Below, in pieces: positions 1 to 64,000 of a stretch of DNA of 64,000 nucleotides. Where the stretch lies: contig JBAZKE010000004.1 of NCBI GenBank assembly GCA_041650915.1, forward strand, positions 36,179 to 100,178. Direction: 5' to 3'. The notes below the pieces were generated by a model. It did no database searches. It saw nothing but the letters and a program-made list of their open reading frames with translations, and was not told the origin of the DNA. Positions within the stretch are counted from its first letter, which is position 1; every line of letters starts with the position of its first letter. This stretch comes from Patescibacteria group bacterium (lineage in GTDB: Bacteria; Patescibacteriota; Patescibacteriia; UBA10025; JAHIVO01). The translations under genes and the position numbers were made by a program.

Positions 1-44
1 AGGAATCAGCCATTACAAACCCTAATCGAAAAATTAAAGAATCT

Positions 45-704
45 GTGGTTGACGGTACTTATGTTTATTATTTCGATACCATTCCGCTTACTCAGGGTGA
101 GTATCTAATATTTTGGGACATCCAGGAAACTCTGGTTTCGCCACGCGACACGCTCGTACAAAAGCTCCGAGTTGTGCCAGATGTGTTTTGGCACTACGCT
201 GTAGATCTAAGAATGCTCGTGGATAAACTTCAAAAGCGCATCGGTACTGTGCAGGCGTACTCCGACGCAGACCTCTACTCTTATTTGCTTTCTGGTCTCG
301 ATACTATCAATTTTTACGCGCCGACAACGAACTGGCTTTTGACCGATATTCCTATTGACGGCTCTCATGGTGTTCGCTCGGCTTTGCTCTACGCGGCAAC
401 GATTCATGGCCTAATCGCGCAGCAGATTCTGGAAGAAGAAGTCTCCTTTACGCACACTGGACAAACTGTAACCTTAACTGTAAAACATGATTATACCGGT
501 GTCATCACCGCGATAAAGGCGCAGCTCGACGAATACGGCAAAGCCAAGCAGCAGATTTTCGTGCAGGCCGAAGGCGTTGGTTTTTCGGGAGTCCGGCCCA
601 AGAGTTACCGCGTACTCCGAACTGTTTTCCGGGTCGACAAAGCTTTCGGTCCTGGTTTCTTGCCTCCGGGTGGTTCTTCATTGCTGCAGAGTATTGGCCT
701 CTGA
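45..704 (+). CDS. hypothetical protein (GTG start; frame is open to position 3, so it may be 5'-partial)
   Basis: 219-aa ORF; no stop in frame back to the window edge; no recognisable motif. Confidence 0.4.
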   Translation: MVDGTYVYYFDTIPLTQGEYLIFWDIQETLVSPRDTLVQKLRVVPDVFWHYAVDLRMLVDKLQKRIGTVQAYSDADLYSYLLSGLDTINFYAPTTNWLLTDIPIDGSHGVRSALLYAATIHGLIAQQILEEEVSFTHTGQTVTLTVKHDYTGVITAIKAQLDEYGKAKQQIFVQAEGVGFSGVRPKSYRVLRTVFRVDKAFGPGFLPPGGSSLLQSIGL

Positions 705-748
705 CGTTCGTCGTAAACTACCGGGGAAGTTCCCCAAAAGAGGCTAAT

Positions 749-1486
749 GTGGCAAATTTGCAAGAATTGATCGATTCCGGACAACCAATTTACGTATTGA
801 ATCGTACTGGTAGGATTACCGGCGGAAAGACTATGCCGTACGCGCTGGTAATCAAGACTGCACAGGGCAGAGCGATTGATATTGTGGTGCCGGCCACCAA
901 GTTTCCATTTCTGCTCACCGGGCAAGTGCCTTCGTCGGCTTTGAAGGACGCAGAAGACCTATTCAAGGCTTGTCGGCGCGGCGGGGCACTGGAAGTACTG
1001 GAACCGGACGCCGCGATGGAAATGCTGCAGGACCCAATGGCGCAGAAGTCCATTGACGCCGCGCTGGCTCGCTTCCGGCGCAAGGCCGAAGCTCGTCCAG
1101 GCCATCAGGTCACTGAAGTCAAGAATGGGGCGACGGACCGAAAGCACATCCAGCGCACGGCAGAAGTCGATGAGGCAGAAAAGACTCCTATGCCGGTGAT
1201 GCCCAAGCAGGACGTCGACATCGCCATTAAGCAGCTGTGCATGGATTTGAATAAAGATGAGAGCCTCGCTGAGGAAGTCCGTGGTCGGCTCATTGGTATG
1301 CCCGACGAGGACATTTCCAAAGCAGATTTAGGCCATATCATTTCGGCGGTTGATGTTTCTCGTTTCCCCAGGATCGTTAAGTGGGCCAGGAATGAGCTGG
1401 CTAAGCGCAGTGGAGCCGAAGATTCTGGGCAGGAAGACGGTGAAGAACCTCCGCGCCGTCGTCGTGGCCGCCCCGTCGGCTCCTAG
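749..1486 (+). CDS. hypothetical acidic protein with Arg-rich C-terminus (PPRRRRGRPVGS)
   Basis: 245-aa ORF on the same strand, 44 nt after the previous stop. Confidence 0.45.
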   Translation: MANLQELIDSGQPIYVLNRTGRITGGKTMPYALVIKTAQGRAIDIVVPATKFPFLLTGQVPSSALKDAEDLFKACRRGGALEVLEPDAAMEMLQDPMAQKSIDAALARFRRKAEARPGHQVTEVKNGATDRKHIQRTAEVDEAEKTPMPVMPKQDVDIAIKQLCMDLNKDESLAEEVRGRLIGMPDEDISKADLGHIISAVDVSRFPRIVKWARNELAKRSGAEDSGQEDGEEPPRRRRGRPVGS

Positions 1487-1540
1487 TCGCTTATTTTCCG
1501 CATAATTTAGTCGTTCTAGCGCTGTGCGCCGTGTGGAGCC

Positions 1541-2578
1541 ATGCCTGATATCCGCAATCTTCGGGTTAATATATCATCCACTAAAGCATCAACCCTGCAG
1601 GACATATACAAGAAGCTTGACGCTTCTTCCAGCTCGGCCGCGCCAAGAAATAGAATCAGTCCGCACTATAGAACGCCCTGGATTGTATCATGCAAATCTT
1701 GGATGTCGAGCAACAAAGGCATTGAACTGTACGTCAATCCTAGCAAAATTAGTTGGTCGCATGGACGTCGCGGTACTTCGGTCAAAACGGCAGCCGGTAC
1801 TGTTAGAAATATCTGGTACAATCACTATCGCGGCACGTACTACGATGAAGCCGAGTTAAAAATTACGTTTCAGTCTGGCAACATCATGCCGTTTATGTCC
1901 TACTTGGGCGGCAATTACAATTTCAACGATCCTGCCACTTATGCCAATCTCATTAGTCTGAAAGAGGCGGTTCCACAGGGGCTGATGGATTTCTACAGAT
2001 TCAAAGACTTGTTGAATCAACCAGCATATTTGGGCCCAGCGGAAAACCGGCACATCATGACCTATCATAGCCGTGTATTTCCTAAAATGTACTTGGAAGG
2101 GTTTTTCAAGGACGAAGACCCCATTGTTTGGGAGGAATCGGCCGAAGGCGGGGGTACTACGGGCAACACTCTGAACTGGACAGCAACATTTATTGTTTAC
2201 GATTCGTATCCCAGACTAGACTCTGCTTCCCAGATGATCGCCGCGTATTCTTCCTGGTTGGCGCAAGAGGGCATGATGGAGGCGCTGCCGTCCGGGGCCA
2301 ATACCGCGTTCGTGCTCGCGACGCAAGACGAAGCCGCACGCGGAAGCAAACAGGAAATTTCGGCTCCGGCACCGCAGCCGGCTAAAAACAACGGCGGTGT
2401 TGATTTTCCTGACGCATTTGACTTTGACAACTTGGCTGTATATGCTGAGGTATACGCTGAAGATGCTTCTGCCCAAGCTAAACCTAACCCAGGTAACAAG
2501 CCTCCTGCTCCGCCTTCTGCCGCCGAAACTGCAGCGTCGAAAGTTTCAGCCCGCACCCGTTCTATGCTAGGTGGATGA
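1541..2578 (+). CDS. hypothetical protein (possibly virion-associated; speculative)
   Basis: 345-aa ORF; stop overlaps the next start (ATGA). Confidence 0.45.
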   Translation: MPDIRNLRVNISSTKASTLQDIYKKLDASSSSAAPRNRISPHYRTPWIVSCKSWMSSNKGIELYVNPSKISWSHGRRGTSVKTAAGTVRNIWYNHYRGTYYDEAELKITFQSGNIMPFMSYLGGNYNFNDPATYANLISLKEAVPQGLMDFYRFKDLLNQPAYLGPAENRHIMTYHSRVFPKMYLEGFFKDEDPIVWEESAEGGGTTGNTLNWTATFIVYDSYPRLDSASQMIAAYSSWLAQEGMMEALPSGANTAFVLATQDEAARGSKQEISAPAPQPAKNNGGVDFPDAFDFDNLAVYAEVYAEDASAQAKPNPGNKPPAPPSAAETAASKVSARTRSMLGG

Positions 2579-2799
2579 TCATGAAAACTAAAATAAGTGT
2601 GGCGTTCCCAAGCGATCTCTACGACCACATCGTCGGTCTAGCATATGGGCAAAACACCTCTGCTGCTGCGATCATCAGAGCCGCCGTGTACGCTTACCTG
2701 TGTCATAATCCAGATTGCGAAGAGAATGATTGGCGAGAAATTTGGCAGACAGCGCAAAAGACCAAAGTCGTAACGGCTAGTTCCAGTCTTAGAAAATAG
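2575..2799 (+). CDS. small hypothetical protein
   Basis: 74-aa ORF translationally coupled to the upstream gene (ATGA overlap). Confidence 0.35.
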   Translation: MIMKTKISVAFPSDLYDHIVGLAYGQNTSAAAIIRAAVYAYLCHNPDCEENDWREIWQTAQKTKVVTASSSLRK

Positions 2800-2856
2800 G
2801 TGTGACTGCTTTTTTGCACCTCGGAAAGCAGTCGCAACCGATTGCGCGGTGCTCTT

Positions 2857-3174
2857 TTATTGACTTGAAAACTTCTTACGCGCTTTGCGCTTCGCCGGCA
2901 CTTCGGCATCAGCACAGTACACAGTATACTTCCAACCTGACATTGGGTCATACTCTATTGAGGCAACTATGCTCTTGTATTGACCCGACTTCATCTTGAT
3001 CGTCCAAGCCCACTGCTCTGCATTGATTTTGCCCGCCCGCCGCGTCACCGTCTCCGCAATATCCCCAACCTTGAACTCCTGCACCTCATAGAGCGCTCTG
3101 CACAAAACTCCGTCGTTTCTTGGGTCAGAATAGTCAATAAAGGCTGGTTTGACGTCGGGTGTTGCGAGTTGCAT
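2857..3174 (-). CDS. hypothetical protein
   Basis: 105-aa ORF. Confidence 0.35.
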   Translation of the reverse strand: MQLATPDVKPAFIDYSDPRNDGVLCRALYEVQEFKVGDIAETVTRRAGKINAEQWAWTIKMKSGQYKSIVASIEYDPMSGWKYTVYCADAEVPAKRKARKKFSSQ

Positions 3175-3239
3175 GCTGTTCCTTTGTTAAGTTACCGTAA
3201 CTGCTATAGTTATAGCACAGTGCCACCCACCTGTCAAGC

Positions 3240-3800
3240 TCATTCACCAAGGCACTGGACAACCAGCGGCTGCGTCCATGGATTCTGTGCCGCGAGCACG
3301 AGGCGCGCAAGTTCAGCTTTATACAGCTTTAGATTCGGCGCCGTGATGATCCAGCCGTTGTTCTGCACCACAGCACGGTGGTTGCACACGCAGGGACAGT
3401 CGGTTGTAGGCTTGGGCAATCCCAGACATTTGTCATCGATTTTTAGTCCCTTGATCCGACATTCTTTCAATGCAGGCGTTGATGGCACAAGCTGTTCACC
3501 AGAACATGTCGACACGTACCAATCTTTTGGAACATAAACATTGATCCAATTATAGTTGATATGATCCCAGACTTTATTCTTTTTCAGGCACGTTTCCAGC
3601 GCTACTGTGCGCCGGTCGATTTCGTCGAGAAACGCCTGTGTTACTGGGGCGTCTTGCCGCACCACATAGCTCCCGAGTCTTGTACGGCTCGCGCCTACCC
3701 GAGTCACGGGATAATGTGTGACATTTAATATTTTAAACGGATAAACTCCATCCGGGCAGGCCGTGAGAAATAAAATAGCGAATGGGAGTAGAATACGCAT
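3240..3800 (-). CDS. putative Cys-rich lipoprotein
   Basis: N-terminal hydrophobic signal followed by LTAC lipobox; SD aggaag upstream. Confidence 0.5.
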   Translation of the reverse strand: MRILLPFAILFLTACPDGVYPFKILNVTHYPVTRVGASRTRLGSYVVRQDAPVTQAFLDEIDRRTVALETCLKKNKVWDHINYNWINVYVPKDWYVSTCSGEQLVPSTPALKECRIKGLKIDDKCLGLPKPTTDCPCVCNHRAVVQNNGWIITAPNLKLYKAELARLVLAAQNPWTQPLVVQCLGE

Positions 3801-3944
3801 AATGCACTTCCTACAGTTTAATAGTTGATCTAGGTTCCCAGACCTTGGGGATTTGCCTCCTCCCCAAGATACTGATTAATTCCACGCGCGGCTCACAGAA
3901 GCAGCGTAAACGGGTGGAACAGCTCGAAATAGTTTCGTCATGTC

Positions 3945-3973
3945 TTGACAAGTCCTAACTTCCACCTTACACT
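3945..3973 (+). promoter_or_regulatory. sigma70-type promoter TTGACA-N17-TACACT driving TnpB-like copy 1
   Basis: consensus -35 and near-consensus -10 with 17-nt spacer; the same architecture is conserved upstream of copy 2. Confidence 0.5.
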
Positions 3974-3999
3974 GTAGTTGAAGGAGACAGCTCTGTCAA

Positions 4000-5640
4000 G
4001 TGAAAAAGAAGGCAAAAGACACCCGACCCATCGTTTCGTACGCGACACGTGTACCTACAGAATGCTGCGCTTATTGTGAATCTTATGCCTTAATTTTCAA
4101 TACGGCTCAACGACGCCTTCATGCAGCTCGACAAAAACCTAATTTTGATGCAAATCGAACTAAGCGAGAGCATCAAATAAAATATGGAATCAATGCTAGA
4201 CAATACAACGGAATCAAAATAGATCTAGACGGTAAAGAAAGTTCCCGAGCCGAAACCCATAAAGCCCATGTAATAGCCACAGAGGCATCCGTTATAGCAC
4301 TGACCAAGAAGGTTAAAGACCTAAAAGCAGAAATTAAAAAAGAAGATAAAGCTAAAACGCGTTTTATCCTACATCAAAAACAACGACGTCTGTATAATCA
4401 AAGAGCAAAACTTAAGACACTTGAGAGCACAAAACCAAAGCTCTGTTTCGGTTCCAAAAAGTTGTTTTTGGCTCAGTATAATTTGAAAGAAAATGGATAC
4501 AAAAACCACGTAGAGTGGAAAAAAGTCTGGAGAAAAACCCGTAGTAGTACATTTGTACTGGTCGGTAGCTCAGGAGAAACACAAGGGAATTCTATAGCTC
4601 AACTCGTGGAACAACAGGATGGCTCTTTCACTTTAACGCTTAGAACTGCGCCTGGTTTAGTTGGTCAGTTTGGTCCTGTGGTTGTCTTTGAAAATCTTGA
4701 ATTCCACTATGATCGAAATGGCAAAAACAATGCTATTCATGACATTAGAGCTGCTTTAGAGCAGGGTGATGCTCTGACGTTCAGGTTCCATAGAGGTAAA
4801 AAGAATCGATGGACAGTACATGTTTCACTGCATCGAAGTGAAGTTGAAATCGTTTCAAATCGACGCAATGGTCGTGTAGGAGTAGATATCAATAATGGTA
4901 GTCTAGACGCGGCTTTTGTTGATTTTGAAGGGAACATGAAAGACTATCTTTCTATTCCGTTCAAAACTAGCAAAAGCGCTAATCATGATCAAATTGCTGC
5001 TTCTATTGGAGAAGCAGTAAAGAAAATCATTGCTTTTGCTGTTCTACATAAAGCTCCGGTAGTGATTGAAAAACTTGATTTCACTGGCAAAAAGAAAGCC
5101 ATGAGGGATCAAGGTTTACCTCAAAGAGCGATGTTGGCTGCTTTTTCTTATAGCGCTGTTACAGCCATAATTAAGAGTAGAGCATGGCGAGAGGGTATTG
5201 AAGTTTTCTTTGTTACTCCTGCTTATAGTTCAGTTATTGGTTATGTAAAGTATCAATCCCAATATGGAATAAATTCAGGTGTTGCAGCAGGGATCGTTTT
5301 GGCAAGGAGAAACCTAAGAAGATCCGAGAGATGTCCCTTATCCGAGGCCTACACTCCTAAATCCCCAGAGGACGGTTTAAGACATGTATGGTCCCGTTGG
5401 GCTGCTCTCGTGCGTAACATTCGTGCCAAAGCAAAGATGAAAATCTTTGTCAGACGACACGATTGGTTCCGCAAAAGTGGTGCCTTGAGCACGGCAGAGG
5501 TCAAGCTTTTATGTACCGACGAGGAAACTCGTCAAAGGCATAAGGGCAAGGTGAAAACCACTTCTGTTCTGGATGAAAGTTCCAGCACGAATCGTCGGAA
5601 AAACAGTTCGTCCGGCGTCAAAGTTGTGTGTAATACATGA
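4000..5640 (+). CDS. TnpB/Cas12-family protein, copy 1 (546 aa): RuvC-I and RuvC-II intact, zinc finger absent, RuvC-III aspartate absent
   Basis: GVDINNG (D296), VVIEKLDF (E357) and TPAYSSV motifs in TnpB order and spacing. Where TnpB has C-x2-C...C-x2-C plus DRDxNAAxNI there is only YGINSGVAAGIV. GTG start. About 40% GC versus about 57% backbone. Confidence 0.7.
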   Translation: MKKKAKDTRPIVSYATRVPTECCAYCESYALIFNTAQRRLHAARQKPNFDANRTKREHQIKYGINARQYNGIKIDLDGKESSRAETHKAHVIATEASVIALTKKVKDLKAEIKKEDKAKTRFILHQKQRRLYNQRAKLKTLESTKPKLCFGSKKLFLAQYNLKENGYKNHVEWKKVWRKTRSSTFVLVGSSGETQGNSIAQLVEQQDGSFTLTLRTAPGLVGQFGPVVVFENLEFHYDRNGKNNAIHDIRAALEQGDALTFRFHRGKKNRWTVHVSLHRSEVEIVSNRRNGRVGVDINNGSLDAAFVDFEGNMKDYLSIPFKTSKSANHDQIAASIGEAVKKIIAFAVLHKAPVVIEKLDFTGKKKAMRDQGLPQRAMLAAFSYSAVTAIIKSRAWREGIEVFFVTPAYSSVIGYVKYQSQYGINSGVAAGIVLARRNLRRSERCPLSEAYTPKSPEDGLRHVWSRWAALVRNIRAKAKMKIFVRRHDWFRKSGALSTAEVKLLCTDEETRQRHKGKVKTTSVLDESSSTNRRKNSSSGVKVVCNT

Positions 5641-5646
5641 CTATGG

Positions 5647-5713
5647 TTTTAGGAACGGTGGAACAGCATGATGGTGCCGGTTAGTATAGTTCCTAAAAGT
5701 TTTGCGCTTTATT
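5647..5713 (+). terminator. possible hairpin terminator / RNA 3' structure downstream of TnpB-like copy 1
   Basis: 10-bp perfect inverted repeat TTTTAGGAAC...GTTCCTAAAA with 32-nt loop, then GTTTTGCGCTTTATT. It overlaps the putative guide region. Confidence 0.3.
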
Positions 5714-5945
5714 ACGTTGACGTTTAGGTTTAATCCGACTGTCCAAGTCCCCATGGTCTTGGCTTAGTCTAACGGATGCGCTACCCCGAGCACAGCCGAA
5801 CGTCCTTACGCTTAGGCTGGCTTGCTCTTCATCAGGATAAATCCTGACTTTGTAGGCGTAATTTCTCAATCTTGCTCTCTACGTTGATTTTTTTACGGCT
5901 CGGGCTTTAAGCCATTCTTTGGTTGGAGTCGTGCGGCGCATCGTT

Positions 5946-6902
5946 TTATTCTTTCCAGAACGGAATTTTGCTTCTAGGATCCCATTCTGTGGGTATCTGC
6001 AGCCCGCCACCTTCGCTTACGGGGCCGCCCCACGTGTCACCTGCGTAGCCCACAGGTTCCTGTAGACCTTTAGTTACAGCGCAGCCCTCGCGCGGCCCAG
6101 GAATAGCCCCCGTTTTTTCCATCCATGGAATGGCTATTTTGCGCCATGCGTCAAAACCAGGGTCCGATTCTCGATCTCGACTGGACTGCCTATGCGCCAG
6201 AATGTACTTAATAGTCTGTCCGTTGCGCGCAAATTCCGCCATGAGCATTTCAAGTAGCTTATCCGCTGCCTTGACTTGTGCGTCGGTAATGGGGTGCGGG
6301 CCGCCCCCCGGTTTCCACCAGTAGCCTACTTTCCCTTCGGGATTTCCAGTGAATTCAATTCCTACTGTCCACATCGACGTTCCGTGTGAATGCCATATGG
6401 CCATTTCCCACGGGTGACACAAAATTATTTTGCCACCAAGCGTTACGCTGATGTGCGCGTTGACTGTAAAATACCGCTCTGGGTTTTCGCCCATTTCACA
6501 TGCAGTGCGATGGAGAACTATTCCGGTGATGTCCGACCATGCTCTGGTATGTCGACCATTTTTTGGCGGTTTAATTTTACCTCTGTAATCCAGCACCTGT
6601 ATTTCGTTTTCTGTCGTTTGGGTGCTCGGTGCTACTCTCGGCAGAGTAGTACTCATTCTTACTTCAGCCGCCGCCCACGTCGTTCCTCCGACAATCCCAT
6701 CGGCAGACAATCCTGCGGACTTCTGAAAAGCTTTTGTCGCCCCTTCGCACGCGGGACCGAACACGCCATCTGCTCCCCAGGACCCGATGTCATACCCCAG
6801 GGCGATCAAAACCTCTTGCCATCTACGAACTGCAGGCCCTTTCATTCGTGGGCTATCGAGAAAAATCCAGGTGGAATTTGCCATGATGCTCCGGGTAGGC
6901 AC
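5946..6902 (-). CDS. endolysin / cell-wall hydrolase (PG_binding_1 domain plus amidase-like catalytic domain)
   Basis: WQEVLIALGYDIGSWGADGVFGPACEGATKAFQKSAGLSADGIVGGTTW matches the peptidoglycan-binding repeat; C-terminal VLHRTA...H region is Amidase_2-like. Confidence 0.6.
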   Translation of the reverse strand: MPTRSIMANSTWIFLDSPRMKGPAVRRWQEVLIALGYDIGSWGADGVFGPACEGATKAFQKSAGLSADGIVGGTTWAAAEVRMSTTLPRVAPSTQTTENEIQVLDYRGKIKPPKNGRHTRAWSDITGIVLHRTACEMGENPERYFTVNAHISVTLGGKIILCHPWEMAIWHSHGTSMWTVGIEFTGNPEGKVGYWWKPGGGPHPITDAQVKAADKLLEMLMAEFARNGQTIKYILAHRQSSRDRESDPGFDAWRKIAIPWMEKTGAIPGPREGCAVTKGLQEPVGYAGDTWGGPVSEGGGLQIPTEWDPRSKIPFWKE

Positions 6903-6944
6903 TAGGCCAAAAGTTCCTCCCGTTTTACAGTTGTCGGCCGCGGT

Positions 6945-7418
6945 CTACGCCACGAGGTACTCGCGATTTCGACGCTCTCCCTGGAACTGCAGCTGTCCGG
7001 TTTTGGCCAGGCGACGGCAGTGGTAGCCCACAGTCTTGGCATCCAGCTCCAGCGCTTCCGCGATTAGACCAGGGCCAGCACTTCCTGCATGCTCTCGCAG
7101 AAAATCCATGACCTGGGTCGAGATCACTGTGGTCTTCTCCCTGGGCGCACGTGGGCGCTGCGCCTTGGGGGCGGGTGGTGCAGGCGTATAATCAGGATTG
7201 GTCTGGTACGCTCGGGTATTTCGATTGCCCTGTACGACCACGGCACCGAGGCGCGCCAGATTTCGGGCACAATAGTGCACGATGCGTAGGTCTACGCCGA
7301 GCACCTTGGCAATCTCCTGCGGAGTCACTGGGGTGCTTGCTAGCTCCAGCATCTGAGTTTTGACTGCCGAAATGGCGCTGCGTGGCGTGTAGGATTTCCT
7401 GGTCTTTGTCTCGCTCAT
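6945..7418 (-). CDS. putative DNA-binding regulator with two winged-HTH-like segments
   Basis: TPQEIAKVLGVDLRIVHYCARNLARLG and GLIAEALELDAKTVGYHCRRLAKTG helix-turn-helix-like segments. Confidence 0.45.
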   Translation of the reverse strand: MSETKTRKSYTPRSAISAVKTQMLELASTPVTPQEIAKVLGVDLRIVHYCARNLARLGAVVVQGNRNTRAYQTNPDYTPAPPAPKAQRPRAPREKTTVISTQVMDFLREHAGSAGPGLIAEALELDAKTVGYHCRRLAKTGQLQFQGERRNREYLVA

Positions 7419-7513
7419 AATGTTTCCTATCTCCTGTTTGGCGTTGTTCGCCGGTTACATCTACTATAGCACGATGGAGAGACTCTGCAAGGCAAAAGTG
7501 ACGCCGGACGGCG

Positions 7514-7906
7514 TTATAGTGTCGATTTTAGTCGTAGGCCACGATTCTCGGGGTCGAGCTGCCTGGTTACCGCGCGCATGATTGCCAGGAAATAGAAGCT
7601 CGAAACTGTGTGGCAGAGCTGGCCTGCCGCCGCTTCGACTCTGGCAATCAAAGCATCGTGGACTTCTACACCGTAAATTTCTGTTTCCGACGCATACCAC
7701 GGGTTGCGCGGAAAGCCCATCGTGAGTTTTCCAGATTCAATTTCCGTGCATAGGTCTTCCACGGCGTAGCGGACATATTTTTGCGCGGTATGCCGGTGCT
7801 CTCGAGCACACCACCGCAAAGCCCGGACGATTGCTCCGGGCAATCTGACAGAAGTCCAGCGTCGGACACGCTGAACCTTTTCTACAGTGGGGCGTCCAGC
7901 TTTCAC
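7514..7906 (-). CDS. hypothetical protein
   Basis: 130-aa ORF; stop/start overlap with the upstream gene. Confidence 0.4.
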   Translation of the reverse strand: MKAGRPTVEKVQRVRRWTSVRLPGAIVRALRWCAREHRHTAQKYVRYAVEDLCTEIESGKLTMGFPRNPWYASETEIYGVEVHDALIARVEAAAGQLCHTVSSFYFLAIMRAVTRQLDPENRGLRLKSTL

Positions 7907-8571
7907 AGTGAATTGAGTTTGCGCTGAATAGTTTCCAGAATTTGACTGAGCTTAGTGCTGTCGCTCGCTACACTTTGCAGTACTTCGACTTGCGCTTTTA
8001 ATTTTTCAATTTCACTTCGCAGTGGTTTTGCATAGGCTTCGGCGAATTCGATTCGCTCTTGGTTCCATTGCTCCGACGTCAAACAGACTCCTTCTCGGAG
8101 TTTACTGATTTCTGTGCGCGCTTCGTCGAGTTGCCGGGACAGCGCACGACTCAAGTGATCTGGATCACCGCACCGCAGTAACGCATTTTCCAGATGGTTC
8201 TGTGTGTCCACGAGTTCTTGTACGCGCGCCTCACGCTCTTCTTTTTCTGCCTGGAGTTGTTGCTCCAAATGTGCTACTTCTTCGACCAAGCCTAGATTAC
8301 GCTCCATCACATAACCGGCGAATTTGTGCTCCTGGCCGGGATGTGTGGTGTAGCTACCGTCTATATTGTATGTAGTTTCGGTGCCACATGAGATAGTCCA
8401 TCCGTCTCGCATTGTTTCTGCTGTAATGCAAGTAGAACTACCGCAGTGTGGACAGAAAATATTTTCTTTATCGGTCATGTTGCTATCCTGTTCAGAAGGG
8501 TAATTCTGAGTCCAAGATCGGACCTGAGACGTCTTTGTTTTCGCTGTGCTCTTTCGGCGGTGCTGCCGCAA
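7903..8571 (-). CDS. hypothetical coiled-coil protein with a Cys zinc-ribbon
   Basis: 222-aa ORF; CPHCGSS...C motif. Confidence 0.45.
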   Translation of the reverse strand: MRQHRRKSTAKTKTSQVRSWTQNYPSEQDSNMTDKENIFCPHCGSSTCITAETMRDGWTISCGTETTYNIDGSYTTHPGQEHKFAGYVMERNLGLVEEVAHLEQQLQAEKEEREARVQELVDTQNHLENALLRCGDPDHLSRALSRQLDEARTEISKLREGVCLTSEQWNQERIEFAEAYAKPLRSEIEKLKAQVEVLQSVASDSTKLSQILETIQRKLNSL

Positions 8572-8736
8572 GCCACATAATGTAATCAGGTTGGTTCGGG
8601 CGTTCTTTATAGCGATTGGGCAGTATCATAATTACGGTGCCGCCAAGGCGTCCCCGCAGGTACTCGTTGCCGGCCTTGGAAGTCGTCTTCCATAGACCGC
8701 CCAGATTCAATAGTGGTGCTCTGTCGTCGCTCATGC

Positions 8737-9360
8737 TCATTTTCTTTCTAGATCGTCATCTGGTGAACGAGCATTTCCGTCGGTATTGAACAGTTCCAGG
8801 ATGGCGGTGTCCATCGCGTGCTCAATCGCCTCGGTGGTGCTGGCGTTGCGTGGGATTGACGCTACAAACTTGAAGAGTCCGTGGGGATCGCTCCAGGTTT
8901 CATCACGTAGTTCTCGATGCACTCGATATTGCTGGTCCAGCGGAATCTCTTTTTTGGTTCTGCTGATGACCGCCACGACGCCGCGAAGGAAATTTTCAGG
9001 GCATTGGTGCTCGTGGAAGAAAAAATCCCAGTTGTCGCAAATAGTGCCGCGGTCATCCTGGGCTAGTCCGTCATATTCCGTCACGATGAACAACTCGTGA
9101 CCTGGCTGCATGTCATCTGGATCGAGTTTCAGCAGCACATAGCACGGCCATGATTTACGCTCACGCGTCGTGACCTCGACCTCATGGTCGTTCACGATTT
9201 TGAACATGACGTCCGTTCTGCACTCTGGATTTCCGCACTGCCACGGCCCGGCTGTGCATGGTGTCCGGTCAAGCAAATGGTCGATCCCAAACCAATGCGT
9301 ACCACATCCAGGGCACCAAAACCCGTGTTTGGTCGTCGTGATGGTTTCGATCGGCGTCAT
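8737..9360 (-). CDS. hypothetical protein (CPGCG zinc-ribbon motif)
   Basis: 207-aa ORF. Confidence 0.45.
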   Translation of the reverse strand: MTPIETITTTKHGFWCPGCGTHWFGIDHLLDRTPCTAGPWQCGNPECRTDVMFKIVNDHEVEVTTRERKSWPCYVLLKLDPDDMQPGHELFIVTEYDGLAQDDRGTICDNWDFFFHEHQCPENFLRGVVAVISRTKKEIPLDQQYRVHRELRDETWSDPHGLFKFVASIPRNASTTEAIEHAMDTAILELFNTDGNARSPDDDLERK

Positions 9361-9365
9361 GTTGT

Positions 9366-9647
9366 TTACTCCTCCGTGAGAAACCGCTGAACCTCGCGGG
9401 TGGACTGCAAAATTAACTCATGCGCCGCTGGGCCCGTCGTAGGGACTGGAATGTCCAGTTTGTGGTCGCGGTAGTATTGCAGCACTATGTTGTAGACGTC
9501 CTGCAAGTCTGCCAGGGCTTCGGCCAAAGTGTCGCCCGTCGCGCTGCAGGTGGTCCAGGACCAATCAGGCAACCACGTGATCCAGTAAGGCGTTTCACCT
9601 GGCGCCACGATGCTGCCGACCGGGTACTGGTCGAATGTGTAGGTCAT
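9366..9647 (-). CDS. hypothetical protein
   Basis: 93-aa ORF in an operon-like array. Confidence 0.4.
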   Translation of the reverse strand: MTYTFDQYPVGSIVAPGETPYWITWLPDWSWTTCSATGDTLAEALADLQDVYNIVLQYYRDHKLDIPVPTTGPAAHELILQSTREVQRFLTEE

Positions 9648-9648
9648 G

Positions 9649-9990
9649 CTACTTTCCTGCCTCGGTTAAGATCTGCTGCATTTCCTCGAGCGACAACTTT
9701 TTCAATTGTCGTGCCAAATCGTCATGCTGCGCTTTCTTCTGACGCGCCAATGCTGTCGCTCTGACGTCCTTTTCCTTGGCGATTCTGGTTTGGCGTTCAG
9801 TCGAGGTTTCATCCCGCGATCCAGTAACTTGCCACTCACCGTCTTCCGTCTCCCTCAGGTCCAGATTGCCAAAACCAAGGTTTTGTGCGATCTTTTGCAC
9901 TCTTTGCAACTCCGCGATCAGACTGTCCAGAGTCCCATCGCTTTCTGTTATTAGATCGAATTCTTTGTGCATTCTGTGTTGGCGTTTCAC
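9649..9990 (-). CDS. hypothetical protein
   Basis: 113-aa ORF. Confidence 0.4.
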   Translation of the reverse strand: MKRQHRMHKEFDLITESDGTLDSLIAELQRVQKIAQNLGFGNLDLRETEDGEWQVTGSRDETSTERQTRIAKEKDVRATALARQKKAQHDDLARQLKKLSLEEMQQILTEAGK

Positions 9991-10322
9991 GTCGGCCTCA
10001 TCGCCATGACCAAAACCATGGCCTCGGCTTTGATTAAGTCTACCTCGGCGGCCCGCAGTTCCCGCTGTTCCGCGTCGCGCCGGTCCTCTAAGTAGACAGT
10101 ATTGTGTCGGTAATCTTCGTCAGAGATGGGATGCGGAATGAACGGCAGCAGTACACTGTTCTCCCCTTGATAGCAAGGCTCCAGTGACATTTTGTAGTTG
10201 CAGTAATCTTGGTGCAGCATGTAGATGTCAGTGCCGACACGCGAGACCTCGTGCTTCGCCTTCTCAACGGCCTCGCGGGCAGCGACGACGGCTTTGGCGG
10301 CCTTATCGAGTTTTTGTGACAT
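9987..10322 (-). CDS. hypothetical protein
   Basis: 111-aa ORF; overlapping stop/start. Confidence 0.4.
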   Translation of the reverse strand: MSQKLDKAAKAVVAAREAVEKAKHEVSRVGTDIYMLHQDYCNYKMSLEPCYQGENSVLLPFIPHPISDEDYRHNTVYLEDRRDAEQRELRAAEVDLIKAEAMVLVMAMRPT

Positions 10323-10323
10323 G

Positions 10324-11133
10324 TTATGGCTTACTTTCTGGCCAACCTTTCAGCCGCAGCAGTTTACTCTCGATCGATGCGCCATCTACGTAGCGGTAAT
10401 ACTCGTCATCGTATCCATAACCACGGAGCGGTTTGCCGTTGTCTTTCCGATCGTCGGCGTCTCTGCGGCTGATCTCGTCGTGCCAGGACCAGAGAAACCC
10501 GTTAAGATAACGTGTTCTGGGCTGGCATACCAATGCGGTTTTGGCCAACCGAAAAAGGTCTTTTTCAGCCCATACGTGTCGATAGCCGCACAAAAGTTCT
10601 AGAACAGCGGCCTTCTCTTTGGGTGTTAGATTGACTTCATTGTTTTCTGTTACTAAGCCAAACAAAGGATTGAAAACAAGATGGCGATCCTCGTAGTGCA
10701 GGACAAAAGTACCCCAACACGGCACCAGCGACTTCAGTAGACACTCCACCTGATAAAAGACGGTGTGGTTCTCCTGCTCGCGAAATTGTAACCTGTATAC
10801 ACATTCCGCTACCGCGTCCACACTTTTGCTGCGTAAAATTTTGTATTCCGCGCCCTTTTTAGCTACTTCGGCTTTGGCCTCTGCCGCCTCGCGCAACTCC
10901 TGTGCACGGGCCTCCCGTCGTTTCTCGGCGTTGGTTTTCTTGACGGTGTACTCGATGCCGGCAGGCAGCAGCACCCGCAGGGCATTGTCTTGGGCATCGA
11001 ATACAAATCGGCCCGGTTCGTCCTGGGCCAACCGCTGCAGCACGGCCTTGGGGAACACACGGCCATAGTGATCGGGCTGGTCGGCCTTCCACAGCACGGC
11101 CGTCGTGACTCTGGCTTGCTCGTTGTGTGTCAT
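10324..11133 (-). CDS. hypothetical protein
   Basis: 269-aa ORF preceded by promoter TTGACA-N17-TAGAAT ending 6 nt before the ATG. Confidence 0.5.
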   Translation of the reverse strand: MTHNEQARVTTAVLWKADQPDHYGRVFPKAVLQRLAQDEPGRFVFDAQDNALRVLLPAGIEYTVKKTNAEKRREARAQELREAAEAKAEVAKKGAEYKILRSKSVDAVAECVYRLQFREQENHTVFYQVECLLKSLVPCWGTFVLHYEDRHLVFNPLFGLVTENNEVNLTPKEKAAVLELLCGYRHVWAEKDLFRLAKTALVCQPRTRYLNGFLWSWHDEISRRDADDRKDNGKPLRGYGYDDEYYRYVDGASIESKLLRLKGWPESKP

Positions 11134-11139
11134 GGCATC

Positions 11140-11168
11140 ATTCTACTCGGCAGAGCCGCGGTTGTCAA
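11140..11168 (-). promoter_or_regulatory. sigma70 promoter TTGACA-N17-TAGAAT, near-leaderless
   Basis: read on the minus strand; the -10 ends 6 nt before the ATG at 11133. Confidence 0.45.
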
Positions 11169-11437
11169 GGCGTAGTGCGTAGTTTTAGTAGCACATCGGT
11201 GAAGTAGTGCCGCCCGACCGCGACGGCATCACGGCGCATTTGTTCCAGTTGCTCCAGGTCAGCCGACACCACTCGAATTGTTCTGGGTTGCTCGTGGAAC
11301 ATGCTGTGTTGCACTGTGCAACCGGGCACCTGCGACAATTCTCTGCAAAATTCGCTGATTTCGTCTAATGTCATTAGGACAGCAGTCATTGACAGCACAT
11401 ATTCAGGTTGGGCGGCGGCTCGGTTATCAGTCAACAT
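11165..11437 (-). CDS. hypothetical protein
   Basis: 90-aa ORF. Confidence 0.4.
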   Translation of the reverse strand: MLTDNRAAAQPEYVLSMTAVLMTLDEISEFCRELSQVPGCTVQHSMFHEQPRTIRVVSADLEQLEQMRRDAVAVGRHYFTDVLLKLRTTP

Positions 11438-11446
11438 TCAGCACCT

Positions 11447-11731
11447 TTAATTTTTGTCATTCGTGAGCATTGACGTCATGGCAGCCAACTCAAATGCCTC
11501 GGCAACGGCCGGGCGCAGCAATTCCAGAAAATCTTCGGGAAACATCTGCTCGGCCGATGCCATGACGTTTTGCTGCAGACGTGCCGCATACATGCGAAAT
11601 TTGCGGGCGGTCTCGCCTGGGTCGTCATGCGGAAATGTCGTTTTGAGTTTTTCGGCCAAGCCGTGTAGTGCCCGTACACTCGCGGCCGTGATGTCGGCCG
11701 CGATTTTGGTTAATTCTGGATGCTGCTGCAT
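11447..11731 (-). CDS. hypothetical protein
   Basis: 94-aa ORF. Confidence 0.4.
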   Translation of the reverse strand: MQQHPELTKIAADITAASVRALHGLAEKLKTTFPHDDPGETARKFRMYAARLQQNVMASAEQMFPEDFLELLRPAVAEAFELAAMTSMLTNDKN

Positions 11732-11733
11732 GG

Positions 11734-11883
11734 TTACACCGGCGGCGCGATCGGAAACCAGGCAGAATCGGCCGGCGGGTACTGTTCGTCGAGGCCCAAA
11801 TAGGCCGCGACAAAGCCAATGCCGTCGTGTCCGATTACAAGATAGCGATTCAGGTCCATCATCTGGGAAACGAATGTGATCAT
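11734..11883 (-). CDS. small hypothetical protein (internal ATG start with SD ggagcaa)
   Basis: The ORF track gives 11734..12015. The ATG at 11883 has an SD and avoids a 113-nt overlap with 11903..12154. Confidence 0.3.
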   Translation of the reverse strand: MITFVSQMMDLNRYLVIGHDGIGFVAAYLGLDEQYPPADSAWFPIAPPV

Positions 11884-11902
11884 GGTGTTGCTCCTTTTGA
11901 CT

Positions 11903-12154
11903 TCAGTCGTCGTCGTTAAATGCTTCACGCATGGCTCGCCGGATATTCGGGTCACCCGCATCGTAGGGACTAGATCTGTCGGCTGTGCCGCGTCGTGGTT
12001 TACTCTGCTGCGCATACAGGTCTCGCACCTTGGCTTCCAGATCCGCGACCTTGGCGGTCAGGGCCTCAACTTCACGCTGTAGTTGATCACACCGATTCAT
12101 CGCTCCGCTCCTTAGTTGACCTATCGTTAGGGATAAATCTTCTCGATTACCCAC
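11903..12154 (-). CDS. hypothetical coiled-coil protein
   Basis: 83-aa ORF. Confidence 0.35.
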   Translation of the reverse strand: MGNREDLSLTIGQLRSGAMNRCDQLQREVEALTAKVADLEAKVRDLYAQQSKPRRGTADRSSPYDAGDPNIRRAMREAFNDDD

Positions 12155-13671
12155 AGACCATAAACGTTACACGTGTCCACAACCTCCATGTGACGCGCAG
12201 GTCTCGCGTAATACTGGGCGTCGAACTCCGCCAAGGTCATGTGGTTGTTGGTACAAAACTTGATGATGGCTTCCTGTTTGGGACTCACAGGCAGCGGAAG
12301 TGACCGGTAGACATGTGCGAGGGCCCGCCAAAACCCCATGGCGGTCTCGTCCATTCGGTTCTTCCAGCCCGGCACCACTGTGACCTCACCCCAACGCTTG
12401 ACTCTCAGGACCGGCTGGATTTTGGCTTCGGGGTCGTCGGGTCCGCGGTGCGGCAGGTACAGCACCAGAAGGTCATCGGAGTCAGGACAAAACAGCAGTG
12501 TTGGCTGGGGGTCGGGGTTCGCTGCTGGTGCGACAAAAGTGACGCTAGGGTTAGACTGAGCCAAGCCAGTGACATCGGGGCAGGGTGTGGTCTGATCTGT
12601 GCCTGGTTGCGCCCCAGCGATTACTCGACAAATTATTTCTAGCGTTTTGGAACCATCGACTTTGTCTTCATTCGGCACCACGTCAGTCACGTACCCCATG
12701 ATACTGCCGGCACCGTTGTGGTCGTGTGTCACGATGCAAACGGCGTCGCCCGCGCCGAAGCGCCCACAGGCTTTAAGATAATTAAGACTGATGAAGCACT
12801 CCTTTGCGGTGTTATACATGATTGGGTACAGCAGCCAAGCCGTGACATCGGTCATGCCGATGACGACCTGGGCATCGGATACAGTTGAACACTGAGGATT
12901 TGATTGATTGTACGCCATTTTATTCTCCTGCTTTGGCTTTGCGCCGAGATCATGGCCTTTGTCGTGGCTGTACTGTACACCCGATACTGAGTTCTGCATG
13001 CACCGTAGGGTTTCGGCGTCATTCTCTGACGACCAGTCGGGCGGTTGCTGGACCATGGTGTGATACGCACCGGGCCTATGGTAGCGCTGCATTGCTTTAC
13101 TGGCCCCGGCCGTGATGGCGGTCATGATGCTTTCCGGAGTTTTATGTGCCCCGGCCTCGATAGCGACATTGAAGGTTTTCAGATTTTCCTCAGAGATTTT
13201 AGAAAAATTGGTAGGAACCATATTGGCCAAATTCTCGATCTCGTTGTGCTGGCGGCGAGCCTTCAGGAGGTCTAGGGCCTCGGTCTCATGCTCAGGTGAT
13301 GCGAACCAAGCAAGCTCCATGGGAAAAGGTGCAGTCCCTCCAGCCTGATATTCAGCATAGCGGTCTACCGCCCGCATGGCGCAGAACACATGGTCTATAT
13401 TGTCAAAACAAAACGATGTGCCTGGCCAGTGCTTTGCGTTCCAGTTTAAAATAGCGGTGGCAACGGCGTCTCGCGTAGCTATTGTCGTGCTCGTGTCCAC
13501 ACATTCCTCGTCGCCGCACCGAGGGCACCGGACTCTTGCGAAGCCTGTATCGTGACCTTTTTCTATGATGATGTCGATCTTGGGCCACACGATGTCGGCA
13601 ATGCTGTCAAGGGCACTGGGGCACCTTGGGCACGGCCCACAGAGAATACTGTATCGCGCGTAGTTCGGCAT
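12127..13671 (-). CDS. 514-aa protein with an N-terminal Lar-like Cys4 zinc-ribbon domain (possible restriction-alleviation fusion)
   Basis: N-terminus CGPCPRCP...VRCPRCGDEEC...AVATAILNWNAKH resembles the Lar family pattern (two CxxC, then AI..WN); the remaining roughly 430 aa are uncharacterised. Confidence 0.4.
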   Translation of the reverse strand: MPNYARYSILCGPCPRCPSALDSIADIVWPKIDIIIEKGHDTGFARVRCPRCGDEECVDTSTTIATRDAVATAILNWNAKHWPGTSFCFDNIDHVFCAMRAVDRYAEYQAGGTAPFPMELAWFASPEHETEALDLLKARRQHNEIENLANMVPTNFSKISEENLKTFNVAIEAGAHKTPESIMTAITAGASKAMQRYHRPGAYHTMVQQPPDWSSENDAETLRCMQNSVSGVQYSHDKGHDLGAKPKQENKMAYNQSNPQCSTVSDAQVVIGMTDVTAWLLYPIMYNTAKECFISLNYLKACGRFGAGDAVCIVTHDHNGAGSIMGYVTDVVPNEDKVDGSKTLEIICRVIAGAQPGTDQTTPCPDVTGLAQSNPSVTFVAPAANPDPQPTLLFCPDSDDLLVLYLPHRGPDDPEAKIQPVLRVKRWGEVTVVPGWKNRMDETAMGFWRALAHVYRSLPLPVSPKQEAIIKFCTNNHMTLAEFDAQYYARPARHMEVVDTCNVYGLWVIEKIYP

Positions 13672-13685
13672 GCTGGTCTCCTTAC

Positions 13686-14216
13686 CTATTTGCTCATACA
13701 GATTTCAAAGCATCGACGCTGCACCCTGGCGTCCCGCAGTGCATTGTGCTGGGGCAGTGATGAATCTGACAGTGCGGCAAATTCCTCGCGATTCAGGTCG
13801 GGATCCAGCCCTTTCAGTTTGAAGACGGTCGCGAGGTCAAATGGAATGTAGAACACGTTGCTGGGCAGATTCTGGGCACCACCAAACAACTCGCAAAATA
13901 ACACAAAATCATACGCCAAAACATCGCTCCAGATTTCCACAGAAGATTCAAACTGTCGTAGCCACTTTGACAATGTCATAGCTATGACTTCGGTGTTGTT
14001 CAGTACCTCAAACGTGTTGGGGCCCGCATGGTGCTTCGTCTGTAGGTACAGTCCGGACAACACATTCTCCTCAATCCAGTCGTCTACTTGGTCTAAATCA
14101 CAATCAGTGAATTCCGCGTAGAACTCCTCGCCAGTTTCGGCCACGAGCGCCAGACTAATGAGCGTGGTGCCCTGATGCAGGCCCGTGAATTCCGTGTCGA
14201 GAAAAAGTCGCGTCAT
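13686..14216 (-). CDS. DEDDh-type 3'-5' exonuclease (DnaQ/oligoribonuclease-like)
   Basis: ExoI FLDTEFTGL and ExoIII HNALRDA motifs. Confidence 0.55.
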   Translation of the reverse strand: MTRLFLDTEFTGLHQGTTLISLALVAETGEEFYAEFTDCDLDQVDDWIEENVLSGLYLQTKHHAGPNTFEVLNNTEVIAMTLSKWLRQFESSVEIWSDVLAYDFVLFCELFGGAQNLPSNVFYIPFDLATVFKLKGLDPDLNREEFAALSDSSLPQHNALRDARVQRRCFEICMSK

Positions 14217-14248
14217 GCTGTCTCCTAGCCCACTGTTTTACAGCGGCC

Positions 14249-15058
14249 TCACCTGTTGGCGACCGCATAAGCCAAACTGCTGTACAGTTCCTCAGCGCCG
14301 CAGCAACTCAAGCCTGACATCTGACCGTCATTCAACTCAACGACCCGCCAGACCCCATCGGTCCGCTCAGCACAATCGAACACCCAGAACGGGATGGAGT
14401 TGCCAACCGCCCGGATGACCGACTGGACGAAATCGTCCGGCACATCATCCGGGCTGGGGATTTTGCTACCATCGAACAGATCCAACTGGCTCGCCCAGTA
14501 ATACCCAGACGCCACGACAGCTCCGCGAAATACGAAAAAGCGAAATTCCTTCGTGACGGGAGCACCCGACAACGAGGTGCCGTACTGAACGAATGGCTCG
14601 TAGGTTCTAAATACTACTCCTTGGTCGGCGATCATGGGGTCTTCCATCAAGCGGAAATACACCTCGCGGGCAGCATCGCGATCCTGCGCGAACATATGGG
14701 TCCGCCAGAGGTTCTTGCGGGAATTTGTCGCGCCCTTCAGCACGAAGGGGCCTGGATGTTGGCTGGCCGTGAATTCAGCCAGCCCGAACCACGTCTCGGG
14801 CGTTAGGTCACGCAGGTCACGATACCAATTCTGCATATCGGCGACATATTCGTGTTGCTGCCGAGTCGTCAGCATGGTGCCGCCGAGGTGATGGACATCG
14901 CGTTCCAGTTCGTGGTAATACGGCAAGACGGAATACCGGCCCAGTACGACATCACCCGGTTTTACCTGGGCACGGGACTCGATGACATCGGAATGCCGGC
15001 AGGCTATTTCGTATTCGCCGAGTTCTGCAAGACTATGACGAAATAGGATTTTGGTCAT
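14249..15058 (-). CDS. hypothetical protein, possibly ATP-grasp-like
   Basis: 269 aa; FVLKGATNSRK and C-terminal WRVVELNDGQMSG weakly resemble ATP-grasp motifs. Confidence 0.35.
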   Translation of the reverse strand: MTKILFRHSLAELGEYEIACRHSDVIESRAQVKPGDVVLGRYSVLPYYHELERDVHHLGGTMLTTRQQHEYVADMQNWYRDLRDLTPETWFGLAEFTASQHPGPFVLKGATNSRKNLWRTHMFAQDRDAAREVYFRLMEDPMIADQGVVFRTYEPFVQYGTSLSGAPVTKEFRFFVFRGAVVASGYYWASQLDLFDGSKIPSPDDVPDDFVQSVIRAVGNSIPFWVFDCAERTDGVWRVVELNDGQMSGLSCCGAEELYSSLAYAVANR

Positions 15059-15073
15059 ATGGCTCCTGGTGGG

Positions 15074-15346
15074 TTACTCGTAGTCGCTCTCTTGGTTCCT
15101 CTCGATGCGTTTGACCCGGTTTCGGTCCTGCTGCGACAGTTTCTCCCAAATTTCGTCCATGAACGCACAAATCGCGTCGTCCTGCTGGTCCGTGGTGGTG
15201 CCGTCATTGGCCCGACCAAGCAGAAGCACAAACGCGAGTTTCAGGTAAAAGTCGGCTAGGGTAAGGACTCGGTAGTCCTCGGGAAGGACCCCCGGAATGG
15301 ACACGCCCTGGTACCGCTGCCATTCTGGCTTTTTGATCTCAGACAT
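15074..15346 (-). CDS. small hypothetical protein (start trimmed to the ATG with GGGGA SD)
   Basis: The ORF track gives 15074..15514, but its N-terminal extension is R/G-rich low-complexity and overlaps the neighbouring gene. Confidence 0.3.
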   Translation of the reverse strand: MSEIKKPEWQRYQGVSIPGVLPEDYRVLTLADFYLKLAFVLLLGRANDGTTTDQQDDAICAFMDEIWEKLSQQDRNRVKRIERNQESDYE

Positions 15347-15378
15347 GCCGTCCCCATTTAACATGATGTTGAAATTCG

Positions 15379-15612
15379 CTAACCATCTTGGATCTCCCCT
15401 CGCTCCGCCATTTCTGCCTTGACGGCCTCGGCCAGGTCCTCTGGAGTATAGCGCGGGCTCAGGAGGATTTCGGTTTTGTCGTGTACTTCCATTTCTGCGC
15501 CTTCCATAATCCATCCATCGATTTCATCTTGTGACAAATCATCGATGTCTGATAGGTCTACTTCAACAGACCCCTTGCAGGTCATTACGTAATCACAGAT
15601 CAGTTTCATCGC
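15379..15612 (-). CDS. small acidic hypothetical protein
   Basis: ATG at 15612 is preceded by GGAGGAA SD; the longer track ORF to 15687 would run into the conserved TnpB-like promoter block. Confidence 0.3.
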   Translation of the reverse strand, partial: AMKLICDYVMTCKGSVEVDLSDIDDLSQDEIDGWIMEGAEMEVHDKTEILLSPRYTPEDLAEAVKAEMAERGEIQDG

Positions 15613-15680
15613 GTTCCTCCGCATCACGCTCGTGGGTCGAGAGATGGGTTCCGAACAGCTCGAAATAATTTCATCAGGCA

Positions 15681-15709
15681 TTGACAATCTTCGACTTTCA
15701 CCTTACACT
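15681..15709 (+). promoter_or_regulatory. sigma70-type promoter TTGACA-N17-TACACT driving TnpB-like copy 2
   Basis: same architecture and flanking sequence as 3945..3973. Confidence 0.5.
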
Positions 15710-15735
15710 GTAGTTGAAGGGAATCGATCTGTCAA

Positions 15736-17376
15736 GTGAGAAAGAAGGCAAAAGACACCCGCCTCATCGTTTCGTACGCGACACGTGTGCCTACCGAATG
15801 CATTGATTATTGTGAATCTTATGCCTTAATTTTTAACACAGCGCAACGATGCCTTCATGCGGCTCGACAAAAACCAGGTTTTGATGCCAATCGAACTAAA
15901 CGAGACTATCAAATAAAATACGGAATTAATGCCAGGCAGTACAACGGCATTAAAATCGATCTAGACGGTAAAGAAAGCTCCCGAGCTGAAGTCCATAAAG
16001 CACACGGCATCTCAACAGCAGCATCCGTAGCTGCACTGACTAAGAAGGTTAAAGACCTAAAAGCAGAAGTTAAAAAAGAAGATAAAGCTAAAACACGTTT
16101 TATCCTGCATCAAAAACAACGTAGACTGGGAAGCCAAAAAGCAAAACTTAAAACACTCGAAAGCACAAAGCCTAAACTCTGTTTCGGTTCAAAAAAGCTG
16201 TTTCTGGCTCAATACAACTTGAAAGAAAACGGTTACAAGGATCACGTTGAATGGAAGAAAGCCTGGAGAAAAACCCGTAACAGCACGTTTGTACTCGTAG
16301 GTAGCTCAGGAGAAACCCAAGGAAACTCCATAGCACAACTTGTTGAACAACCCGATGAGTCTTTCACTTTAACGCTCAGAACTGCTCCTGGACTAGTTAA
16401 CCAATTTGGGCCTATTGTCGTTTTTGAAAAGCTTGAATTTCACTATGACCGAAGCGGCAAAAACGCAGCTGTTCATGACATTAGAGCAGCTTTGGAACAA
16501 GGTGATGCTCTGACGTTTAGATTCAATCGAGGTAAAAAAGGCAGATGGACAGTACATGTTTCACTTCACAGAAGTGAAGTCGAAATCGTTTCAAACCGAC
16601 GCAATGGCCGTGTTGGAGTAGATATCAATAATGGCAGCCTGGATGCTGCTTTTGTTGATTTTGAAGGGAATATGAAGGCCTACCTTTCTGTTCCGTTCAA
16701 AACTAGTAAAAGTGCAAATCACGACCAAATACAAGCGTCAATTGGAGAAGCAGTTAAACAAATCATTGCTTTTGCTGTAGAGCAAAAAGCGCCTGTAGTG
16801 ATTGAAAACCTTGACTTTACTGGCAAAAAGAAAGCCATGAAGGATCAAGGTTTGCCTCAAAGAGCTGTGTTGGCTGCTTTTTCTTACAGTGCAGTAACGG
16901 CTATAATTAAAAGCAGAGCATGGCGAGAAGGCATTGAACTATTTACCGTTAATCCTGCGTATAGTTCAGTTATTGGTTGTGTAAAGTATCAATCCCAATA
17001 TGGAATAAATTCTGGAGTAGCTGCAGGAATTGTTTTGGCAAGGCGAAACCTAAGAAAATCCGAGAGATGTCCCTTATCCGTGGCCTACACTCCTAAATCC
17101 CCAGAGGACGGTTTAAGACATGTATGGTCCCGTTGGGCAGCTCTCGCGCGAAACATTCGTGCCAAAGCAAAGATGAAAATCTTTGTTCGACGACATGATT
17201 GGTTTCGCAAAAGTGGTGCCTTGAGCACGGCAGAGGGCAAGCTTTTATGTACCGAAGGAACATCTCTTCAAAGGCATAAGGGCAAGGTGAAAACCACTTC
17301 TGTTCTGGATGAAAGTTCCAGCACGAATCGTCGGAAAAACAGTTCGTCCGACGTCGTGGTTAAATGTAATGTTTGA
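15736..17376 (+). CDS. TnpB/Cas12-family protein, copy 2 (546 aa), paralog of 4000..5640 with the same RuvC-III/ZnF loss
   Basis: About 90% aa identity to copy 1; NPAYSSVIGCVKYQSQYGINSGVAAGIV with no zinc finger and no catalytic Asp; AT-rich. Confidence 0.7.
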   Translation: MRKKAKDTRLIVSYATRVPTECIDYCESYALIFNTAQRCLHAARQKPGFDANRTKRDYQIKYGINARQYNGIKIDLDGKESSRAEVHKAHGISTAASVAALTKKVKDLKAEVKKEDKAKTRFILHQKQRRLGSQKAKLKTLESTKPKLCFGSKKLFLAQYNLKENGYKDHVEWKKAWRKTRNSTFVLVGSSGETQGNSIAQLVEQPDESFTLTLRTAPGLVNQFGPIVVFEKLEFHYDRSGKNAAVHDIRAALEQGDALTFRFNRGKKGRWTVHVSLHRSEVEIVSNRRNGRVGVDINNGSLDAAFVDFEGNMKAYLSVPFKTSKSANHDQIQASIGEAVKQIIAFAVEQKAPVVIENLDFTGKKKAMKDQGLPQRAVLAAFSYSAVTAIIKSRAWREGIELFTVNPAYSSVIGCVKYQSQYGINSGVAAGIVLARRNLRKSERCPLSVAYTPKSPEDGLRHVWSRWAALARNIRAKAKMKIFVRRHDWFRKSGALSTAEGKLLCTEGTSLQRHKGKVKTTSVLDESSSTNRRKNSSSDVVVKCNV

Positions 17377-17404
17377 CTATGGTTTTAGGAACGGTACAGT
17401 AGTC

Positions 17405-17755
17405 TCAGGATTTACTGCTCCACCAGCTCAGTTCGTGTCTTTTTATCCTGCCTGTGCCATGGCACACCGGATGGTCAGGGCCATCCCAACCAGCGGCGCA
17501 CCCACAACATCCTGGGCAATCTACCTCCTCTAAATCCGGATTTGCTTCGCCCCGCGCATCACTCTCTGCTTTCTCGGCCTCGTTGTCCATGTGGTCCAGG
17601 ATTAGCCGCACCTGCATGGTGTCCATGCTCATCAGCCGGGCGATTTGTTCTGGTGTCTGGTGCATTACGTCCCGCTGCCACACCAGGGCTTTTGCACGGG
17701 CCTGCAGAAAGTCACCCCACGGGTGCGGATTCATCACGTTCCTCCTTGGTAGCAC
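17405..17755 (-). CDS. hypothetical protein with possible HTH (TPEQIARLMSMDTMQVRLIL) and Cys cluster
   Basis: 116-aa ORF; its stop is 5 nt after the conserved 3' end of TnpB-like copy 2. Confidence 0.4.
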   Translation of the reverse strand: MLPRRNVMNPHPWGDFLQARAKALVWQRDVMHQTPEQIARLMSMDTMQVRLILDHMDNEAEKAESDARGEANPDLEEVDCPGCCGCAAGWDGPDHPVCHGTGRIKRHELSWWSSKS

Positions 17756-17756
17756 A

Positions 17757-18137
17757 TTATCCGCGCACCATCTGTTTCCACGCCCAAGCGGCGCGAGTCA
17801 CTAGATATGACGCGTCGTTTGTAGGGCACGGTCGAAACCCGCCGCGCGGCATTTCGGCCCATTGTGGCGGTGCAATTTCACGGCAATGGAGATCACACTC
17901 AGGACAGGAAATGCGCACCTCGTGTTCCTGTCCATCCCAACGCTCGAAAATCCGTGTGTAAGCTGGGCCACCACAGATGCACATTAAACCGTCGCGCCCC
18001 GGAATGGCACCAACACCTACGGTGGCGAGAGGCGAGGGAGAAGGAGAAAACCGGCGCCAGGCGTGCCAGCCCGAGGCGCGCAAGTGCTCGACGTATTCAC
18101 GCGCTCCCTCAAAGTCAGTGTTGATCGTGAACACCAC
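17757..18137 (-). CDS. hypothetical Cys-rich protein
   Basis: 126-aa ORF. Confidence 0.4.
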   Translation of the reverse strand: MVFTINTDFEGAREYVEHLRASGWHAWRRFSPSPSPLATVGVGAIPGRDGLMCICGGPAYTRIFERWDGQEHEVRISCPECDLHCREIAPPQWAEMPRGGFRPCPTNDASYLVTRAAWAWKQMVRG

Positions 18138-18351
18138 GTTCCTCCTCGGTCATACGGTCCGGCACATTGCACGCTGGGCAGTCGGCCGCCACACTCTGCT
18201 CAGGTACGAAAATATACCCACCGCCACCGCATACTCGGCAAGACTGTGCATGATCATCAGTGCTGTCCGGTGGCGGCTTAATCTGCCCGACACCCGTAGC
18301 CTTGACCAAACCTTCAGCGACGTAATTATCGTGTTGCTGGCGAATTGTCAT
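18115..18351 (-). CDS. small zinc-ribbon protein
   Basis: CRVCGGGG...CPACN. Confidence 0.35.
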   Translation of the reverse strand: MTIRQQHDNYVAEGLVKATGVGQIKPPPDSTDDHAQSCRVCGGGGYIFVPEQSVAADCPACNVPDRMTEEERGVHDQH

Positions 18352-19217
18352 GGCGTCGCTCCCGGTGCTGGATATTGGGCCATGATGTTGCCGTCATAGC
18401 GACGACGAGCATGCAGTGCTGTTTCCACCATCGCGGCAATGGCTTGGTCAACAGTCTCGGCGGGCGTGCATAGCCCGTGGGTCGTTTGAGTTCCGCAATC
18501 CCAAGAATTCTCACCTTTACCTGCATGTGGAATTGGCGTTTTCATCTCGATGTCAGCCCGCAGCACGACCGTACAGGGCCAGCTCAAGCGAGAGTGAGTC
18601 CAGGTATCGCGGCACATTTTGATGACCGCTGGATATGGGCCTTCAGGCATCGGGATCACGACGTCGTGAACCGACAGGATTGTTCGCCGGTACTGTTGTT
18701 TGCCCAGCAGAAAATCAAACGGTCGGAAGTTTCCACTGCGCCAGCGTGGTGTGTTGCTGTACCAGTGATGGCTGGGGTGTAGGATTTCCCACCAGACCGC
18801 GTCATCGAACATCTTGATCGAAAGTACGTCGAGTTCGCCCAGACTGCCGAGCCAATTGGCGAATTTGCGACCCAGCCAATCGTGATACTGGTCAAATTCC
18901 ACGGAGCAGTAGACCCGGGCGAGCCACGGAATCCCACAAGCCACCTGCACGCCAGCGGTGTCGCCAGTGTTGGTTTTGACGCTGAAGCCGCCCATGTCGC
19001 CAGCACCGTCCGCGCACCATTCTGGACGAACCGTTACGGGTCCGCACGTTAGCCAAGCACGACCATGCAGGGGAAACGTTTTGTCCGTGCTGCCACGGGC
19101 GCGAAGTCGGCGGTTGTCTCGATTGAGATTCTGCCAGTGAAAACGTAACCATTGTTCTGGTCGGTGCATCACGACTCCTGCTGGTGAATAGTCACTGCTC
19201 CTCCGGCCGTTCCGCAA
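18348..19217 (-). CDS. hypothetical protein
   Basis: 289-aa ORF (true start may be the internal ATG at 19169). Confidence 0.45.
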   Translation of the reverse strand: MRNGRRSSDYSPAGVVMHRPEQWLRFHWQNLNRDNRRLRARGSTDKTFPLHGRAWLTCGPVTVRPEWCADGAGDMGGFSVKTNTGDTAGVQVACGIPWLARVYCSVEFDQYHDWLGRKFANWLGSLGELDVLSIKMFDDAVWWEILHPSHHWYSNTPRWRSGNFRPFDFLLGKQQYRRTILSVHDVVIPMPEGPYPAVIKMCRDTWTHSRLSWPCTVVLRADIEMKTPIPHAGKGENSWDCGTQTTHGLCTPAETVDQAIAAMVETALHARRRYDGNIMAQYPAPGATP

Positions 19218-19503
19218 TGAACTTCTGGATGATTTCCTCTTGGGTTAGCGAAGCCTCGTCGGGCCCCGCTCGGTTGCTGGCTAGAAGTTCCGCCAGCGTC
19301 CCGACCCTGCTGGAAGTACCGGTAGCGTCGACGCGGGCCAGTCGGCCAGGCAGGTCGTACTGGCCGTTAGCTCCGTATTCGTCGCGGTAGTACTGCTGGA
19401 ACTCCTCTAACAGCATCCCGTAGGTCACGGGCGCGTCTACTATGGTTGACCACTCCAGATAATAATCTTGGCCTTGGTACGGCAACTTGACGATATAGCG
19501 TGG
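19192..19503 (-). CDS. hypothetical protein (GTG start 2 nt after upstream stop, SD aggaa)
   Basis: trimmed from track ORF 19192..19623 to remove a 115-nt overlap. Confidence 0.3.
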   Translation of the reverse strand, partial: PRYIVKLPYQGQDYYLEWSTIVDAPVTYGMLLEEFQQYYRDEYGANGQYDLPGRLARVDATGTSSRVGTLAELLASNRAGPDEASLTQEEIIQKFIAERPEEQ

Positions 19504-19508
19504 CACTT

Positions 19509-19757
19509 TTATTCCTCTTGCTCTCCGTCTCCAACGATCAACCGCAGGAACTGCGTACCTGCAGCCCAGCTGGTCTCGACCCGAAGGGCGACGTGTTGAT
19601 TGGCGAAGCGCTTGCCCAGACACAGTCGGCCACGACTGTCCAACTGCACCTCGTAGACATTGGGGTCGTCGGCCGAGCGAGAGAAATGCCGGAAGATTTT
19701 ACTGCGGCTGGGCATCTCTACTCCTCCGGGAGACTTGCCCAGAATTGCTCCAGCCAC
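19509..19757 (-). CDS. AbrB/MazE-like swapped-hairpin small protein
   Basis: VYEVQLDSRGRLCLGKRF resembles the AbrB/MraZ/MazE looped-hinge motif. Confidence 0.35.
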   Translation of the reverse strand: MAGAILGKSPGGVEMPSRSKIFRHFSRSADDPNVYEVQLDSRGRLCLGKRFANQHVALRVETSWAAGTQFLRLIVGDGEQEE

Positions 19758-20365
19758 TCATTGGCCTTGCGGTACCGCTGCAGCGTTTTCTCGATGTCCT
19801 TCGTGTAGTACTGGACGTCATCCTTGGCCTGCCGGATTTCATCGGCTAACCACGCGTCCGGCGACTGGGCTTCGGGCTCGTGGTCATGGTGTTCGTAGTT
19901 CAGCATACCGCCCGTTACGAGTTGCTCCAGCATGAACTCCTTATAGCCCTGGTGCTGGGACGTTGGGGGCGTCCACGCCTCGACCTGCTGCTTCATCGCG
20001 AGGTAGCGCTGCCGTACTGCAGCACTCTCCTCAGAACACTTCTCCCAAGCCTCGAGAGTTTTGCAGTTGTCTTTGATGCACGCCCGTTTAACTTCTGCCA
20101 CCGACATGTTCTTGAGTTTCTGCAGGCGCTCCTGGGACTCAGCCAATCGTTTCTCGCTGTAGGTGGTGTCGGGCTTCAGCACCTTGGGCGGCAGATCCTC
20201 AAGGGGATCGTCACGCATCTCCATGCACACGCCCATGCCACGAACGCACCGCAACATGAACTGCCGGAGCGTGGTGTTGGGGTTGTCGTCGATGATGCAA
20301 GTGTATCCAGTTGGCATAGTGTTAGCCCTCCTTGGCTCGCTCGAGACGTCGCTTGATCTCCTCAT
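19718..20365 (-). CDS. hypothetical protein
   Basis: 215-aa ORF. Confidence 0.4.
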   Translation of the reverse strand: MRRSSDVSSEPRRANTMPTGYTCIIDDNPNTTLRQFMLRCVRGMGVCMEMRDDPLEDLPPKVLKPDTTYSEKRLAESQERLQKLKNMSVAEVKRACIKDNCKTLEAWEKCSEESAAVRQRYLAMKQQVEAWTPPTSQHQGYKEFMLEQLVTGGMLNYEHHDHEPEAQSPDAWLADEIRQAKDDVQYYTKDIEKTLQRYRKANEWLEQFWASLPEE

Positions 20366-20771
20366 CGATGAACTTTTCCAACCGCTCAGGAAGCCATTTC
20401 TTTATGTCTCCAAACAACCAGTTGCCGATATAGCTGTCCATGTGTTTCTTCACGGCCTCAGCGAGCACGTCTCCGATTGCCTTATTCACCGCATCATTAA
20501 TCTCGCGCTTGAGCGCACAACCAGGATAGGTACTGGTCAGGGGATTTTCTTTCTCCTTGCTGTCTTTCCATTCCTGGAACCTCTTCCTGGTGGCTTCCTC
20601 AATTAACCCGCGCCACTCCTGCTCCAATTCCTTCATTTGGGTACTGTTAAGCAGCGATTTCAGATGCCTGGAGGCAAACTCATTGGCGATCTGCTGTCGG
20701 ATGCCGATCTCGATCTCGGTGTCTCCCCCGATGAGTCGCTCAAGAGCAGGCAGATTCAGTTCCAGTTTCAT
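20322..20771 (-). CDS. hypothetical coiled-coil protein
   Basis: 149-aa ORF. Confidence 0.4.
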   Translation of the reverse strand: MKLELNLPALERLIGGDTEIEIGIRQQIANEFASRHLKSLLNSTQMKELEQEWRGLIEEATRKRFQEWKDSKEKENPLTSTYPGCALKREINDAVNKAIGDVLAEAVKKHMDSYIGNWLFGDIKKWLPERLEKFIDEEIKRRLERAKEG

Positions 20772-20800
20772 AGTGTTCTCCTGTTGTTTTATACTTCATA

Positions 20801-21358
20801 TTATCCGTGTCGAGCCATCCAGATGGCACCGGCGCCGAACAGCAGCAGGCTCGCGATGACACCCAGCCACCACAGAAAAGTGTTCATCGGGTATACTGAA
20901 ATTCCATCCGGCACCGTGATGCCGTCCTTGTCCAGCAGCGTCTCGCGCAACTTGAGCAGGAGATTGCTGCGCTCCAACTGCGTTGTCGTGGTCGTGACCT
21001 TCGTGAGTTCCTGCTGGGCTGACTTGAGGTTGTGGTACCAAAAACCAACATCCTCGTCGGGTGTGTTCCACAGGACCGAGGTGTAGCCCTGGGTCAGGTG
21101 CTTGGCCTCGATGTACTTCAGGGCCTTCCCGAGTTCCTGGTGGGCCGTTTCGACGGTGTTGGCGTCCGCGGCACGTTTGAGGTAACCGCCACAGTTCTGG
21201 TCAAAATCGATGGCACAGACGGCGCGGACCCCGCCCCAGATCAGCAGAACCAAGGCCGCCAGGCCCATCACGATGAAGTACCAAACTTGGTTGTCGGACT
21301 GGTAACGATTGTAGTACATTTTGTTTCTCCTGTTGGTCGTATTGTTACTGTGCCACAA
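20801..21358 (-). CDS. membrane protein (N- and C-terminal TM helices)
   Basis: hydrophobic segments WYFIVMGLAALVLLIWGGV and WWLGVIASLLLFGAGAIW. Confidence 0.45.
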   Translation of the reverse strand: MWHSNNTTNRRNKMYYNRYQSDNQVWYFIVMGLAALVLLIWGGVRAVCAIDFDQNCGGYLKRAADANTVETAHQELGKALKYIEAKHLTQGYTSVLWNTPDEDVGFWYHNLKSAQQELTKVTTTTTQLERSNLLLKLRETLLDKDGITVPDGISVYPMNTFLWWLGVIASLLLFGAGAIWMARHG

Positions 21359-21370
21359 ATACAGCAGTTG

Positions 21371-21778
21371 TCAAGGCCATTTTACGTCGAGGTCGTGCCG
21401 GCGTAGCGTTTTGATGATGCGGAGCAGCACAATGTCGTGGTCCATCTGCAAAACGTTGACCCGGCGCTCCAGATGGTCAAGCCGTTCAATTGGGCTGGCA
21501 TCCAGACTCGGCGCGACATCGGCAAGACGGTGCTGGTGGAACTGACTATGGAGGTGGTCAACGGTCTTTTCCAGACGCTTGGCTTCGATGGTCATGATTT
21601 CCAATCGGTGCTGCAACCGTTCCTGCTGGTTGTGTTGCCGCATGACCATGGTGCCGAGATCGTCCATTTTCTCGCGGTAAGCTGTGTTTTCTTTGCCCAG
21701 ACAGTATTGTGCCCCAACGGCCATAATGCCGTACACAATGACGACTATCCAGAGTACAATTTTTGTATTATTCGTCAT
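21371..21778 (-). CDS. single-pass membrane protein
   Basis: N-terminal TM IVLWIVVIVYGIMAVGA. Confidence 0.4.
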   Translation of the reverse strand: MTNNTKIVLWIVVIVYGIMAVGAQYCLGKENTAYREKMDDLGTMVMRQHNQQERLQHRLEIMTIEAKRLEKTVDHLHSQFHQHRLADVAPSLDASPIERLDHLERRVNVLQMDHDIVLLRIIKTLRRHDLDVKWP

Positions 21779-22152
21779 GGCGTTTCCTCACAGAGACTCA
21801 GGGGAATTTCTTTGCCTTGCGTGTCGTCCGGCACCAAGCACAGGTAAGTTTTGCCGGCACTTTTGACCCGATAGCCGTAGATCTTGCCACTGGATTTGCC
21901 GACCAACTGGATCTCGGCATCGGGACTGAACCGAGGTTTCAGGATTTTATGCACTCGGGCGACAGCCTTTTTCTGTGCCTCATTTTCGCCGAACCAGAAC
22001 AAGAGGTAGAAAAGAGCTGGCACAGCCAGCACAAACCCAGCGGCCACGAGACCTATTTTAGTGTTGTCCTTCATTTGTTCAGCCTCTTTCGTGCCGCGTC
22101 GATGGCCTCCGCCATGGGGCCGAAATCTGTGCGGCCATACCATCTGTCCCAC
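21775..22152 (-). CDS. single-pass membrane protein
   Basis: TM LVAAGFVLAVPALFYLLFWF. Confidence 0.4.
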   Translation of the reverse strand: MGQMVWPHRFRPHGGGHRRGTKEAEQMKDNTKIGLVAAGFVLAVPALFYLLFWFGENEAQKKAVARVHKILKPRFSPDAEIQLVGKSSGKIYGYRVKSAGKTYLCLVPDDTQGKEIPLSLCEETP

Positions 22153-22427
22153 GTCTCGACGACGGCTCGGAGCAGTCCCAGCAGTTCCTCCGTGGTGGCC
22201 TCCTCGGCCCGAAGTGCTGCGGTTTCCTTATCGAGCAGCACCATGCTGTCCAGTGCGGCCGACGCGGCGTTGTCGCGCTCCTTTGCCAGACGCTCGATCG
22301 TAAGCCGCTGTTCAGCTAGTTCGGCGCGAAGTGCCGCATCCTCTTCTGCGTGCTCAAACACTAGGTCGGTCAGCGTCTTGATTTCCTCAAGAATTTTATT
22401 GTAGGCGTCCATGCTCATTTCGCGCAC
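22071..22427 (-). CDS. coiled-coil protein (paralog family with 22669..23250 and 24368..24646)
   Basis: shared C-terminal motif LLGLLRAVVETWDR...AIDAARKRL. Confidence 0.4.
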   Translation of the reverse strand: MREMSMDAYNKILEEIKTLTDLVFEHAEEDAALRAELAEQRLTIERLAKERDNAASAALDSMVLLDKETAALRAEEATTEELLGLLRAVVETWDRWYGRTDFGPMAEAIDAARKRLNK

Positions 22428-22672
22428 TCCACGATTTTGTACTCGACTCGGCCTTCGTACATGATCGTCACGGTTACGGGTAGCTCGCCCGGCAGGAATG
22501 GGCGGACTGCTACCACCAGAGCAGAATGATCATGGTTGGCCGAGATGACCTTTTGCCCACAGGGCAGGCGCACCACCCTGCCCTCACCTCTGCCCCACGG
22601 CTGGTCATTCGTGCAGGATGTCAGCAGTGTCAGTCCGACCAGGATTACTTTGAGCATTACGCAGGTTCTCAT
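22415..22672 (-). CDS. small lipoprotein (paralog of 24634..24954)
   Basis: LTSC lipobox; shared CGQKV(I/V)S and RPF.PGE motifs. Confidence 0.4.
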   Translation of the reverse strand: MRTCVMLKVILVGLTLLTSCTNDQPWGRGEGRVVRLPCGQKVISANHDHSALVVAVRPFLPGELPVTVTIMYEGRVEYKIVECAK

Positions 22673-23250
22673 TTCCCCAACCTCTTTCGCGCTGCGTCAA
22701 TTGCCGCGTCGGTTGCATCAACATCTTGGTCGTACGCCTCGATGATGGCGCAGAGTAGCCCCAGTAACTCTTTTGTGATAGAGGCGTTGCTGGTCCGTTC
22801 TTCTGCGACCATGCGCTTGGTCTCGGCCAGTTCGGCGCGGAGCGCGTCGTAGCGACGTCGCAGGTCAAGTACATCCTGGTAGGACGCACTCCATCCGTAA
22901 GCATCCCGCTCCGCTGGATCTCCCGTGTAGCCCAGCGCCGCGACCGAACAGCCGGCGAGTTGCACGCGCAGTCGTTCCACCTCGTTCCGCACCTCATCCC
23001 GTTCCCGGGTGGCGACCATGAAACCCTTCTGTAGGGTGATGCCCTCCTGGATCAGCGCGGAGATCCTCTCTTCGGCGAGGGCCTGGTTTCGCTCGGCCAC
23101 TAGGGCTGCGTTTGCTGTGCACGTCATCTCGGTGTTTTGCTGTTCAACTTCTCGCCACACAGTGTGACACGCTTCGCACCCAAACCTACCGTCAGCAAGT
23201 TTTTCTACGCCATAACTATGCCTACATTTAGGGCAATTCGGATCGCTCAT
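22669..23250 (-). CDS. coiled-coil protein with N-terminal Cys4 (CPKC...CEAC)
   Basis: 193-aa ORF; C-terminus paralogous to 22071..22427. Confidence 0.45.
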   Translation of the reverse strand: MSDPNCPKCRHSYGVEKLADGRFGCEACHTVWREVEQQNTEMTCTANAALVAERNQALAEERISALIQEGITLQKGFMVATRERDEVRNEVERLRVQLAGCSVAALGYTGDPAERDAYGWSASYQDVLDLRRRYDALRAELAETKRMVAEERTSNASITKELLGLLCAIIEAYDQDVDATDAAIDAARKRLGK

Positions 23251-23254
23251 CTTT

Positions 23255-23950
23255 TCACCTCACTAGACGCTCATATCCAGGCGGCGGGGCACAGAAAATA
23301 CCGTGTTCGTCTTCGTCCGAGGTACGCGCTAGAGCGGCCCGCAGACGTTCGGCCTCGGCACGGGCGGAATCCAAATCACGGCAGCCCGCGCATGGACCTT
23401 CCCGTAGCGCGATGACGTCATCACGAAATGCGTTTCTTTCCTGACGCAATTCGCGGACTTCCGCTTTGAGCTGGTCAAGCGGCGACGGGATGTCATTGCA
23501 CACCGGACACAGCACCGTGCGGTTGTCATCGTACCGATAATTGCCCTTGGCTGGACGGAAACCACACTCGTCACAGATTTCAGGTTCTGGCTCTTCTGGC
23601 TCACGCCAGACTTCCTGCGTGGGCTGCGGAGTAGGAATTAGAGATTTGAGCCTGACGATCTCGGCTTCGGCTTTAACAACAGCATCACGCGTCGCGCCCA
23701 ACTGGTGCATACTGTCGATGTACTGGGCCTGTAGCCGCTCCATCTCGGCGCGCATGGCGGTGCGCTCCTGAATCATCTCCCAGGCACCAGCCCGCAACAC
23801 TTCTGCGTCGTTTTTGTACGACTCGGCCAGTTCTCGCTGATGCTTGGCTTCGGCCTCTGCCTTACATAAGTCACAGTTTTGCTCGGCGTAATGGCTGGTA
23901 TTGCCTTGGTGCTTGGCGCAATAATGATTTCCTGGCAGTGCTGATTTCAT
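23255..23950 (-). CDS. coiled-coil protein with LPGNHYCxKHQG...QNCDLCKAEA N-terminal motif
   Basis: 231-aa ORF; paralog of 23963..24355. Confidence 0.45.
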   Translation of the reverse strand: MKSALPGNHYCAKHQGNTSHYAEQNCDLCKAEAEAKHQRELAESYKNDAEVLRAGAWEMIQERTAMRAEMERLQAQYIDSMHQLGATRDAVVKAEAEIVRLKSLIPTPQPTQEVWREPEEPEPEICDECGFRPAKGNYRYDDNRTVLCPVCNDIPSPLDQLKAEVRELRQERNAFRDDVIALREGPCAGCRDLDSARAEAERLRAALARTSDEDEHGIFCAPPPGYERLVR

Positions 23951-23962
23951 GGTGACCTCACG

Positions 23963-24355
23963 TTAAACACCGTGTAGTGCGCGTAACCTTTCGGCGGTGC
24001 TGGCCACGACATCCAAAACGTCGTAAGCTCGCTGTAGCTCACGTTTGATTACCGCCAATTTGTCCTCGGCTTCCTCGGCCCGCCGGGCCTCCGACTGGAC
24101 CGCCAGTCGCTCCTGCTCGATTTGAGCCAACGCAGTATCCCGCTCGGACCGCAACTTCCGTTGCTCATCCACCAACTCGGCCACTACGGCACGCTGAAGA
24201 GCAGCATCGTACTCGGCTTTCTCGGCCCTGGAGACAGCATCGCGTGTTGCGGCTTCGGCCTTGCACAAGTCGCAGTTTTGGTCAGCATAGCGACCGGCAT
24301 CGCCTTGGTGCTTGGTGCAATAGTGATTCCCGGGCAGCGCTGTATCGGCCTTCAC
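23963..24355 (-). CDS. coiled-coil protein, paralog of 23255..23950
   Basis: same N-terminal Cys motif. Confidence 0.4.
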   Translation of the reverse strand: MKADTALPGNHYCTKHQGDAGRYADQNCDLCKAEAATRDAVSRAEKAEYDAALQRAVVAELVDEQRKLRSERDTALAQIEQERLAVQSEARRAEEAEDKLAVIKRELQRAYDVLDVVASTAERLRALHGV

Positions 24356-24367
24356 AGTAGCCTCCTG

Positions 24368-24646
24368 CTAAACACCGTATAGTACTCTTAACTTTTCGAT
24401 AGTAATGTTCATGTCAGCCAGCGCGGCCTCGGCTTTTTTAGCCCGCAATACAGCACTGTCACGCTCGGCTTCTAGTTTGGTGATGCGGGCAAGCAATCCT
24501 TCGATTTCGGCGTGCATCACGACCCGCTGCTGCTGCTCCTGCTTTACTTGAGCCAAAGCAGTATCTCGTTCGGCCGTCAGTACTTCCAACTTGAACGCCA
24601 CGGCGCTTTCGTCCAGCACATCCTGAAGTGTCGTCATGGCCAACAC
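24368..24646 (-). CDS. small coiled-coil protein
   Basis: 92-aa ORF. Confidence 0.35.
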   Translation of the reverse strand: MLAMTTLQDVLDESAVAFKLEVLTAERDTALAQVKQEQQQRVVMHAEIEGLLARITKLEAERDSAVLRAKKAEAALADMNITIEKLRVLYGV

Positions 24647-24954
24647 TCCTGGAACACCACCTTGCCGTCACCCGTGAACGTTCGACTACCCCAGTCCTTC
24701 TTTTGTCGAAAAGTCACGGGTTCAGGCTTCTCGCCGGGCCTGAACGGGCGCGTGAGGTACCACAGATCGTTTTCGTCTTTCCAGGTCGTGCTGACGACTT
24801 TTTGCCCACACTGCACCTTGACGACTGCGGTGCCGCCAAAATTTTTGGCGCGGTCCTGGGCGGTACAGCTGGGGATATAGATCGCTACAAGTGCGAGTAC
24901 GAACATCAGCATCCCCACGCCAAGCATGAATGTGTCGCTGTTGTCTTGCCGCAT
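24634..24954 (-). CDS. small lipoprotein (paralog of 22415..22672)
   Basis: IPSC lipobox; shared motifs. Confidence 0.4.
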   Translation of the reverse strand: MRQDNSDTFMLGVGMLMFVLALVAIYIPSCTAQDRAKNFGGTAVVKVQCGQKVVSTTWKDENDLWYLTRPFRPGEKPEPVTFRQKKDWGSRTFTGDGKVVFQECWP

Positions 24955-24956
24955 GA

Positions 24957-25403
24957 TTACTTCTCCTCCTTGTTCGTTTCTCGCTCGATCTCGACTTCCA
25001 GGTTGGCCGCCGAGAGCAACCGCTCCATCTTGGCAATGCGGCGCTGAGCCTGCCGCGCCGCGTGATCCTGTCGCCGCTGCTCAATGCGCTGCACCCAACG
25101 GCGCAGCACCTTCAGTAGACACGTCTGCTCAATTGGCGTCAAGACAATGTCTGGGCTCGACACCGTTCCGTGACTCAGATTCACCATGACGACTTCATCG
25201 AGATCTTTGAACCGTCGATCACGTCGGTACACCACGGTAACGTGATCTTGGTCGAAATTTCGTACCAAAACCATCACGTTGTAGCTACCGATAGTCGGCG
25301 GTTTTCCAGATGGACCCCAGTCACGCTGAATGGTCCAGTCCCGACGATTCTTGAGAGACTGTTGAAGCAGCTTGACGAATGGACGAATTTTGGTGGTGCT
25401 CAT
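24957..25403 (-). CDS. hypothetical protein, IRPFV..LKQ.LK.R family (paralogs at 33629..34132 and 34148..34552)
   Basis: 148-aa ORF; a conserved promoter module sits immediately upstream. Confidence 0.45.
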   Translation of the reverse strand: MSTTKIRPFVKLLQQSLKNRRDWTIQRDWGPSGKPPTIGSYNVMVLVRNFDQDHVTVVYRRDRRFKDLDEVVMVNLSHGTVSSPDIVLTPIEQTCLLKVLRRWVQRIEQRRQDHAARQAQRRIAKMERLLSAANLEVEIERETNKEEK

Positions 25404-25409
25404 GTTGTA

Positions 25410-25437
25410 TTTGTACCAGACGATCAGCAGTTGTCAA
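25410..25437 (-). promoter_or_regulatory. conserved phage promoter module (TTGACAACTGCTG...TGGTACAAA)
   Basis: -35 TTGACA and TGnTACAAA extended -10; the ATG lies about 6 nt downstream. Confidence 0.45.
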
Positions 25438-25978
25438 GCCGTTTGTGCAGCGTTACGGTGTAGTGGCTATTCGATGGTGTAACCGTTGCGCTGGAGCCGT
25501 TGAGTCGAGTGGTTAACTTCATTCGGGTATTTCGGTGTGCATGTAGGCAGCGTTCGTTGTGGTAAAATTCAGATTTTCTGGCGATTTCCACCATGGACAT
25601 GAGCAAGTAATGGAACACGTGCAGTGTGCGCAGGTGCTCGTCTTCGGAGATCAGATTTCCGTAGATTGGACCGTCATAGCGCAGACCGTCATTACACCAC
25701 GCACGTGATGCGTGATAGTCAAGGTACTGTTCGACTACACCATCAAAACGCTCTACGCGGTAGACATATTCTAACTTGCCTGGTGACAAAAGGAACGCAT
25801 TGGTTTCGTCTTCACCTAGATTTAGAAACGTGTCGGAATTCACCTGTTTGGCGCGACACCGCAAGATCTCAACTACTTCGTCCTGTGGTGTAGCCATCGT
25901 GATATCTTTGCGGCTTATGGCTAATTCGGCCGCTTCTTTGTTCCGTAACTCCAGATTGCTCGGTAGTTCTGCGCTCAT
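25424..25978 (-). CDS. hypothetical protein
   Basis: 184-aa ORF; promoter module ends 5 nt before the ATG. Confidence 0.45.
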   Translation of the reverse strand: MSAELPSNLELRNKEAAELAISRKDITMATPQDEVVEILRCRAKQVNSDTFLNLGEDETNAFLLSPGKLEYVYRVERFDGVVEQYLDYHASRAWCNDGLRYDGPIYGNLISEDEHLRTLHVFHYLLMSMVEIARKSEFYHNERCLHAHRNTRMKLTTRLNGSSATVTPSNSHYTVTLHKRLDNC

Positions 25979-25984
25979 GCTGTA

Positions 25985-26012
25985 GTTGTACCAGATGGCC
26001 AGCAGTTGTCAA
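25985..26012 (-). promoter_or_regulatory. conserved phage promoter module TTGACAACTGCTGGCCATCTGGTACAAC
   Basis: near-identical copies at 32031..32058 and 32445..32472. Confidence 0.5.
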
Positions 26013-26341
26013 GTCGATTCTGCGAGCGAAAGAAACAGTTTCAGCTCGGCGATAAACTCACCGAACCGCTCCAGCATGATTTCGATTTCCTCAAGGCTCG
26101 AGAACCACACGGGCGCTTGTGGCTGCCCCAAAAATACCTGCAGCACAGGATTGTGCGGTGTCAAGAGGTAGCGATGGCCACCAGCCTCCAACGCCAGCCT
26201 CCGGTTCCATGTGACTTCTGCGACATCGTAGGCAACGACACGAGCCCCGATCATGCCGTTGCAGTCCGGCACGTCGTTTTGTAGTTCTGCCCAAACGTGC
26301 CAAGACCGAAAGGTGTCGTAGGGGGCAATCTTCGACGTCAC
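26009..26341 (-). CDS. hypothetical protein
   Basis: 110-aa ORF. Confidence 0.4.
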   Translation of the reverse strand: MTSKIAPYDTFRSWHVWAELQNDVPDCNGMIGARVVAYDVAEVTWNRRLALEAGGHRYLLTPHNPVLQVFLGQPQAPVWFSSLEEIEIMLERFGEFIAELKLFLSLAEST

Positions 26342-26478
26342 GCTCAGAGTTCAGAACAAATCGTAGTTTTGGCATGTTGGCTCCATAGGAGGAAAAATAA
26401 GCTGTAGGTATTCGGTTTTACGCCGCAGAGTCTCGTATGGCTGTAGGTTCCGCACCCCGCAGCACTAAGCCAGCGACG

Positions 26479-26955
26479 CTACAAGGCCAACGAATTTTTT
26501 CTGATGGCTGCACGAACTTGCATCAGTAGTCGCCCCAATAAATCCTGTCCTTGACCGTTCAGCCAACCCCAGACAGCATCTGTTGGCGAATCTTCATGAA
26601 TGACGCGGTCACCAGTCGCTAGAAGCAACGATTGCAGATCAGCGTGCTGCGTAAACTTAGCTAACAGCGCTGTTTTCATAACTCCGATCTTCTTTTGCTC
26701 CCAGTCTTTGGGAAGTTCTACGCGCCAGCCTAAACGTTTTGCTTGTGCTGGAGTAGACGCTGTTCTGATGACTTCTCGTGCTCCGCGTGTCGGCGCTTTC
26801 ATCGCTTGAAAATAGTGTTCAACGGTTGGATACTGTTTACCTGCTATCTCAATAACGGCTGGATAAAAGTTGCTCAGCTCTGTGTACTCATGGTGTTGAC
26901 CGTAAAACAAAATAGGCGGTTCACGTTGCGACGCGGATTTAGTCTTGGCCATCAC
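26479..26955 (-). CDS. NADAR (YbiA-like) domain protein
   Basis: FYGQHHEYTELSNFYP...YPTVEHYFQAMK...AKRLG...LLAKFTQH...LLLATGDRVIHEDSPTDAVWG...LLGRLLMQVR matches the NADAR signature along its full length. Confidence 0.7.
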   Translation of the reverse strand: MMAKTKSASQREPPILFYGQHHEYTELSNFYPAVIEIAGKQYPTVEHYFQAMKAPTRGAREVIRTASTPAQAKRLGWRVELPKDWEQKKIGVMKTALLAKFTQHADLQSLLLATGDRVIHEDSPTDAVWGWLNGQGQDLLGRLLMQVRAAIRKNSLAL

Positions 26956-26979
26956 GGCACCTCTCGTTGCTCTGGCGAT

Positions 26980-27171
26980 TTAATTCTGTGGCCCGTACAA
27001 ATCAGTATGACGCCGCTGTGCGTCTGGCTCGATAGATACAGCGGCCCAACCGGTACAATTAGAATCCCCGCAGCAGCACGGCAGCACCACCATGTGCAGA
27101 TCAAAAAACTCAATTGAGATTTTAGACCGATTGCAGTACCGCACTTTAAATTCGTCTGCCGTCAGTTTCAT
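26980..27171 (-). CDS. small Cys-rich hypothetical protein
   Basis: 63-aa ORF. Confidence 0.25.
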   Translation of the reverse strand: MKLTADEFKVRYCNRSKISIEFFDLHMVVLPCCCGDSNCTGWAAVSIEPDAQRRHTDLYGPQN

Positions 27172-27366
27172 GTTGATTCCTTATTCCGTTCCAGCGTTTT
27201 GCAGTATAACTCCATGTTGGCGCGGTCGCGTCGAGCTTCCTGCCGGCCATAACCGAGCCATACACCGTAGCCCATGGCCAGGCCCGCGAGATTTCAATCC
27301 ACACATCATTACAGCTATAAGCCACAAAGGCGATGCGTACCGATGTGGTTTTACTGTGCGGTCAGG

Positions 27367-27765
27367 TCATGCATCACCCACATTTTCTGTAGCGATCGCG
27401 CAGTCGCAATCCGCACTATTCGGCTCCTTCGGCCAGTTCGGCAGTCTGCACCACCACGCAATACCCGCCTGCGGAACAGTCGTGTAGCCGCACCAAGTAT
27501 CGCCTTTTTCTGTTGGTATTGCGGGTATACGGTCATTCAACTGGTCAGTCAAGGGTATATAGCGGCCTGGGATTTGCCCATGCGGCGTCATGCCGGAAAT
27601 GTCAATTTGTTTTGGTGCGGCTGTGCAGCGAGCACAGGTGATATGCCAAGCTCCAATGATCCAGAGACGCCAGAGTTTCACGCCAGTAACGCCGCATTCA
27701 GCACAACGGTAATCTGGTGCCACGGCATCAGAATTGTAATCAGTTTTGAGATTTTTCACGCCCAC
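27367..27765 (-). CDS. hypothetical zinc-ribbon protein
   Basis: CAECG...CARC. Confidence 0.4.
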   Translation of the reverse strand: MGVKNLKTDYNSDAVAPDYRCAECGVTGVKLWRLWIIGAWHITCARCTAAPKQIDISGMTPHGQIPGRYIPLTDQLNDRIPAIPTEKGDTWCGYTTVPQAGIAWWCRLPNWPKEPNSADCDCAIATENVGDA

Positions 27766-28091
27766 ACAAATCCTATTGACTTCAGGTAGTCAATGCTGAT
27801 GGGTTGCAAGGCAATCAGATCTCGATAGACCTGTTTGGCCTGGCTTTTGTCCGCAGGATAGAGTTCCATGCCCATGTCGTCATCGCCCCAGACACTGACG
27901 TGATACCGCCGTGCTGTGGGCTCTTCGGCTCGCGGCCACATTCTGGCCCACGTCAACCTCACGGTGTTGCCGGGGAAATTAGGACAGAACTCGTCGGTTG
28001 TAGTGATGAAACACGATTCGCGTTCACTGAAAATTTCTGCGGCCAGGGCCTTGCGCTCTCGGGTACGCTTCTTTTTCATTTCACGGGTCAT
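27756..28091 (-). CDS. hypothetical protein
   Basis: 111-aa ORF; promoter module TTGACA-N17-TACCAT sits 6 nt upstream of the ATG. Confidence 0.4.
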   Translation of the reverse strand: MTREMKKKRTRERKALAAEIFSERESCFITTTDEFCPNFPGNTVRLTWARMWPRAEEPTARRYHVSVWGDDDMGMELYPADKSQAKQVYRDLIALQPISIDYLKSIGFVWA

Positions 28092-28097
28092 GCTGAC

Positions 28098-28126
28098 ATG
28101 GTACCGTACGGCCCGGCAGTTGTCAA
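28098..28126 (-). promoter_or_regulatory. promoter (TTGACAACTGCCGG...TACCAT), near-leaderless
   Basis: shares the CAGTTGTCAAG block with the conserved module. Confidence 0.4.
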
Positions 28127-28129
28127 GTG

Positions 28130-28444
28130 CTACTCTGGCCTCCAGTAATCACCATGAGTGCGAGGAAATAGAAAAACCGTGCCTGCGGGGTACGCCCGGG
28201 TACCTCGTGGATCTCGTGGATTCCAAACCCAATACTCCCATGGCGCCAACCCGTAGAGTCGAGCCAGTTGCGCGGCTCCGATGTAGTGCTCATCGCCATC
28301 AGTCGGACTCGTGATCCGGTGGGGGTACAGAACGAAACGCCTCGGCATCCTATTCCTCACTGAACCCATAGAGTTGGCTGCGGCGTTTCGTGACCTTGAG
28401 TATCCAAGGATCATCCAGAAATTCTTGCTTGCCGACGTCAACAC
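28130..28444 (-). CDS. hypothetical protein
   Basis: 104-aa ORF. Confidence 0.35.
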   Translation of the reverse strand: MLTSASKNFWMILGYSRSRNAAANSMGSVRNRMPRRFVLYPHRITSPTDGDEHYIGAAQLARLYGLAPWEYWVWNPRDPRGTRAYPAGTVFLFPRTHGDYWRPE

Positions 28445-29036
28445 CAGCGTTAGATTTTGTTGCGTCCTTCCAATGCTTTAGTTCATCCCCCTCCAACGAG
28501 ATCAACAAGAATTTCGTGCCGCCGTGCAACTCCAACACGGGAGCAGCGTGGTCAACACTGTACAGGCGCAATCCTTCGTCCGGTTGTGCATGAGCACCAC
28601 CACGGTCCCGCATGACGTTGAACCCGCACATGCAGCTGCTGCCAGAAAACAAACACGCGATGATGTAGCCAGGTTGCTCAGGCAGCACACCGGTGGCATG
28701 GAAAGTCCTGGCGGCGTTTCCAACCAAGAGGTGAGTAGGACAGCCCGACGCCGTGAGCAATTCAGCCAACAGGGCGAAAGATCTGTTGACTCGATCTTGA
28801 GGGTCTGCCCTCATACTGGCCAGCCGGTCTGCCTCTTCCTGTTGCTGTACGCGTCGCTGCTGGTTCCGCAACTTGGCGCTCTCCCGCATGATCTGTATTT
28901 CTTGCCGGTTTTGCGCGCGTCGCTGCTCTTGCTCAGTCAAAATGCTAGCTTCCTCTGCTTCAGCGGCAGCGACTGGGTCATCAGTTCCGTGTCGCTCACA
29001 CAGTTGCTTCCGATATGCTTCTAGTGATGGTATCAT
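28350..29036 (-). CDS. hypothetical protein
   Basis: 228-aa ORF (start uncertain; overlaps the previous gene). Confidence 0.4.
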   Translation of the reverse strand: MIPSLEAYRKQLCERHGTDDPVAAAEAEEASILTEQEQRRAQNRQEIQIMRESAKLRNQQRRVQQQEEADRLASMRADPQDRVNRSFALLAELLTASGCPTHLLVGNAARTFHATGVLPEQPGYIIACLFSGSSCMCGFNVMRDRGGAHAQPDEGLRLYSVDHAAPVLELHGGTKFLLISLEGDELKHWKDATKSNAGVDVGKQEFLDDPWILKVTKRRSQLYGFSEE

Positions 29037-29422
29037 GCTGTCTCCTCTTTGACCTGTTCAAGAGCAAGGCGAAAAGACTCAGGCAATCCGGGCAACCGGC
29101 AGAGGTCATGTAGGCGATGACCATAGAGCCACTGATTGGCCTCCATGACCGTGATGAGCACGATCTCGTCGGCACTGGACCTCAGAATGCGCAGCCGAGA
29201 ATCTCCTGCATTGTCCATTATAGTACCGCGCAACGAGGCCGCTGTAGGTTTACCAACATTAATGGTATCGTTGGCATAGAAATACCACACCGCGCTGTCG
29301 TCTTCCAGTGCAGGTAAACGTAGCTGAACCGTTTCTCGGTAGCGACGAATCGTCAAAACCTGGAGGGGGTCGCCTCCGATATCCTGGTACAACTGCTTTA
29401 ATTTCTCGCGGTCTTGCGTCAC
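29033..29422 (-). CDS. hypothetical protein (GTG start overlapping upstream stop, SD gaggag)
   Basis: trimmed from track ORF 29033..29536. Confidence 0.35.
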   Translation of the reverse strand: MTQDREKLKQLYQDIGGDPLQVLTIRRYRETVQLRLPALEDDSAVWYFYANDTINVGKPTAASLRGTIMDNAGDSRLRILRSSADEIVLITVMEANQWLYGHRLHDLCRLPGLPESFRLALEQVKEETA

Positions 29423-29757
29423 GCCATCTCCTCGAAAATGATCCTGGTGACTCGTTTTCTGCCGCCGTATTGACCATCTTCCAGTGATTCTACCTCCCAA
29501 AACTTGGCCCCAACGTGAATGCTGCGGAGATAACAACTCGACACTGACCTGTACGGGAATGACTCCACGGCACCGGTCGCAGCGTCAACGGCCTGGAACT
29601 CCAGACCTTCGTTGTAGCAATCCGCCGCAGCTAAGTCATCCGGACAGAAGAAGTCTGGGCTGCACGCTGCGACTTCGTAGCGACGTTCCCGGTGCCACAC
29701 GACCTGTACGACCTCTGCGGCACAGCGGAGTTCCTGAAGTGTGGATTCTAACGACAT
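29419..29757 (-). CDS. hypothetical protein
   Basis: 112-aa ORF. Confidence 0.35.
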   Translation of the reverse strand: MSLESTLQELRCAAEVVQVVWHRERRYEVAACSPDFFCPDDLAAADCYNEGLEFQAVDAATGAVESFPYRSVSSCYLRSIHVGAKFWEVESLEDGQYGGRKRVTRIIFEEMA

Positions 29758-29759
29758 GG

Positions 29760-29921
29760 CGGCCTCGCGAGTTTAATCACCGCCTGTACCGCAGTCTGAA
29801 GTTCCAGCAACTGCCGTTTAGCCTCGTCGCGTTCCTTTTTCGTCATATCGAGTTCGCGCCGAAGGCGATCTCGGTCTTGCGCCAGAACCGTCAGTCGCCC
29901 GCCGTTCGTCATGGGGTTTTC
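29760..29921 (-). CDS. small coiled-coil protein (54 aa, below the ORF-track cutoff)
   Basis: ATG..TAG ORF in the gap between genes; its stop overlaps the next start. Confidence 0.25.
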
Positions 29922-30274
29922 GCCAGTGCCAGGAGTCGCTGGACTTCTTCCGGCGTCTTGTCCCGTAGCAACTTGATCAGGGCGTTGTGGTTTTGTTGCG
30001 CCAACTTCTGTGCGGCACGCTCGGCATGCCGGGCCGCCGTCAAGGCTTCGCGCTCTTCTCGATCTCGCTGCTCCTCATCGGTCTCGCGCCGAGTGCCAGA
30101 CAAGTAGTAATCTTCGCCTGGGCTGTCATCCTCTAGCGTCAGGTTTTCGACACCTTCTCGCTTGGCGTACCCGCACGCACGCTCAATGCAGGCGAGCCAA
30201 GTGTCGACGGAATTGCCCGGAAAGCAATTCAGGTCAAAACGTCGCTTGATGATCCGCTTTTCTGTGTTGCTCAT
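29909..30274 (-). CDS. hypothetical acidic protein (start at MSNTEKR with AAGGAG SD)
   Basis: trimmed from the track ORF, which reaches 30391. Confidence 0.4.
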   Translation of the reverse strand: MSNTEKRIIKRRFDLNCFPGNSVDTWLACIERACGYAKREGVENLTLEDDSPGEDYYLSGTRRETDEEQRDREEREALTAARHAERAAQKLAQQNHNALIKLLRDKTPEEVQRLLALAKTP

Positions 30275-30471
30275 GTCGACTCCTTGCTCGTGTTCTTGAT
30301 CACCTTGTCCAGCACCTTGAGCGCTGATTCGAGCGCAGCACGCTGGTCGTCTGGCAGACTGGCGAAAGCCGTGGGGCGGTCTCGGTACCATTGGGCCAGC
30401 CGCTCCAGTTCACGCGACGGCTTAGGCAACTCAATGGTGTGGAGTTAGACTTTTCATAGTCTTTCATTACC

Positions 30472-31596
30472 TCAGGGACTCCAGCTCCTGAGCAATCGTA
30501 AAGTACGTTCGAGTATATTCTCTGCACCTACGACATCACTGTCGTTGCTGTAACCACACGAAGTGCAGAGAAAATTCTCTCCCTTACGATTGTCACGATG
30601 CACCGCATTACACTTGGGACATGTCTGTGAGGAGTAAGCAGGGTTGATCTTAACCAAGAAAATACCATTTTCTTGGGAGATTTGTTCCAATCTGCCGACA
30701 ACCTGACGATATGTCCACGATGCACGAGTACGTCTAAACGCTCTAGACTGATTCTTTCGCTTGCCTTGCTTTAATCCTCTGAGGTCTTCAACCCCAATGG
30801 TTTTAATGGTTTTCCAATCAAATGCGTTTCTAACTACAGTAGAGACAAAATTATCTCTTCGTCTCTGTGCTCTTTTTCTACCCTTGCTGCCAGGCTTTTT
30901 CCTATTTATGCTTGCCATCATGGCTTTCATCTCTGTGCCATGAAGTTGTGCTTCAATACCATCCGTAGTAACGATTAATTTATTGATACCAATGTCACAA
31001 CCTACTACACGACCTTCCTGTCGATATTCTGGAATAGGCAGAGAAACTCTAACGATCAAAACATCTTCATTTATTTTTCCACCTGGAATTAATTTTGCTC
31101 CGGGCTTTTCCAACCAATAATTTAATCTTTCAGTGCTTTTAGTCGGAAGCGCAATTTTGTTGCCACGATCAAGTGTAGACAACTCAACGATCAAATCGAA
31201 TAGATTACTCGTTGTATTGTCCAGTACATTCAACACTTTAGCGTCAAACTCGCACATTCCTGTGAATTTAGGGCAAGTCGGTTTGGCGCCCAATGCTTCC
31301 GCAGAAGCGATAGTCGAGGTAATGATTTCAATGGCTTGCTTCAATGCAGCGTTTTTAAACCTAGCAGACAAATGTTGGATTTGACATTTACCATAAGTTT
31401 GCTTTTTAAGACCGACGTCGATGAGGTCTCGATTGTTCCATACTAAATTAATGTAAAAATTGACAGCGCTTCTGTAGCGAGAAAGAAGCGCTTTCAGCTT
31501 GTTTCGTTTCTTTTCCGTGATGAACTTCAAAGAAATGACACAAGAACGTGTCATCAACGTTTGCTGTTCCTGAAGTTGTTTCTTAGTCTTGTACAT
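30472..31596 (-). CDS. tnpB: TnpB (IS200/IS605-family OrfB, RuvC-like RNA-guided nuclease), no tnpA adjacent
   Basis: GCDIGINK (RuvC-I D), IGVEDL (RuvC-II E), INPAYSSQTCPKCN...CTSCGYSNDSDVVGAENI (zinc finger plus RuvC-III D); 374 aa; AT-rich. Confidence 0.8.
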   Translation of the reverse strand: MYKTKKQLQEQQTLMTRSCVISLKFITEKKRNKLKALLSRYRSAVNFYINLVWNNRDLIDVGLKKQTYGKCQIQHLSARFKNAALKQAIEIITSTIASAEALGAKPTCPKFTGMCEFDAKVLNVLDNTTSNLFDLIVELSTLDRGNKIALPTKSTERLNYWLEKPGAKLIPGGKINEDVLIVRVSLPIPEYRQEGRVVGCDIGINKLIVTTDGIEAQLHGTEMKAMMASINRKKPGSKGRKRAQRRRDNFVSTVVRNAFDWKTIKTIGVEDLRGLKQGKRKNQSRAFRRTRASWTYRQVVGRLEQISQENGIFLVKINPAYSSQTCPKCNAVHRDNRKGENFLCTSCGYSNDSDVVGAENILERTLRLLRSWSP

Positions 31597-31608
31597 TACA
31601 GTGAGGTT

Positions 31609-32004
31609 TTACCACTGATTTACTCGCTGGGCACGCTGCCACAGCGCCAGCGCTTCCTCTTGAGAAAGCCCTTTGAGTACCTTGTCGGCTATCTGGTCCC
31701 GGATCATTTGGACATTCTGATGCAGGCGTTGGGATTCCTCCTGGGCCGCTTTGGCTTCCTCGGCTTCACGGGCCTGCTGCTCCGCAGTAGTTTCTGGCCG
31801 GGAGCAGCACAATGAAATTGAGCCGGTGTCATAGTCCGGGTCAGTTGAGACGTAAACGCGCTGGTCCGTGAAACCCTCGGCTTCGGCCTCATCGATCAAC
31901 TCGCGAAGACAGGTGATCAAGTCTCGACCAGTCAGTCCACCATCGGTGGAGAAGTCACTGAGTTGGTCATGCCAGAAATCTTTTTGTACTTGCTTGGGTG
32001 GCAT
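31609..32004 (-). CDS. hypothetical protein
   Basis: 131-aa ORF; AGGAGA SD; conserved promoter upstream. Confidence 0.45.
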   Translation of the reverse strand: MPPKQVQKDFWHDQLSDFSTDGGLTGRDLITCLRELIDEAEAEGFTDQRVYVSTDPDYDTGSISLCCSRPETTAEQQAREAEEAKAAQEESQRLHQNVQMIRDQIADKVLKGLSQEEALALWQRAQRVNQW

Positions 32005-32030
32005 CGTGGTCTCCTGACTGCTGTTGTACC

Positions 32031-32058
32031 AGATGGCCAGCGGTTGTCAAGCCTTTAC
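32031..32058 (-). promoter_or_regulatory. conserved phage promoter module
   Basis: TTGACAACCGCTGGCCATCTGGTACAAC. Confidence 0.5.
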
Positions 32059-32409
32059 CAGGCAAACCCTGATCCATTTATTATCCAAGGGCAACAAACC
32101 TAAAGAACTATAATGCCACAGGCGCGCGTAATAAGGCTTGTGTAGGATGGCAAGGGTGTCGGCCGAGACGTCGTAGTGCTCAAACCAACCTTGCTGCTCG
32201 TCATGCGGACGGCGATAGGTCAGGTGTTGAGGTTTGAAGCTAGCAATCAAGGAAGAGCGTAGATATTTTTGACCGGGCACGAGTTGATCCGGACTCAAAA
32301 TCTGATCTGGATCCCCAAGACGACATTGTTCGTCTGTAACATGACTGCAATATTCCTTGCCGGTGGGCCTCCAAGTGTAGTCAGATATATTCCAACGGTC
32401 AGGCATCAT
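32047..32409 (-). CDS. hypothetical protein
   Basis: 120-aa ORF. Confidence 0.4.
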   Translation of the reverse strand: MMPDRWNISDYTWRPTGKEYCSHVTDEQCRLGDPDQILSPDQLVPGQKYLRSSLIASFKPQHLTYRRPHDEQQGWFEHYDVSADTLAILHKPYYARLWHYSSLGLLPLDNKWIRVCLVKA

Positions 32410-32444
32410 GCTTCTCCACGCTACGAAGGAAAGAATCCATTATT

Positions 32445-32472
32445 ATTGTACCAGATGGCCAGCGGTTGTCAA
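32445..32472 (-). promoter_or_regulatory. conserved phage promoter module
   Basis: TTGACAACCGCTGGCCATCTGGTACAAT. Confidence 0.5.
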
Positions 32473-32474
32473 GG

Positions 32475-32795
32475 TCAATTTGCGTCGGGTGACACCGCTG
32501 CGGCCTTGTCTGGCTTATTTTTCCATTTTCGCTTGTACTCAGGGCTTTCGTCGTCAATGGTCAGGCCGGCTCCCCAGCGTGTAACGCCAAGTCCGCAGGT
32601 ACAGCAGACACGACGCTTGCCGTGGTGCATGCTGGGGAGTTCTGTGCTGCACCGGGGGCACACGTAGTACTCTTCATGAGCAGTGGCGCTGGACGCCAAC
32701 TTACTGGTACGCTCTCGTGTTTTGCAATATGGGTTGCCGTAAATGTCCTCTCTCATGTCGTCCTCATCGTGGATTTCATGGCCGCGACGGCACAA
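32475..32795 (-). CDS. hypothetical zinc-ribbon protein
   Basis: CPRCSTE...CCTCG. Confidence 0.4.
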   Translation of the reverse strand: MCRRGHEIHDEDDMREDIYGNPYCKTRERTSKLASSATAHEEYYVCPRCSTELPSMHHGKRRVCCTCGLGVTRWGAGLTIDDESPEYKRKWKNKPDKAAAVSPDAN

Positions 32796-33226
32796 AACAG
32801 TCGGCCCAGTGTGTCGTTCATTGCGGCCTCGGTGTCTGCTTGGGTTCGTGCCAGAAATAGGTCATAGTGTCGTTTGATTTCAGACTTGAGCGTACTGAGG
32901 TCGGCATCGCAGTCAAACAGTAGATCTTGCTGCTGGTAGATATGGTACTCGTCAAAACCCTCCTCCACGATGTAGACCCTGATGGCCTTGATGTCCCCCG
33001 TGGTCTGACTGACCCTACAGATAAACCGCAAAGCGACGCCGGGTAAATTCCGCGTCACGGACCAGATGGTTGCGTTGTCCGCTAGACCTGCGTAACGATC
33101 CAGCAGATATTCTGGCTTTGTCTCGTGCTTCCAGGTCCACTTGTGTTCCTCGTCGACTAACTGTAGCAGCCAACGCAGGTGTTCAAGGCAACGTTTTCGT
33201 GCATAAGGTACCATGCCGCTCCTCAA
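32753..33226 (-). CDS. hypothetical protein
   Basis: 157-aa ORF. Confidence 0.4.
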   Translation of the reverse strand: MRSGMVPYARKRCLEHLRWLLQLVDEEHKWTWKHETKPEYLLDRYAGLADNATIWSVTRNLPGVALRFICRVSQTTGDIKAIRVYIVEEGFDEYHIYQQQDLLFDCDADLSTLKSEIKRHYDLFLARTQADTEAAMNDTLGRLFCAVAAMKSTMRTT

Positions 33227-33444
33227 TTTGCGTCGGGTTCGTGGCCCACGGGCCGTGCCACTGGAATGTTGCTCATGCCGTGCAGCGCCCGCCGGACTAC
33301 AGGCGGCAGTTCCGCCTCGTCACAGACCGCTGTCTGAAATTGCTCCACGGCGTCGGCACACCTGACCAGAAGTTGCTGTACCTCTGGGTCGGAACAATGA
33401 AACACCGCGAGCCGCAGGGCCTCCGGCACCGTGGAGTAGATCAT
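33223..33444 (-). CDS. small hypothetical protein
   Basis: 73-aa ORF. Confidence 0.3.
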   Translation of the reverse strand: MIYSTVPEALRLAVFHCSDPEVQQLLVRCADAVEQFQTAVCDEAELPPVVRRALHGMSNIPVARPVGHEPDAN

Positions 33445-33628
33445 GGTTCTACCTCACTGAGCAATCGGTAGTCAAATCCGGTGGGGCGCTGGCTACTGAC
33501 GATGATCATGCAGCCGTGCTTTATAGCCAGCGCCTTGACTTTATCGCGGATTTCGATGTGGTCCCCAGGAGTCTGAGGACACAGAAACGGGTCGTTACGG
33601 TCAATGAAAATTGGCAGATTAGACCGCG

Positions 33629-34132
33629 TCACACTACGCCTCCGAAAATCTGCTCTAACTTGGTTTCTAATCGTCCAAGCTTTGCTTGCTCGCGTGCAAT
33701 GCGTTTGCTCCTGGCTTCTTGCTGCTTGCACTCCCGCCGCGCGAACAATTGGTTTAACGCCCTGCATAGGGTTTTGTGCTCGTGCTGCGTCAGCGGCATC
33801 TCGGTCATGGTGTCGGCTTGGACTACTTCCAAAGTACACTTTTCGGTGCTGGGCATCGGTACCGGCACTGTGTGGACGTGTCGCGTGCAACATTTGATCT
33901 GCACACAACAAGGATCTGGTTCCTTGGCGGCATAACTGAGTTTCCAGAACTTATTAGTGTGCCCTGGAAAAGTAATGGCGTTCTTGTCGGAGCAGAACCC
34001 GTATGGCATGTACGACCCGGCCTCGGCTTCTGCATACTGGAATTCTACGTGCCACAACCTACGCTTTTTGAGCGCCTGCTTGATCAGCAGTACAAATGGT
34101 CGGATTTCGTTCGGTACGTTATTGGTTGGCAT
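33629..34132 (-). CDS. hypothetical protein, IRPFV..LKQ.LK.R paralog family
   Basis: N-terminal EIRPFVLLIKQALKKRRLW shared with 24957..25403 and 34148..34552. Confidence 0.45.
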   Translation of the reverse strand: MPTNNVPNEIRPFVLLIKQALKKRRLWHVEFQYAEAEAGSYMPYGFCSDKNAITFPGHTNKFWKLSYAAKEPDPCCVQIKCCTRHVHTVPVPMPSTEKCTLEVVQADTMTEMPLTQHEHKTLCRALNQLFARRECKQQEARSKRIAREQAKLGRLETKLEQIFGGVV

Positions 34133-34147
34133 TTAAGTACCTGTTGG

Positions 34148-34552
34148 TTACAGAATAAGTCCGTGCGGTAGTGGCACGTGCGGCCTGTACTCTTGAAGGG
34201 CCTGCTCTAACTTCACGATTTTGCGGGCTTCTCGCTTGGCCAGGGTTTCCTGTTCCTTCTGCTTGTAACGCGTGACGAACCGGAGCAGTGACCGACACAA
34301 GCTCGTGCGTTCCGCAGACGTCAGCGTGATGTTGGTAGTACGAATGTTCTGCTGTACCAGGACTCTGCAAAGCTCAGGGTAGTGAACTGCCCCGTAGCGC
34401 TGTTCCTGCCGGTAGTCAATCCGCACGTCATGGTCGCCGAGCAACTTTGTTGTCGTCAATGTTGACCATTCAGCAGCGGTGCTCATCATCCACAATTTGT
34501 GATTCTTGAGCGCCTGTTTCAACAGCTGTACAAACGGCCTGACTTCCTTCAT
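34148..34552 (-). CDS. hypothetical protein, same paralog family (start at MKEVRPFV with GGAGG SD)
   Basis: trimmed from the track ORF, which reaches 34603. Confidence 0.45.
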   Translation of the reverse strand: MKEVRPFVQLLKQALKNHKLWMMSTAAEWSTLTTTKLLGDHDVRIDYRQEQRYGAVHYPELCRVLVQQNIRTTNITLTSAERTSLCRSLLRFVTRYKQKEQETLAKREARKIVKLEQALQEYRPHVPLPHGLIL

Positions 34553-34610
34553 GTCGACCTCCGGGCACGTCGTTGGGCTCATGAGCCCAACGACGTGCCC
34601 CACTACCGCG

Positions 34611-36590
34611 CTACTCCGTCAGAATCCCGCCGCTCAGCGCCCCCATGACGGTCCCCTCGATCAGGGCCTTACCACGGGCCAGCAGCGGACCTGCCGACTC
34701 GTATGTCGCGGCCGTCAGGGCCAGCTCTGCAACCCGATTGGCCTGGCTGGCCAGCGGATGCTGCACGGCCTGCGTGGCCAACATCAGCATGTAGGCCGAC
34801 CCCATGCTGAGCAGTGCCTTCCCGACCTCCGTCGCGAAAAACTCGTCCGGGAAATGCGGGCCACACATCTTCTTGACCTGTGCGAGCAGCACCTCCTGAG
34901 CAGCATGGGCACCCGCCTGGGCCGCACCCGCCTGAACCGCCTGAATTGCCTTGGTGTTGGTCGTGTCGATTACCTGCTTGACGTTCATGATGATCTCCTG
35001 GGTAACCTCAGTTACCGGTTGGGTAGCGCACGCTACCGTGGTTGATTGTTCGTTCCCCATGTACTCAAACCTGTCTGCACGTATCCAAGTATCGTTAGTT
35101 ACACCGAATTGTGTTGAGTCACCGTTGCGGGTGTGCGTGGCCCTAAAACCGCCAACTTCTTTCTTGACTATTTTGACTAAGTCGTTGGGTTTTAAATATT
35201 TGAAGTCACCATTTAAATGCTCAAAGTTAAGGCGAGACTTCTCATTGTAGAACCTGAACACATCTCCGACCCGGATGTCATCCCACGCAGGGAAAGCCGG
35301 CGGCTTGGCCACGCCTTCACGATACGCATGGTCGACTTCGTAACCGTTCCAGTCAGCACCACACCAATTGACCGTATGGCCCTTCGATACGAAATGTCGT
35401 GTGTCATCCTGGCTGATGACTTCCGCTTTTCCGACACTCTTCGCGTTCATCTCAATAACACGCAGTCTAAGCGCTTGTGCAGCACCTTTGTGTAGCGCGT
35501 GATCTTGTTTCACACAGACAGCAGTAAGCTTTAGTACATCACCAACTTTGAACATTTTGTTTTTGCTTTCTGTACTCTCGTCTCGATACTCGTGGTCAAC
35601 CTCGTAGCGGTTCCATTCGGCGTCGCGGCGGTGGAATGCGGCGCCTTTGTGTGGGAAAGTACCTGAAGTGGCGACGACCTCTACGGTTCCATCGCCTGCA
35701 GGATTCATTGTGACGACACGAACTCTGTAGACGTCAGCGCCAGTTTTATCGTCTTCGTGTCCTGCTACCCAAGCGTCGGTAAGTTTCAATACATCGCCTA
35801 CTTTAAACACTTTGGTTTCGGTCGTGTTGCTCTCGTGATACTCATGATCGACTTCATACTGCTCCAAGCCGCTACCACTACGCTGGAGTATCGTGCCGTT
35901 GCGTGGTAGGGCATCTGAAGGGTCGTGACTGATGACCTGTACTTCTACGCCGGAGTTCTCACGATGCATTTCAGTGACACGAACTCTGTACGCACGTGCA
36001 GCAACCTCGCAGTGCGAGCAATTTCGTTTCACGTAAGCCTCAGTAAGCTTCAGTACATCTCCGACCTTGAACATTTTGGGCTTATCCTTAGTGTCGTCCT
36101 GGTACTCGTGGTCAACCTCATACCGATCCCACTCATCGTCACGGCGACCGTATGTGGTGCCCTTATATGGGAAATCACCTGAAGTGACGATAACCTCTAC
36201 AACTCCGTCGCGTGCAGTACGCATTTCAGTAACACGAATCCTGTATAGGCGCGCAGCGCTTTTATCGCCTTCGCGTTCTTTCACCCACTTGTCAGTAAGT
36301 TTCAGTACATCGCCGACTTTGAACATTTTGGGCCTGTCCTTAGTATCATCTCGATACTCGGGGTCTACTTCGTATAGATACCACGAAAATCTTCCAATTC
36401 GGTCTCTGTTTCCTCTTACCATACGACTTTGAGCTACACCATCACACAATGCTTCGACGAAGATGCAGCCTGGGTCTTTATGTGTGCCGACAACACGCAA
36501 TCTAATGGCTTCAGCAGCTGCCTGATCAAAAGCGTTGTAACTCGCTATACTAGCGGTTGTGTGCCTCAGAACATCGCCTACCTTAAACAT
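34611..36590 (-). CDS. 659-aa tandem-repeat protein (about 6-7 repeats of an 85-aa module) with Ala-rich C-terminal domain
   Basis: module KMFKVGDVLKLT...YR(V/I)RVTEM...YEVDHEY..DTK repeated; C-terminus paralogous to 36590..37243. Confidence 0.55.
   Translation of the reverse strand: MFKVGDVLRHTTASIASYNAFDQAAAEAIRLRVVGTHKDPGCIFVEALCDGVAQSRMVRGNRDRIGRFSWYLYEVDPEYRDDTKDRPKMFKVGDVLKLTDKWVKEREGDKSAARLYRIRVTEMRTARDGVVEVIVTSGDFPYKGTTYGRRDDEWDRYEVDHEYQDDTKDKPKMFKVGDVLKLTEAYVKRNCSHCEVAARAYRVRVTEMHRENSGVEVQVISHDPSDALPRNGTILQRSGSGLEQYEVDHEYHESNTTETKVFKVGDVLKLTDAWVAGHEDDKTGADVYRVRVVTMNPAGDGTVEVVATSGTFPHKGAAFHRRDAEWNRYEVDHEYRDESTESKNKMFKVGDVLKLTAVCVKQDHALHKGAAQALRLRVIEMNAKSVGKAEVISQDDTRHFVSKGHTVNWCGADWNGYEVDHAYREGVAKPPAFPAWDDIRVGDVFRFYNEKSRLNFEHLNGDFKYLKPNDLVKIVKKEVGGFRATHTRNGDSTQFGVTNDTWIRADRFEYMGNEQSTTVACATQPVTEVTQEIIMNVKQVIDTTNTKAIQAVQAGAAQAGAHAAQEVLLAQVKKMCGPHFPDEFFATEVGKALLSMGSAYMLMLATQAVQHPLASQANRVAELALTAATYESAGPLLARGKALIEGTVMGALSGGILTE
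35090..36590. repeat. tandem DNA repeats of about 250 bp underlying the protein repeats
   Basis: recurring nucleotide blocks such as gtcggagatgtactgaagcttactga and gaacattttggg. Confidence 0.5.
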
Positions 36591-37243
36591 TACTTCTGCC
36601 CCAGGATGTCGATGCCGGCCGCCGCCTCCACGAGCTGTGTCGCCATCTCGATGAGCGGAACAGCATGGTCATACGTCGCGGCCGTCAGGGCCAGTCCGGC
36701 GACCTGATTAGCCCGATCGGCCATGGGGTGCTGGGCCAGCGCCTCGGTCGCGGCCATCACGAGATAGCAAGAACCGAAATCCAACAGCGCCTTGCCGTGC
36801 GGAGTCGAGAAGAATGCCTTGGGGAACTTCTTGCCCAGGATTTTCTCGACCTGGGCGATCAGGGCCCGGTGGGCCATCCGGGCGCCGGCCTGCGCGACAC
36901 CCGCCTGCACGGCTGACTTGGCCTTCGTGTTGGTCTTGCTGACAACATCCTGTACCTTCGTCATGGTGGACTCCCGAGTAAGATTGACTCTCATGTTGGT
37001 CTCCTTGTTCTGTGGGGTTGCTAATTTTAGTGCCGCACAGTCGAACGACATTACGTCTACCCAGCATTCCTCTCCATCAGAGACTTCAACCGCAAAAGTG
37101 CGTTCATTTTCGTTAACCTCAGTCACTCGCGCTCTATAGGCACGAGCTTCTTCAAGTGAGTAGCCGTGTCCTATAAAATTTGCGTGTCCTTGTCGACTGA
37201 GTTTCAAAACATCGCCAATCTTGAATGGACATTTGGCTCGCAT
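36590..37243 (-). CDS. paralog of the repeat protein (one repeat module plus the same C-terminal domain)
   Basis: CPFKIGDVLKLS...YRARVTEV module and a conserved C-terminal roughly 110 aa. Confidence 0.5.
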   Translation of the reverse strand: MRAKCPFKIGDVLKLSRQGHANFIGHGYSLEEARAYRARVTEVNENERTFAVEVSDGEECWVDVMSFDCAALKLATPQNKETNMRVNLTRESTMTKVQDVVSKTNTKAKSAVQAGVAQAGARMAHRALIAQVEKILGKKFPKAFFSTPHGKALLDFGSCYLVMAATEALAQHPMADRANQVAGLALTAATYDHAVPLIEMATQLVEAAAGIDILGQK

Positions 37244-37372
37244 TACTTTTTCTCCTTGAACAGGTCAAACAGCAGACGGAACAGCGGAATCCTGAAGTAC
37301 ACGGGACCAATGGGCGTCCGGATCCTGGTGTTCAGCGTCAAGGTCGTGAGGATATTTTTTGTCTTGGTCATG

Positions 37373-37657
37373 TCACCAGTCCTTCATCTTGGTCTTGCGG
37401 GCCGGCACCACGACGTGACCGCATGGTCCAATTGTGACGGTGCTGGCCGAGACCAACACGTCGGTGCCGCGAGCAAAACCAACCACAAACCCTTTCGGCA
37501 ACACAGTTCCCGGCACGCCCGAAACCCTCACGACAGCGTTGGGTTTCTGGAACAGCCAACGGGCGAGCAGGAGTCTCCTAGGGCGATGCCGGCCACGATC
37601 AACAGGATGATCGTCATGACCACCCGCCCCTGTCACTAAAGGCTGCGTCCAGGTCAT
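37373..37657 (-). CDS. hypothetical protein
   Basis: 94-aa ORF. Confidence 0.3.
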   Translation of the reverse strand: MTWTQPLVTGAGGHDDHPVDRGRHRPRRLLLARWLFQKPNAVVRVSGVPGTVLPKGFVVGFARGTDVLVSASTVTIGPCGHVVVPARKTKMKDW

Positions 37658-38015
37658 CTATGGCGGTAAGGCAGGCATTGGTGTTGCCCACCAGCCTGCC
37701 GTTTACCTTTTCTACCACGCCTAAACCTACGCTGTCGAGACTCACGGCCCAATCGGGATGGGCGGGCGGCGCGAAATCGATAAGGCCGTTCGTAGCGATT
37801 CTACACTTAACCACTTCCTTTTTCCAAATGCCCGACCGATTTGGTATGTGAAGGTAGTAATGCCTCCAATAATATTGACCATCAACCAGCTCGGTCAGAC
37901 TCACCGTTACCTTGCGCTCGTCTTCAGTGCTATTAGGCAGATAGCACACAGCGTTACACGGAATCGGAATCATCATGGGCATCATTTCTCCCTGACCTCG
38001 CCGGCTTCGATCCAC
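37614..38015 (-). CDS. hypothetical protein
   Basis: 133-aa ORF. Confidence 0.4.
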   Translation of the reverse strand: MDRSRRGQGEMMPMMIPIPCNAVCYLPNSTEDERKVTVSLTELVDGQYYWRHYYLHIPNRSGIWKKEVVKCRIATNGLIDFAPPAHPDWAVSLDSVGLGVVEKVNGRLVGNTNACLTAIDDLDAAFSDRGGWS

Positions 38016-38036
38016 ACACCCTGCTGGCCCGATTCG
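38005..38036 (-). repeat. degenerate CRISPR repeat (canonical 32-nt I-C type); shares the 13-mer GATCCACACACCC with the mini-array unit at 48530
   Basis: GCTTCGATCCACACACCC versus GTTTTGATCCACACACCC. Confidence 0.45.
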
Positions 38037-38060
38037 TCATTCACGACGGTCCAGATCTGG

Positions 38061-38093
38061 TTTCAATCCACTCACCTTCGTGAAGGTGAGACG
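38061..38093 (-). repeat. solitary hairpin-retaining CRISPR repeat unit
   Basis: GTTTCAATCCACTCACCTTCGTGAAGGTGAGAC: first 12 nt identical to the array repeat; stem TCACCTTC/GAAGGTGA maintained by compensatory changes relative to GCGCCTTC/GAAGGCAC. Confidence 0.6.
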
Positions 38094-38247
38094 TCAACTA
38101 CCTTCGTGGTTTTACGCGCAGGAAGGCTTTATTCTGCGCAACGGCGTACCAACTGTGCTGTTGTCAACACCACGAACGCGGTTCGTTTGTGTTAGTGTTA
38201 CTGTAGCAGATGGTCGGGGAGGCGTCAACAGAAATCGTTCAGAAGGG

Positions 38248-38661
38248 CTAAACCAACGTAATTTTGCGGGCTTTTGCGCGTTCGGCCTTCGGCAGAGTTA
38301 GTGTGAGCAAACCATCTCGAAGTTCTGCTTTGGCCTGTTCGACGTCGACACTGTCGGCTAGTCGGAACTCCCGAGTGAATTTTTCGCTCGTGAATTCCCT
38401 CGAATAGGGCTTATCCTCGGTGGTCTCGACTTTACCCTCGATGGTCAAGACACCGTTCTCGAACGAAATACTGAGATCATCTCGCGCAACACCCGGCAGT
38501 TGTGCCTTGATGACGAAACCATCCGGAGTCTCGTATAGATTGCAGCGTGGTGGCCTGGGACCAGACCTCACGGGCGCATCCAAGAACTCGTCGAAAAGAC
38601 TTCGCGCGGAATCCTGGAAGTAGTAGGGCTTGGTGAAGTAGCGGTCGATCTCGAACTTCAT
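38248..38661 (-). CDS. small heat-shock protein (Hsp20/alpha-crystallin family)
   Basis: alpha-crystallin-domain pattern ...AQLPGVARDDLSISFENGVLTIEGK...; AAGGAG SD before the ATG at 38661. Confidence 0.6.
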   Translation of the reverse strand: MKFEIDRYFTKPYYFQDSARSLFDEFLDAPVRSGPRPPRCNLYETPDGFVIKAQLPGVARDDLSISFENGVLTIEGKVETTEDKPYSREFTSEKFTREFRLADSVDVEQAKAELRDGLLTLTLPKAERAKARKITLV

Positions 38662-38737
38662 TTTTGACTCCTTGCGCTGAGCGCTATTGTGTGCTGCTAT
38701 GGTAAGTCGCGGCGCTGTGCTGTCAAGCACTAAAAAC

Positions 38738-38767
38738 ACCTTGACACTCGGTGCCGTTCTGCTACAC
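38738..38767 (+). promoter_or_regulatory. promoter TTGACA-N16-TACACT upstream of the deaminase gene
   Basis: TTGACACTCGGTGCCGTTCTGCTACACT. Confidence 0.4.
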
Positions 38768-38794
38768 TACAAGAACAACCTGCAAAGTGACGAC

Positions 38795-39172
38795 ATGAAG
38801 GCCCACATTCTGAAGCTCGCGATCGAAGAGGCAGAGAAGTCCACGCATTCCAAGGCGCGTGTCGGCGCTGTGATTTACCGCAAGAAAGCCATCCTATCGG
38901 CCGAGCACAATAAAGCTATTGCCTGGAGCAATCGCCTGGCCCCACAGTTCCACAAGTCCACAAGTCTGGGCATCCATGCCGAGGCCGCGGCAATCCTTCG
39001 CGCCAGGACAGATCTCCGCGGCGCAGAAATCCTCGTCGTCCGCATCGGTCGCACCGGTGTCCTGCGTCTGGCCAAGCCGTGCGCCTGGTGCTGGCTTTAC
39101 TTGCAGTATGTTGGGATCAAATCGGTGACGTACTCAAATGACGAGGGTGGTTTCACTATGCTGCGGATCTGA
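38795..39172 (+). CDS. cytidine/deoxycytidylate deaminase family protein (dCMP-deaminase-like)
   Basis: zinc-binding HAEAAAI and PCAWC motifs; start chosen at MKAHILKL downstream of the promoter (the track ORF begins at 38687). Confidence 0.55.
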   Translation: MKAHILKLAIEEAEKSTHSKARVGAVIYRKKAILSAEHNKAIAWSNRLAPQFHKSTSLGIHAEAAAILRARTDLRGAEILVVRIGRTGVLRLAKPCAWCWLYLQYVGIKSVTYSNDEGGFTMLRI

Positions 39173-39187
39173 TCGTGTAAAACCTAC

Positions 39188-39427
39188 GTGATGGAAAACA
39201 AACTTGCTCCTACTATTCAAACATGTGCCTGTGGCCAGCAGCTTCCTAATGCAGACGAGTATCCTGAAGCAGAGTATACTTGTCCCTGTGGGCAATTATT
39301 TAGAGTTTCTCCTGTGATGGCGGTTAATCGAATTTATAGCCAGATGTCTAGAAACGCCGACGGCACTTGGACATCGACACCAGCGCAACAAGGCGTGTTA
39401 CGTGCCAAATTTTGGATGGCAAGATGA
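39188..39427 (+). CDS. small zinc-ribbon protein
   Basis: CACGQQ...CPCGQ. Confidence 0.4.
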   Translation: MMENKLAPTIQTCACGQQLPNADEYPEAEYTCPCGQLFRVSPVMAVNRIYSQMSRNADGTWTSTPAQQGVLRAKFWMAR

Positions 39428-39681
39428 TCTCAAACTACAGCCACTATTGGCAATTATTCCGCACCATTGGGCCCCATGAGTGGGCTAAACTCATGCCCGT
39501 GCTCGAGGAAATCCTCGTGCAGGCTAAAGCCCAAGGCAAGGTTGAAGAGTTTACCCCTGGACGCCGACGGTCTATCGGCCCACAGTTTCGACGAGACCCG
39601 CGGCTCCGACCGCCTGTCCTTCGTGTTCCAGCGCTTCGAAGCGCAGCAGCAATGCTGCACGACGCGGCGTCAGAGCATTGA
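39422..39681 (+). CDS. hypothetical protein; possible frameshift into 39467..39781 frame
   Basis: The first half looks protein-like and the second half is low-complexity, while the other frame is protein-like in the second half. Confidence 0.25.
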
Positions 39682-39835
39682 TAGCGTCGTGACGACGATT
39701 CTCGCTACCGTGCGCCAGAAACTTCCAGGAGTTTTGTCGATAAAAAGCGATGGTGGCCCGGACGTTTTTATTCTCGCCTGATTCTGCTATTCACGTTAAT
39801 TTTAGATGTAACACGCCCTAGCGTAAGGGACAGTC

Positions 39836-40150
39836 TTGCCTATTTTATACAAAAATTGTGTATATCGCCTTGCGTATCCAACTCGTCCGCCGAGTTGGAA
39901 GATCGCGAAGCGTAGGGTCGTCGACGCAATCAACGCCTTGACTGCTGCGACCAAGAACCGCTCGATTTATTCCACCGAATCGTTTGAGGATTTTGCGCAT
40001 GCCGCCGCGGGCGACGCCGAGTATGTTTGCTATCTCGGTGCCAAGGTAGCAAAAGATTTCGGTGATCTTGATTTTTGGTTTGCAAATTCTTCGTGGCGGC
40101 AACTTGAACACGAATCGCTAGGTTGGCAATTTAGGTTGAATCCGTACTGA
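39836..40150 (+). CDS. hypothetical protein
   Basis: 104-aa ORF. Confidence 0.4.
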   Translation: MPILYKNCVYRLAYPTRPPSWKIAKRRVVDAINALTAATKNRSIYSTESFEDFAHAAAGDAEYVCYLGAKVAKDFGDLDFWFANSSWRQLEHESLGWQFRLNPY

Positions 40151-40165
40151 GCCACTAGGAACATT

Positions 40166-40642
40166 ATGCCAATCTTAATTTATCGTAATGCCATTTACAT
40201 CCCACAACCCGGCACGCCAGTCGAGCAACTTGCAAGTGTAAACCGAAAAATTGAGGCTCTACACAGAGATAAAGACGATCTCATGGCCACGATTTGGCCA
40301 TACGCAGATAATTACAGCAATCCCGAGCACCTGGCCCTACGTGAAGTGCGCCGGGATATCGACGATGAGTTACGGGTTTTGCGCAGACTGAAGCAGGAGC
40401 TGGAAGCGAAGCCGATTGCGGCAGCAGCGCAAAAAGATAAACAATATGTTTTAGATCATTACCCAGAACGCCTTTTGCAATTCTGGAAAAAAGACCTGGG
40501 TCAGACTCCTAACCCCGAGCTTGAAAATGTAGAACATCTGCTCGAGCGTGCCAAGATGTTCGCGAAACCAGAACTCGATGATCTCATCGCAGTCAAAGGC
40601 CTAGATTGGGTCACGGCCTTGGCGGAATCTGTACTGGCATGA
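40166..40642 (+). CDS. hypothetical protein
   Basis: 158-aa ORF. Confidence 0.4.
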   Translation: MPILIYRNAIYIPQPGTPVEQLASVNRKIEALHRDKDDLMATIWPYADNYSNPEHLALREVRRDIDDELRVLRRLKQELEAKPIAAAAQKDKQYVLDHYPERLLQFWKKDLGQTPNPELENVEHLLERAKMFAKPELDDLIAVKGLDWVTALAESVLA

Positions 40643-40842
40643 CGACTAATCAAGAATCCAACGCCGCCCTGCTTCTTGCGGCCGTGCGCCAAATCACCAT
40701 GCGGGTGTCGACGGTTGAGGATCAATTATTGGTCCTATCGACCGACATGGAACAGCGTGGAATAGAAATTGACCAGCTCAAAACTGCTGTTGATATGTTG
40801 CGTAGTGAACTCGTGACGTTGAAGGCTATGTTGCCGAAGTAA
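40606..40842 (+). CDS. small coiled-coil protein
   Basis: 78-aa ORF. Confidence 0.35.
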   Translation: MGHGLGGICTGMTTNQESNAALLLAAVRQITMRVSTVEDQLLVLSTDMEQRGIEIDQLKTAVDMLRSELVTLKAMLPK

Positions 40843-40934
40843 TCCAAGGTTTCTTTCGGACTAGCCGTTTCCCGCCCAATCCCTTTTCTCGTTGACATCT
40901 GCACCCGCGTCTGCTACACAACATCTATGGTAGC

Positions 40935-41729
40935 GTGCATTCCTCCCCGGTTCCCCAGCCCACTGTCGGTCAGCATTGTTTTTACTACCGCGTCGTCGAC
41001 ACAGCAACGGGCAAACCCGCGACATACTTCACGCAAGAACGTCTGGCCATGCTGACGGGTCGGTTGCGCCACGGCGTGGGTCGGGCGTTTGTAGCCGCAG
41101 GCACCAATGACGACTGGGTGCAGAGTTACGTACACGGTCACGGCGTAGATTGGTGTGATCAGCGTCTATCCTACGTAGGATTTCCTGACGTGCAGCGTGG
41201 CGGTGGCGCTTTCGGTCTCCGCGTCGATTGCGCTGCTGTCGTATTGCCGGCCGGAGATGCCAGAGCACTACAGCATCTCCAAGCTGCTGGCCGCCTTGAT
41301 TGCGAAGCCTATGCAGCATCCAATGCTGTCTCGTTCATTCCGACCGAACAACCTGATTTTTGTCGCGTGTTTAACACACCAGCACGCACCTGGACCACAG
41401 TCACACCGGTCGCGCACTTCGGATCTCTCTTCACTGCGGATTGGAAATCTTCGGAATTTCTTACTGGATTGGCTTCCAGCGCGCTGGCACAGATTGATCA
41501 TGATGAGGCAGCGATTGCACGTGTACAGGTCAGGTCGACGCCGTTCTATTCCAGCGTGCTCGACGACATGCTTGGCATTCCGGCCAATCAGTATTTCATT
41601 CCCGTGCACATGCGGGGCAAGTTCTCATTTGCCCACGTGCGAATTGAATTCGACCGCGATGTCACGGGACCTGTACTCATGGGATTGGGACAATTCCGTG
41701 GATTTGGGCTGTTCGCGGGAGGTGTATAA
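40935..41729 (+). CDS. hypothetical protein with C-terminal glycine-rich loop (possible RAMP/Cas5-Cas6-like fold)
   Basis: C-terminus ...VLMGLGQFRGFGLFAGGV resembles the RAMP G-rich loop; no other motif recognised. Confidence 0.3.
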   Translation: MHSSPVPQPTVGQHCFYYRVVDTATGKPATYFTQERLAMLTGRLRHGVGRAFVAAGTNDDWVQSYVHGHGVDWCDQRLSYVGFPDVQRGGGAFGLRVDCAAVVLPAGDARALQHLQAAGRLDCEAYAASNAVSFIPTEQPDFCRVFNTPARTWTTVTPVAHFGSLFTADWKSSEFLTGLASSALAQIDHDEAAIARVQVRSTPFYSSVLDDMLGIPANQYFIPVHMRGKFSFAHVRIEFDRDVTGPVLMGLGQFRGFGLFAGGV

Positions 41730-41744
41730 AATTTCGTGCTTGAC

Positions 41745-41773
41745 GCGACCAATGTTTCGCGCTACACTACAAT
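41745..41773 (+). promoter_or_regulatory. promoter TTGACG-N17-TACACT
   Basis: TTGACGCGACCAATGTTTCGCGCTACACT upstream of 41797. Confidence 0.4.
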
Positions 41774-41796
41774 AGTGAGACAACAGGAACACTAGA

Positions 41797-42315
41797 ATGA
41801 AAACCAAAAATAAGAACCTGAGCATCAAGTTGGGCCAGAAGGAGCAGGCACTGCTGCGCCGAGCAATTCTTCACATAGAGGTGAAACTGGATCAGATTGT
41901 AATTGATCTGGGTTCCGTGGAACTGTTTGGCCAACCGGTGGTGCTCAAACACCACCAGTATGCCGAGGAGGTGGTGCGACAGGCCAAGGCCGTGAAGCGC
42001 GTGGTGCAGTACATGGAGCATATCCTACTGGAGGATCAGCCGTTTTGGCCCATACCCGACATGTCGAAGGACTGGACCTACGCTAAACTCTGGGAGCGAT
42101 ACTTCGATGCTGTTGACCTGCCGTTTGACCGCTACGACCAGGAGTTGCGCTGGTTCGGTAATCCAGACCCCGAGGGCTACCATGACGCAGGTGGTTGGGA
42201 TGGCCGGGCTCTGGAAAGGACGTGGAACGAGTTGAACCGACTCGGCGGTCGTGAATACCGCGTGTGGGACAAGGTGTATCGGAAGGTTCTGCGGTATTTG
42301 AAGCAGTTGAATTAA
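41797..42315 (+). CDS. hypothetical protein
   Basis: 172-aa ORF. Confidence 0.45.
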   Translation: MKTKNKNLSIKLGQKEQALLRRAILHIEVKLDQIVIDLGSVELFGQPVVLKHHQYAEEVVRQAKAVKRVVQYMEHILLEDQPFWPIPDMSKDWTYAKLWERYFDAVDLPFDRYDQELRWFGNPDPEGYHDAGGWDGRALERTWNELNRLGGREYRVWDKVYRKVLRYLKQLN

Positions 42316-42369
42316 GAGCCTTTGTAAAACGGCACCAGGCTCGCCACCTTTTACGGCGATGGTGCTGTC

Positions 42370-43341
42370 ATGCTGAAGTGTCGACTCGTTTCCTATTTGT
42401 CCCCCGAAAAACCAGAAATCCCAACAGATATTCCGGCGTTGTTGGCCGCGTGGGCCGACGGAACCCTCTGCCTGAGCACACGGTTGTACGACCGACACGA
42501 ACGGCCGGCGTACAGCATTCGTCCTGGCGATGTGCCGGCATGGCAAGAGGCTATCCTGAAGGCCACGGAGTGTCTTAGTCTGGCCAAGTTACTCTGTACT
42601 TGCAGTCCTGGTGACCGTCGCGCCTCTGGATTACGTCTCTACACCGACTTCAAACCTTTTACAATTGTTCAAGAAATAACAGTACTGCCGACTGACTTGT
42701 TGGCAGTAGGAGGACATCTGGTTTGTCCAGGTCATACTACCTACGACGAGTACAATAAGACCTACCGTCTATTTTTCAATGGCATCACCTTCCGGTTGAA
42801 TATGGCGTTGCTTTTCCTGCTAGAGCAAAAATCCGCGACGTGTGATATGACACAAATACATGCCGCGCTTGCCCGCGTTGATCAACCCATGATTTTACTG
42901 GGCAGTCCTGCGGGGCTGCTCAGGGCTGGCGTAGGTACTGAATTGGCTATGGACCCCAGCAGTGTTCCTAGACCCACGCTTTACAGCGCAGGCGTTGCAG
43001 CCAGTGCGGACGACGGCGCCGATATTTATGTTCTCGGCAAACTCCGTAACCAAGGCCCCATCACGGTTATTTGTACTGGCGTTCCTGCTAGTAACGCTTT
43101 CGTCGATGTGCCAGACGACACCGTTTGGCTGTTGCCATCGGCCGTAGGTCATGTCAGTAATTCTGGCGTCACGTACGGCAGCCAATCGCGCAGCACTGCA
43201 ATAGTACCAGATTCAGAGCACGGATGCGCTTGGCTTCTTACGGATGATGTCAGCATGGAGCCCCAGGCGCTTAGCCTGAGTGCTGCACAGAGGTTTGAAC
43301 TGATGGTGCATACCGGAGGTACACGCTTTATTGCGGTGTAG
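42370..43341 (+). CDS. hypothetical protein
   Basis: 323-aa ORF. Confidence 0.45.
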   Translation: MLKCRLVSYLSPEKPEIPTDIPALLAAWADGTLCLSTRLYDRHERPAYSIRPGDVPAWQEAILKATECLSLAKLLCTCSPGDRRASGLRLYTDFKPFTIVQEITVLPTDLLAVGGHLVCPGHTTYDEYNKTYRLFFNGITFRLNMALLFLLEQKSATCDMTQIHAALARVDQPMILLGSPAGLLRAGVGTELAMDPSSVPRPTLYSAGVAASADDGADIYVLGKLRNQGPITVICTGVPASNAFVDVPDDTVWLLPSAVGHVSNSGVTYGSQSRSTAIVPDSEHGCAWLLTDDVSMEPQALSLSAAQRFELMVHTGGTRFIAV

Positions 43342-43348
43342 CGTCGAG

Positions 43349-44434
43349 CTACACTGGATATCTGTATTCTTTTTCTTGCCAATTCCTTAGCTTTAATTCA
43401 GTTTCTGTTCTTCCCACCACGTAATCCGGCATCACGGGAATTTTCCCACCGCCTCCGGGCGCATCGACGACAAACGTCGGCACGCCATAGCCGGAAATCC
43501 TACCTCGCAGGTAACGAATAATTTCAGTTCCGACGCTGGGGTCACAGCGGAAATGACTCGTGCCCTCTACGGGGTCGCAGGCGTACAGATAATACGGCCG
43601 GACGCGCATTTTCAGCAGTTTGACCATCAAGAGTCGCATGACCTCGGGGTCGTCGTTGATGTTTTTGAGTAGTACGGTCTGAGATCCCAGGGGGCAGCCG
43701 CAATCTGCTAGCGCATTGCACGCTGCTTCGACCTCGGGCGTGATTTCGGCGGGATGGGTCGCGTGAATCGAAATCCAGGGCCGATATTCTCGAAGCAAAC
43801 CGCGTAAATCAGCGTCTATGCGTTGTGGCAGCACCATGGGAACCTTGGTGCCGATGCGGATCATTTCGACATGCGGAATACGGGAAAGTGACTTTAGTAC
43901 AGTCTCCAGTGTAGAAGTCGTGAGAGTCAGTGGATCTCCACCCGAAACCACGACATCGCGGATTTCTGGGTGATGACGAATATACTCGATGGCCTCTGGA
44001 TTATCCGGGGTATAGCAGTGTTGCCCGACAGACCTAGATCGTGTGCAATATCTGCAGTACGCGGCACAGGAATTAGCGACGAGGAACAACACGCGATCCG
44101 GGTATCTGTGAATTAGTCCAGGGACCGGGGAATCATCATCCTCGCCAAGTGGATCTTGAGCTTCGCCAGGCGAAACGATTAACTCCTGTGTCGATGGGAC
44201 CATTGTTTTATTTAGTGGGTGGTTGGCTCCCAGCCGGGCCAAGAGGTCCGCGTAATACGGTGTGATTCTAGCGGGCAGCTTGACACCATCGGCTGGAAAA
44301 TCAGTAATGGTGTGACGGAGTTGCCAACGCCAGTCGTTCCATTGATTCGAATTTTTAATTTCGTCAGGATAAGGCTGTAGCGTACAGGGCAGGGGGTCGG
44401 GGTCGATTAGTGAGATGTCGGGCGGTTCGGTCAA
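43349..44434 (-). CDS. radical SAM aminomutase, KamA/EpmB (lysine 2,3-aminomutase) family
   Basis: CAAYCRYCTRSR (CxxxCxxC) with upstream HRYPDRVLFLV and downstream VVVSGGDPLTL, typical of the KamA family. Confidence 0.65.
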   Translation of the reverse strand: MTEPPDISLIDPDPLPCTLQPYPDEIKNSNQWNDWRWQLRHTITDFPADGVKLPARITPYYADLLARLGANHPLNKTMVPSTQELIVSPGEAQDPLGEDDDSPVPGLIHRYPDRVLFLVANSCAAYCRYCTRSRSVGQHCYTPDNPEAIEYIRHHPEIRDVVVSGGDPLTLTTSTLETVLKSLSRIPHVEMIRIGTKVPMVLPQRIDADLRGLLREYRPWISIHATHPAEITPEVEAACNALADCGCPLGSQTVLLKNINDDPEVMRLLMVKLLKMRVRPYYLYACDPVEGTSHFRCDPSVGTEIIRYLRGRISGYGVPTFVVDAPGGGGKIPVMPDYVVGRTETELKLRNWQEKEYRYPV

Positions 44435-44496
44435 CGTGGTCTCCTTTCAGGGTTTGGACAAATATAAGGTGATGCGAGCGGGAGGACGGGAACTAA

Positions 44497-45960
44497 TTAC
44501 TGATTTGTTTTTGTCTGTGCGTGTTTAATTTCTCTATAGATGTCGTCGGAAATTAGGCTATTGAACACACGTTGTTCAGTTTCCCAGTACTCTGCGCTTT
44601 TCCGGTCTGCTTCGGCCACGCTAATTTTTTTGCACGCTTGCTCTTTTATCTGCTTTACTTCCTCGCGTCTTGCCATTATGCCGTCTAGGCTATACTCTGC
44701 CGTGTTTGCTGTATCGTCTTCAACGAGCAAGGCGCAAATGAGTTCATGCGCTAGGTGTTCGGTTTTTGTCAGCTTAGCCTCACCTAGTTCTGCAAGCTCA
44801 AATCTGTTCCAGTTTTCGCGTTGTCCTGGTGACAACTTTGCCCATAGTTTGCTAAGCTGTCCGCTGTCTTTGTCCAGCCCCAGTCGGGTGAATTCAGCTT
44901 GGCATTTAGCATACCTAGTTTCTGCGGGTGTGCAGGTGCCGTCTAAGTAGTGTGAGGAAACCGCCTGGGCTAACTCCATTACGTGGAGGAACATCGCGCT
45001 GGTATCCAAAATCGGGTCAGGTGGCAGTATTTTGATGCTTTTGGGGTTGATACCGTTTTGTTTGCTTTTGCTGATGCAGAGTTCCATCCCTTTTTCCGTG
45101 CCGTACCGCGCGATAGCGAAGCTCAGTCGGGATGTTTCGTCTACCTCGGCGTTGTGCACGGGTTTGTACAAACTTTGATATTTTTCAGGTATTAATTGCC
45201 ACACCTGTGTGCATAGGTCGGGGTTGAGCTGTAGTGTTTCTAGTTTGTCTTTGAGCTGCTGCTGCACGGTGTCTTTGTCATAGTGGTCCCAGTGTTCACA
45301 TCGGTCTAGCAAAAAGCTCAGGGCGCGCTCTGCATCAGTCCTAACATTTACAGTGCTGTGCTTTACACTTGGGTTACTATATTTTTCGTGTGTGGCTTCT
45401 TGGCTTTGGTGCCTTGTGCGCTGCCTTAGATCTTCAACTGAAGGGCTGTGTCCCGGCTCCGGTGTAAGTTTTCCGTCTAACTTGTACTTTACGATATTTT
45501 CAACGATCTGTGCGAGCACATGTGTGCTGGGGCATTCTGCTTTATGCAGCATAGCCATACGATCAAATTTGACAAACATGTCGGGTGAAGTCCAAAGCAA
45601 GTTTTTTATTTGCGTTGGTGTAAAAGCTAGTTTTTCTACGGCTCCGGTGCAGTGAGTACTTAAATCAGCCCTGTTGTTTTTGTGCTGTTCCACTAGCGCG
45701 TCAATAGCCGCATCTAGCCGTTGTTCGTCTGCGTCGAGACGTTGCCCGTATGTGTCAACCCGCGCTTGTTTGGCTTTTTCGCGTTCCCCATCCCAATGTT
45801 GCTCTTTCACAAAGACATCGAGTTCCCGGGCAGTCCGGCGAAATTCGTCCGGACTGCATTCGGCGTCGTTCTCTTGGCACCAATCCGAGAAGGCTTTCAA
45901 GGTGTGTGCGAGTGCGGCGCGGCGGTTTTGGCGGAATACAAAATCGGTTTTGTGTACCAT
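44497..45960 (-). CDS. hypothetical 487-aa protein (AT-richer than neighbours), adjacent to the distal end of the CRISPR array
   Basis: long ORF; start set at the ATG with ggag SD (the ORF track begins 12 nt upstream at a TTG). Confidence 0.5.
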   Translation of the reverse strand: MVHKTDFVFRQNRRAALAHTLKAFSDWCQENDAECSPDEFRRTARELDVFVKEQHWDGEREKAKQARVDTYGQRLDADEQRLDAAIDALVEQHKNNRADLSTHCTGAVEKLAFTPTQIKNLLWTSPDMFVKFDRMAMLHKAECPSTHVLAQIVENIVKYKLDGKLTPEPGHSPSVEDLRQRTRHQSQEATHEKYSNPSVKHSTVNVRTDAERALSFLLDRCEHWDHYDKDTVQQQLKDKLETLQLNPDLCTQVWQLIPEKYQSLYKPVHNAEVDETSRLSFAIARYGTEKGMELCISKSKQNGINPKSIKILPPDPILDTSAMFLHVMELAQAVSSHYLDGTCTPAETRYAKCQAEFTRLGLDKDSGQLSKLWAKLSPGQRENWNRFELAELGEAKLTKTEHLAHELICALLVEDDTANTAEYSLDGIMARREEVKQIKEQACKKISVAEADRKSAEYWETEQRVFNSLISDDIYREIKHAQTKTNQ

Positions 45961-46085
45961 AGTAATCTCCAACGGCCCGTAATTGGGCAGTTGGGTTTTA
46001 CATGTTTTACTTGGATGTGAACACGACGCTGCACGTTAAAAAGGTGGCGACTATCCCTCAGCCTCGATCTCGTGGGCTACGTTCT

Positions 46086-46121
46086 GTTTCAACCTCGCGC
46101 CATCCTCGAAAGGACGGCAAT
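46086..46121 (-). repeat. degenerate terminal CRISPR repeat beyond the array's distal end
   Basis: GTTTCAACCTCGCGCCATCCTCGAAAGGACGGCAAT versus consensus; flanked by a duplicated 19-mer CCGTAATTGGGCAGTTGGG at 45977 and 46134. Confidence 0.45.
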
Positions 46122-46158
46122 ATTCCCAACGATCCGTAATTGGGCAGTTGGGATTTTA

Positions 46159-48240
46159 GTTTCAATCCACGTGCCTTCACAAGGAAGGCACGACCGGTCA
46201 ACCTTAGACCCGCAACCCTGGTGACGGTCCAGTTTCAATCCACGTGCCTTCACAAGGAAGGCACGACCTGCCAATCCCGGAGGTTGCAAAACCGCCATGG
46301 CCATGTTTCAATCCACGTGCCTTCACAAGGAAGGCGCGACCCGGCTTGTCGTCTGGCAAATACCATGTCGTGATGCCATTTCAATCCACGTACCTTCTCG
46401 ACAGAAGGCACGACGAATCAGTGAGACCGATATCACTAATACCTCTGAATTATTTCAATCCACGTACCTTCTCGACAGAAGGCACGACGCGCAAGTCGGG
46501 AGCTTGTTTACCCGGCGTAGGACTTATTTCAATCCACGTACCTTCTCGACAGAAGGTACGACCGGGGTTATTTCGTGACCTTCCTCGCCAGCTGGGATGT
46601 ATTTCAACCCACGCGCCTTCTACCAAGAAGGCACGACCTGGATACAATTATCGAGCGCTGCGCGGATGTCCGTTGGTTTCAATCCACGCGCCTTCTACCA
46701 AGAAGGCACGACGACCCATGGGTCAATCGAGATCACTGAAGCGACCTGGTTTCAATCCACGCGCCTTCTACCAAGAAGGCACGACCGAAAGCCGAAGTTG
46801 CCTTGGCCAAGCAATTCGTGGTTTCAATCCACGCGCCTTCTACCAAGAAGGCACGACCCGCTGGATTTTTCTGGGCCCAACCGGTCCATCCTCGTTTCAA
46901 TCCACGCGCCTTCTACCAAGAAGGCACGACTCAAGCCTCGATACGCAAGGTGGTTCCTGCGGCGCCTCGTTTCAATCCACGCGCCTTCTACCAAGAAGGC
47001 ACGACCGATGCCCTGGGTTGATGGCCTCGATATGGTTAACCAGTTTCAATCCACGCGCCTTCTACCAAGAAGGCACGACCTGACACGGCACGGGCTGCAG
47101 CACGATGCTGACGCCGTTTCAATCCACGCGCCTTCTACCAAGAAGGCACGACATGGGAGTCCAAGTAAATGCAACCCGTCAACCCACCGTTTCAATCCAC
47201 GCGCCTTCACAAGGAAGGCACGACATCCTTACCGGTGCGGTGCGGATACCCTCGGTTGGCGTTTCAATCCACGCGCCTTCACAAGGAAGGCACGATCCTC
47301 GGACAGGCTGTCACGGGTCGAGAGTGAATCGTGGTTTCAATCCACGCGCCTTCACAAGGAAGGCACGACCAACTCGCCTTCGAGCAACGCGAGGCCCACG
47401 TCATTGTTTCAATCCACGCGCCTTCACAAGGAAGGCACGACCTCGACAATGAGTTGCACCCCGATGCGCAGCGCCTCACGTTTCAATCCACGCGCCTTCA
47501 CAAGGAAGGCACGACCCGACATAATGACGGGCCCCATCGGTCGCGATGCTGTTTCAATCCACGCGCCTTCACAAGGAAGGCACGACCAGCCTGGGTATAG
47601 GCGTAGGTAGAGATTCGTTCACCGTTTCAATCCACGCGCCTTCACAAGGAAGGCACGACGCGCATTTGTGAGCTTTTCCATGGCAGTCATCGCGTTTCAA
47701 TCCACGCGCCTTCACAAGGAAGGCACGACTCTGGCGAAACTCCCCATATCCGACCCGTCCATCACGGTTTCAATCCACGCGCCTTCACAAGGAAGGCACG
47801 ACCAATCTGTCGTGACCAAGGCTTCGTTGCTCTGCAGATGTTTCAATCCACGCGCCTTCACAAGGAAGGCACGACCTACCAGAACCGATTTACCTGCCCG
47901 CGTTGGACCCCTGTTTCAATCCACGCGCCTTCACAAGGAAGGCACGACAAACACGTTTGGTCCAGGTCCTGCAATACCCAGGTGTATGTTTCAATCCACG
48001 CGCCTTCACAAGGAAGGCACGACGACCTGGCCGAGGATATCCGGGAGCACGGTCAGGTTGTTTCAATCCACGCGCCTTCACAAGGAAGGCACGACAAGCT
48101 CGTTCTCCTGGACTCGCAGCGCACCTAGTTTGTTTCAATCCACGCGCCTTCACAAGGAAGGCACGACAGCGACCGATTAGAAACCCTTTACTCAGGAGAT
48201 AGATGTTTCAATCCACGCGCCTTCACAAGGAAGGCACGAC
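46159..48240 (-). CRISPR. CRISPR array: 29 repeats (36-37 nt), 28 spacers (35-38 nt), transcribed on the minus strand, leader at the high-coordinate end
   Basis: Plus-strand consensus is GTTTCAATCCACGCGCCTTCACAAGGAAGGCACGAC; on the minus strand it reads GTCGTGCCTTCCTTGTGAAGGCGCGTGGATTGAAAC, ending in the ATTGAAAC handle. Repeat subtypes occur in blocks: repeats 1-3 CGTGCC/ACAAG, 4-6 CGTACC/TCGACA (37 nt), 7-14 CGCGCC/TACCAA (37 nt), 15-29 CGCGCC/ACAAG. Degeneration increases toward 46159. Confidence 0.95.
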
Positions 48241-48262
48241 TGCTCGCTAAAATTCACTAGCA

Positions 48263-48291
48263 ATTCTACGCCGTTGTGCACCGGTTTGCGA
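48263..48291 (-). promoter_or_regulatory. candidate leader promoter TCGCAA-N17-TAGAAT for the main array
   Basis: best sigma70-like match in the roughly 210-bp leader; weak -35. Confidence 0.25.
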
Positions 48292-48450
48292 GCACTGCCA
48301 GATGAATTGGTGTTTTTGACTCTGGGCGCGCTTCTGAGCTTCATTACTGTCGGCCCAAGCCATTGATTTTGTTCTCCTGGTGTTCGCGCGAGCGGGTCCG
48401 GGGTTTTCGACGCCACCGAGCCGCTCGCGAGTTGTTTCAGTACAGCCGCA

Positions 48451-48625
48451 CTGTTTTGATCCACGCGCCTGTCGCGCTCCACGCGTTCGAGGCGCGGCGG
48501 AAGATGATATCATACCTGCATACCGCCTGGGGTTTTGATCCACACACCCGCAAGGGTGCGACGGCTACCAACGAGGCCATGAAACTGCTCGACATGTTTC
48601 AATCCGCGCACCCGTGAAAGGTGCG
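48451..48625 (-). CRISPR. decayed mini-array of canonical 32-nt type I-C repeats (3 units) between cas7 and the main-array leader
   Basis: Unit 3 GTTTCAATCCGCGCACCCGTGAAAGGTGCGAC reads on the minus strand as GTCGCACCTTTCACGGGTGCGCGGATTGAAAC, the classic I-C repeat form. Unit 2 is GTTTTGATCCACACACCCGCAAGGGTGCGAC. Unit 1 is disrupted. One 33-nt spacer-like segment lies between units 2 and 3. Confidence 0.6.
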
Positions 48626-48809
48626 ACTGCCCGGTCTCAACCAAGCAGCAATCATTGGCATTTTCGGCGCAGTTCCGCGAACCCAAGGAACAGAGCGCCG
48701 ACATCGTGTTGTATTCAGTTACCAATGTGCAGACCACCAAGCAATTCAGCAACTTACTGTTCCGCGAACCTCCAGGCTTTTACTGAGCGCTGGAGGTTCG
48801 CGCAACCCC

Positions 48810-49802
48810 CTACTTCGAGTTGATGAGTGCCCATCCGCCAGCCAGCCAGTCGCAGTGCTCGACGTTGGCCGGCAGACCCTCGGTGTTAACCGCCAGGGTG
48901 TAGTCCGTGATTTCCCGGACCGCCGTGACTTCCGGCTTCCGCGTCGCCGTAACTCGCTGCATCAGACTGGACCGCGACGCATTGCCCAGTGGGCTCATGT
49001 GCTTGAACGCGTGGAACGCGTGGAGGCAGCGCACGCCCGACGATGCCGTCATGGAGTCCCAGCAACCTACGAATGCTCGGACGAATAGATCTAGGTCGGC
49101 CTGGGTGAATCCCGTCTTGGCTGCCCATGCCGGCGCCACCGTGCCCTCGATGCGGTACAGCCCGAAAGGTACGATGAATTTTTTGCCCATCGTCCGGTTC
49201 GCTGCGGCGCTGTCCTCCGCAGTTTCGTTCTCCCCGCCTGCTTTGTCCTTGCGATTCGTCGCGCACATCCGCGTGATCGTCATGGGCAGGATCTCAATGG
49301 GGTCCACGGATAGCGCCGTGCAGATTTGCACCGGACCCGTAACTTTGCCCCCGCCCGACTTGCCCTTGGCCTTTTTGCCCTTGGCCTTGCCCTTCTTGCT
49401 TGTAGGCGTACCCGCCTCAGTCTCGGGCGCTTCAGGCTCGTCCTCTTTTGCATCGCCGCCGACCATCACGGCGCCAAACGTGCGTACGTCCCAGAACTTA
49501 CGCAGCAGTGCTTGCTGAAGGGTGTCATTCTCCGGCTTTACCGTTTTCTGAACCTCGGCGTTGACTTCTGCGAGCACAGCGCCATCGGTGTAATAGATAT
49601 TGTTTTCCTGCGTGCCTGTAGCTGCGGCGTAATCCTGCACATAATTGCGAATCTTGCGCTTTACGCAGACATCAGACATGATCCCCCTGCCTGTGGTGTA
49701 GTCAGTTCGGGGTTGGTTATCTGCATCGGGGTCACCGTTGGGATTTCCTCGGGCGACAGAAACAAACGCTACAAAATCATACCGGTTCGCGATCGTGGTC
49801 AT
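48810..49802 (-). CDS. cas7: Cas7 (Csd2, type I-C)
   Basis: N-terminal RYDFVAFVSVARGNPNGDPDADNQPRTDYTTGRGIMSDVCVKRKIRNYV matches the Csd2/DevR signature; AAGGAGA SD. Confidence 0.8.
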   Translation of the reverse strand: MTTIANRYDFVAFVSVARGNPNGDPDADNQPRTDYTTGRGIMSDVCVKRKIRNYVQDYAAATGTQENNIYYTDGAVLAEVNAEVQKTVKPENDTLQQALLRKFWDVRTFGAVMVGGDAKEDEPEAPETEAGTPTSKKGKAKGKKAKGKSGGGKVTGPVQICTALSVDPIEILPMTITRMCATNRKDKAGGENETAEDSAAANRTMGKKFIVPFGLYRIEGTVAPAWAAKTGFTQADLDLFVRAFVGCWDSMTASSGVRCLHAFHAFKHMSPLGNASRSSLMQRVTATRKPEVTAVREITDYTLAVNTEGLPANVEHCDWLAGGWALINSK

Positions 49803-49803
49803 T

Positions 49804-49983
49804 TCGTTCTCCTTTATTTCACTAGGCCAAGGGTTGCGCGCAGCGCGGTGGTTTCCAGGTGCTCCTGCTGCGCAATTTGCCGCACCGTTTGGGTGGCGTC
49901 TTGGGTCGTTAGCATCAGGACGGCCAGCGGCGATAGTTTGATTACTACTTGAGCGCTACAACGGTTGTTACTTTTGCTCCACA
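49804..49983 (-). CDS. small ORF (about 57 aa) in the 190-nt cas8c-cas7 gap
   Basis: ATG..TAA ORF below the track cutoff; function unknown. Confidence 0.2.
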
Positions 49984-49990
49984 TCGGTGT

Positions 49991-51835
49991 TTACTCCTCT
50001 GCGTCTGCCTCCTTTTTGGTTTGCATTCGCGACGCAATGTTAGCGTTGAATTGCTGGCGTTGGTGCTCGACGCCGAGAATGAAGTTTTCGCGTGCAGTTA
50101 GATCTGCATGCAGCGGCAGCGCATTATCCCGCGTAATTTCCGCGTTCACCTCCGTCAAAATCTCAAGATAGTGGTCAACCAAGTGCCCCGAGTTCTGGTG
50201 CGCTTCCCGCTGTACGTGACCATTGATTTCTGTTACTAGCTTCACCCATGCGTTGCGCTGTGCAGTGGCTGCCTGCTGGAAAGCGTTGGCCAGCCAGGCG
50301 CTGCGACGCAGTTCGGCCTGCACGACGTTCATCCCAGTTTTACCTCGGTACTGGCAGTACTTTACTTGTTCCAGTATAGCGAACGCTCTCCCCCACAGAT
50401 AGGATGGGTTTTTATTCTCTAGCTCCAGCATGCTCGATACCTCCTGTGCATCAGTTCGGTTTCTGCCGAGTTTGACCAATTTAGCCAATAGGCTGAAACG
50501 CGTGTTTCCTGCTCTCCGGTCGTTGCGCACGTAAATCATTGATGCAGCCAAAGTCGCTGCGTTACGCATACCCACGGGCAATGGAAGTCCTTGGAGCGCG
50601 CAATTCCAAAGGCTCTCTTTGTACCTAGCCATCTGGGCATCGATCTTGGTTCGGTCCACTTTACGTCGGTCGGCCATAGCACGCGTAAGCTCGTACACTG
50701 TGGGCAGCCAGGTCATTTTGCCGTCACCCATGGCGAGGTCATTTCGGTATTTTCGCACGTTACCGATGACTTCTGCGACAGTGCTCGTGTATTGTTTGAC
50801 CATGGCGCGCTTCATATTGGCCGATAGACTCACCAGGAAAAATGGCGAATAGTTTTTGGTGTCTAGATCCGTGTGCTGTGCTGCGTTGGTCAGGTCATGG
50901 CGAAGTTCTTTGCCCCGCACATGATCTAGCTGGCTGTAGTCCTCCGGAGTTGCCTCGGTTTCTTCTTCCGCATTTTCAAGCTCTAGCTGCTGAATAGTGG
51001 TTTGTACCCTGCGTAGGGTTTCCAAATCGCCATCGAGCCAATAGTACATCCGGCTCGTGTCTAGCGAAATGAAGAAACGATTCTCTGCTAGATACGCGAA
51101 CGTTGCTCGGTATTGCGCAATACCCTCAGGCGACATCGGCGCTGCGGCCCCGCGGGCTCCACCATAGCGGAGCAAGTGAGGTAAGTTATACGACACCAGG
51201 GATGCAGACGCCAGTTTGCCGTCAGCTCCTGGCATCACAACGGAGTCGTGTAACTCCTGCGGAGCATCCGTGAACTCCCCCGTGAGAACGCAGCGTACGG
51301 CTTGCTTACACTCAGGCCGGTTAGCCACGCGCCAGGCATCGAAGTAAGGCACAAGCTCCGCTTGCTCGTGCACATACTGTCCGTCGACGATAAATGCAAT
51401 CATGGGTGCGATTTTCCAAGCCAACGCACCCTCTTGCTCCAGCCGAGGGCGCTGTTGTTCCCAGCCGGCATAAAACTTGGCTACAGCTTGGGCACCGACG
51501 TTATTAGAGGCTTCGGCGAAGTAGTTTACCAAATCTACGAACAGACCGAAACACTCGGCAGCACGGTCTTTTTTATCTTCTTTTTCCCACAAACCCAACA
51601 CGTATGTAGCGTTGTCGCAGAAAGGGTTTGCTCGAGCGTTGCGTGTGCGCGGCCCGGGCAGTTTGGGCACTTGCGTGAAGGGGCGTTCGTCACCTTTTAG
51701 CGCGTAGGTTTCGGTGCGTAGTAGATTGCCTCCAGCGTCAAGGACCAAGGCATACCCCAGCGACATAGTTTCGTATCCGGGTCTATTTCCTAGTCCGCGC
51801 TGTACGGCGAATTTAGTGGCTGCGCGTAGGAACAT
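49991..51835 (-). CDS. cas8c: Cas8c (Csd1, type I-C large subunit)
   Basis: 614 aa; N-terminal ...GNRPGYETMSLGYALVLDAGGNLL... resembles Csd1; position between cas5 and cas7; start overlaps cas5 stop (TAATG). Confidence 0.65.
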   Translation of the reverse strand: MFLRAATKFAVQRGLGNRPGYETMSLGYALVLDAGGNLLRTETYALKGDERPFTQVPKLPGPRTRNARANPFCDNATYVLGLWEKEDKKDRAAECFGLFVDLVNYFAEASNNVGAQAVAKFYAGWEQQRPRLEQEGALAWKIAPMIAFIVDGQYVHEQAELVPYFDAWRVANRPECKQAVRCVLTGEFTDAPQELHDSVVMPGADGKLASASLVSYNLPHLLRYGGARGAAAPMSPEGIAQYRATFAYLAENRFFISLDTSRMYYWLDGDLETLRRVQTTIQQLELENAEEETEATPEDYSQLDHVRGKELRHDLTNAAQHTDLDTKNYSPFFLVSLSANMKRAMVKQYTSTVAEVIGNVRKYRNDLAMGDGKMTWLPTVYELTRAMADRRKVDRTKIDAQMARYKESLWNCALQGLPLPVGMRNAATLAASMIYVRNDRRAGNTRFSLLAKLVKLGRNRTDAQEVSSMLELENKNPSYLWGRAFAILEQVKYCQYRGKTGMNVVQAELRRSAWLANAFQQAATAQRNAWVKLVTEINGHVQREAHQNSGHLVDHYLEILTEVNAEITRDNALPLHADLTARENFILGVEHQRQQFNANIASRMQTKKEADAEE

Positions 51836-52506
51836 TATTGCACCGTTCCATAGTGGGTGGCGATAGCGGCTTCGCGCGGTGGAATGTTCAGGACTCCATT
51901 CTCCATGATGGCGTTGTAATACAGCGACACTTTTGGGGACACTTCGTAGTGAAAGTCGTAAAACATGTACCCGAGATCTACTGAAACTGGTAACGCCGTT
52001 TCGCTTTCGAAGTCTGCCGGGGCAACATCTGCGGGGAACTCGCGTCTCCCAAAATAGGGTGCGTGGTGGTATTGTCCGAGGTCTAGACGTCGTGTCAGCA
52101 TGGCCTCGTACTTGGTGAGATTGGCGTCTTCTGTCGGTTTAACAGTTAGGTGCATGACGAATTCTACTAGATAAGCGACGTCACGCAAAATTAGCTGGGC
52201 CATTTGTGTACGAGCTTGCGTAACATCAATTGTAGGTTTATCTTTCGTTGCGGCTTCTTTGATTCCATTGGTGCGAAATCGTACTAGCCTGATGGGTTTT
52301 AGTACTTTGAGCCTGAGCGGCTGGATCCGTACCTCTGGATGCCAAAATACACTCTCGAGCATACCACGAAGCGCGGAAGGCGTAGGCACCTCATAAGATA
52401 CACCTTCGATGCGGAACTCAGGTCGGACGAAGTTTGCGAAGTTGCCTGAAAATTTCACACAAAATGGTTTGCCGGTTTGGCCCACGAAAAAGGGTTTGCC
52501 TGTCAT
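51835..52506 (-). CDS. cas5: Cas5d (type I-C Cas5, pre-crRNA endonuclease)
   Basis: FANFVRPEFRIEGVSYEVPTPSALRGMLESVFWHPE matches the Cas5d N-terminal signature; 223 aa. Confidence 0.75.
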   Translation of the reverse strand: MTGKPFFVGQTGKPFCVKFSGNFANFVRPEFRIEGVSYEVPTPSALRGMLESVFWHPEVRIQPLRLKVLKPIRLVRFRTNGIKEAATKDKPTIDVTQARTQMAQLILRDVAYLVEFVMHLTVKPTEDANLTKYEAMLTRRLDLGQYHHAPYFGRREFPADVAPADFESETALPVSVDLGYMFYDFHYEVSPKVSLYYNAIMENGVLNIPPREAAIATHYGTVQ

Positions 52507-52636
52507 GCTGCGGTTCTCCTGCTGGTTCAGAACGGCGTTTTCTGCCGTGCATGTTCCCCACTGTAGCGGGATTCAGTGCTGCTGTCTAGGAAAATCGTCG
52601 CCGGGGCCTAAATTTTTTGAGGTGGGTGCAGGCGGG

Positions 52637-55006
52637 TTAGACGATAAGAGGCTGAAGTTGCAGGGATTGCTCGTTTAACTGGCGTACTTGTACACCATAC
52701 CGCGGGTCATACTGAAGCGCGGTAGGGTTCACCAGGAGCAGCGTCGCAGTGTCGACTTTCTTGACCTCGCCCTTGGTATCGTCACCCGCATCGTCTGCAA
52801 AGATCTCATCGTCCAGATTGAGCATGCGGATTAAACCGGCGTCCAGCCATTTGGCCAGACAAGTTTTTGCGATGTTTACGGTGTAGGTCCGCAGTGTACG
52901 ATAAGCTGCCCACGGGCGGTTCCCGCGCTCAATGTTTCTAACGGCTTCAGCACAGATTTCATCTTGAACTATGACGACTGGCGCCGACCAATCGCTCTCG
53001 ATCATCCTGAATTTTTCGCTCACAGTCTGAAAATTAAGTTTTCTACGCTCGGCTTGAATTTCGTCGCCCTGGGCAAGCTTTCGTGTTACGCGCCTATACC
53101 ATTTTTCCCAGTACTCTCGCTGCACCTGGGGATTAAATATATCGAAATCTTCTCCTCTGTTTCGTCGGTTCGTCCGCATTTCCCAAACTGTGGTGATGGC
53201 GGCTTCCAAGCCGTAGTCCATGATATTTTTCGTAGGCGACGCATATAATTTAAGCCTAGCCGCAGCCAAGCGTCCTTCACGGTTCACGCGCCCGGCGAAC
53301 TGAATGATGGAGTCCAGGCCGGCGATCGGTGCAAAACCAAGTGGAAAATCGAAATCGATTCCGGCTTCCACCAGACTCGTTGTTACAAGATGAATTAGTT
53401 TTTTATTTCTAAGTTTGTTCCGTACGTCTGCAATGACCCTAGACCGGTCCATAGGAGTCAGTAGAGCCGACAGTGCTATGATCTCTGCCCCTGTCCTTCG
53501 CGCGTCCAATTCTTCACACAGCGCCTGCACGTCGTCGCGCAACACTACTTTTGTAATGCTAGACACAGTTGAGGCTGTGATTTCGTTCACTAGTTCTGGC
53601 CAAGTGGTGGGCACAAATTCATCTGGCCACTCAACCGCCACACGCGGCGGTATCGTTATTTCGCCAGGTGCAACGATTTGATTTATTGACTTGAATCCGT
53701 ATGCGGTTTTAAGCACAACATTTCCGGGTCCGCGCATGCGGTTCATGACGGCGCGCACACGCTCCTGCCCTTCGAAATCCCATACTGGCACTGTAGCCGT
53801 AGAAATCAATAACGACACACCAAAGTGTTTCACCAGCGTATCCAAAATGTTAAGTACAGGAAATAGCACGTGTGCTGGAATCGTTTGCGCCTCGTCAATG
53901 AACACTACTGTGTTAGCGATGTTGTGGTTTTTACGGCTTTTGCGCACCTTACGCGCCAGTAAAGACTCGAAAAATTGAACCGTAGTCGACACGAGTATCG
54001 GGGCAGCCCAATTGTTAGTAATGAGCATGTCTCTGAATGTAAAGCGCCGGTCACTGCTGTTTTTCTCTGGATCGTACCCAGAATGATGCTCAATGACGTT
54101 ATTTGGTCCAACTGCCCCGCTAATTGCTGCAACCGTTTGCTCGATCAGTGCCTCGAACGGCTGCAAGATGATTATTTTGGATTTGTTGTATTTGATCGCA
54201 TGCAGAATAGCCCATTCAAGGCCCGAAAGTGTTTTGCCAAGCCCCGTTGGTACGTTCAGATAGTGAATTCCAGGAGGAAGCAAGGCAGCCACTCTGCATC
54301 TTTCTCGAACTAGAGCACGTTGTGTGTTTATAAAGGAAGGCTGTGCAGCGTTTTGCAACGCGTCGATCGTGTTTTCTAGTCTTTGACTGATAACAGGTAA
54401 AGAATCGAAGCCTGCTGCGCGCAGCCGCTCGCGTCCAGGCGTTTCTGCATTTTCGGCATCCAGAGCGTCTGCATCGCAAAGGGAAGAAAACAGCATGCGG
54501 AAGAATAGCTCGACAGTATAGATGTCTTTGCGCTGCTCTTGGCTTAATTGCTCCAGAGCGGGAAGTGTTTTAAGCTGCGCGTCCAGCCAAAGAAAACGAT
54601 CGGCTATTGGAATGTTTCTCAGCTCGTCGAGTTCTACCCTGCCCCAATCGATCGATCGGTTCCCTTCGGCATTCATATCCCGCATACCCGAATGGTGGTG
54701 CAGAACGGAGAACCAAACGGCAACGTGTTCTGGTCCTTGCTTGATGATCTGGGCCGCAATTTGTTTAAGATAATGGGCTGCGCTTTCCTTCGCGTGATAC
54801 GTGGTCATTGGGGCTTGCCCGAGTAGATATTGCTGCCAGGGGAGTACGCGCTTCTCGACGTCATGTACCAGGCCAGCCAGTAGGCCCAGATTGCCCAGCC
54901 CAAACGCCGTACAGTATTCTGAGCAGCGTCGGGCCACGCCCGCCAAGTGGTCGACTAAAAGTTGCTGGGCTCCAGCTTCCGAAACTCGGGCAAGCGGCTC
55001 AGTCAT
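52637..55006 (-). CDS. cas3: Cas3 (HD nuclease plus SF2 helicase)
   Basis: N-terminal HD-like LVHDVEK; DEAQ box (VVFIDEAQTIP); 789 aa; first gene of the operon. Confidence 0.75.
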   Translation of the reverse strand: MTEPLARVSEAGAQQLLVDHLAGVARRCSEYCTAFGLGNLGLLAGLVHDVEKRVLPWQQYLLGQAPMTTYHAKESAAHYLKQIAAQIIKQGPEHVAVWFSVLHHHSGMRDMNAEGNRSIDWGRVELDELRNIPIADRFLWLDAQLKTLPALEQLSQEQRKDIYTVELFFRMLFSSLCDADALDAENAETPGRERLRAAGFDSLPVISQRLENTIDALQNAAQPSFINTQRALVRERCRVAALLPPGIHYLNVPTGLGKTLSGLEWAILHAIKYNKSKIIILQPFEALIEQTVAAISGAVGPNNVIEHHSGYDPEKNSSDRRFTFRDMLITNNWAAPILVSTTVQFFESLLARKVRKSRKNHNIANTVVFIDEAQTIPAHVLFPVLNILDTLVKHFGVSLLISTATVPVWDFEGQERVRAVMNRMRGPGNVVLKTAYGFKSINQIVAPGEITIPPRVAVEWPDEFVPTTWPELVNEITASTVSSITKVVLRDDVQALCEELDARRTGAEIIALSALLTPMDRSRVIADVRNKLRNKKLIHLVTTSLVEAGIDFDFPLGFAPIAGLDSIIQFAGRVNREGRLAAARLKLYASPTKNIMDYGLEAAITTVWEMRTNRRNRGEDFDIFNPQVQREYWEKWYRRVTRKLAQGDEIQAERRKLNFQTVSEKFRMIESDWSAPVVIVQDEICAEAVRNIERGNRPWAAYRTLRTYTVNIAKTCLAKWLDAGLIRMLNLDDEIFADDAGDDTKGEVKKVDTATLLLVNPTALQYDPRYGVQVRQLNEQSLQLQPLIV

Positions 55007-55012
55007 GTAGAG

Positions 55013-55040
55013 AAAATAGCAGAAATGACGAGATTGTCAA
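55013..55040 (-). promoter_or_regulatory. cas operon promoter TTGACA-N16-TATTTT ending 6 nt before the cas3 ATG
   Basis: the -35 lies within the palindrome GTCAAGT-N8-ACTTGAC, which also supplies the -35 of the divergent plus-strand promoter. Confidence 0.45.
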
Positions 55041-55053
55041 GTACAGATTTCAC

Positions 55054-55113
55054 TTGACAGCGAGGATTAGACCGCTATACTGGTGGATAGCAAGGAGGTG
55101 TTGCATGCTTTGA
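55054..55113 (+). promoter_or_regulatory. divergent promoter TTGACA-N16-TATACT, then consensus SD AAGGAGGTG and two-codon mini-ORF ATG CTT TGA
   Basis: near-consensus elements read directly: SD at 55092..55100, ATG at 55105, stop at 55111. Confidence 0.45.
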
Positions 55114-55137
55114 CCAATTAAGTGCCGTAGCGGTACG

Positions 55138-55176
55138 CGTCGTCGCCATGGCTCTGGCTTTAATGACGTGTGGGTT
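55138..55176 (+). repeat. possible degenerate CRISPR-repeat-like element in crRNA orientation
   Basis: CGTCGTCGCC...GACGTGTGGGTTGAAAC versus GTCGTGCC...GCGCGTGGATTGAAAC; about one 10/11 match to the handle is expected by chance in this window, so this is weak. Confidence 0.2.
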
Positions 55177-55200
55177 GAAACTACTCCGCACAACTGACAT

Positions 55201-55290
55201 CAATCGAGAGTTTTAGCAAGTTCTCGGGTGTGCTGGTCTGTTAGATCTTCATCCGATTCTACATAGCGGATGTGTTCAATCTCATGCAGT
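55201..55290 (-). pseudogene. 3' fragment of an ImmA/IrrE-like gene (partial duplicate of 55293..55763)
   Basis: minus-strand translation VLHEIEHIRYVESDEDLTDQHTRELAKTLD* parallels VLHEIEHIRYVETDEDITDRNAKALARRLG of the intact gene; about 75% nt identity over 50 nt. Confidence 0.45.
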
Positions 55291-55292
55291 AC

Positions 55293-55763
55293 TCATGACT
55301 GCCCTACTCTTCCTTCATTGTATTTCGCGCAACTAATGTCCAGGCCCAGTCGGCGGGCCAAGGCCTTGGCGTTGCGGTCGGTAATATCCTCATCGGTTTC
55401 AACATACCGAATGTGCTCAATCTCATGCAGCACTACGTAATTGAGCAGGCACGGCTTGGCGTTTCGCAGCAGCGTAGCGTTGAGCAGCACTACACCTTCG
55501 TACGTTAACGCCCAGCCTAAATACGTCGCGAGCTGTGTTTTGGATGCCCACGGAAATGAGTGTGTCCGCATGATGTTAACCAAATCTTCACTCTCTAGGC
55601 AGAGAATCGAGATCTTTTCTTTGCGACACAGCTCCTTGATCTTTGCGTTTACTCTGATGCCATGCGTCGGATACGTTACTCCGCCTTCAACTTGCGGGCT
55701 CTGTCGGTGGAATTTGCGGCCCAAATATGTGCCGACGGGATGAAATAGATTGGCATCAATCAT
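55293..55763 (-). CDS. ImmA/IrrE-family zinc metallopeptidase-like protein
   Basis: HEIEH (HExxH) in VVLHEIEHIRY context. Confidence 0.5.
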   Translation of the reverse strand: MIDANLFHPVGTYLGRKFHRQSPQVEGGVTYPTHGIRVNAKIKELCRKEKISILCLESEDLVNIMRTHSFPWASKTQLATYLGWALTYEGVVLLNATLLRNAKPCLLNYVVLHEIEHIRYVETDEDITDRNAKALARRLGLDISCAKYNEGRVGQS

Positions 55764-56635
55764 AGAGAGGTTTTACCTGCGTCGTGCGCTTCGACCAGCG
55801 CAACTGTGTTGCCGAATTCAATCCAGGCACACCTTTTACAGTAATCCGCCAGGGCCGGGTACGCCTCGCTGATCGCTTTGTAGATCCTGACATTCAGGAT
55901 TTTGTAAAAATCCAGCATGTTTTTCGTCGTGAGTCGACCGTGATTTTTATCTTGTTTGAATCGCACCAACGAATACTGGATATATTCTAGCTGAATGTCT
56001 CGTTCGGCATCCCGTGTTAACTGATTTACGTGAATTTGTCGTTTATTCCAGGCGTTGCGATAACGAAGTGCTGCTGTCGTCAATTCCTCCATCGGCATGC
56101 TCGGAACCGTAATGGGGCGTGACCAGATCTCCTCCATAATGATGGCTTCACGGGCTTCTCTGGCTTCGCGCTTTTGCTTGCGGCGTGCGTTGCGCTCTTG
56201 TTCTCGGATGAGGCGCGCGGCCTCGAGTTCAGCTTCGCGGATGCGCGCTAGACGCTTTTGCTCAGGTTCGCGATCAATTTTTCCCTGCCGGATAGCCTGA
56301 GACCTGTGCAGTGTTTTCTCGACGGCAGCCCGGACTTCTGGCAGATTCTCTAGTGCCTCGACGTGCGAGACATAATAGAGCAGCATCGGTGCCGCACATT
56401 TGTAATGCGGATTGTCCGCCTCGACATGGGCATCGCCGAGCCAGCGCTCGATGAGCTTTGGATTCCAACCTCTGGATTTTAACCCAGAAAGCGAAACCAT
56501 GGCTAATTTCATGCGGCGGGCTGCGTCGTGTTTGGGCATGACGCTACTTTTCAGTTCGCTTTCCCCAGAAAATATCGGGCAGGTAAAGGTCGTGCCTAAC
56601 ACCTTCCGGGAAGTGTGTGCCGAAAGAAATCGCAA
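55760..56635 (-). CDS. hypothetical protein
   Basis: 291-aa ORF. Confidence 0.45.
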   Translation of the reverse strand: MRFLSAHTSRKVLGTTFTCPIFSGESELKSSVMPKHDAARRMKLAMVSLSGLKSRGWNPKLIERWLGDAHVEADNPHYKCAAPMLLYYVSHVEALENLPEVRAAVEKTLHRSQAIRQGKIDREPEQKRLARIREAELEAARLIREQERNARRKQKREAREAREAIIMEEIWSRPITVPSMPMEELTTAALRYRNAWNKRQIHVNQLTRDAERDIQLEYIQYSLVRFKQDKNHGRLTTKNMLDFYKILNVRIYKAISEAYPALADYCKRCAWIEFGNTVALVEAHDAGKTSL

Positions 56636-57083
56636 TCATGCTTAGATCTAGTTTGACGTTTTGCATATAACCAATGGGGTCCTCGTAATTTTGTAGCACT
56701 CGTAGATCTAGGTGTTTGATAATTGGATTATGCGTTTCAGGGTATAGCGTTAGAATGGCGCGGAATGCGTGCGGAAACGTTTCGACTTTAATATGCCCGA
56801 CTTTAATCTGCATGTGAAACCAATATTTATCGACTGTGCGCCTGTACTGTTCCACTTCTCTGCTTAGTGTTTTAAACACCATTGGTGTGATGTGGTGTTC
56901 TGATGACGCGGGTGTACAACAACGTTTGCCATCACATTCCAGCCATACTTTATAGTCGAATTTAGTGTTGAGCGTTTGAAGATGCGCCCTAGTTTCGTTC
57001 TCGGAATGAAACCCCCAATCCAGTTTTGCAATACCAGAAAACACCTTTGGCATTGCTACTCTAGTCGATAGTATTGTTTCCAT
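56544..57083 (-). CDS. hypothetical protein, DLYLPDIFWGK family (paralog of 57085..57606)
   Basis: start trimmed to METILSTRVAMPKVFSG to align with the paralog N-terminus. Confidence 0.4.
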   Translation of the reverse strand: METILSTRVAMPKVFSGIAKLDWGFHSENETRAHLQTLNTKFDYKVWLECDGKRCCTPASSEHHITPMVFKTLSREVEQYRRTVDKYWFHMQIKVGHIKVETFPHAFRAILTLYPETHNPIIKHLDLRVLQNYEDPIGYMQNVKLDLSMIAISFGTHFPEGVRHDLYLPDIFWGKRTEK

Positions 57084-57084
57084 G

Positions 57085-57606
57085 CTATTCCTTCCCCCAG
57101 AAAATGTCCGGCAGGTATAGATCATACCGCCGCGGAGGTTCTCTGTGCGTTCCAAGTGATATCGCGACCATAGAGCTGTCCAGCGCTACGTTGGCGATCA
57201 TGTCTTTCGCGTCCGGGAACTTGCGCAAGACATCGAGGTTCAAGATCTTGATGTTGGCGTGCGGCGTTCCTGGGTACAACGTGAGCACCAGTTTGAAATC
57301 GGGCAGCGTTTTGAATGTAGTGTGCCCAATATCAATCTGCATTGACATCCAGTAATTGTCGATGCGGTAGCGATCTGCTTCAACAGCCGTCTTTAGCTGC
57401 ATAAAAATCGGCCTTGGGATTGGCTGCACTCCAGCATCAATGAAACACCGCTTATTCTGGCATTCGAGCCAGACTTTGTACTTTTCTGAAGCTTGCAGCG
57501 CTTGCAAGTGCATTCTGGTTTCGACTTCAGAGTAAAATCCCCAGTTCAGTTTTGCCACACCAGACAAGATTTTTGGCATGGCCAAACGTTGTGTTGTATT
57601 TTTCAT
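57085..57606 (-). CDS. hypothetical protein, DLYLPDIFWGK family
   Basis: 173 aa; about 45% identity to the downstream paralog. Confidence 0.45.
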   Translation of the reverse strand: MKNTTQRLAMPKILSGVAKLNWGFYSEVETRMHLQALQASEKYKVWLECQNKRCFIDAGVQPIPRPIFMQLKTAVEADRYRIDNYWMSMQIDIGHTTFKTLPDFKLVLTLYPGTPHANIKILNLDVLRKFPDAKDMIANVALDSSMVAISLGTHREPPRRYDLYLPDIFWGKE

Positions 57607-57624
57607 GGTCGCTTTACCGTTTCG

Positions 57625-58587
57625 CTACATCTTCGAGACGTCGATCCCGAAATCCCGGCAGAGCTTGTTCACGGCCTCGACGAGTTCTCCACCTTGGCCG
57701 GTGGACTTCGCGGAAACAATAACCCGATTGTGCCGCGTTTTGATGATCTGCACCGTGTCGCCATCACGTTGCACCGAGACTCGCGTCAGCACATTGCGCG
57801 GTGCTGGGCGGCTGCGGATGACGAGAGGTGTAGGCTCGGCCTCGGGTACCTCGGCCCACTCGGTAGGCCCAGACTCCGGGAAAGACGTGAGTTTGACGTC
57901 AGACACGGGCGCTGGGGAACGCCTATAGTTGGGCGCGCCAGCGCTTGGCGTCGCGTCTGTGCGTGGAACAGACTCTCTAATGAACTTCTCCTGAATTGCA
58001 GGAAAGTTGTCCAGCGCCAGCTCCTGTTGGGTCTTGATCTTCGCCGGGAAATACTTCTCGTAAATCTCGGGTCGCTCCCGCTTGCATCGGCGCACGAGTT
58101 TATAGATCTTGGTCTCGCTCCAAGGACCTCGGGATTCACGAAACAACTTGGCTGCTGCGTTGGATGAGCCGTTGAGCTGTTTCGCAGCTGCGGCGTAGGT
58201 GCCGGCCTGCTGGTGCGTCGTGAACACAAGGTCAAGAAGGTCGACGAAGAATTTATCTTTCGACGAAAGCCGGCCCATGAGTTTCATGCGTTTCGCCTGG
58301 GCGCGCTGAGCAACTGCTCCGGTTCCTCTGGGAACGCGCGGGCGAAGTACAAGGTGGTTGCGATAACCATCTGGGGTGTACCAGCAGGAGAGTAGCCGGG
58401 CGGACGTCGGTGTCCAAGTTTTATTTTCGTAGAGCCTGACGTCAGGCAGACTATTGAGTTCGTCTGCAACGAGGTCCCATCGCGAGAAAACGCGATGAAA
58501 CATGTCGATGCCATATCCCTCACGGAGAGTTTTGTAAACTGATTCCAGGAGATGGCGGTTATGTTCAACCGATAGTTTGTTCGACAT
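57625..58587 (-). CDS. hypothetical protein
   Basis: 320-aa ORF. Confidence 0.45.
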   Translation of the reverse strand: MSNKLSVEHNRHLLESVYKTLREGYGIDMFHRVFSRWDLVADELNSLPDVRLYENKTWTPTSARLLSCWYTPDGYRNHLVLRPRVPRGTGAVAQRAQAKRMKLMGRLSSKDKFFVDLLDLVFTTHQQAGTYAAAAKQLNGSSNAAAKLFRESRGPWSETKIYKLVRRCKRERPEIYEKYFPAKIKTQQELALDNFPAIQEKFIRESVPRTDATPSAGAPNYRRSPAPVSDVKLTSFPESGPTEWAEVPEAEPTPLVIRSRPAPRNVLTRVSVQRDGDTVQIIKTRHNRVIVSAKSTGQGGELVEAVNKLCRDFGIDVSKM

Positions 58588-58588
58588 T

Positions 58589-60310
58589 TTACTTCTCCTT
58601 TTTTGCTAGTGTGGCATCCCGGAACTTCCGGAACATTTTCGTGAGGAACCGAGTTCCACGGGCTTGCTCTTGAACCCGGATTCTCTTGATTTTATCCATC
58701 ACTTTGCGATTCAGTTCCCCAGTTTCGTCGTCAAACGGCTCCAAACCGGTGTCGACCTCCTCGATGTGCTTGAGCACCTGCATTTCATCATCCCGACAGT
58801 AGCTGTACGGCGCGATTTTATGGTCAACCGCGTCGATGTACATGGACCTGAGTCCCTCACGAACGTCGTAGTGCAGGAACGAAACGCCAGCGCCGTTGAG
58901 TGCTGTTTGCCACTCTGCCGCCATGGGCGTATCGACCGAAACGCGCCACTCGTACCCTCGGTCCTGGAGGTCCCGTGTCTCCTGGAGCCACCAAGAATAG
59001 TCAATCGGAGCCTTTTTCTTACCGCGCCCCTTGGCCTTATACGCCAGGAGTGTCGTGGGCAGGTGGTATGCCGCGGCCTTCTCCAGAATCGTTCGGAAGT
59101 CCTCCTGGGTTACCGTGCCCATGACGATGTGGATCGACACCGCGGGGCAGTCGGGATTGTACTGAACTCCACCGTCCTCGGGATCGATTCGGAATGCCAG
59201 GGCGCCACTACCACGGTCACCCTGCTTCACGACAGTATTCTGGTGCTGAATTTCTTTAACAAAAGCATCGACGTCTTCGGGTGTTCGGACCGTATAGGCA
59301 AAGCCACCGCAGTTTCTCCGGACAGAAGCCAAGATCTCAGGGTCATCGAGCCACTTCAGTGTGCCCGTGGAGAAGTTCGGGATGATGTCGTGGTCTCGCA
59401 TGATCCGGATGATGTACTGGAACTTCGGGTGTTCTGTGGGCTCCCCGCCACCGATTGCAACCTCCAACACGCCGCAGTCATGCATCTGGTGAATGAGGCG
59501 CTGTAGCTCCTGGTAATCCGCGTGCCGCCCCTTGGCTGTGGATTTCTGGTAGCACCAGGCACAACCGCGGGTACAATAATTTGTGATCTTGAGATCCACC
59601 AACTCGGGAAATCCCGATGCAGCTGTACCTCGGTACAGCGCCGCGTTCGGATATCGATATTTCTCGTCGCTCAGGGCTTCGTCCTGGAACTGCTGAAACG
59701 ACAGCCGAGTTTTCTCGCCGGTGTACTGGTTGAACAGGAGCCACTGGTCGAACTCTTCGTCGTGCCGAGCGACTAGACACCTGGGCTTTTTGTCGTAATC
59801 CCCGCCGTCATAGTCAACGGTCCTGTCACTGGGCAGACAAAGGTTCACGCTGGGGCCTGCTGAAGCCTGGGGGTGTGGGCCATCACTGTTATCGTTTCCG
59901 CCCAGCACCACGACGTCTTGCGTGAGCATCATGTCGAGATAGGCTTTGTAGAACTCGACGTCGAGAGTGTCCTTGCCGTAAGCCCGGGGGAAGTTCAGGA
60001 CACTCTGGTGATCGATATCCTGGGCGTCCTGAGGAATAACATCGCTGGTGAAATACGCGACGATGGCGTTGAGGTAGTCCTCGGGAACGCGGCCGAGCAT
60101 TAGGGCAAGGTTTGACCGGAATTGCAGGGCGAAGTACAGGCGTTTGGCCTGGGTCGACGCCGCAATCCAGTTGCCCCAGCCGAAATCGCTGGACGCGGGG
60201 CCGCCATCCCAAACATCTTGGTTTTGGAGATTTTTGCCTGGGGCAAATACAACAGAATGGGAAGAAGAGGAATTCGTCGCGAACCCGAGCCGATGTTTGA
60301 GAACACGCAT
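58589..60310 (-). CDS. radical SAM protein with roughly 230-aa N-terminal domain of unknown function
   Basis: LKITNYCTRGCAWCYQ (CxxxCxxC) and AIGGGEPT glycine-rich SAM motif. Confidence 0.6.
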   Translation of the reverse strand: MRVLKHRLGFATNSSSSHSVVFAPGKNLQNQDVWDGGPASSDFGWGNWIAASTQAKRLYFALQFRSNLALMLGRVPEDYLNAIVAYFTSDVIPQDAQDIDHQSVLNFPRAYGKDTLDVEFYKAYLDMMLTQDVVVLGGNDNSDGPHPQASAGPSVNLCLPSDRTVDYDGGDYDKKPRCLVARHDEEFDQWLLFNQYTGEKTRLSFQQFQDEALSDEKYRYPNAALYRGTAASGFPELVDLKITNYCTRGCAWCYQKSTAKGRHADYQELQRLIHQMHDCGVLEVAIGGGEPTEHPKFQYIIRIMRDHDIIPNFSTGTLKWLDDPEILASVRRNCGGFAYTVRTPEDVDAFVKEIQHQNTVVKQGDRGSGALAFRIDPEDGGVQYNPDCPAVSIHIVMGTVTQEDFRTILEKAAAYHLPTTLLAYKAKGRGKKKAPIDYSWWLQETRDLQDRGYEWRVSVDTPMAAEWQTALNGAGVSFLHYDVREGLRSMYIDAVDHKIAPYSYCRDDEMQVLKHIEEVDTGLEPFDDETGELNRKVMDKIKRIRVQEQARGTRFLTKMFRKFRDATLAKKEK

Positions 60311-60322
60311 TTTTGCTCCTGT

Positions 60323-60601
60323 TTAGTGCTCGATTTCGCGCTGCGCTTTGAGAAACGGTGCGGCAGCAATCTGCACTGCCAAAATTGCTTCCAGGGTACT
60401 TCCGGTCGACGACGTCAGCCCCCTGATGGCCGTGAGCAACGTTTCCAATTCTGGTGTCGCTTCCAGGGCTTCAGCTGGCGCTAGCTCAAACCGGGTCGCG
60501 CCGCGTATAATTTCAAATATCTTGGGCGCCAGAAGATTGTTCAGTTGGCTCTCGAATAGAGCAAACAGAACTATGTTTTTGCTTCGCTGTGTCTGTGCCA
60601 T
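60323..60601 (-). CDS. hypothetical protein
   Basis: 92-aa ORF. Confidence 0.35.
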   Translation of the reverse strand: MAQTQRSKNIVLFALFESQLNNLLAPKIFEIIRGATRFELAPAEALEATPELETLLTAIRGLTSSTGSTLEAILAVQIAAAPFLKAQREIEH

Positions 60602-60659
60602 GGTGACATTGTAGCAGACGACGCGGAGGTGTCAAGCAGAAATGCAACGGAATAGCCGG

Positions 60660-61010
60660 TTAGGCGCTGTTTTCTTCTGGCCTGGTGTAACCTTGGCTTC
60701 CCAAGATGTTGGGAGTCGTGGGCCATGTGACGAGCCAGCCGCACGACTGGCAATAGCAGTAATCAAGCTCCACTCGTTCCGACACCGACATCTCTGTCCA
60801 TTCGTACGGCGACCAAAATTCACCGTCGGGACTTCGGTAGTGTGCCATACGATTGCACTTGCTCGGTCCGGATTTCCCCGGGCACGGTAACGGCACCAGT
60901 TTTTGCTTGTAAATCCACTGAACGTCAGTGCCGCGCAACACATCAGGTGAGCAGCACTGCTGACAGCCAATCGGCTGAATCTCGACGGTGGGCGCGTAGA
61001 ATTTTCTCAT
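60660..61010 (-). CDS. hypothetical Cys-rich protein
   Basis: 116-aa ORF. Confidence 0.4.
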   Translation of the reverse strand: MRKFYAPTVEIQPIGCQQCCSPDVLRGTDVQWIYKQKLVPLPCPGKSGPSKCNRMAHYRSPDGEFWSPYEWTEMSVSERVELDYCYCQSCGWLVTWPTTPNILGSQGYTRPEENSA

Positions 61011-61195
61011 ACTGGTCTATCGTCTTCCACCCATTCACCCGTTGCCTCGTCCCAATGAACGCGTTGTGCGTGCTCGTAAGAATCGCCCCAATCATCCAGT
61101 GGCAGCGACGCCAGCCACGAGTTAAACCCTTCACGCGCAATTTTCGCAATTTCTGCTGTCTCGTCAGCAGACAGCGCGTTGGGTTGCTTAGCCAT
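61007..61195 (-). CDS. small hypothetical protein
   Basis: 62-aa ORF with stop/start overlap. Confidence 0.3.
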   Translation of the reverse strand: MAKQPNALSADETAEIAKIAREGFNSWLASLPLDDWGDSYEHAQRVHWDEATGEWVEDDRPV

Positions 61196-61197
61196 AT

Positions 61198-61578
61198 TTA
61201 CAGCAGACCTTCCATGGCTTTGACCGCCTGCTCGAAGGTGCAGCGCAGCATCACACTCGCCACCTCGGTGTCGAATCGATCACCCAGCAGTCTCCACAGT
61301 ACCGCAGCCCTGGCGGCCAGGTCGATCTGCGTGTGGGGAACTTCCACGGGATACTCCTGGACGATTTCCTCCAATTGCTCATCGGTCATGAGCCCCAGTT
61401 CATGGCTGTACTGGTAGGCCAAGAAGTCCCGGGCATCCAGCAGCGCGATGAATGCTTCTTTAATGACCACTAGGTCGAAAGGGGCATCTGGTCTTGGGGC
61501 GCACAAAATTTCACTTGGATTCATCGTGGGCTCCCTCCAGTGAGGCCAGCCGGACCTCGATCGTTGCCGCTTGTTCAT
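61198..61578 (-). CDS. hypothetical protein
   Basis: 126-aa ORF. Confidence 0.4.
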   Translation of the reverse strand: MNKRQRSRSGWPHWREPTMNPSEILCAPRPDAPFDLVVIKEAFIALLDARDFLAYQYSHELGLMTDEQLEEIVQEYPVEVPHTQIDLAARAAVLWRLLGDRFDTEVASVMLRCTFEQAVKAMEGLL

Positions 61579-61931
61579 GGCTGCTTTTCCTGATATTTAC
61601 ACCACAGGTCGTCGGCACGTTGGTCGTACTCGCCGAGTGCAGCCAGTGCTTCTGGATCAGTTGGGTCGATGTTACCAGAAATGCCGACTTTGATCAGGGA
61701 CCAGGGTGCTCTGATCATGAGGGTGCTGTCAAACAGCTTGGAAGCGATTCTCGCCATATCGGCATATGGTAGGCGGACCACGCCGGCTAAAAAAGCCGCC
61801 AATTGCTCCTCCGGCATGTCACTCATGGCAGCAACTTCGGCTACGGTTAGGCCTACGTAGGCGATATGCTCCAGCAGATCGATACGTAATTGCGTTTGCG
61901 CATACCTATGGTCGATTACGTAGTATTTCAC
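61575..61931 (-). CDS. hypothetical protein
   Basis: 118-aa ORF. Confidence 0.4.
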   Translation of the reverse strand: MKYYVIDHRYAQTQLRIDLLEHIAYVGLTVAEVAAMSDMPEEQLAAFLAGVVRLPYADMARIASKLFDSTLMIRAPWSLIKVGISGNIDPTDPEALAALGEYDQRADDLWCKYQEKQP

Positions 61932-61949
61932 GATTTACTCCTTGCAGGT

Positions 61950-62753
61950 CTATTTGGTTTGTGTTGGATCGCAACAAGGCGCGCAACCCGCATCCTGGGC
62001 TGCATCAGACTTTTCGGCAAAATAGTGACCTTTTCCGGTCTTCAGATACGTCTGCACCCATTCCTCCAGCAGAACGCCATTCACCACAATAGTGCCGATG
62101 CGGTCGCAGCCATCGCCATCGAAGAAGAAATCACCGTAATCCTTGATAGAAATTTCCCTGCTGCTCCCAGCATGCCCCATTTTGCGGAAGGTGTCAAGCA
62201 GTCCCGCCAAGGTTTTGACTGCTGTGGGCGAGCACGTCACCATGATGGTGTGGACTGGACTGCCCAGCGGAGTTATTTTCTGTGTTGAAAAAACGGCAGA
62301 CTTCATAGTCGGAAAAGCAAAGCGGTCTTTACGACGAAACATATCTTTCAGTTCTTCGGGGGATATGAGCATCTTGCGCTGGTCTATTTGCTTTTCGTTG
62401 CTGTACAGCGATTTTACCAGTACCCAGGCGGAACCGAAATGCGAGACGAAAACGTTCCCAGCGATATCACAAGTGATTGCCCAATCACTGAGCCGGCTGT
62501 CTGGATAATCCCAGCGCCAGCCATATTTACGATCAATGGGTTTGTCTACGCTGCTGACTAAATCTTGAACTTGTTCCATGTAGGCATGGACTGTTCGTGG
62601 AAATAGAATGAACGGGGAAATGCCCCAGTATTCCCACCAAATGTCAAGATGTTCCGGCAATAGAGTACGGTTTTCCGCCGACCCAAGCCAAACCATGTCA
62701 GTAGGCTCGGTGCCAAGATAGAAATCAACGTGCGTGCTTATTTTGCTCTTCAT
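61950..62753 (-). CDS. hypothetical protein
   Basis: 267-aa ORF. Confidence 0.45.
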   Translation of the reverse strand: MKSKISTHVDFYLGTEPTDMVWLGSAENRTLLPEHLDIWWEYWGISPFILFPRTVHAYMEQVQDLVSSVDKPIDRKYGWRWDYPDSRLSDWAITCDIAGNVFVSHFGSAWVLVKSLYSNEKQIDQRKMLISPEELKDMFRRKDRFAFPTMKSAVFSTQKITPLGSPVHTIMVTCSPTAVKTLAGLLDTFRKMGHAGSSREISIKDYGDFFFDGDGCDRIGTIVVNGVLLEEWVQTYLKTGKGHYFAEKSDAAQDAGCAPCCDPTQTK

Positions 62754-62767
62754 GGTCGTATCTCCTT

Positions 62768-63250
62768 TTATAGCCCAGTTGCTCCGTAGGGCGGCAGGTG
62801 ATAATGCTTGGTGTAACTCGGACCAAGTTCTAGGTGCAGATTTGGCCCCGCGATGCCATACACGATGCCGTACACGACGGCGTCGAACTCGGCGCCGACC
62901 GCTACCACGGCCCGATAACGTGTGCCAGACTCGTCGAGCAACAACCGGATCTTGCTGCCCACCATTACACCCTCGTCAATGTCGGCCTCTAAGCAGCACC
63001 TATGGGTAACGACAACGCTCGGCAGATTCACCGGCACCTCCCCAGAACCACCCGAACGCTTTTCTCTACCGTACCAGCGTTCGCGCTCTTTTACCGCCGC
63101 GTCGAATGCCTGCAGACAACCGACGAGGTACTGGGCCAGGATGAAGTCCGGCGTGTCGGAGCCGTTCTCGGCGGAACAGCGGTTGATCGCATCGGAAATG
63201 GATTTTCTAAGATCGGTCATGGGGCGCTCCTCTTCGGGCAGTCGGGACAC
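62768..63250 (-). CDS. hypothetical protein
   Basis: 160-aa ORF. Confidence 0.4.
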   Translation of the reverse strand: MSRLPEEERPMTDLRKSISDAINRCSAENGSDTPDFILAQYLVGCLQAFDAAVKERERWYGREKRSGGSGEVPVNLPSVVVTHRCCLEADIDEGVMVGSKIRLLLDESGTRYRAVVAVGAEFDAVVYGIVYGIAGPNLHLELGPSYTKHYHLPPYGATGL

Positions 63251-63459
63251 GCTTTTATGGCGTCGTTTAGGTCATCAAATAACGCGCAGTCCATGGCTTG
63301 GATATCTTCGCTGGTGGCGCTACGTAGTACAATGCCTTCGTGTTTCAAAGCCCATACTGGTAATACGATGGTACAGAAGCCGGGCTTGGCCGCTGAAATT
63401 GGGTAATCTTTACTGTTGGTCCAGTGGCGGCACTGACCACAAGTTTTGATAGTTGGCAT
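63217..63459 (-). CDS. small Cys-rich protein (start at MPTIKTCGQCRHW with aaagga SD)
   Basis: trimmed from track ORF 63217..63582 to avoid a 121-nt overlap. Confidence 0.35.
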   Translation of the reverse strand: MPTIKTCGQCRHWTNSKDYPISAAKPGFCTIVLPVWALKHEGIVLRSATSEDIQAMDCALFDDLNDAIKACPDCPKRSAP

Positions 63460-63461
63460 TG

Positions 63462-63827
63462 TTATTCCTTTTTCTTTGCCCAAGCTGGGTGGATACCTTT
63501 TACACCCGTCAAGGTCAGGATCGTGAAGACATCGTCTTCTTCGCGACGAATCATTACCTGCACCTGCTCGGGACTGTACCACTGTACTTTGGTGCAGAGG
63601 TACTCCATGAAATCAGTTTCTCTAAAATAGTTGAAGGCTCCGAGATACAGATTGACCTCCAACATTTTGGATCCGCCGTACCAATGGGGCGGAAGTTTCG
63701 GGTCGTCCACAGCGACGAGGCCCCGAACGTCGCGTTCAGGATCGAAAAAAGCGTTGACCTCACGGATGCGCTCGTCTTCGTCCTCGCTGCAACAGAACGC
63801 CAGTAGCAAATTGGTCACGTTACTCAT
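63462..63827 (-). CDS. hypothetical protein
   Basis: 121-aa ORF. Confidence 0.35.
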   Translation of the reverse strand: MSNVTNLLLAFCCSEDEDERIREVNAFFDPERDVRGLVAVDDPKLPPHWYGGSKMLEVNLYLGAFNYFRETDFMEYLCTKVQWYSPEQVQVMIRREEDDVFTILTLTGVKGIHPAWAKKKE

Positions 63828-64000
63828 GGGGTGCCTCTAAAACCAAACTCACCTTTCCGCCTGCTTCCACCACAATGTTAACTTCTCTCGCCTGCCTGAT
63901 CGCTGATTCAACCTCCTCAGCGGAAGCTTGAAAGCGGTGGCGGAGGCTCTGTACCAGTTCGCCGCGATCAACAGAAAATTCAGTTCGACCAATCGCGCCG
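63824..64000 (-). CDS. hypothetical protein, 5'-partial at the window edge
   Basis: minus-strand ORF ending ...GEFGFRGTP* with ATGA overlap to the next gene. Confidence 0.3.

What the first reader, a model, noticed from the sequence alone, without database searches (positions are those of the whole stretch)
46159..55040. Compact type I-C CRISPR-Cas (cas3-cas5-cas8c-cas7 plus arrays) lacking cas1, cas2 and cas4, in a phage-like context
The sequence shows interference genes in canonical I-C order on the minus strand with overlapping stops and starts. Next comes a decayed 32-nt-repeat mini-array, then a roughly 210-bp leader and a 29-repeat array. No adaptation genes lie anywhere between cas7 (48810) and the array, nor beyond its distal end. 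The surrounding genes are phage-like: an endolysin, dozens of small ORFs, and possible counter-defence genes. Interference-only type I-C-like systems have been reported in large phage genomes. Under that model they are used against competing mobile elements or to manipulate the host, and they rely on host Cas1-Cas2 or static arrays.
Basis: partly seen in the sequence, partly recalled or inferred. Interest (0 to 1): 0.8.

Follow-up and report, generated by a model that had tools for sequence, protein, structure and literature searches.

The report
Adaptation-less type I-C CRISPR on phage-like contig
A probable large-phage (or other mobile-element) contig carries a complete DNA-cutting type I-C CRISPR module and a 28-spacer array but no spacer-acquisition genes. 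This arrangement is already known from huge phages, so it is a new member of a known kind with a few unusual extras.

Summary
cas3, cas5c, cas8c and cas7 lie on the minus strand (48810-55006). They are followed by a decayed mini-array of 32-nt repeats, a 212-nt gap, and an array of 29 repeats and 28 unique spacers (48240-46159). One correction: the main repeats are 36-37 nt, not 32 nt. They occur in four block-wise variants, and all keep a 9-10-bp hairpin plus the canonical I-C 11-nt tail UGGAUUGAAAC.

No cas1, cas2 or cas4 was found in the window or in 94 kb of the 101.7-kb source contig. That stretch has no tRNA, rRNA or housekeeping genes. It is rich in ORFans and carries phage-type genes, but no capsid or terminase gene was seen. 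NCBI files the contig under a Patescibacteria MAG.

About 11 distinct IMG/VR viral loci show the same adaptation-less layout. In five of them an array of about 36-37-nt repeats starts some 200-250 bp after cas7.

New here:
- a stand-alone Cas6-fold protein (40935-41729) related to the C-terminal half of type I-G Csb2;
- a second mini-array at 38.0 kb;
- a repeat relic upstream of cas3.

No spacer target was found.

Verdict: a new member of a known kind, of moderate interest.

The parts
52637..55006 (-). cas3: fused HD nuclease and SF2 helicase, 789 aa
   Evidence: Family hits: TIGR01596 cas3_HD 1.1e-12, TIGR01587 core 3.2e-23, PF22590 and PF00270. Best PDB matches are 8zns_A (deposited as CRISPR-associated endonuclease Cas3-HD, 1.6e-56) and N. 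lactamica I-C Cas3 8g9u_P (6.9e-56). Motifs H20, H47-D48 and H103-105, Walker A GLGKT at 255 and motif II DEAQ at 371 are present. The 8zns homologue has the same DEAQ.
51835..52506 (-). cas5c (Cas5d), the expected pre-crRNA endonuclease and 5'-handle binder
   Evidence: TIGR01876 at 120.6 bits (cutoff 85) and PF09704 5.4e-23. Best PDB match is N. lactamica I-C Cas5 8g9t_N, 7.8e-34, over nearly the full length.
49991..51835 (-). cas8c/Csd1, the large subunit
   Evidence: PF09709 7.9e-62. TIGR01863 scores 172 bits, below its cutoff of 218.65, so the protein is divergent. PDB match to D. vulgaris Cas8c 8dej_I, 8.6e-16, covers residues 22-503 only.
49991..50431 (-). possible internal cas11c reading frame (146 aa from M469 of cas8c)
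   Evidence: This is inference only. An in-frame ATG at codon 469 follows AGGAGG at a spacing of 8 nt, and a second candidate at M502 follows GAGG. Internal translation of Cas11 from cas8c is established for canonical I-C systems (my own knowledge, not tested here).
49814..49984 (-). 56-aa ORF between cas8c and cas7, function unknown
   Evidence: No family hit. The ENA pipeline calls it as a gene. It is absent from the closest relative L006, where cas7 starts 4 nt after cas8c.
48810..49802 (-). cas7/Csd2, the backbone subunit, with a 31-aa Lys-rich insertion
   Evidence: TIGR02589 at 212 bits (cutoff 182) and PF05107 1.5e-69. PDB match 8g9s_B, 1.6e-52. The insertion shows up against the two closest homologues. 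Nearest relatives are only 57% and 48% identical, and all others are 41% or less.
48628..48809 (-). conserved region after cas7 (hairpin plus leader-like sequence)
   Evidence: Significantly similar to the 160 nt after cas7 in relative L006: local score 62 against a shuffle mean of 15.4, z = 21.
48453..48627 (-). mini-array 1, with decayed canonical-length repeats
   Evidence: Composition: a 32-nt repeat GTCGCACCTTTCACGGGTGCGCGGATTGAAAC, a 33-nt spacer, a 31-nt repeat with a CAAAAC tail, 56 nt, and a 23-nt repeat stump. The repeats fold into 7-bp hairpins.
48241..48452 (-). 212-nt stretch in front of the main array (presumed leader)
   Evidence: Assigned by position only. No sigma-70-like site was found on this strand. 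It has no significant similarity to the post-cas7 region or to L006.
46159..48240 (-). main CRISPR array: 29 repeats of 36-37 nt and 28 unique spacers of 34-39 nt
   Evidence: Four repeat variants lie in blocks of 15, 8, 3 and 3 from the leader end. All fold as a 9-10-bp stem followed by the 11-nt tail UGGAUUGAAAC or its variant (z = -3.9 to -4.7). The ENA copy of the contig lacks spacer 25.
46086..46117 (-). degenerate terminal repeat beyond the last intact repeat
   Evidence: CCGTCCTTTCGAGGATGGCGCGAGGTTGAAAC.
45969..46156 (.). 31-nt direct repeat pair (45969-45999 and 46126-46156) bracketing the terminal degenerate repeat
   Evidence: 90% identical copies (family D5). Meaning unknown.
40935..41729 (+). 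stand-alone Cas6-fold RAMP protein (264 aa) related to the C-terminal Cas6 domain of type I-G Csb2
38003..38092 (-). mini-array 2: a 33-nt repeat, a 38-nt spacer and a degenerate half-repeat
   Evidence: GTCTCACCTTCACGAAGGTGAGTGGATTGAAAC, then 38 nt, then GGGTGTGTGGATCGAAGCC.
55139..55181 (+). degenerate repeat-like relic on the opposite strand, upstream of cas3
   Evidence...ACGTGTGGGTTGAAAC, 3 mismatches to the repeat's 3' 16-mer. This could be a chance match or a remnant of a second, inverted array such as the one seen in L030/L031.

Best explanation
This is a mobile-element-borne type I-C-like CRISPR-Cas system that has interference genes only. The element is most likely a large phage.

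Proposed mechanism:
1. The array is transcribed in the same direction as the cas genes.
2. Cas5c cuts each repeat at the base of its 9-10-bp hairpin. That leaves crRNAs with the canonical 11-nt 5' handle UGGAUUGAAAC.
3. Cas5c, Cas8c, about seven Cas7 subunits and probably an internally translated Cas11c assemble into Cascade.
4. When Cascade binds a matching DNA next to a PAM, it recruits the HD-helicase Cas3, which degrades the target.

The likely targets are competing phages or plasmids, or host loci.

The element has no Cas1, Cas2 or Cas4. Its spacer content must therefore change by recombination between arrays, or by borrowing a host adaptation complex in trans.

Shown here: gene identities, intact motifs, the array, the conserved handle and the absence of adaptation genes in 94 kb.

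Inferred: which enzyme processes the repeats, the targets, how spacers are gained, and the viral nature of the replicon.
For: All four interference proteins match I-C families and solved I-C structures. The Cas3 HD and helicase motifs are intact.

Fifteen identical leader-proximal repeats and 28 unique spacers argue for a maintained array. Every repeat variant keeps the hairpin and the 11-nt I-C tail.

No Cas1, Cas2 or Cas4 was found by Pfam on 93 ORFs, by the precomputed Pfam calls over contig positions 7703-101657, or by tblastn.

The context is MGE-like:
- no tRNA and no Rfam hit;
- only 17 Pfam families among 93 ORFs;
- PHROG hits to ribonucleotide reductase (RNR), dNMP phosphatase, RNase H, endolysin and Hsp20;
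- an HNH endonuclease whose best hits are 485-735-kb uncultured phages, and a phage-type HslV.

The layout recurs elsewhere. Of 32 IMG/VR loci with an I-C-like Cas7, 15 (about 11 distinct) lack cas4, cas1 and cas2 within 10 kb. In five distinct loci an array starts about 200-250 bp after cas7: L028/29, L030/31 and L038/39 have 36-37-nt repeats, and for L037 the repeat length was not resolved. Several of these contigs carry coat, portal or fibre genes.

The block-wise repeat variants differ by multi-base loop replacements. One assembly also lacks a spacer-repeat unit. Both fit turnover by recombination.

Literature precedent: Al-Shayeb 2020 (PMC7162821) and the review PMC11656645, which also cites type IV-A acquiring spacers through a host I-E module.
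Against: No phage structural or packaging gene was detected in 94 kb. NCBI assigns the contig to a Patescibacteria MAG.

No protospacer was found, so the targets and the PAM are unknown. The searches covered:
- the whole array against INPHARED phages and PLSDB plasmids;
- spacers 1 and 2 and two mini-array spacers against IMG/VR;
- spacer 1 against JGI metagenomes;
- all spacers against the contig itself.

No array with this repeat was found in GTDB genomes, IMG/VR or JGI metagenomes. There is therefore no candidate host donor of adaptation.

The catalytic residues of Cas5c could not be verified from sequence. About 7.7 kb of the ENA contig and the rest of the replicon were not seen.
Confidence: 0.72

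Rival explanations
1. Hybrid crRNA biogenesis. The 36-37-nt repeats with about 36-nt spacers have a geometry typical of type I-G arrays. In this reading they are cut by the stand-alone Csb2-type Cas6 encoded 4.4 kb beyond the array. The array may have been captured from, or be extended by, a host adaptation module that is not I-C. The resulting crRNAs then load the phage's I-C Cascade.
For: The 264-aa protein is a confident Cas6-fold homologue of the Csb2 C-terminal domain and keeps the family-invariant His.

Shangguan 2022 (PMC9638904) reports 36-nt repeats and 72-nt crRNAs for type I-G. It also shows that the isolated C-terminal domain cleaves repeats.

Only the decayed mini-arrays here have the canonical 32-33-nt length.
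Against: Other adaptation-less viral loci have 36-37-nt repeats but no detectable relative of this Cas6. The long repeats therefore do not require it.

The two nearest stand-alone homologues sit on contigs with no cas genes or arrays nearby.

The gene is on the opposite strand, and four unrelated ORFs separate it from the array. The repeat tail is the exact I-C 11-nt handle.
Confidence: 0.13
2. The replicon is not a virus. It is a large plasmid or another extrachromosomal element, or an island in a bacterial (Patescibacteria) chromosome that lost its adaptation genes by local deletion.
For: There is no capsid, portal, terminase or tail hit in 94 kb. The contig is filed under a Patescibacteria MAG at NCBI. 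It carries DnaB-like and UvrD helicases and an IS607 resolvase. Amidase_2 with PG_binding_1 also occurs in cellular autolysins.
Against: There are no tRNA, rRNA or housekeeping genes in 94 kb. About 80% of the ORFs have no Pfam family. The genes are tightly packed and co-oriented. Accessory genes of phage type are present, with best hits in huge phages. A local deletion does not explain why the Cas7 clade is only 57% or less identical to anything else and groups with other adaptation-less viral lineages.
Confidence: 0.18
3. The locus is a decaying, non-functional relic.
For: There are two decayed mini-arrays, a degenerate terminal repeat and a repeat relic upstream of cas3. No targets were found.
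Against: All four cas ORFs are intact and keep their conserved motifs. Fifteen consecutive repeats are identical, and all repeat variants preserve pairing in the stem. The closest relative, L006, keeps the same four genes.
Confidence: 0.07

Closest known systems
Adaptation-less CRISPR-Cas systems of huge phages, including the 'type I-C variant' (Al-Shayeb et al. 2020, PMC7162821)
   Same: The system sits on a large phage-like element, lacks Cas1, Cas2 and Cas4, uses a Cas5d-type Cas5 with no Cas6 in the operon, and has an array next to the effector genes. The same layout appears in about 11 distinct IMG/VR loci examined here.
   Different: The published I-C variant has an unrelated helicase in place of Cas3. 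This locus has a bona fide HD-helicase Cas3 of I-C type. Its Cas7 is at most 39% identical to any IMG/VR relative.
Canonical type I-C (Dvulg) systems, e.g. D. vulgaris and N. lactamica Cascade/Cas3 (PDB 7kha, 8dej, 8g9s-8g9u)
   Same: The order cas3-cas5-cas8c-cas7 is the same. All four proteins hit these structures best. The repeat has a hairpin followed by the 11-nt tail UGGAUUGAAAC.
   Different: There is no cas4-cas1-cas2. Repeats are 36-37 nt rather than 32 nt and spacers 34-39 nt rather than about 33-35 nt; compare the canonical loci L008, L013, L015, L020, L024 and L035. Cas8c scores below the NCBIfam equivalog cutoff. Cas7 has a 31-aa insertion.
Type I-G Csb2 (Cas5-Cas6 fusion; Shangguan et al. 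2022, PMC9638904)
   Same: The 264-aa protein is homologous to the Csb2 C-terminal Cas6 domain. According to that paper, this domain alone binds and cleaves 36-nt repeats.
   Different: It has no Cas5-like N-terminal half. No Cas7g, Cas8g or Cas3g is encoded nearby. The His of the GRH motif in the G-rich loop is replaced (GQF), although that position varies across the family.
Viral mini-arrays and single repeat units (Racr RNA anti-CRISPRs, PMC10651486; reviewed in PMC11656645)
   Same: Mini-array 2 at 38.0 kb is an isolated repeat-spacer-stump unit away from the cas genes.
   Different: The element here encodes its own Cascade. No host array with matching repeats was found, so neither a decoy role nor exploitation of the host could be tested.
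Plasmid type IV-A3 systems that acquire spacers through a host I-E adaptation module (bioRxiv 10.1101/2023.06.23.546257; PMC11656645)
   Same: Both are MGE-borne effector-plus-array systems without an adaptation module. This is a precedent for acquiring spacers in trans.
   Different: The effector type is different (DinG, no Cas3 nuclease). In-trans acquisition is only hypothesised here.

Membership tests
Type I-C CRISPR-Cas | Cas3 with an HD nuclease fused to an SF2 helicase | tested here: met
   TIGR01596 at 48.3 bits (cutoff 43.45), PF22590 and PF00270. The motifs are present. PDB match to I-C Cas3 8g9u_P, 6.9e-56.
Type I-C CRISPR-Cas | Signature large subunit Cas8c/Csd1 | tested here: met
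   PF09709 7.9e-62 over the full length. It is divergent: TIGR01863 scores 172 bits against a cutoff of 218.65. PDB match 8dej_I, 8.6e-16.
Type I-C CRISPR-Cas | Cas5c (Cas5d) present and no cas6 in the operon | tested here: met
   TIGR01876 at 120.6 bits (cutoff 85). There is no Cas6 gene between cas3 and the array. A Cas6-fold gene does exist 7 kb from cas7, outside the operon.
Type I-C CRISPR-Cas | Cas5c endonuclease activity on the repeat | not testable with these tools
   The published catalytic residues vary among active homologues. The alignment to active N. lactamica and D. vulgaris Cas5c covers the full length, but activity cannot be read from it.
Type I-C CRISPR-Cas | Cas7/Csd2 backbone subunit | tested here: met
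   TIGR02589 at 212 bits (cutoff 182). PDB match 8g9s_B, 1.6e-52.
Type I-C CRISPR-Cas | Adaptation module cas4-cas1-cas2 downstream of cas7 | tested here: not met
   Absent from 94 kb. Canonical IMG/VR loci have it in the 2.2-kb gap between cas7 and the array.
Type I-C CRISPR-Cas | Repeat of about 32 nt with a hairpin and an 11-nt 3' tail ...GGATTGAAAC | tested here: inconclusive
   The tail and the hairpin architecture are met. The length is not: 36-37 nt in the main array, and 31-33 nt only in the two decayed mini-arrays.
Type I-C CRISPR-Cas | Cas11 made by internal translation of cas8c | tested here: inconclusive
   In-frame ATGs at codon 469 (preceded by AGGAGG) and codon 502 (preceded by GAGG) are compatible with this. 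No expression data are available.
Virus-encoded adaptation-less CRISPR-Cas (huge-phage type) | Encoded on a phage genome | tested here: inconclusive
   Phage-type accessory genes and high ORFan density are present. No virion or packaging gene was seen in 94 kb, and NCBI labels the contig as a Patescibacteria MAG.
Virus-encoded adaptation-less CRISPR-Cas (huge-phage type) | Effector genes and an array present; Cas1, Cas2 and Cas4 absent | tested here: met
Type I-G Csb2 / Cas6 family (for ORF 40935-41729) | Sequence and fold of the Cas6-like C-terminal domain | tested here: met
Type I-G Csb2 / Cas6 family (for ORF 40935-41729) | N-terminal Cas5-like domain fused to the Cas6 domain | tested here: not met
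   The protein is 264 aa and aligns only to residues of about 255-495 in the 480-500-aa homologues.
CreR/CreTA-type regulatory mini-arrays | Pseudo-spacer partly complementary, next to a PAM, to a promoter in the same locus | tested here: not met
   No TTC-flanked seed match of any mini-array spacer was found in the window.
CRISPR-associated transposon (I-C CAST) | Tn7-like tnsABC/tniQ genes and loss of Cas3 | tested here: not met
   Cas3 is present and intact. No Tn7 family appeared among the Pfam hits.

The most novel reading that the evidence does not exclude
A phage combines a type I-C Cascade/Cas3 with a stand-alone Cas6 derived from type I-G Csb2, and with arrays whose repeat and spacer lengths match a non-I-C adaptation machinery. 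In this reading the array is extended in trans by the host's 36-37-nt-repeat Cas1-Cas2 and processed by the viral Cas6 (or by both Cas6 and Cas5c). That would make it a cross-subtype chimeric system. Alternatively, the viral Cas6 is a protein decoy that sequesters host pre-crRNA. If the Patescibacteria binning reflects the true host, this would also be a CRISPR-armed phage of an episymbiotic CPR (candidate phyla radiation) bacterium.
Probability: 0.12. Interest if true: 0.7.

Novelty: new member of a known kind. Interest (0 to 1): 0.42.

Why it matters
This adds a well-delimited, apparently intact example to the growing set of CRISPR systems carried by mobile elements that can cut DNA but cannot acquire spacers. 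Unlike the published huge-phage I-C variant, it has a genuine Cas3.

The comparison made here suggests a regularity that could be tested. Among the loci examined, the adaptation-less I-C-like Cas7 lineages on viral contigs are the deep branches. In five of the roughly eleven distinct loci the array starts right after cas7, and three of those five have 36-37-nt repeats that keep the I-C 5' handle.

Two features bear on how such arrays change without Cas1-Cas2: the block-mosaic array and the spacer-unit difference between assemblies.

The stand-alone Csb2-type Cas6 is annotated as hypothetical at NCBI and has no counterpart in the BFVD viral structure library. It is a concrete candidate for a viral crRNA-processing or anti-CRISPR protein.

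The compact four-gene Cascade-Cas3 set could also interest developers of long-range deletion tools.

Tried and rejected
- **Spacer targets.** I searched the whole array by blastn against INPHARED phages and PLSDB plasmids. Spacers 1 and 2 and both mini-array spacers went against IMG/VR with every sixth base wild. Spacer 1 went against JGI metagenomes, and all spacers went against the window and every fetched locus. No credible hit turned up, so no PAM could be derived.
- **Host or relative arrays with the same repeat.** The repeat pattern found nothing in IMG/VR, GTDB genomes or JGI metagenomes.
- **Self-regulatory (CreR/CreTA-like) role of the mini-arrays.** No PAM-flanked partial match exists in the window, so I rejected this.
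- **Duplicated leader.** I considered that the 212-nt stretch before the main array is a second copy of the post-cas7 leader. The similarity is not significant (z = 1.0-1.5), so I rejected it. Only the post-cas7 region is conserved with L006 (z = 21).
- **Walking the contig with a 100-aa fragment.** This found nothing and cost one homologue search. Walking through exact-sequence cluster look-ups worked instead.
- **Homologues of the Cas6-like protein through the word-indexed search.** It found only itself. The exhaustive HMMER search was needed.
- **Structural evidence for phage identity.** A single-sequence AF2 model of ORF 1703-2578 was unusable (pLDDT 31). PDB sequence searches with ORFs 1703-2578 and 12127-13671 gave nothing. 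tblastn of 14 concatenated ORFans against phages hit only three accessory genes.
- **The PADLOC 'Csx1' hit.** One of the 93 ORFs hit this model at 3e-20.
- **Cas5c catalytic residues.** The published triad is not conserved among active homologues, so I drew no conclusion.

Full report
**Observation**

The minus strand of the window carries four cas genes:
- cas3 at 52637-55006;
- cas5c at 51835-52506;
- cas8c/Csd1 at 49991-51835, whose start overlaps the cas5c stop;
- cas7/Csd2 at 48810-49802.

A 56-aa ORF of unknown function (49814-49984) lies between cas8c and cas7.

Pfam and NCBIfam assign all four proteins to type I-C families. Cas5c and Cas7 score above the curated equivalog cutoffs. Cas8c scores above the Pfam cutoff but below the NCBIfam one. 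The Cas3 HD domain scores above its cutoff. Their best matches among solved structures are the I-C Cascade and Cas3 of N. lactamica and D. vulgaris.

Cas3 keeps the HD motifs, Walker A (GLGKT) and motif II (DEAQ), and a solved Cas3-HD homologue (8zns_A) has the same DEAQ. An in-frame ATG at cas8c codon 469 preceded by AGGAGG is compatible with the internally translated Cas11 known for I-C systems. That point is inference.

**Arrays**

Reading the minus strand after cas7, the order is:
- a 182-nt region (48809-48628);
- a decayed mini-array (48627-48453), made of a 32-nt repeat, a 33-nt spacer, a 31-nt repeat, 56 nt and a 23-nt repeat stump;
- 212 nt (48452-48241);
- the main array (48240-46159), with 29 repeats and 28 spacers.

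They fall into four variants arranged in blocks:
- 15 copies of GTCGTGCCTTCCTTGTGAAGGCGCGTGGATTGAAAC, of which one starts with A instead of G;
- 8 copies with the loop TTGGTA;
- 3 copies with the loop TGTCGA and an AAAT end;
- 3 copies with a single G-to-A change.

All variants fold into a 9-10-bp stem followed by an unpaired 11-nt tail, UGGAUUGAAAC or its variant. This is the canonical I-C 5' handle. The changes in the stem preserve or improve pairing.

Spacers are 34-39 nt, all unique, with 57% GC.

Further repeat-like units are:
- a degenerate terminal repeat at 46117-46086;
- a second, isolated mini-array at 38092-38003, made of a 33-nt repeat, a 38-nt spacer and a half-repeat;
- a weak relic on the plus strand upstream of cas3, at 55139-55181.

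**Absence of adaptation genes, and the replicon**

The window matches an ENA contig of 101,657 bp (ERZ27247363, k141_1703148). Logan contigs from SRR8542065 and an NCBI/JGI copy of 107,933 bp also carry it. NCBI files that copy under a 'Patescibacteria group bacterium' MAG, with locus tags WC505_ and Cas7 as MFA5135341.1.

The ENA copy lacks one spacer-repeat unit, spacer 25.

By walking along the contig I read positions 7703-101657. Three tests found no adaptation gene there:
- The precomputed Pfam calls list no Cas1, Cas2 or Cas4.
- A Pfam scan of 93 ORFs found none.
- tblastn with Cas4, Cas1 and Cas2 from canonical loci gave nothing better than E = 0.06.

The same 94 kb has no tRNA, no Rfam hit and no housekeeping gene. 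Only 17 Pfam families were hit among the 93 ORFs. Those hits are typical of large phages:
- class II ribonucleotide reductase (RNR);
- dNMP phosphatase;
- RNase H-like exonuclease;
- Hsp20;
- NADAR;
- R2K ATP-grasp;
- an amidase endolysin;
- radical-SAM enzymes;
- TnpB.

Upstream of the window lie DEAD, DnaB-like and UvrD helicases and a flap endonuclease (FEN). There is also an HNH endonuclease whose best tblastn hits are 485-735-kb uncultured phage genomes, and a phage-type HslV peptidase.

No capsid, portal, terminase or tail gene was recognised, however. The viral assignment is therefore probable, not proven, and the replicon is likely larger than the contig. There is no close DNA match in cultured phages or plasmids.

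**Relatives**

The Cas7 has only two close relatives among 5.8 billion proteins, at 57% and 48% identity. All others are at 41% or less. The 57% relative sits on a 7-kb contig with the same cas3-cas5-cas8c-cas7 order, an adjacent Hsp20 gene, and a conserved sequence after cas7 (z = 21). That contig ends where an array would begin.

IMG/VR holds 32 loci with an I-C-like Cas7, and they split into two groups.
- Seventeen have cas4-cas1-cas2 directly after cas7. In every one of these where an array was captured, a gap of about 2.2-2.4 kb precedes it and the period is 65-67 nt. The five distinct full-length repeat consensuses are 31-33 nt.
- Fifteen (about 11 distinct) have no cas4, cas1 or cas2 within 10 kb. 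In five distinct loci of this group an array starts about 200-250 bp after cas7, on contigs of 55-527 kb. Three of the five have 36-37-nt repeats (period about 66-75 nt). For the fourth the repeat length was not resolved (period about 67 nt). L022/23 have only a 3-repeat mini-array 68 nt after cas7.

A Pfam survey of six of the adaptation-less loci found Cas7, Cas5d, Cas3 and Csd1. No Cas1, Cas2, Cas4 or Cas6 family was listed. Phage coat, portal and fibre genes lie nearby.

In a rough NJ tree the query clade falls among these deep, long-branch viral lineages, outside the canonical crown. The tree is indicative only. [quoted passage not shown] See also the review PMC11656645.

**A stand-alone Cas6**

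ORF 40935-41729 (plus strand, 264 aa) is annotated as hypothetical at NCBI. It matches the C-terminal half of type I-G Csb2:
- Pfam PF09609 scores above its cutoff;
- PADLOC Cas56g gives 2.5e-16;
- NCBIfam TIGR02165 scores 42.9 bits against a cutoff of 45.

An exhaustive HMMER search found 164 relatives. The two nearest are also stand-alone proteins. Many of the others, the full-length proteins of about 480-500 aa, align through residues of about 255-495.

The alignment keeps the family-invariant residues, including H234 and the G-rich loop. The variable 'GRH' position reads GQF here.

Shangguan 2022 shows that the isolated Csb2 C-terminal domain cleaves 36-nt repeats, and that type I-G crRNAs are 72 nt. 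The main array here has a matching period of 70-75 nt.

Several facts argue against an obligatory link between this protein and the array:
- Other adaptation-less loci with long repeats lack any relative of it.
- Its nearest homologues have no cas neighbours.
- It lies 4.4 kb from the array, on the other strand.

I therefore treat Cas5c as the default processing enzyme and the Cas6 as an open lead.

**Mechanism and rivals**

The best explanation (confidence 0.72) is an interference-competent I-C-like system on a mobile element, most likely a large phage. It would be used against competing elements or the host. Its spacer content would change by recombination or by host adaptation in trans.

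The block mosaic of repeat variants differs by multi-base loop replacements. Stepwise copying of the leader-proximal repeat would not produce these. Together with the unit deletion between assemblies, this favours recombination.

The rivals are:
- hybrid processing by the Cas6 (0.13);
- a non-viral replicon or a chromosomal island (0.18);
- a decaying relic (0.07).

**What failed**

No protospacer was found in any collection searched, and no array with this repeat turned up elsewhere. No self-target or regulatory partial match was found.

The targets, the PAM, the host and the source of spacers therefore remain unknown.

**Verdict**

The finding is real and correctly interpreted. It is a new and rather divergent member of a known kind, with three additions worth following up: the stand-alone Csb2-type Cas6, the long-repeat signature seen in several adaptation-less viral I-C lineages, and the mosaic array.

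Noticed in passing
window 4000-5640 (+) and 15736-17376 (+): Two paralogous 546-aa ORFs are 86% identical at the DNA level over about 1.75 kb. Their GC3 is 0.33-0.34, against roughly 0.6 for most neighbouring ORFs. A RuvC segment matches Cas12f/Cas14b models (E = 1e-8 to 1e-10). NCBI names one of them 'TnpB-related'. No array lies next to either, so they are probably IS605-type TnpB copies of foreign origin.
   Followed up: partly
window 30472-31596 (-); L004 142-720: A third TnpB (374 aa, with the Cas12f1-like TNB domain) is present. An IS607-type serine recombinase sits at the end of the contig.
   Followed up: no
one of the 93 ORFs of alignment A1 (window plus flanks): One ORF hits the PADLOC model 'Csx1 - found elsewhere' at E = 3e-20. 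Twenty ORFs were excluded.
   Followed up: partly
window 43349-44434 (-) and 58589-60310 (-): A KamA-family (lysine-2,3-aminomutase-like) radical-SAM gene and a 573-aa radical-SAM gene flank the CRISPR locus. A further SPASM radical-SAM gene lies upstream on the contig. One ORF among the 93 scanned gives weak viperin-like (pVip) PADLOC hits, but which ORF it is was not identified.
   Followed up: no
window 34611-36590 (-): A 659-aa ORF contains about five tandem repeats of roughly 65 aa ('MFKVGDVLKLT...YEVDHEY'). A related single-repeat ORF follows at 36590-37243. Neither has a family assignment.
   Followed up: no
window 46415-46488, compared with L001: The ENA assembly of the same element lacks exactly one spacer-repeat unit (spacer 25) that is present in the window. 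This is either population heterogeneity or an assembly collapse within the 3-repeat block.
   Followed up: yes
window 45969-45999 and 46126-46156: A 31-nt direct repeat (90% identical) with an internal 6-bp palindrome brackets the degenerate terminal repeat. One copy lies just upstream of the 491-aa ORF that follows the array. Its meaning is unknown.
   Followed up: no
L040 2437-3084 and window 6945-7418: The contig that carries the nearest stand-alone Cas6 homologue also encodes a homologue (37% identity, E = 5e-25) of the winged-helix ORF next to the window's endolysin. The two elements therefore appear related, although L040 has no cas genes in its 5.7 kb.
   Followed up: partly
L030/L031 (IMG/VR contigs of 111-118 kb): These adaptation-less I-C-like loci carry arrays on both sides of the cas genes, in opposite orientations, with cas3 divergent from cas5. 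This may explain the repeat relic upstream of cas3 in the window.
   Followed up: no
L028 8-1555 (-): A WGR-PARP_reg-PARP (poly-ADP-ribose polymerase-like) protein is encoded about 3.4 kb upstream of cas3 in the adaptation-less I-C locus of a 126-kb IMG/VR contig.
   Followed up: no

What the first reader, a model, noticed from the sequence alone, without database searches (positions are those of the whole stretch)
48451..48625. Decayed canonical 32-nt I-C mini-array wedged between cas7 and the main-array leader: relic of the ancestral array or a CreA/CreR-like regulatory RNA
The sequence shows three repeat-like units. Unit 3, read on the minus strand, is GTCGCACCTTTCACGGGTGCGCGGATTGAAAC, the textbook 32-nt type I-C repeat. 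This shows the cas genes once served a standard array. The 36-nt repeats now in use are a derived form. The mini-array sits exactly where cas4-cas1-cas2 plus the leader would normally be, which supports deletion of the adaptation module. Degenerate mini-CRISPRs inside cas loci have been shown to act as antitoxin or autoregulatory RNAs (CreA and CreR), guiding Cascade by partial complementarity. A transcript reading through from the cas operon would include this element.
Basis: partly seen in the sequence, partly recalled or inferred. Interest (0 to 1): 0.6.

Follow-up and report, generated by a model that had tools for sequence, protein, structure and literature searches.

The report
Self-regulating mini-CRISPR behind cas7
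A three-repeat mini-CRISPR sits between cas7 and the main array of a type I-C system that has no adaptation genes, and its last unit probably makes a guide-like RNA that sends Cascade to the promoter of the Cascade genes; this kind of feedback is known, here in a subtype and genome context where it is less documented.

Summary
On the minus strand, 48627-48453 is a regular mini-array: repeat (32 nt), spacer (33), repeat (31), spacer (33), repeat (46 nt, with an expanded loop). Unit 3 is the best match in the window to an I-C repeat model built mostly from unrelated I-C arrays (43 bits, E 1e-9).

Neither 33-nt spacer has a TTC-flanked seed match anywhere in about 84 kb.

The sequence right after unit 1 does have one. 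AGTGCGGCTGT (48452-48442) matches TTC-AGTGCTGCTGT at 52572-52585 in 10 of 11 positions, with the mismatch at position 6. That site overlaps the -35 box and spacer of the only sigma70-like promoter between cas3 and cas5 (TAGACA-17-TACAGT). The chance of such a hit in a cas intergenic region is about 4e-5 per candidate. Promoter and site are conserved in the only diverged relative found. A non-repeat hairpin follows after about 21 nt, as in validated Neisseria I-C crRNA-like RNAs.

Best reading: a CreR-like autorepressor of cas5-cas8-cas7 (confidence 0.6). No RNA data exist, and no complete relative allows a covariation test.

Loss of cas4-cas1-cas2 is not recent, because relatives with 48-57% identical Cas7 also lack them. 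A second repeat-like RNA gene, divergent from cas3, matches a distant promoter.

Novelty: new member of a known kind.

The parts
48596..48627 (-). Unit 3, the first repeat in the direction of transcription. Canonical 32-nt I-C repeat GTCGCACCTTTCACGGGTGCGCGGATTGAAAC: a 7-bp hairpin followed by the 11-nt tail CGGAUUGAAAC.
   Evidence: Model R1 gives 43.4 bits, E 1e-9. Fold. It is 28/32 identical to an unrelated I-C repeat.
48563..48595 (-). Spacer S1, 33 nt: ATGTCGAGCAGTTTCATGGCCTCGTTGGTAGCC. No target found.
   Evidence: no TTC-flanked seed of 7 or more positions in the window or in L102/L103/L104. No exact match to its first 24 nt in the viral contigs.
48532..48562 (-). Unit 2, a 31-nt repeat: GTCGCACCCTTGCGGGTGTGTGGATCAAAAC. 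The hairpin is intact. The tail UGGAUCAAAAC differs from the main-array tail at two adjacent positions.
   Evidence: Model R1 gives 20.2 bits, E 0.004. Fold.
48499..48531 (-). Spacer S2, 33 nt: CCCAGGCGGTATGCAGGTATGATATCATCTTCC. No target found. It contains a weak promoter-like -10 (TATGAT, 8/12 overall).
48453..48498 (-). Unit 1, the proposed psi-repeat of the regulator. It is a 46-nt repeat: GCCGCGCC, then a loop expanded to about 19 nt by an 18-nt internal duplication, then GGCGCG and the tail TGGATCAAAAC. The 7-bp stem ends exactly 11 nt before the 3' end.
   Evidence: D2 duplication; model alignment; fold. 15 of its last 17 nt are identical to the main repeat.
48432..48452 (-). Psi-spacer of the proposed CreR-like RNA: AGTGCGGCTGTACTGAAACAA. 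The seed is 48452-48442.
   Evidence: the only TTC-flanked hit with 10/10 seed positions in the window. Statistics.
48387..48429 (-). Non-repeat 3' hairpin after the psi-spacer (17-nt arms, 9-nt loop). The loop would fall about 49-58 nt from the predicted 5' end.
   Evidence: I2; folds. The architecture matches validated I-C crRNA-like RNAs of 48-50 nt that end in the loop of a 3' hairpin.
52572..52585 (+). Predicted target: PAM TTC (52572-52574) and protospacer AGTGCTGCTGT (52575-52585). It matches the psi-spacer in 10 of 11 positions, with the mismatch at position 6.
   Evidence: The block is conserved in L081 as TTC-AGTACTGCTGT.
52560..52588 (-). Pcas5, the only sigma70-like promoter in the cas3-cas5 intergenic region: TAGACA-17-TACAGT. 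The target covers the last 3 nt of the -35 box and 11 nt of the spacer.
   Evidence: L081 has TGGACA-17-TATCAT at the same place.
48810..52506 (-). The Cascade genes under Pcas5: cas5c 51835-52506, cas8c 49991-51835, cas7c 48810-49802.
   Evidence: NCBIfam hits TIGR01876, TIGR01863 and TIGR02589.
52637..55006 (-). cas3 (HD nuclease plus helicase). It has its own promoter, TTGACA-16-TATTTT at 55040-55013, which ends 6 nt before the ATG.
48759..48806 (-). 17-bp inverted repeat (94% complementary) starting 3 nt after the cas7 stop codon, built on the motif CGCGAACC/GGTTCGCG. There is no U-tract. A further copy of GGTTCGCGGAAC lies at 48683-48672.
   Evidence: (I1, D4). The motif and the surrounding non-coding block are conserved in L081 and L085.
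48247..48363 (-). 38-codon ORF with a strong ribosome-binding site (AGGAGAA, 8 nt upstream of the ATG), lying between the 3' hairpin and the first main repeat. Function unknown.
   Evidence: Read. Called as a gene in L083 and L084. Too short for the homology search.
46159..48240 (-). Main CRISPR array: 29 repeats of 36-37 nt in four sequence variants and 28 spacers of 34-39 nt. A weak promoter, TCGCAA-17-TAGAAT, lies at 48291-48263.
55054..55204 (+). Second candidate crRNA-like RNA gene, divergent from cas3. It comprises the promoter TTGACA-16-TATACT (55054-55081), a long-hairpin psi-repeat ending GTGTGGGTTGAAAC (55142-55181), and the psi-spacer TACTCCGCACAAC... followed by a small hairpin.
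   Evidence: (18.7 bits, E 0.01).
11140..11168 (-). Promoter TTGACA-17-TAGAAT of an operon of genes with no known relatives (first gene 10324-11133). TTC (11141-11143) plus TACTCGGCA (11144-11152, + strand) overlaps its -10 box and matches the second psi-spacer at 8 of 8 seed positions, with the mismatch at position 6.

Best explanation
The element is a degenerate three-repeat mini-CRISPR that lies at the 3' end of the Cascade operon and is probably transcribed with it.

Proposed mechanism:
1. Cas5c cuts at the base of each repeat hairpin.
2. The cut in unit 1 releases a crRNA-like RNA. It has an 11-nt 5' handle (UGGAUCAAAAC), about 21 nt of guide, and a non-repeat 3' hairpin.
3. Loaded into Cascade, the first 11 nt of the guide pair with a TTC-flanked site. 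The site overlaps the -35 box and spacer of Pcas5, the promoter of cas5c-cas8c-cas7c.
4. Pairing stops after 11 nt, so Cas3 is not licensed to cut. Cascade simply occludes the promoter.
5. The result is CreR-type negative feedback on Cascade synthesis. It would be relieved when the 28 crRNAs of the main array, or an anti-CRISPR, draw Cascade away.

Shown by sequence and computation: the repeats, their hairpin-plus-handle geometry, the match with its PAM, the promoter prediction, and the conservation of the target block.

Inferred only: transcription, Cas5c processing, Cascade loading, repression, and the absence of cleavage.

Units 3 and 2, with their two 33-nt spacers, are best seen as the remaining canonical part of the array from which unit 1 was co-opted. 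They may still yield ordinary crRNAs against unknown targets.
For: 1. The match. Among 9 candidate guide starts, only the one after unit 1 has a TTC-flanked hit with all 10 scored seed positions. The single mismatch is at position 6, which does not pair in type I complexes.
2. The location. The hit lies in the 130-bp cas3-cas5 spacer, on the -35 box and spacer of the one promoter that the scan finds there.
3. The odds. Random 11-mers drawn from the window give such a hit anywhere in 0.46% of trials, and in a cas intergenic region in 0.004%.
4. Conservation. In the only diverged relative (Cas7 57% and Cas5 56% identical), the promoter hexamers, their 17-nt spacing, the TTC and 10 of 11 protospacer bases are kept. 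The rest of the intergenic region has diverged.
5. Processing signals. All three units keep a hairpin that ends 11 nt before the repeat end. Unit 1 keeps 15 of the 17 3'-terminal nt of the main repeat.
6. Architecture. It matches experimentally validated I-C crRNA-like RNAs: a psi-repeat hairpin with an 11-nt handle, a partial match with a mismatch at position 6, a TTC PAM next to the -35 box, and a 3' end in the loop of a non-repeat hairpin at 48-50 nt. Mini-arrays that repress effector promoters are established for I-B, I-E, I-F and V-A, and were predicted for I-C.
7. A second pair. Another psi-repeat/guide pair in the window also hits a core promoter next to a TTC. Two of six candidates doing so, against 0.0016 expected per candidate, argues for a real regulatory use of Cascade here.
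Against: - There is no expression or processing data.
- Only 11 nt pair, at the low end of reported cases (10-16 nt).
- Unit 1 is the weakest of the three repeats by the model (E 0.05 window-wide). Its handle differs from the main one at two positions, so loading is not assured.
- The guide seed can fold into a 6-bp local hairpin.
- The promoter is a consensus prediction (9/12).
- Conservation of the target block in L081 could partly reflect promoter constraint alone.
- The relative's contig ends 160 nt after cas7, so I could not test whether guide and target co-vary.
- No strong promoter was found upstream of the mini-array, so its expression rests on assumed read-through past a 17-bp hairpin.
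- Units 3 and 2 have no detectable target.
Confidence: 0.6

Rival explanations
1. Neutral relic. The three units are the decaying remainder of an ancestral canonical I-C array, left when the lineage lost adaptation. The 11-nt match to Pcas5 is coincidence.
For: Repeat quality declines along the array: 43, 20 and 16 bits. Unit 1 carries an internal duplication. Neither 33-nt spacer has a target. There is no adaptation module to maintain an array. No relatives are available to show conservation of the mini-array itself.
Against: All three units keep the hairpin-plus-11-nt geometry despite sequence change. A PAM-flanked match in exact register, on the effector promoter, has a chance of about 4e-5 per candidate. 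The target block is conserved in a diverged relative. A second pair of the same kind exists in the window.
Confidence: 0.2
2. Still an ordinary small CRISPR. Units 3 to 1 express two normal crRNAs (S1 and S2) for interference against foreign DNA, independently of any regulation.
For: The layout is regular: repeats of canonical size with 33-nt spacers. Unit 3 is a perfect I-C repeat and unit 2 has an intact hairpin. cas3 has both HD and helicase domains.
Against: No protospacer was found for S1 in the viral contigs or in any fetched sequence. This reading does not explain the match after unit 1. It is compatible with the best explanation rather than opposed to it.
Confidence: 0.1
3. RNA anti-CRISPR or hijacking RNA. 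If the contig is a phage or another mobile element, the canonical-type repeats (units 3 and 2, and the orphan at 38 kb) mimic the repeats of a host I-C system. They would either sequester its Cas proteins (Racr) or direct them onto host promoters (Cracr).
For: The window looks like a mobile element. Almost every ORF lacks a Pfam or PHROG match. The few hits are an endolysin-type amidase, NADAR, R2K ATP-grasp, TnpB, a ribonucleotide reductase and a resolvase. Units 3 and 2 resemble generic I-C repeats more than the element's own 36-nt repeats. RacrIC1 and I-C Cracr arrays with two spacers are documented.
Against: The units sit inside the element's own cas locus, in its transcription direction. 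[quoted passage not shown] The one detectable target is the element's own Pcas5. Host identity and host repeats are unknown.
Confidence: 0.07

Closest known systems
CreR / autoregulatory mini-arrays (Liu et al., bioRxiv 10.1101/2023.03.10.532045; Shmakov et al., bioRxiv 10.1101/2023.03.03.530964)
   Same: A degenerate repeat within the cas locus. A spacer-like sequence with 10 or more nt of seed-proximal partial complementarity, tolerating a mismatch at position 6. A canonical PAM. A target in the promoter of the effector genes. Too little pairing for cleavage.
   Different: Experimental cases are I-B, I-E, I-F1 and V-A; I-C was only predicted. Here the guide follows the third repeat of a three-repeat mini-array, whereas only 12 mini-arrays with three or more repeats were found in the survey. 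The element lies at the 3' end of the Cascade operon, next to the main array, rather than upstream of or divergent from the effector genes. The target is an internal promoter between cas3 and cas5. The locus has no adaptation genes.
Type I-C crRNA-like RNAs (crlRNAs) controlling Nezha, Gabija and other 'CRISIS' defence genes in Neisseria (bioRxiv 10.1101/2024.12.27.630466)
   Same: Same subtype and same RNA architecture: a psi-repeat hairpin cut to leave an 11-nt handle, a TTC PAM, a mismatch at position 6, a target beside the -35 box, and a 3' end in a non-repeat hairpin at about 48-50 nt. The cas3-cas5c interval is the regulatory hot spot.
   Different: Those RNAs repress cargo defence genes inserted between cas3 and cas5c, and pair over 16 bp. 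Here the matched promoter drives the Cascade genes themselves and pairing is 11 bp. The second candidate RNA in this window (55142-55181) is closer to that model, but its target lies 44 kb away and heads genes with no known relatives.
CreTA (CreA antitoxin RNA with CreT toxin)
   Same: A degenerate mini-CRISPR inside a type I cas locus that guides Cascade by partial pairing.
   Different: No toxin promoter is matched. The small ORF next to the element (48363-48247) has no targeted promoter of its own.
Racr / solitary repeat units of viruses (Camara-Wilpert et al. 2023, PMC10651486)
   Same: Repeat mimics on a probable mobile element. Some of the orphan units in this window sit downstream of their own promoters.
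   Different: Racrs act as decoys without needing a target and are not linked to cas genes. Here a cognate Cascade is encoded alongside, and promoter matches exist.

Membership tests
CreR-type autoregulatory mini-array | A repeat-like unit in or next to the cas locus that keeps the part giving the crRNA 5' handle. | tested here: met
   Unit 1 keeps the stem base and the handle. 15 of the 17 3'-terminal nt match the main repeat, and the hairpin ends 11 nt before the repeat end.
CreR-type autoregulatory mini-array | A spacer-like sequence with partial, seed-proximal complementarity (10 nt or more) starting at its first base. | tested here: met
   AGTGCGGCTGT against AGTGCTGCTGT: 10 of 11, mismatch at position 6, exact register.
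CreR-type autoregulatory mini-array | The target is flanked by the subtype's PAM. | tested here: met
   5'-TTC at 52572-52574. TTC is the I-C PAM used in the validated I-C cases. I could not derive this system's own PAM from protospacers.
CreR-type autoregulatory mini-array | The target lies within or next to the promoter of the effector genes. | tested here: met
   It overlaps the -35 box and spacer of TAGACA-17-TACAGT, 54 nt upstream of the cas5 ATG. The promoter is a prediction, conserved in L081.
CreR-type autoregulatory mini-array | Guide and target are co-conserved or co-vary in related loci. | tested here: inconclusive
   The target is conserved in L081, L098 and L099. Every relative's contig ends before the expected mini-array, and no further relatives were found.
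CreR-type autoregulatory mini-array | The RNA is expressed, processed by the Cas endonuclease, and represses the promoter in a Cas-dependent way. | not testable with these tools
   This needs RNA sequencing and reporter assays.
CreTA toxin-antitoxin | An adjacent toxin gene whose promoter is the target of the psi-spacer. | tested here: not met
   The only PAM-flanked match is Pcas5. The neighbouring 38-codon ORF has no matched promoter.
Racr (RNA anti-CRISPR) | A solitary repeat unit on a virus or plasmid, not associated with cognate cas genes. | tested here: not met
   The units lie 183 nt downstream of cas7, in the same orientation.
Canonical type I-C CRISPR-Cas locus | The operon cas3-cas5c-cas8c-cas7c followed by cas4-cas1-cas2 and an array of 32-33-nt repeats. 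| tested here: not met
   The effector genes are present. No cas4/1/2 follow cas7, and none appeared among the window ORFs scanned. The main repeats are 36-37 nt.

The most novel reading that the evidence does not exclude
This contig is probably a large mobile element or phage. It may use an adaptation-less I-C Cascade as a programmable transcription factor, served by several dispersed crRNA-like RNA genes:
- unit 1 of the mini-array, acting on Pcas5 (feedback);
- a promoter-driven RNA divergent from cas3 (55142-55181), acting on the -10 box of a consensus promoter 44 kb away that heads an operon of genes with no known relatives;
- at least two more orphan repeat units, at 38092-38004 (with its own predicted promoter) and 27345-27291, whose targets lie outside the sequence I could see.

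The 28-spacer array would still serve interference.
Probability: 0.3. Interest if true: 0.75.

Novelty: new member of a known kind. Interest (0 to 1): 0.55.

Why it matters
If confirmed, this would be a type I-C case of Cascade repressing its own promoter through a degenerate mini-CRISPR. For I-C that circuit has so far only been predicted.

It would also show a particular layout. The regulator is transcribed as the tail of the operon it represses and sits at the head of the main array. That couples Cascade supply directly to crRNA load.

The locus belongs to a rare, deeply diverged I-C lineage that lacks adaptation genes, on a contig that looks like a mobile element. The several other repeat-like RNA genes, one of which matches a distant promoter, suggest the element may use Cascade for gene control as well as defence.

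The predictions are simple to test with a reporter assay.

Tried and rejected
S1 and S2 were scanned against the whole window and about 20 kb of extra contig, with TTC and relaxed PAMs. Nothing was found at 55007-55113 or elsewhere. The 9-10-nt seeds that lack a PAM are at chance level.
- Search for relatives to test conservation:
  - Cas7 against 185,579 species genomes: best hit 40% identity, only generic I-C loci.
  - Cas7 and Cas5 protein searches: just two diverged lineages, all on contigs that end 43-160 nt after cas7.
  - The 3' half of the main repeat against JGI metagenomes: 12 unrelated single hits and no array.
  - Viral contigs by Cas7 and by a handle-plus-guide pattern: nothing close.
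  - Phage GenBank records: only hits at 35% identity or less.
- L083 and L084 are the same population as the window, with an identical mini-array, so they carry no comparative information.
- Protospacers to derive the PAM. No main-array spacer matches the window or the fetched loci. The first 25 nt of the newest main spacer and the first 24 nt of S1 are absent from the viral contigs.
- Rfam: only a sub-threshold CRISPR-DR hit inside the main array.
- A 'unit 0' ending GTACTGAAAC at 48434 scores only 6.8 bits and was dropped.
- A repeat-like CTGGATCGAAAC right after cas7 in L081 was not supported by the model or by the alignment.
- I considered that the guide-target match reflects an inverted duplication of a repeat-spacer junction. 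It was rejected because similarity does not extend beyond the 11 nt and the flank is not conserved in L081.
- The 269-aa product of the second target operon has no homologue in 5.8 billion proteins and no hit in Pfam or PADLOC.
- The 38-aa ORF is below the minimum length for the homology search.

Full report
**Layout.** The minus strand carries cas3 (52637-55006), cas5c (51835-52506), cas8c (49991-51835) and cas7c (48810-49802), identified by NCBIfam. No cas4, cas1 or cas2 follows. A 29-repeat array of 36-37-nt repeats runs from 48240 to 46159. The finding lies in the 569 nt between cas7 and that array.

Read on the minus strand, the element is a regular mini-array:
- spacer S1, 48595-48563, 33 nt;
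- unit 2, 48562-48532, 31 nt;
- spacer S2, 48531-48499, 33 nt;
- unit 1, 48498-48453, 46 nt.

Unit 1 is a repeat of the form GCCGCGCC...GGCGCG-TGGATCAAAAC. Its loop was enlarged by an 18-nt internal duplication (D2).

To test this independently, I built a covariance model from 33 repeats of unrelated I-C loci plus the four main-array variants and ran it over the window without filters. Unit 3 is the best hit in the window (43.4 bits, E 1e-9), ahead of all main repeats. Unit 2 scores 20.2 bits (E 0.004) and unit 1 scores 16.2 bits (E 0.05). All three fold into a hairpin that ends 11 nt before the repeat end, like the main repeats. In 40 unrelated I-C loci, 35 have repeats of 32-33 nt, so 'canonical size' is right and the 36-37-nt main repeats are the unusual ones.

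Neither S1 nor S2 has a TTC-flanked seed of 7 or more positions. I checked the window, including the region upstream of cas3, and about 20 kb of additional contig. Relaxing the PAM adds nothing convincing.

**The sequence after unit 1 does have a target.** Immediately after the handle of unit 1 comes AGTGCGGCTGT (48452-48442). On the plus strand, 52572-52585 reads TTC-AGTGCTGCTGT. That gives the I-C PAM in exact register and 10 of 11 bases identical, with the mismatch at position 6. Position 6 does not pair in type I complexes, and the same mismatch is seen in validated cases.

The site lies in the 130-nt interval between cas3 and cas5. The promoter scan finds one sigma70-like promoter there, TAGACA-17-TACAGT at 52588-52560. 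The protospacer covers the last three bases of the -35 box and the adjacent spacer, and the PAM lies inside the spacer.

Other promoters in this window fit the same consensus well. Examples are Pcas3 (TTGACA-16-TATTTT) and several sites scoring 10-11 of 12. The prediction is therefore reasonable for this organism.

**Chance.** Of 200,000 random 11-mers drawn from the window, 0.46% have a TTC-flanked hit with all ten scored positions somewhere in the window. Only 0.004% have one in a cas intergenic region. I examined nine candidate guide starts.

**Conservation.** Close relatives are very rare. The window's Cas7 is recorded as coming from a 107.9-kb contig of a metagenome bin labelled Patescibacteria. 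L083 and L084 are the same population, with an identical mini-array. Only two diverged lineages exist among 5.8 billion proteins:
- L081/L082/L098/L099, with Cas7 57% and Cas5 56% identical;
- L085, with Cas7 48% identical.

In L081 the cas3-cas5 interval has diverged except for one block. That block keeps TGGACA-17-TATCAT and TTC-AGTACTGCTGT. The spacer between promoter hexamers is not normally conserved, so this suggests an operator.

I could not run the decisive covariation test. All relatives' contigs stop within 160 nt of cas7, before the expected mini-array.

The 150-160 nt they do contain is a conserved non-coding block shared with the window. It includes the CGCGAACC hairpin at the cas7 stop, TTTGACAAC..AATAG, and GGTTCGCGGAAC. 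None of these lineages has cas4 immediately after cas7. The lack of an adaptation module is therefore old in this clade rather than a recent deletion.

**Architecture compared with known cases.** After about 21 nt of guide comes a strong hairpin that is not repeat-like (48429-48387). Its loop would lie about 49-58 nt from the predicted 5' end.

In Neisseria I-C systems, crRNA-like RNAs were shown to be cut at the base of the psi-repeat hairpin, leaving an 11-nt handle. They end in the loop of a non-repeat 3' hairpin at 48-50 nt, and they pair with a TTC-flanked site beside the -35 box with a mismatch at position 6.

Mini-arrays that repress effector promoters are established for I-B, I-E, I-F1 and V-A and were predicted for I-C. 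Mini-arrays with three or more repeats are rare, with 12 in the survey of Shmakov et al..

**Proposed mechanism.** No consensus promoter and no intrinsic terminator lie between cas7 and the mini-array. The simplest model is that Pcas5 transcribes cas5-cas8-cas7 and reads on through the mini-array. Cas5c then releases the unit-1 RNA, Cascade loaded with it sits on Pcas5, and 11 bp of pairing is too little to license Cas3. This would be CreR-type feedback, relieved when crRNAs or anti-CRISPRs compete for Cascade. Every step after the sequence match is inferred. I put the confidence at about 0.6.

**Rivals.**
- Neutral relic (0.2). It fits the declining repeat quality and the two spacers without targets. 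It does not fit the preserved processing geometry, the PAM-flanked promoter match, or the conserved target.
- Ordinary crRNAs from S1 and S2 (0.1). This remains possible and is compatible with the main model.
- Decoy or hijacking role against a host I-C system, Racr or Cracr (0.07). It gains some plausibility because the contig looks like a mobile element. Nearly all ORFs lack Pfam or PHROG matches, and the few hits are an endolysin-type amidase, NADAR, R2K ATP-grasp, TnpB, ribonucleotide reductase and a resolvase. However, the units sit in the element's own cas operon, and the only visible target is its own promoter.

**Beyond the finding.** The repeat model found further repeat-like units outside the arrays.
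- 55142-55181 on the plus strand (E 0.01) lies 60 nt downstream of a near-consensus promoter, TTGACA-16-TATACT, that is divergent from Pcas3. Its following sequence, TACTCCGCA, matches TTC-TACTCGGCA at 11141-11152, again with the mismatch at position 6. That site overlaps the -10 box of TTGACA-17-TAGAAT, the promoter of an operon of genes with no known relatives.
- A random guide has a TTC-flanked hit of 8 or more seed positions inside a promoter-like core with probability 0.0016. Two of six repeat-adjacent guides do so.
- This unit is homologous to another at 27345-27291. The two share a long hairpin with one compensatory G-C to A-U change, and their sequences diverge right after the handle.
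- A well-formed 33-nt repeat at 38092-38060 (E 1.6e-7) has a degraded partner at 38030-38004 and its own promoter. It has no visible target.

Together these raise the possibility that the element uses Cascade for wider gene control. I give that a probability of about 0.3.

**Verdict.** The CreA variant and a recent deletion of the adaptation genes are not supported. Novelty: new member of a known kind. Interest is moderate (0.55).

Noticed in passing
window 55054-55204 (+) and 11140-11168 (-): A promoter-driven repeat-like RNA gene, divergent from cas3. Its guide start matches a TTC-flanked site on the -10 box of a consensus promoter 44 kb away, heading an operon of genes with no known relatives (first gene 10324-11133). 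The seed match is 8 of 8 scored positions, with the mismatch at position 6.
   Followed up: partly
window 38004-38228 (-): An orphan two-unit mini-array just downstream of an HSP20 gene. It has its own promoter (TTGACG-17-TACAGT, 38228-38200), a perfect 33-nt I-C-type repeat (38092-38060, handle identical to the main array) and a degraded second repeat (38030-38004). An ORF of about 123 aa follows. No target was found. In the relative L081, an HSP20 gene sits directly upstream of cas3.
   Followed up: partly
window 27291-27345 (-), also 27403-27416 (-): A long-hairpin repeat-like unit ending GTGTGGATTGAAAT. It is homologous to the one at 55142-55181, with a compensatory stem change, but is followed by an unrelated sequence. 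A further degenerate handle-like motif (GTGCGGATTGCGAC) lies about 60 nt upstream. No target was found.
   Followed up: partly
window 46159-48240 (-): The main array consists of four blocks of repeat variants: 15, 8, 3 and 3 copies. They differ mainly in the hairpin loop (CTTGT, TTGGTA, TGTCGA) and in stem bases that stay paired. This suggests array fusion or recombination, or compensatory drift. A second assembly of the same population (L083) lacks one old spacer.
   Followed up: partly
window 48247-48363 (-): A 38-codon ORF with a strong ribosome-binding site occupies most of the supposed 'leader' and ends 6 nt before the first main repeat. It was called as a gene in two other assemblies. 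Its function is unknown.
   Followed up: no
window 48672-48683, 48759-48770, 48795-48806; L081 and L085 downstream of cas7: A recurring near-palindromic motif, GGTTCGCGGAAC / CGCGAACC, forms a 17-bp hairpin at the cas7 stop and recurs 87 nt further on. It is conserved with the surrounding non-coding block (TTTGACAAC..AATAG) in relatives whose Cas7 is only 48-57% identical. It could be a protein-binding site or an RNA element.
   Followed up: partly
window 55013-55040 (-), 11140-11168 (-); L081 860-900: Several genes, including cas3 here and in L081, have the -10 box ending only 6 nt before the ATG. Their mRNAs would therefore be leaderless.
   Followed up: no
window 3945-5640 and 15681-17376 (+): Two paralogous 546-aa ORFs with no Pfam or PHROG match. 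Each sits behind the same pair of back-to-back promoters (TTGACA-17-TACACT and TTGACA-17-TACAGT).
   Followed up: no
whole window; L103, L104: The contig is filed at NCBI under a Patescibacteria bin, but it has 53% G+C and almost no recognisable genes. The exceptions are an endolysin-type amidase, NADAR, R2K ATP-grasp, an Rv2179c-like exonuclease, TnpB (30472-31596), a weak Cas_GSU0054-like hit (40935-41729), two radical-SAM proteins, a class II ribonucleotide reductase and a resolvase. It looks more like a large phage or another mobile element. No capsid or terminase gene was identified.
   Followed up: partly
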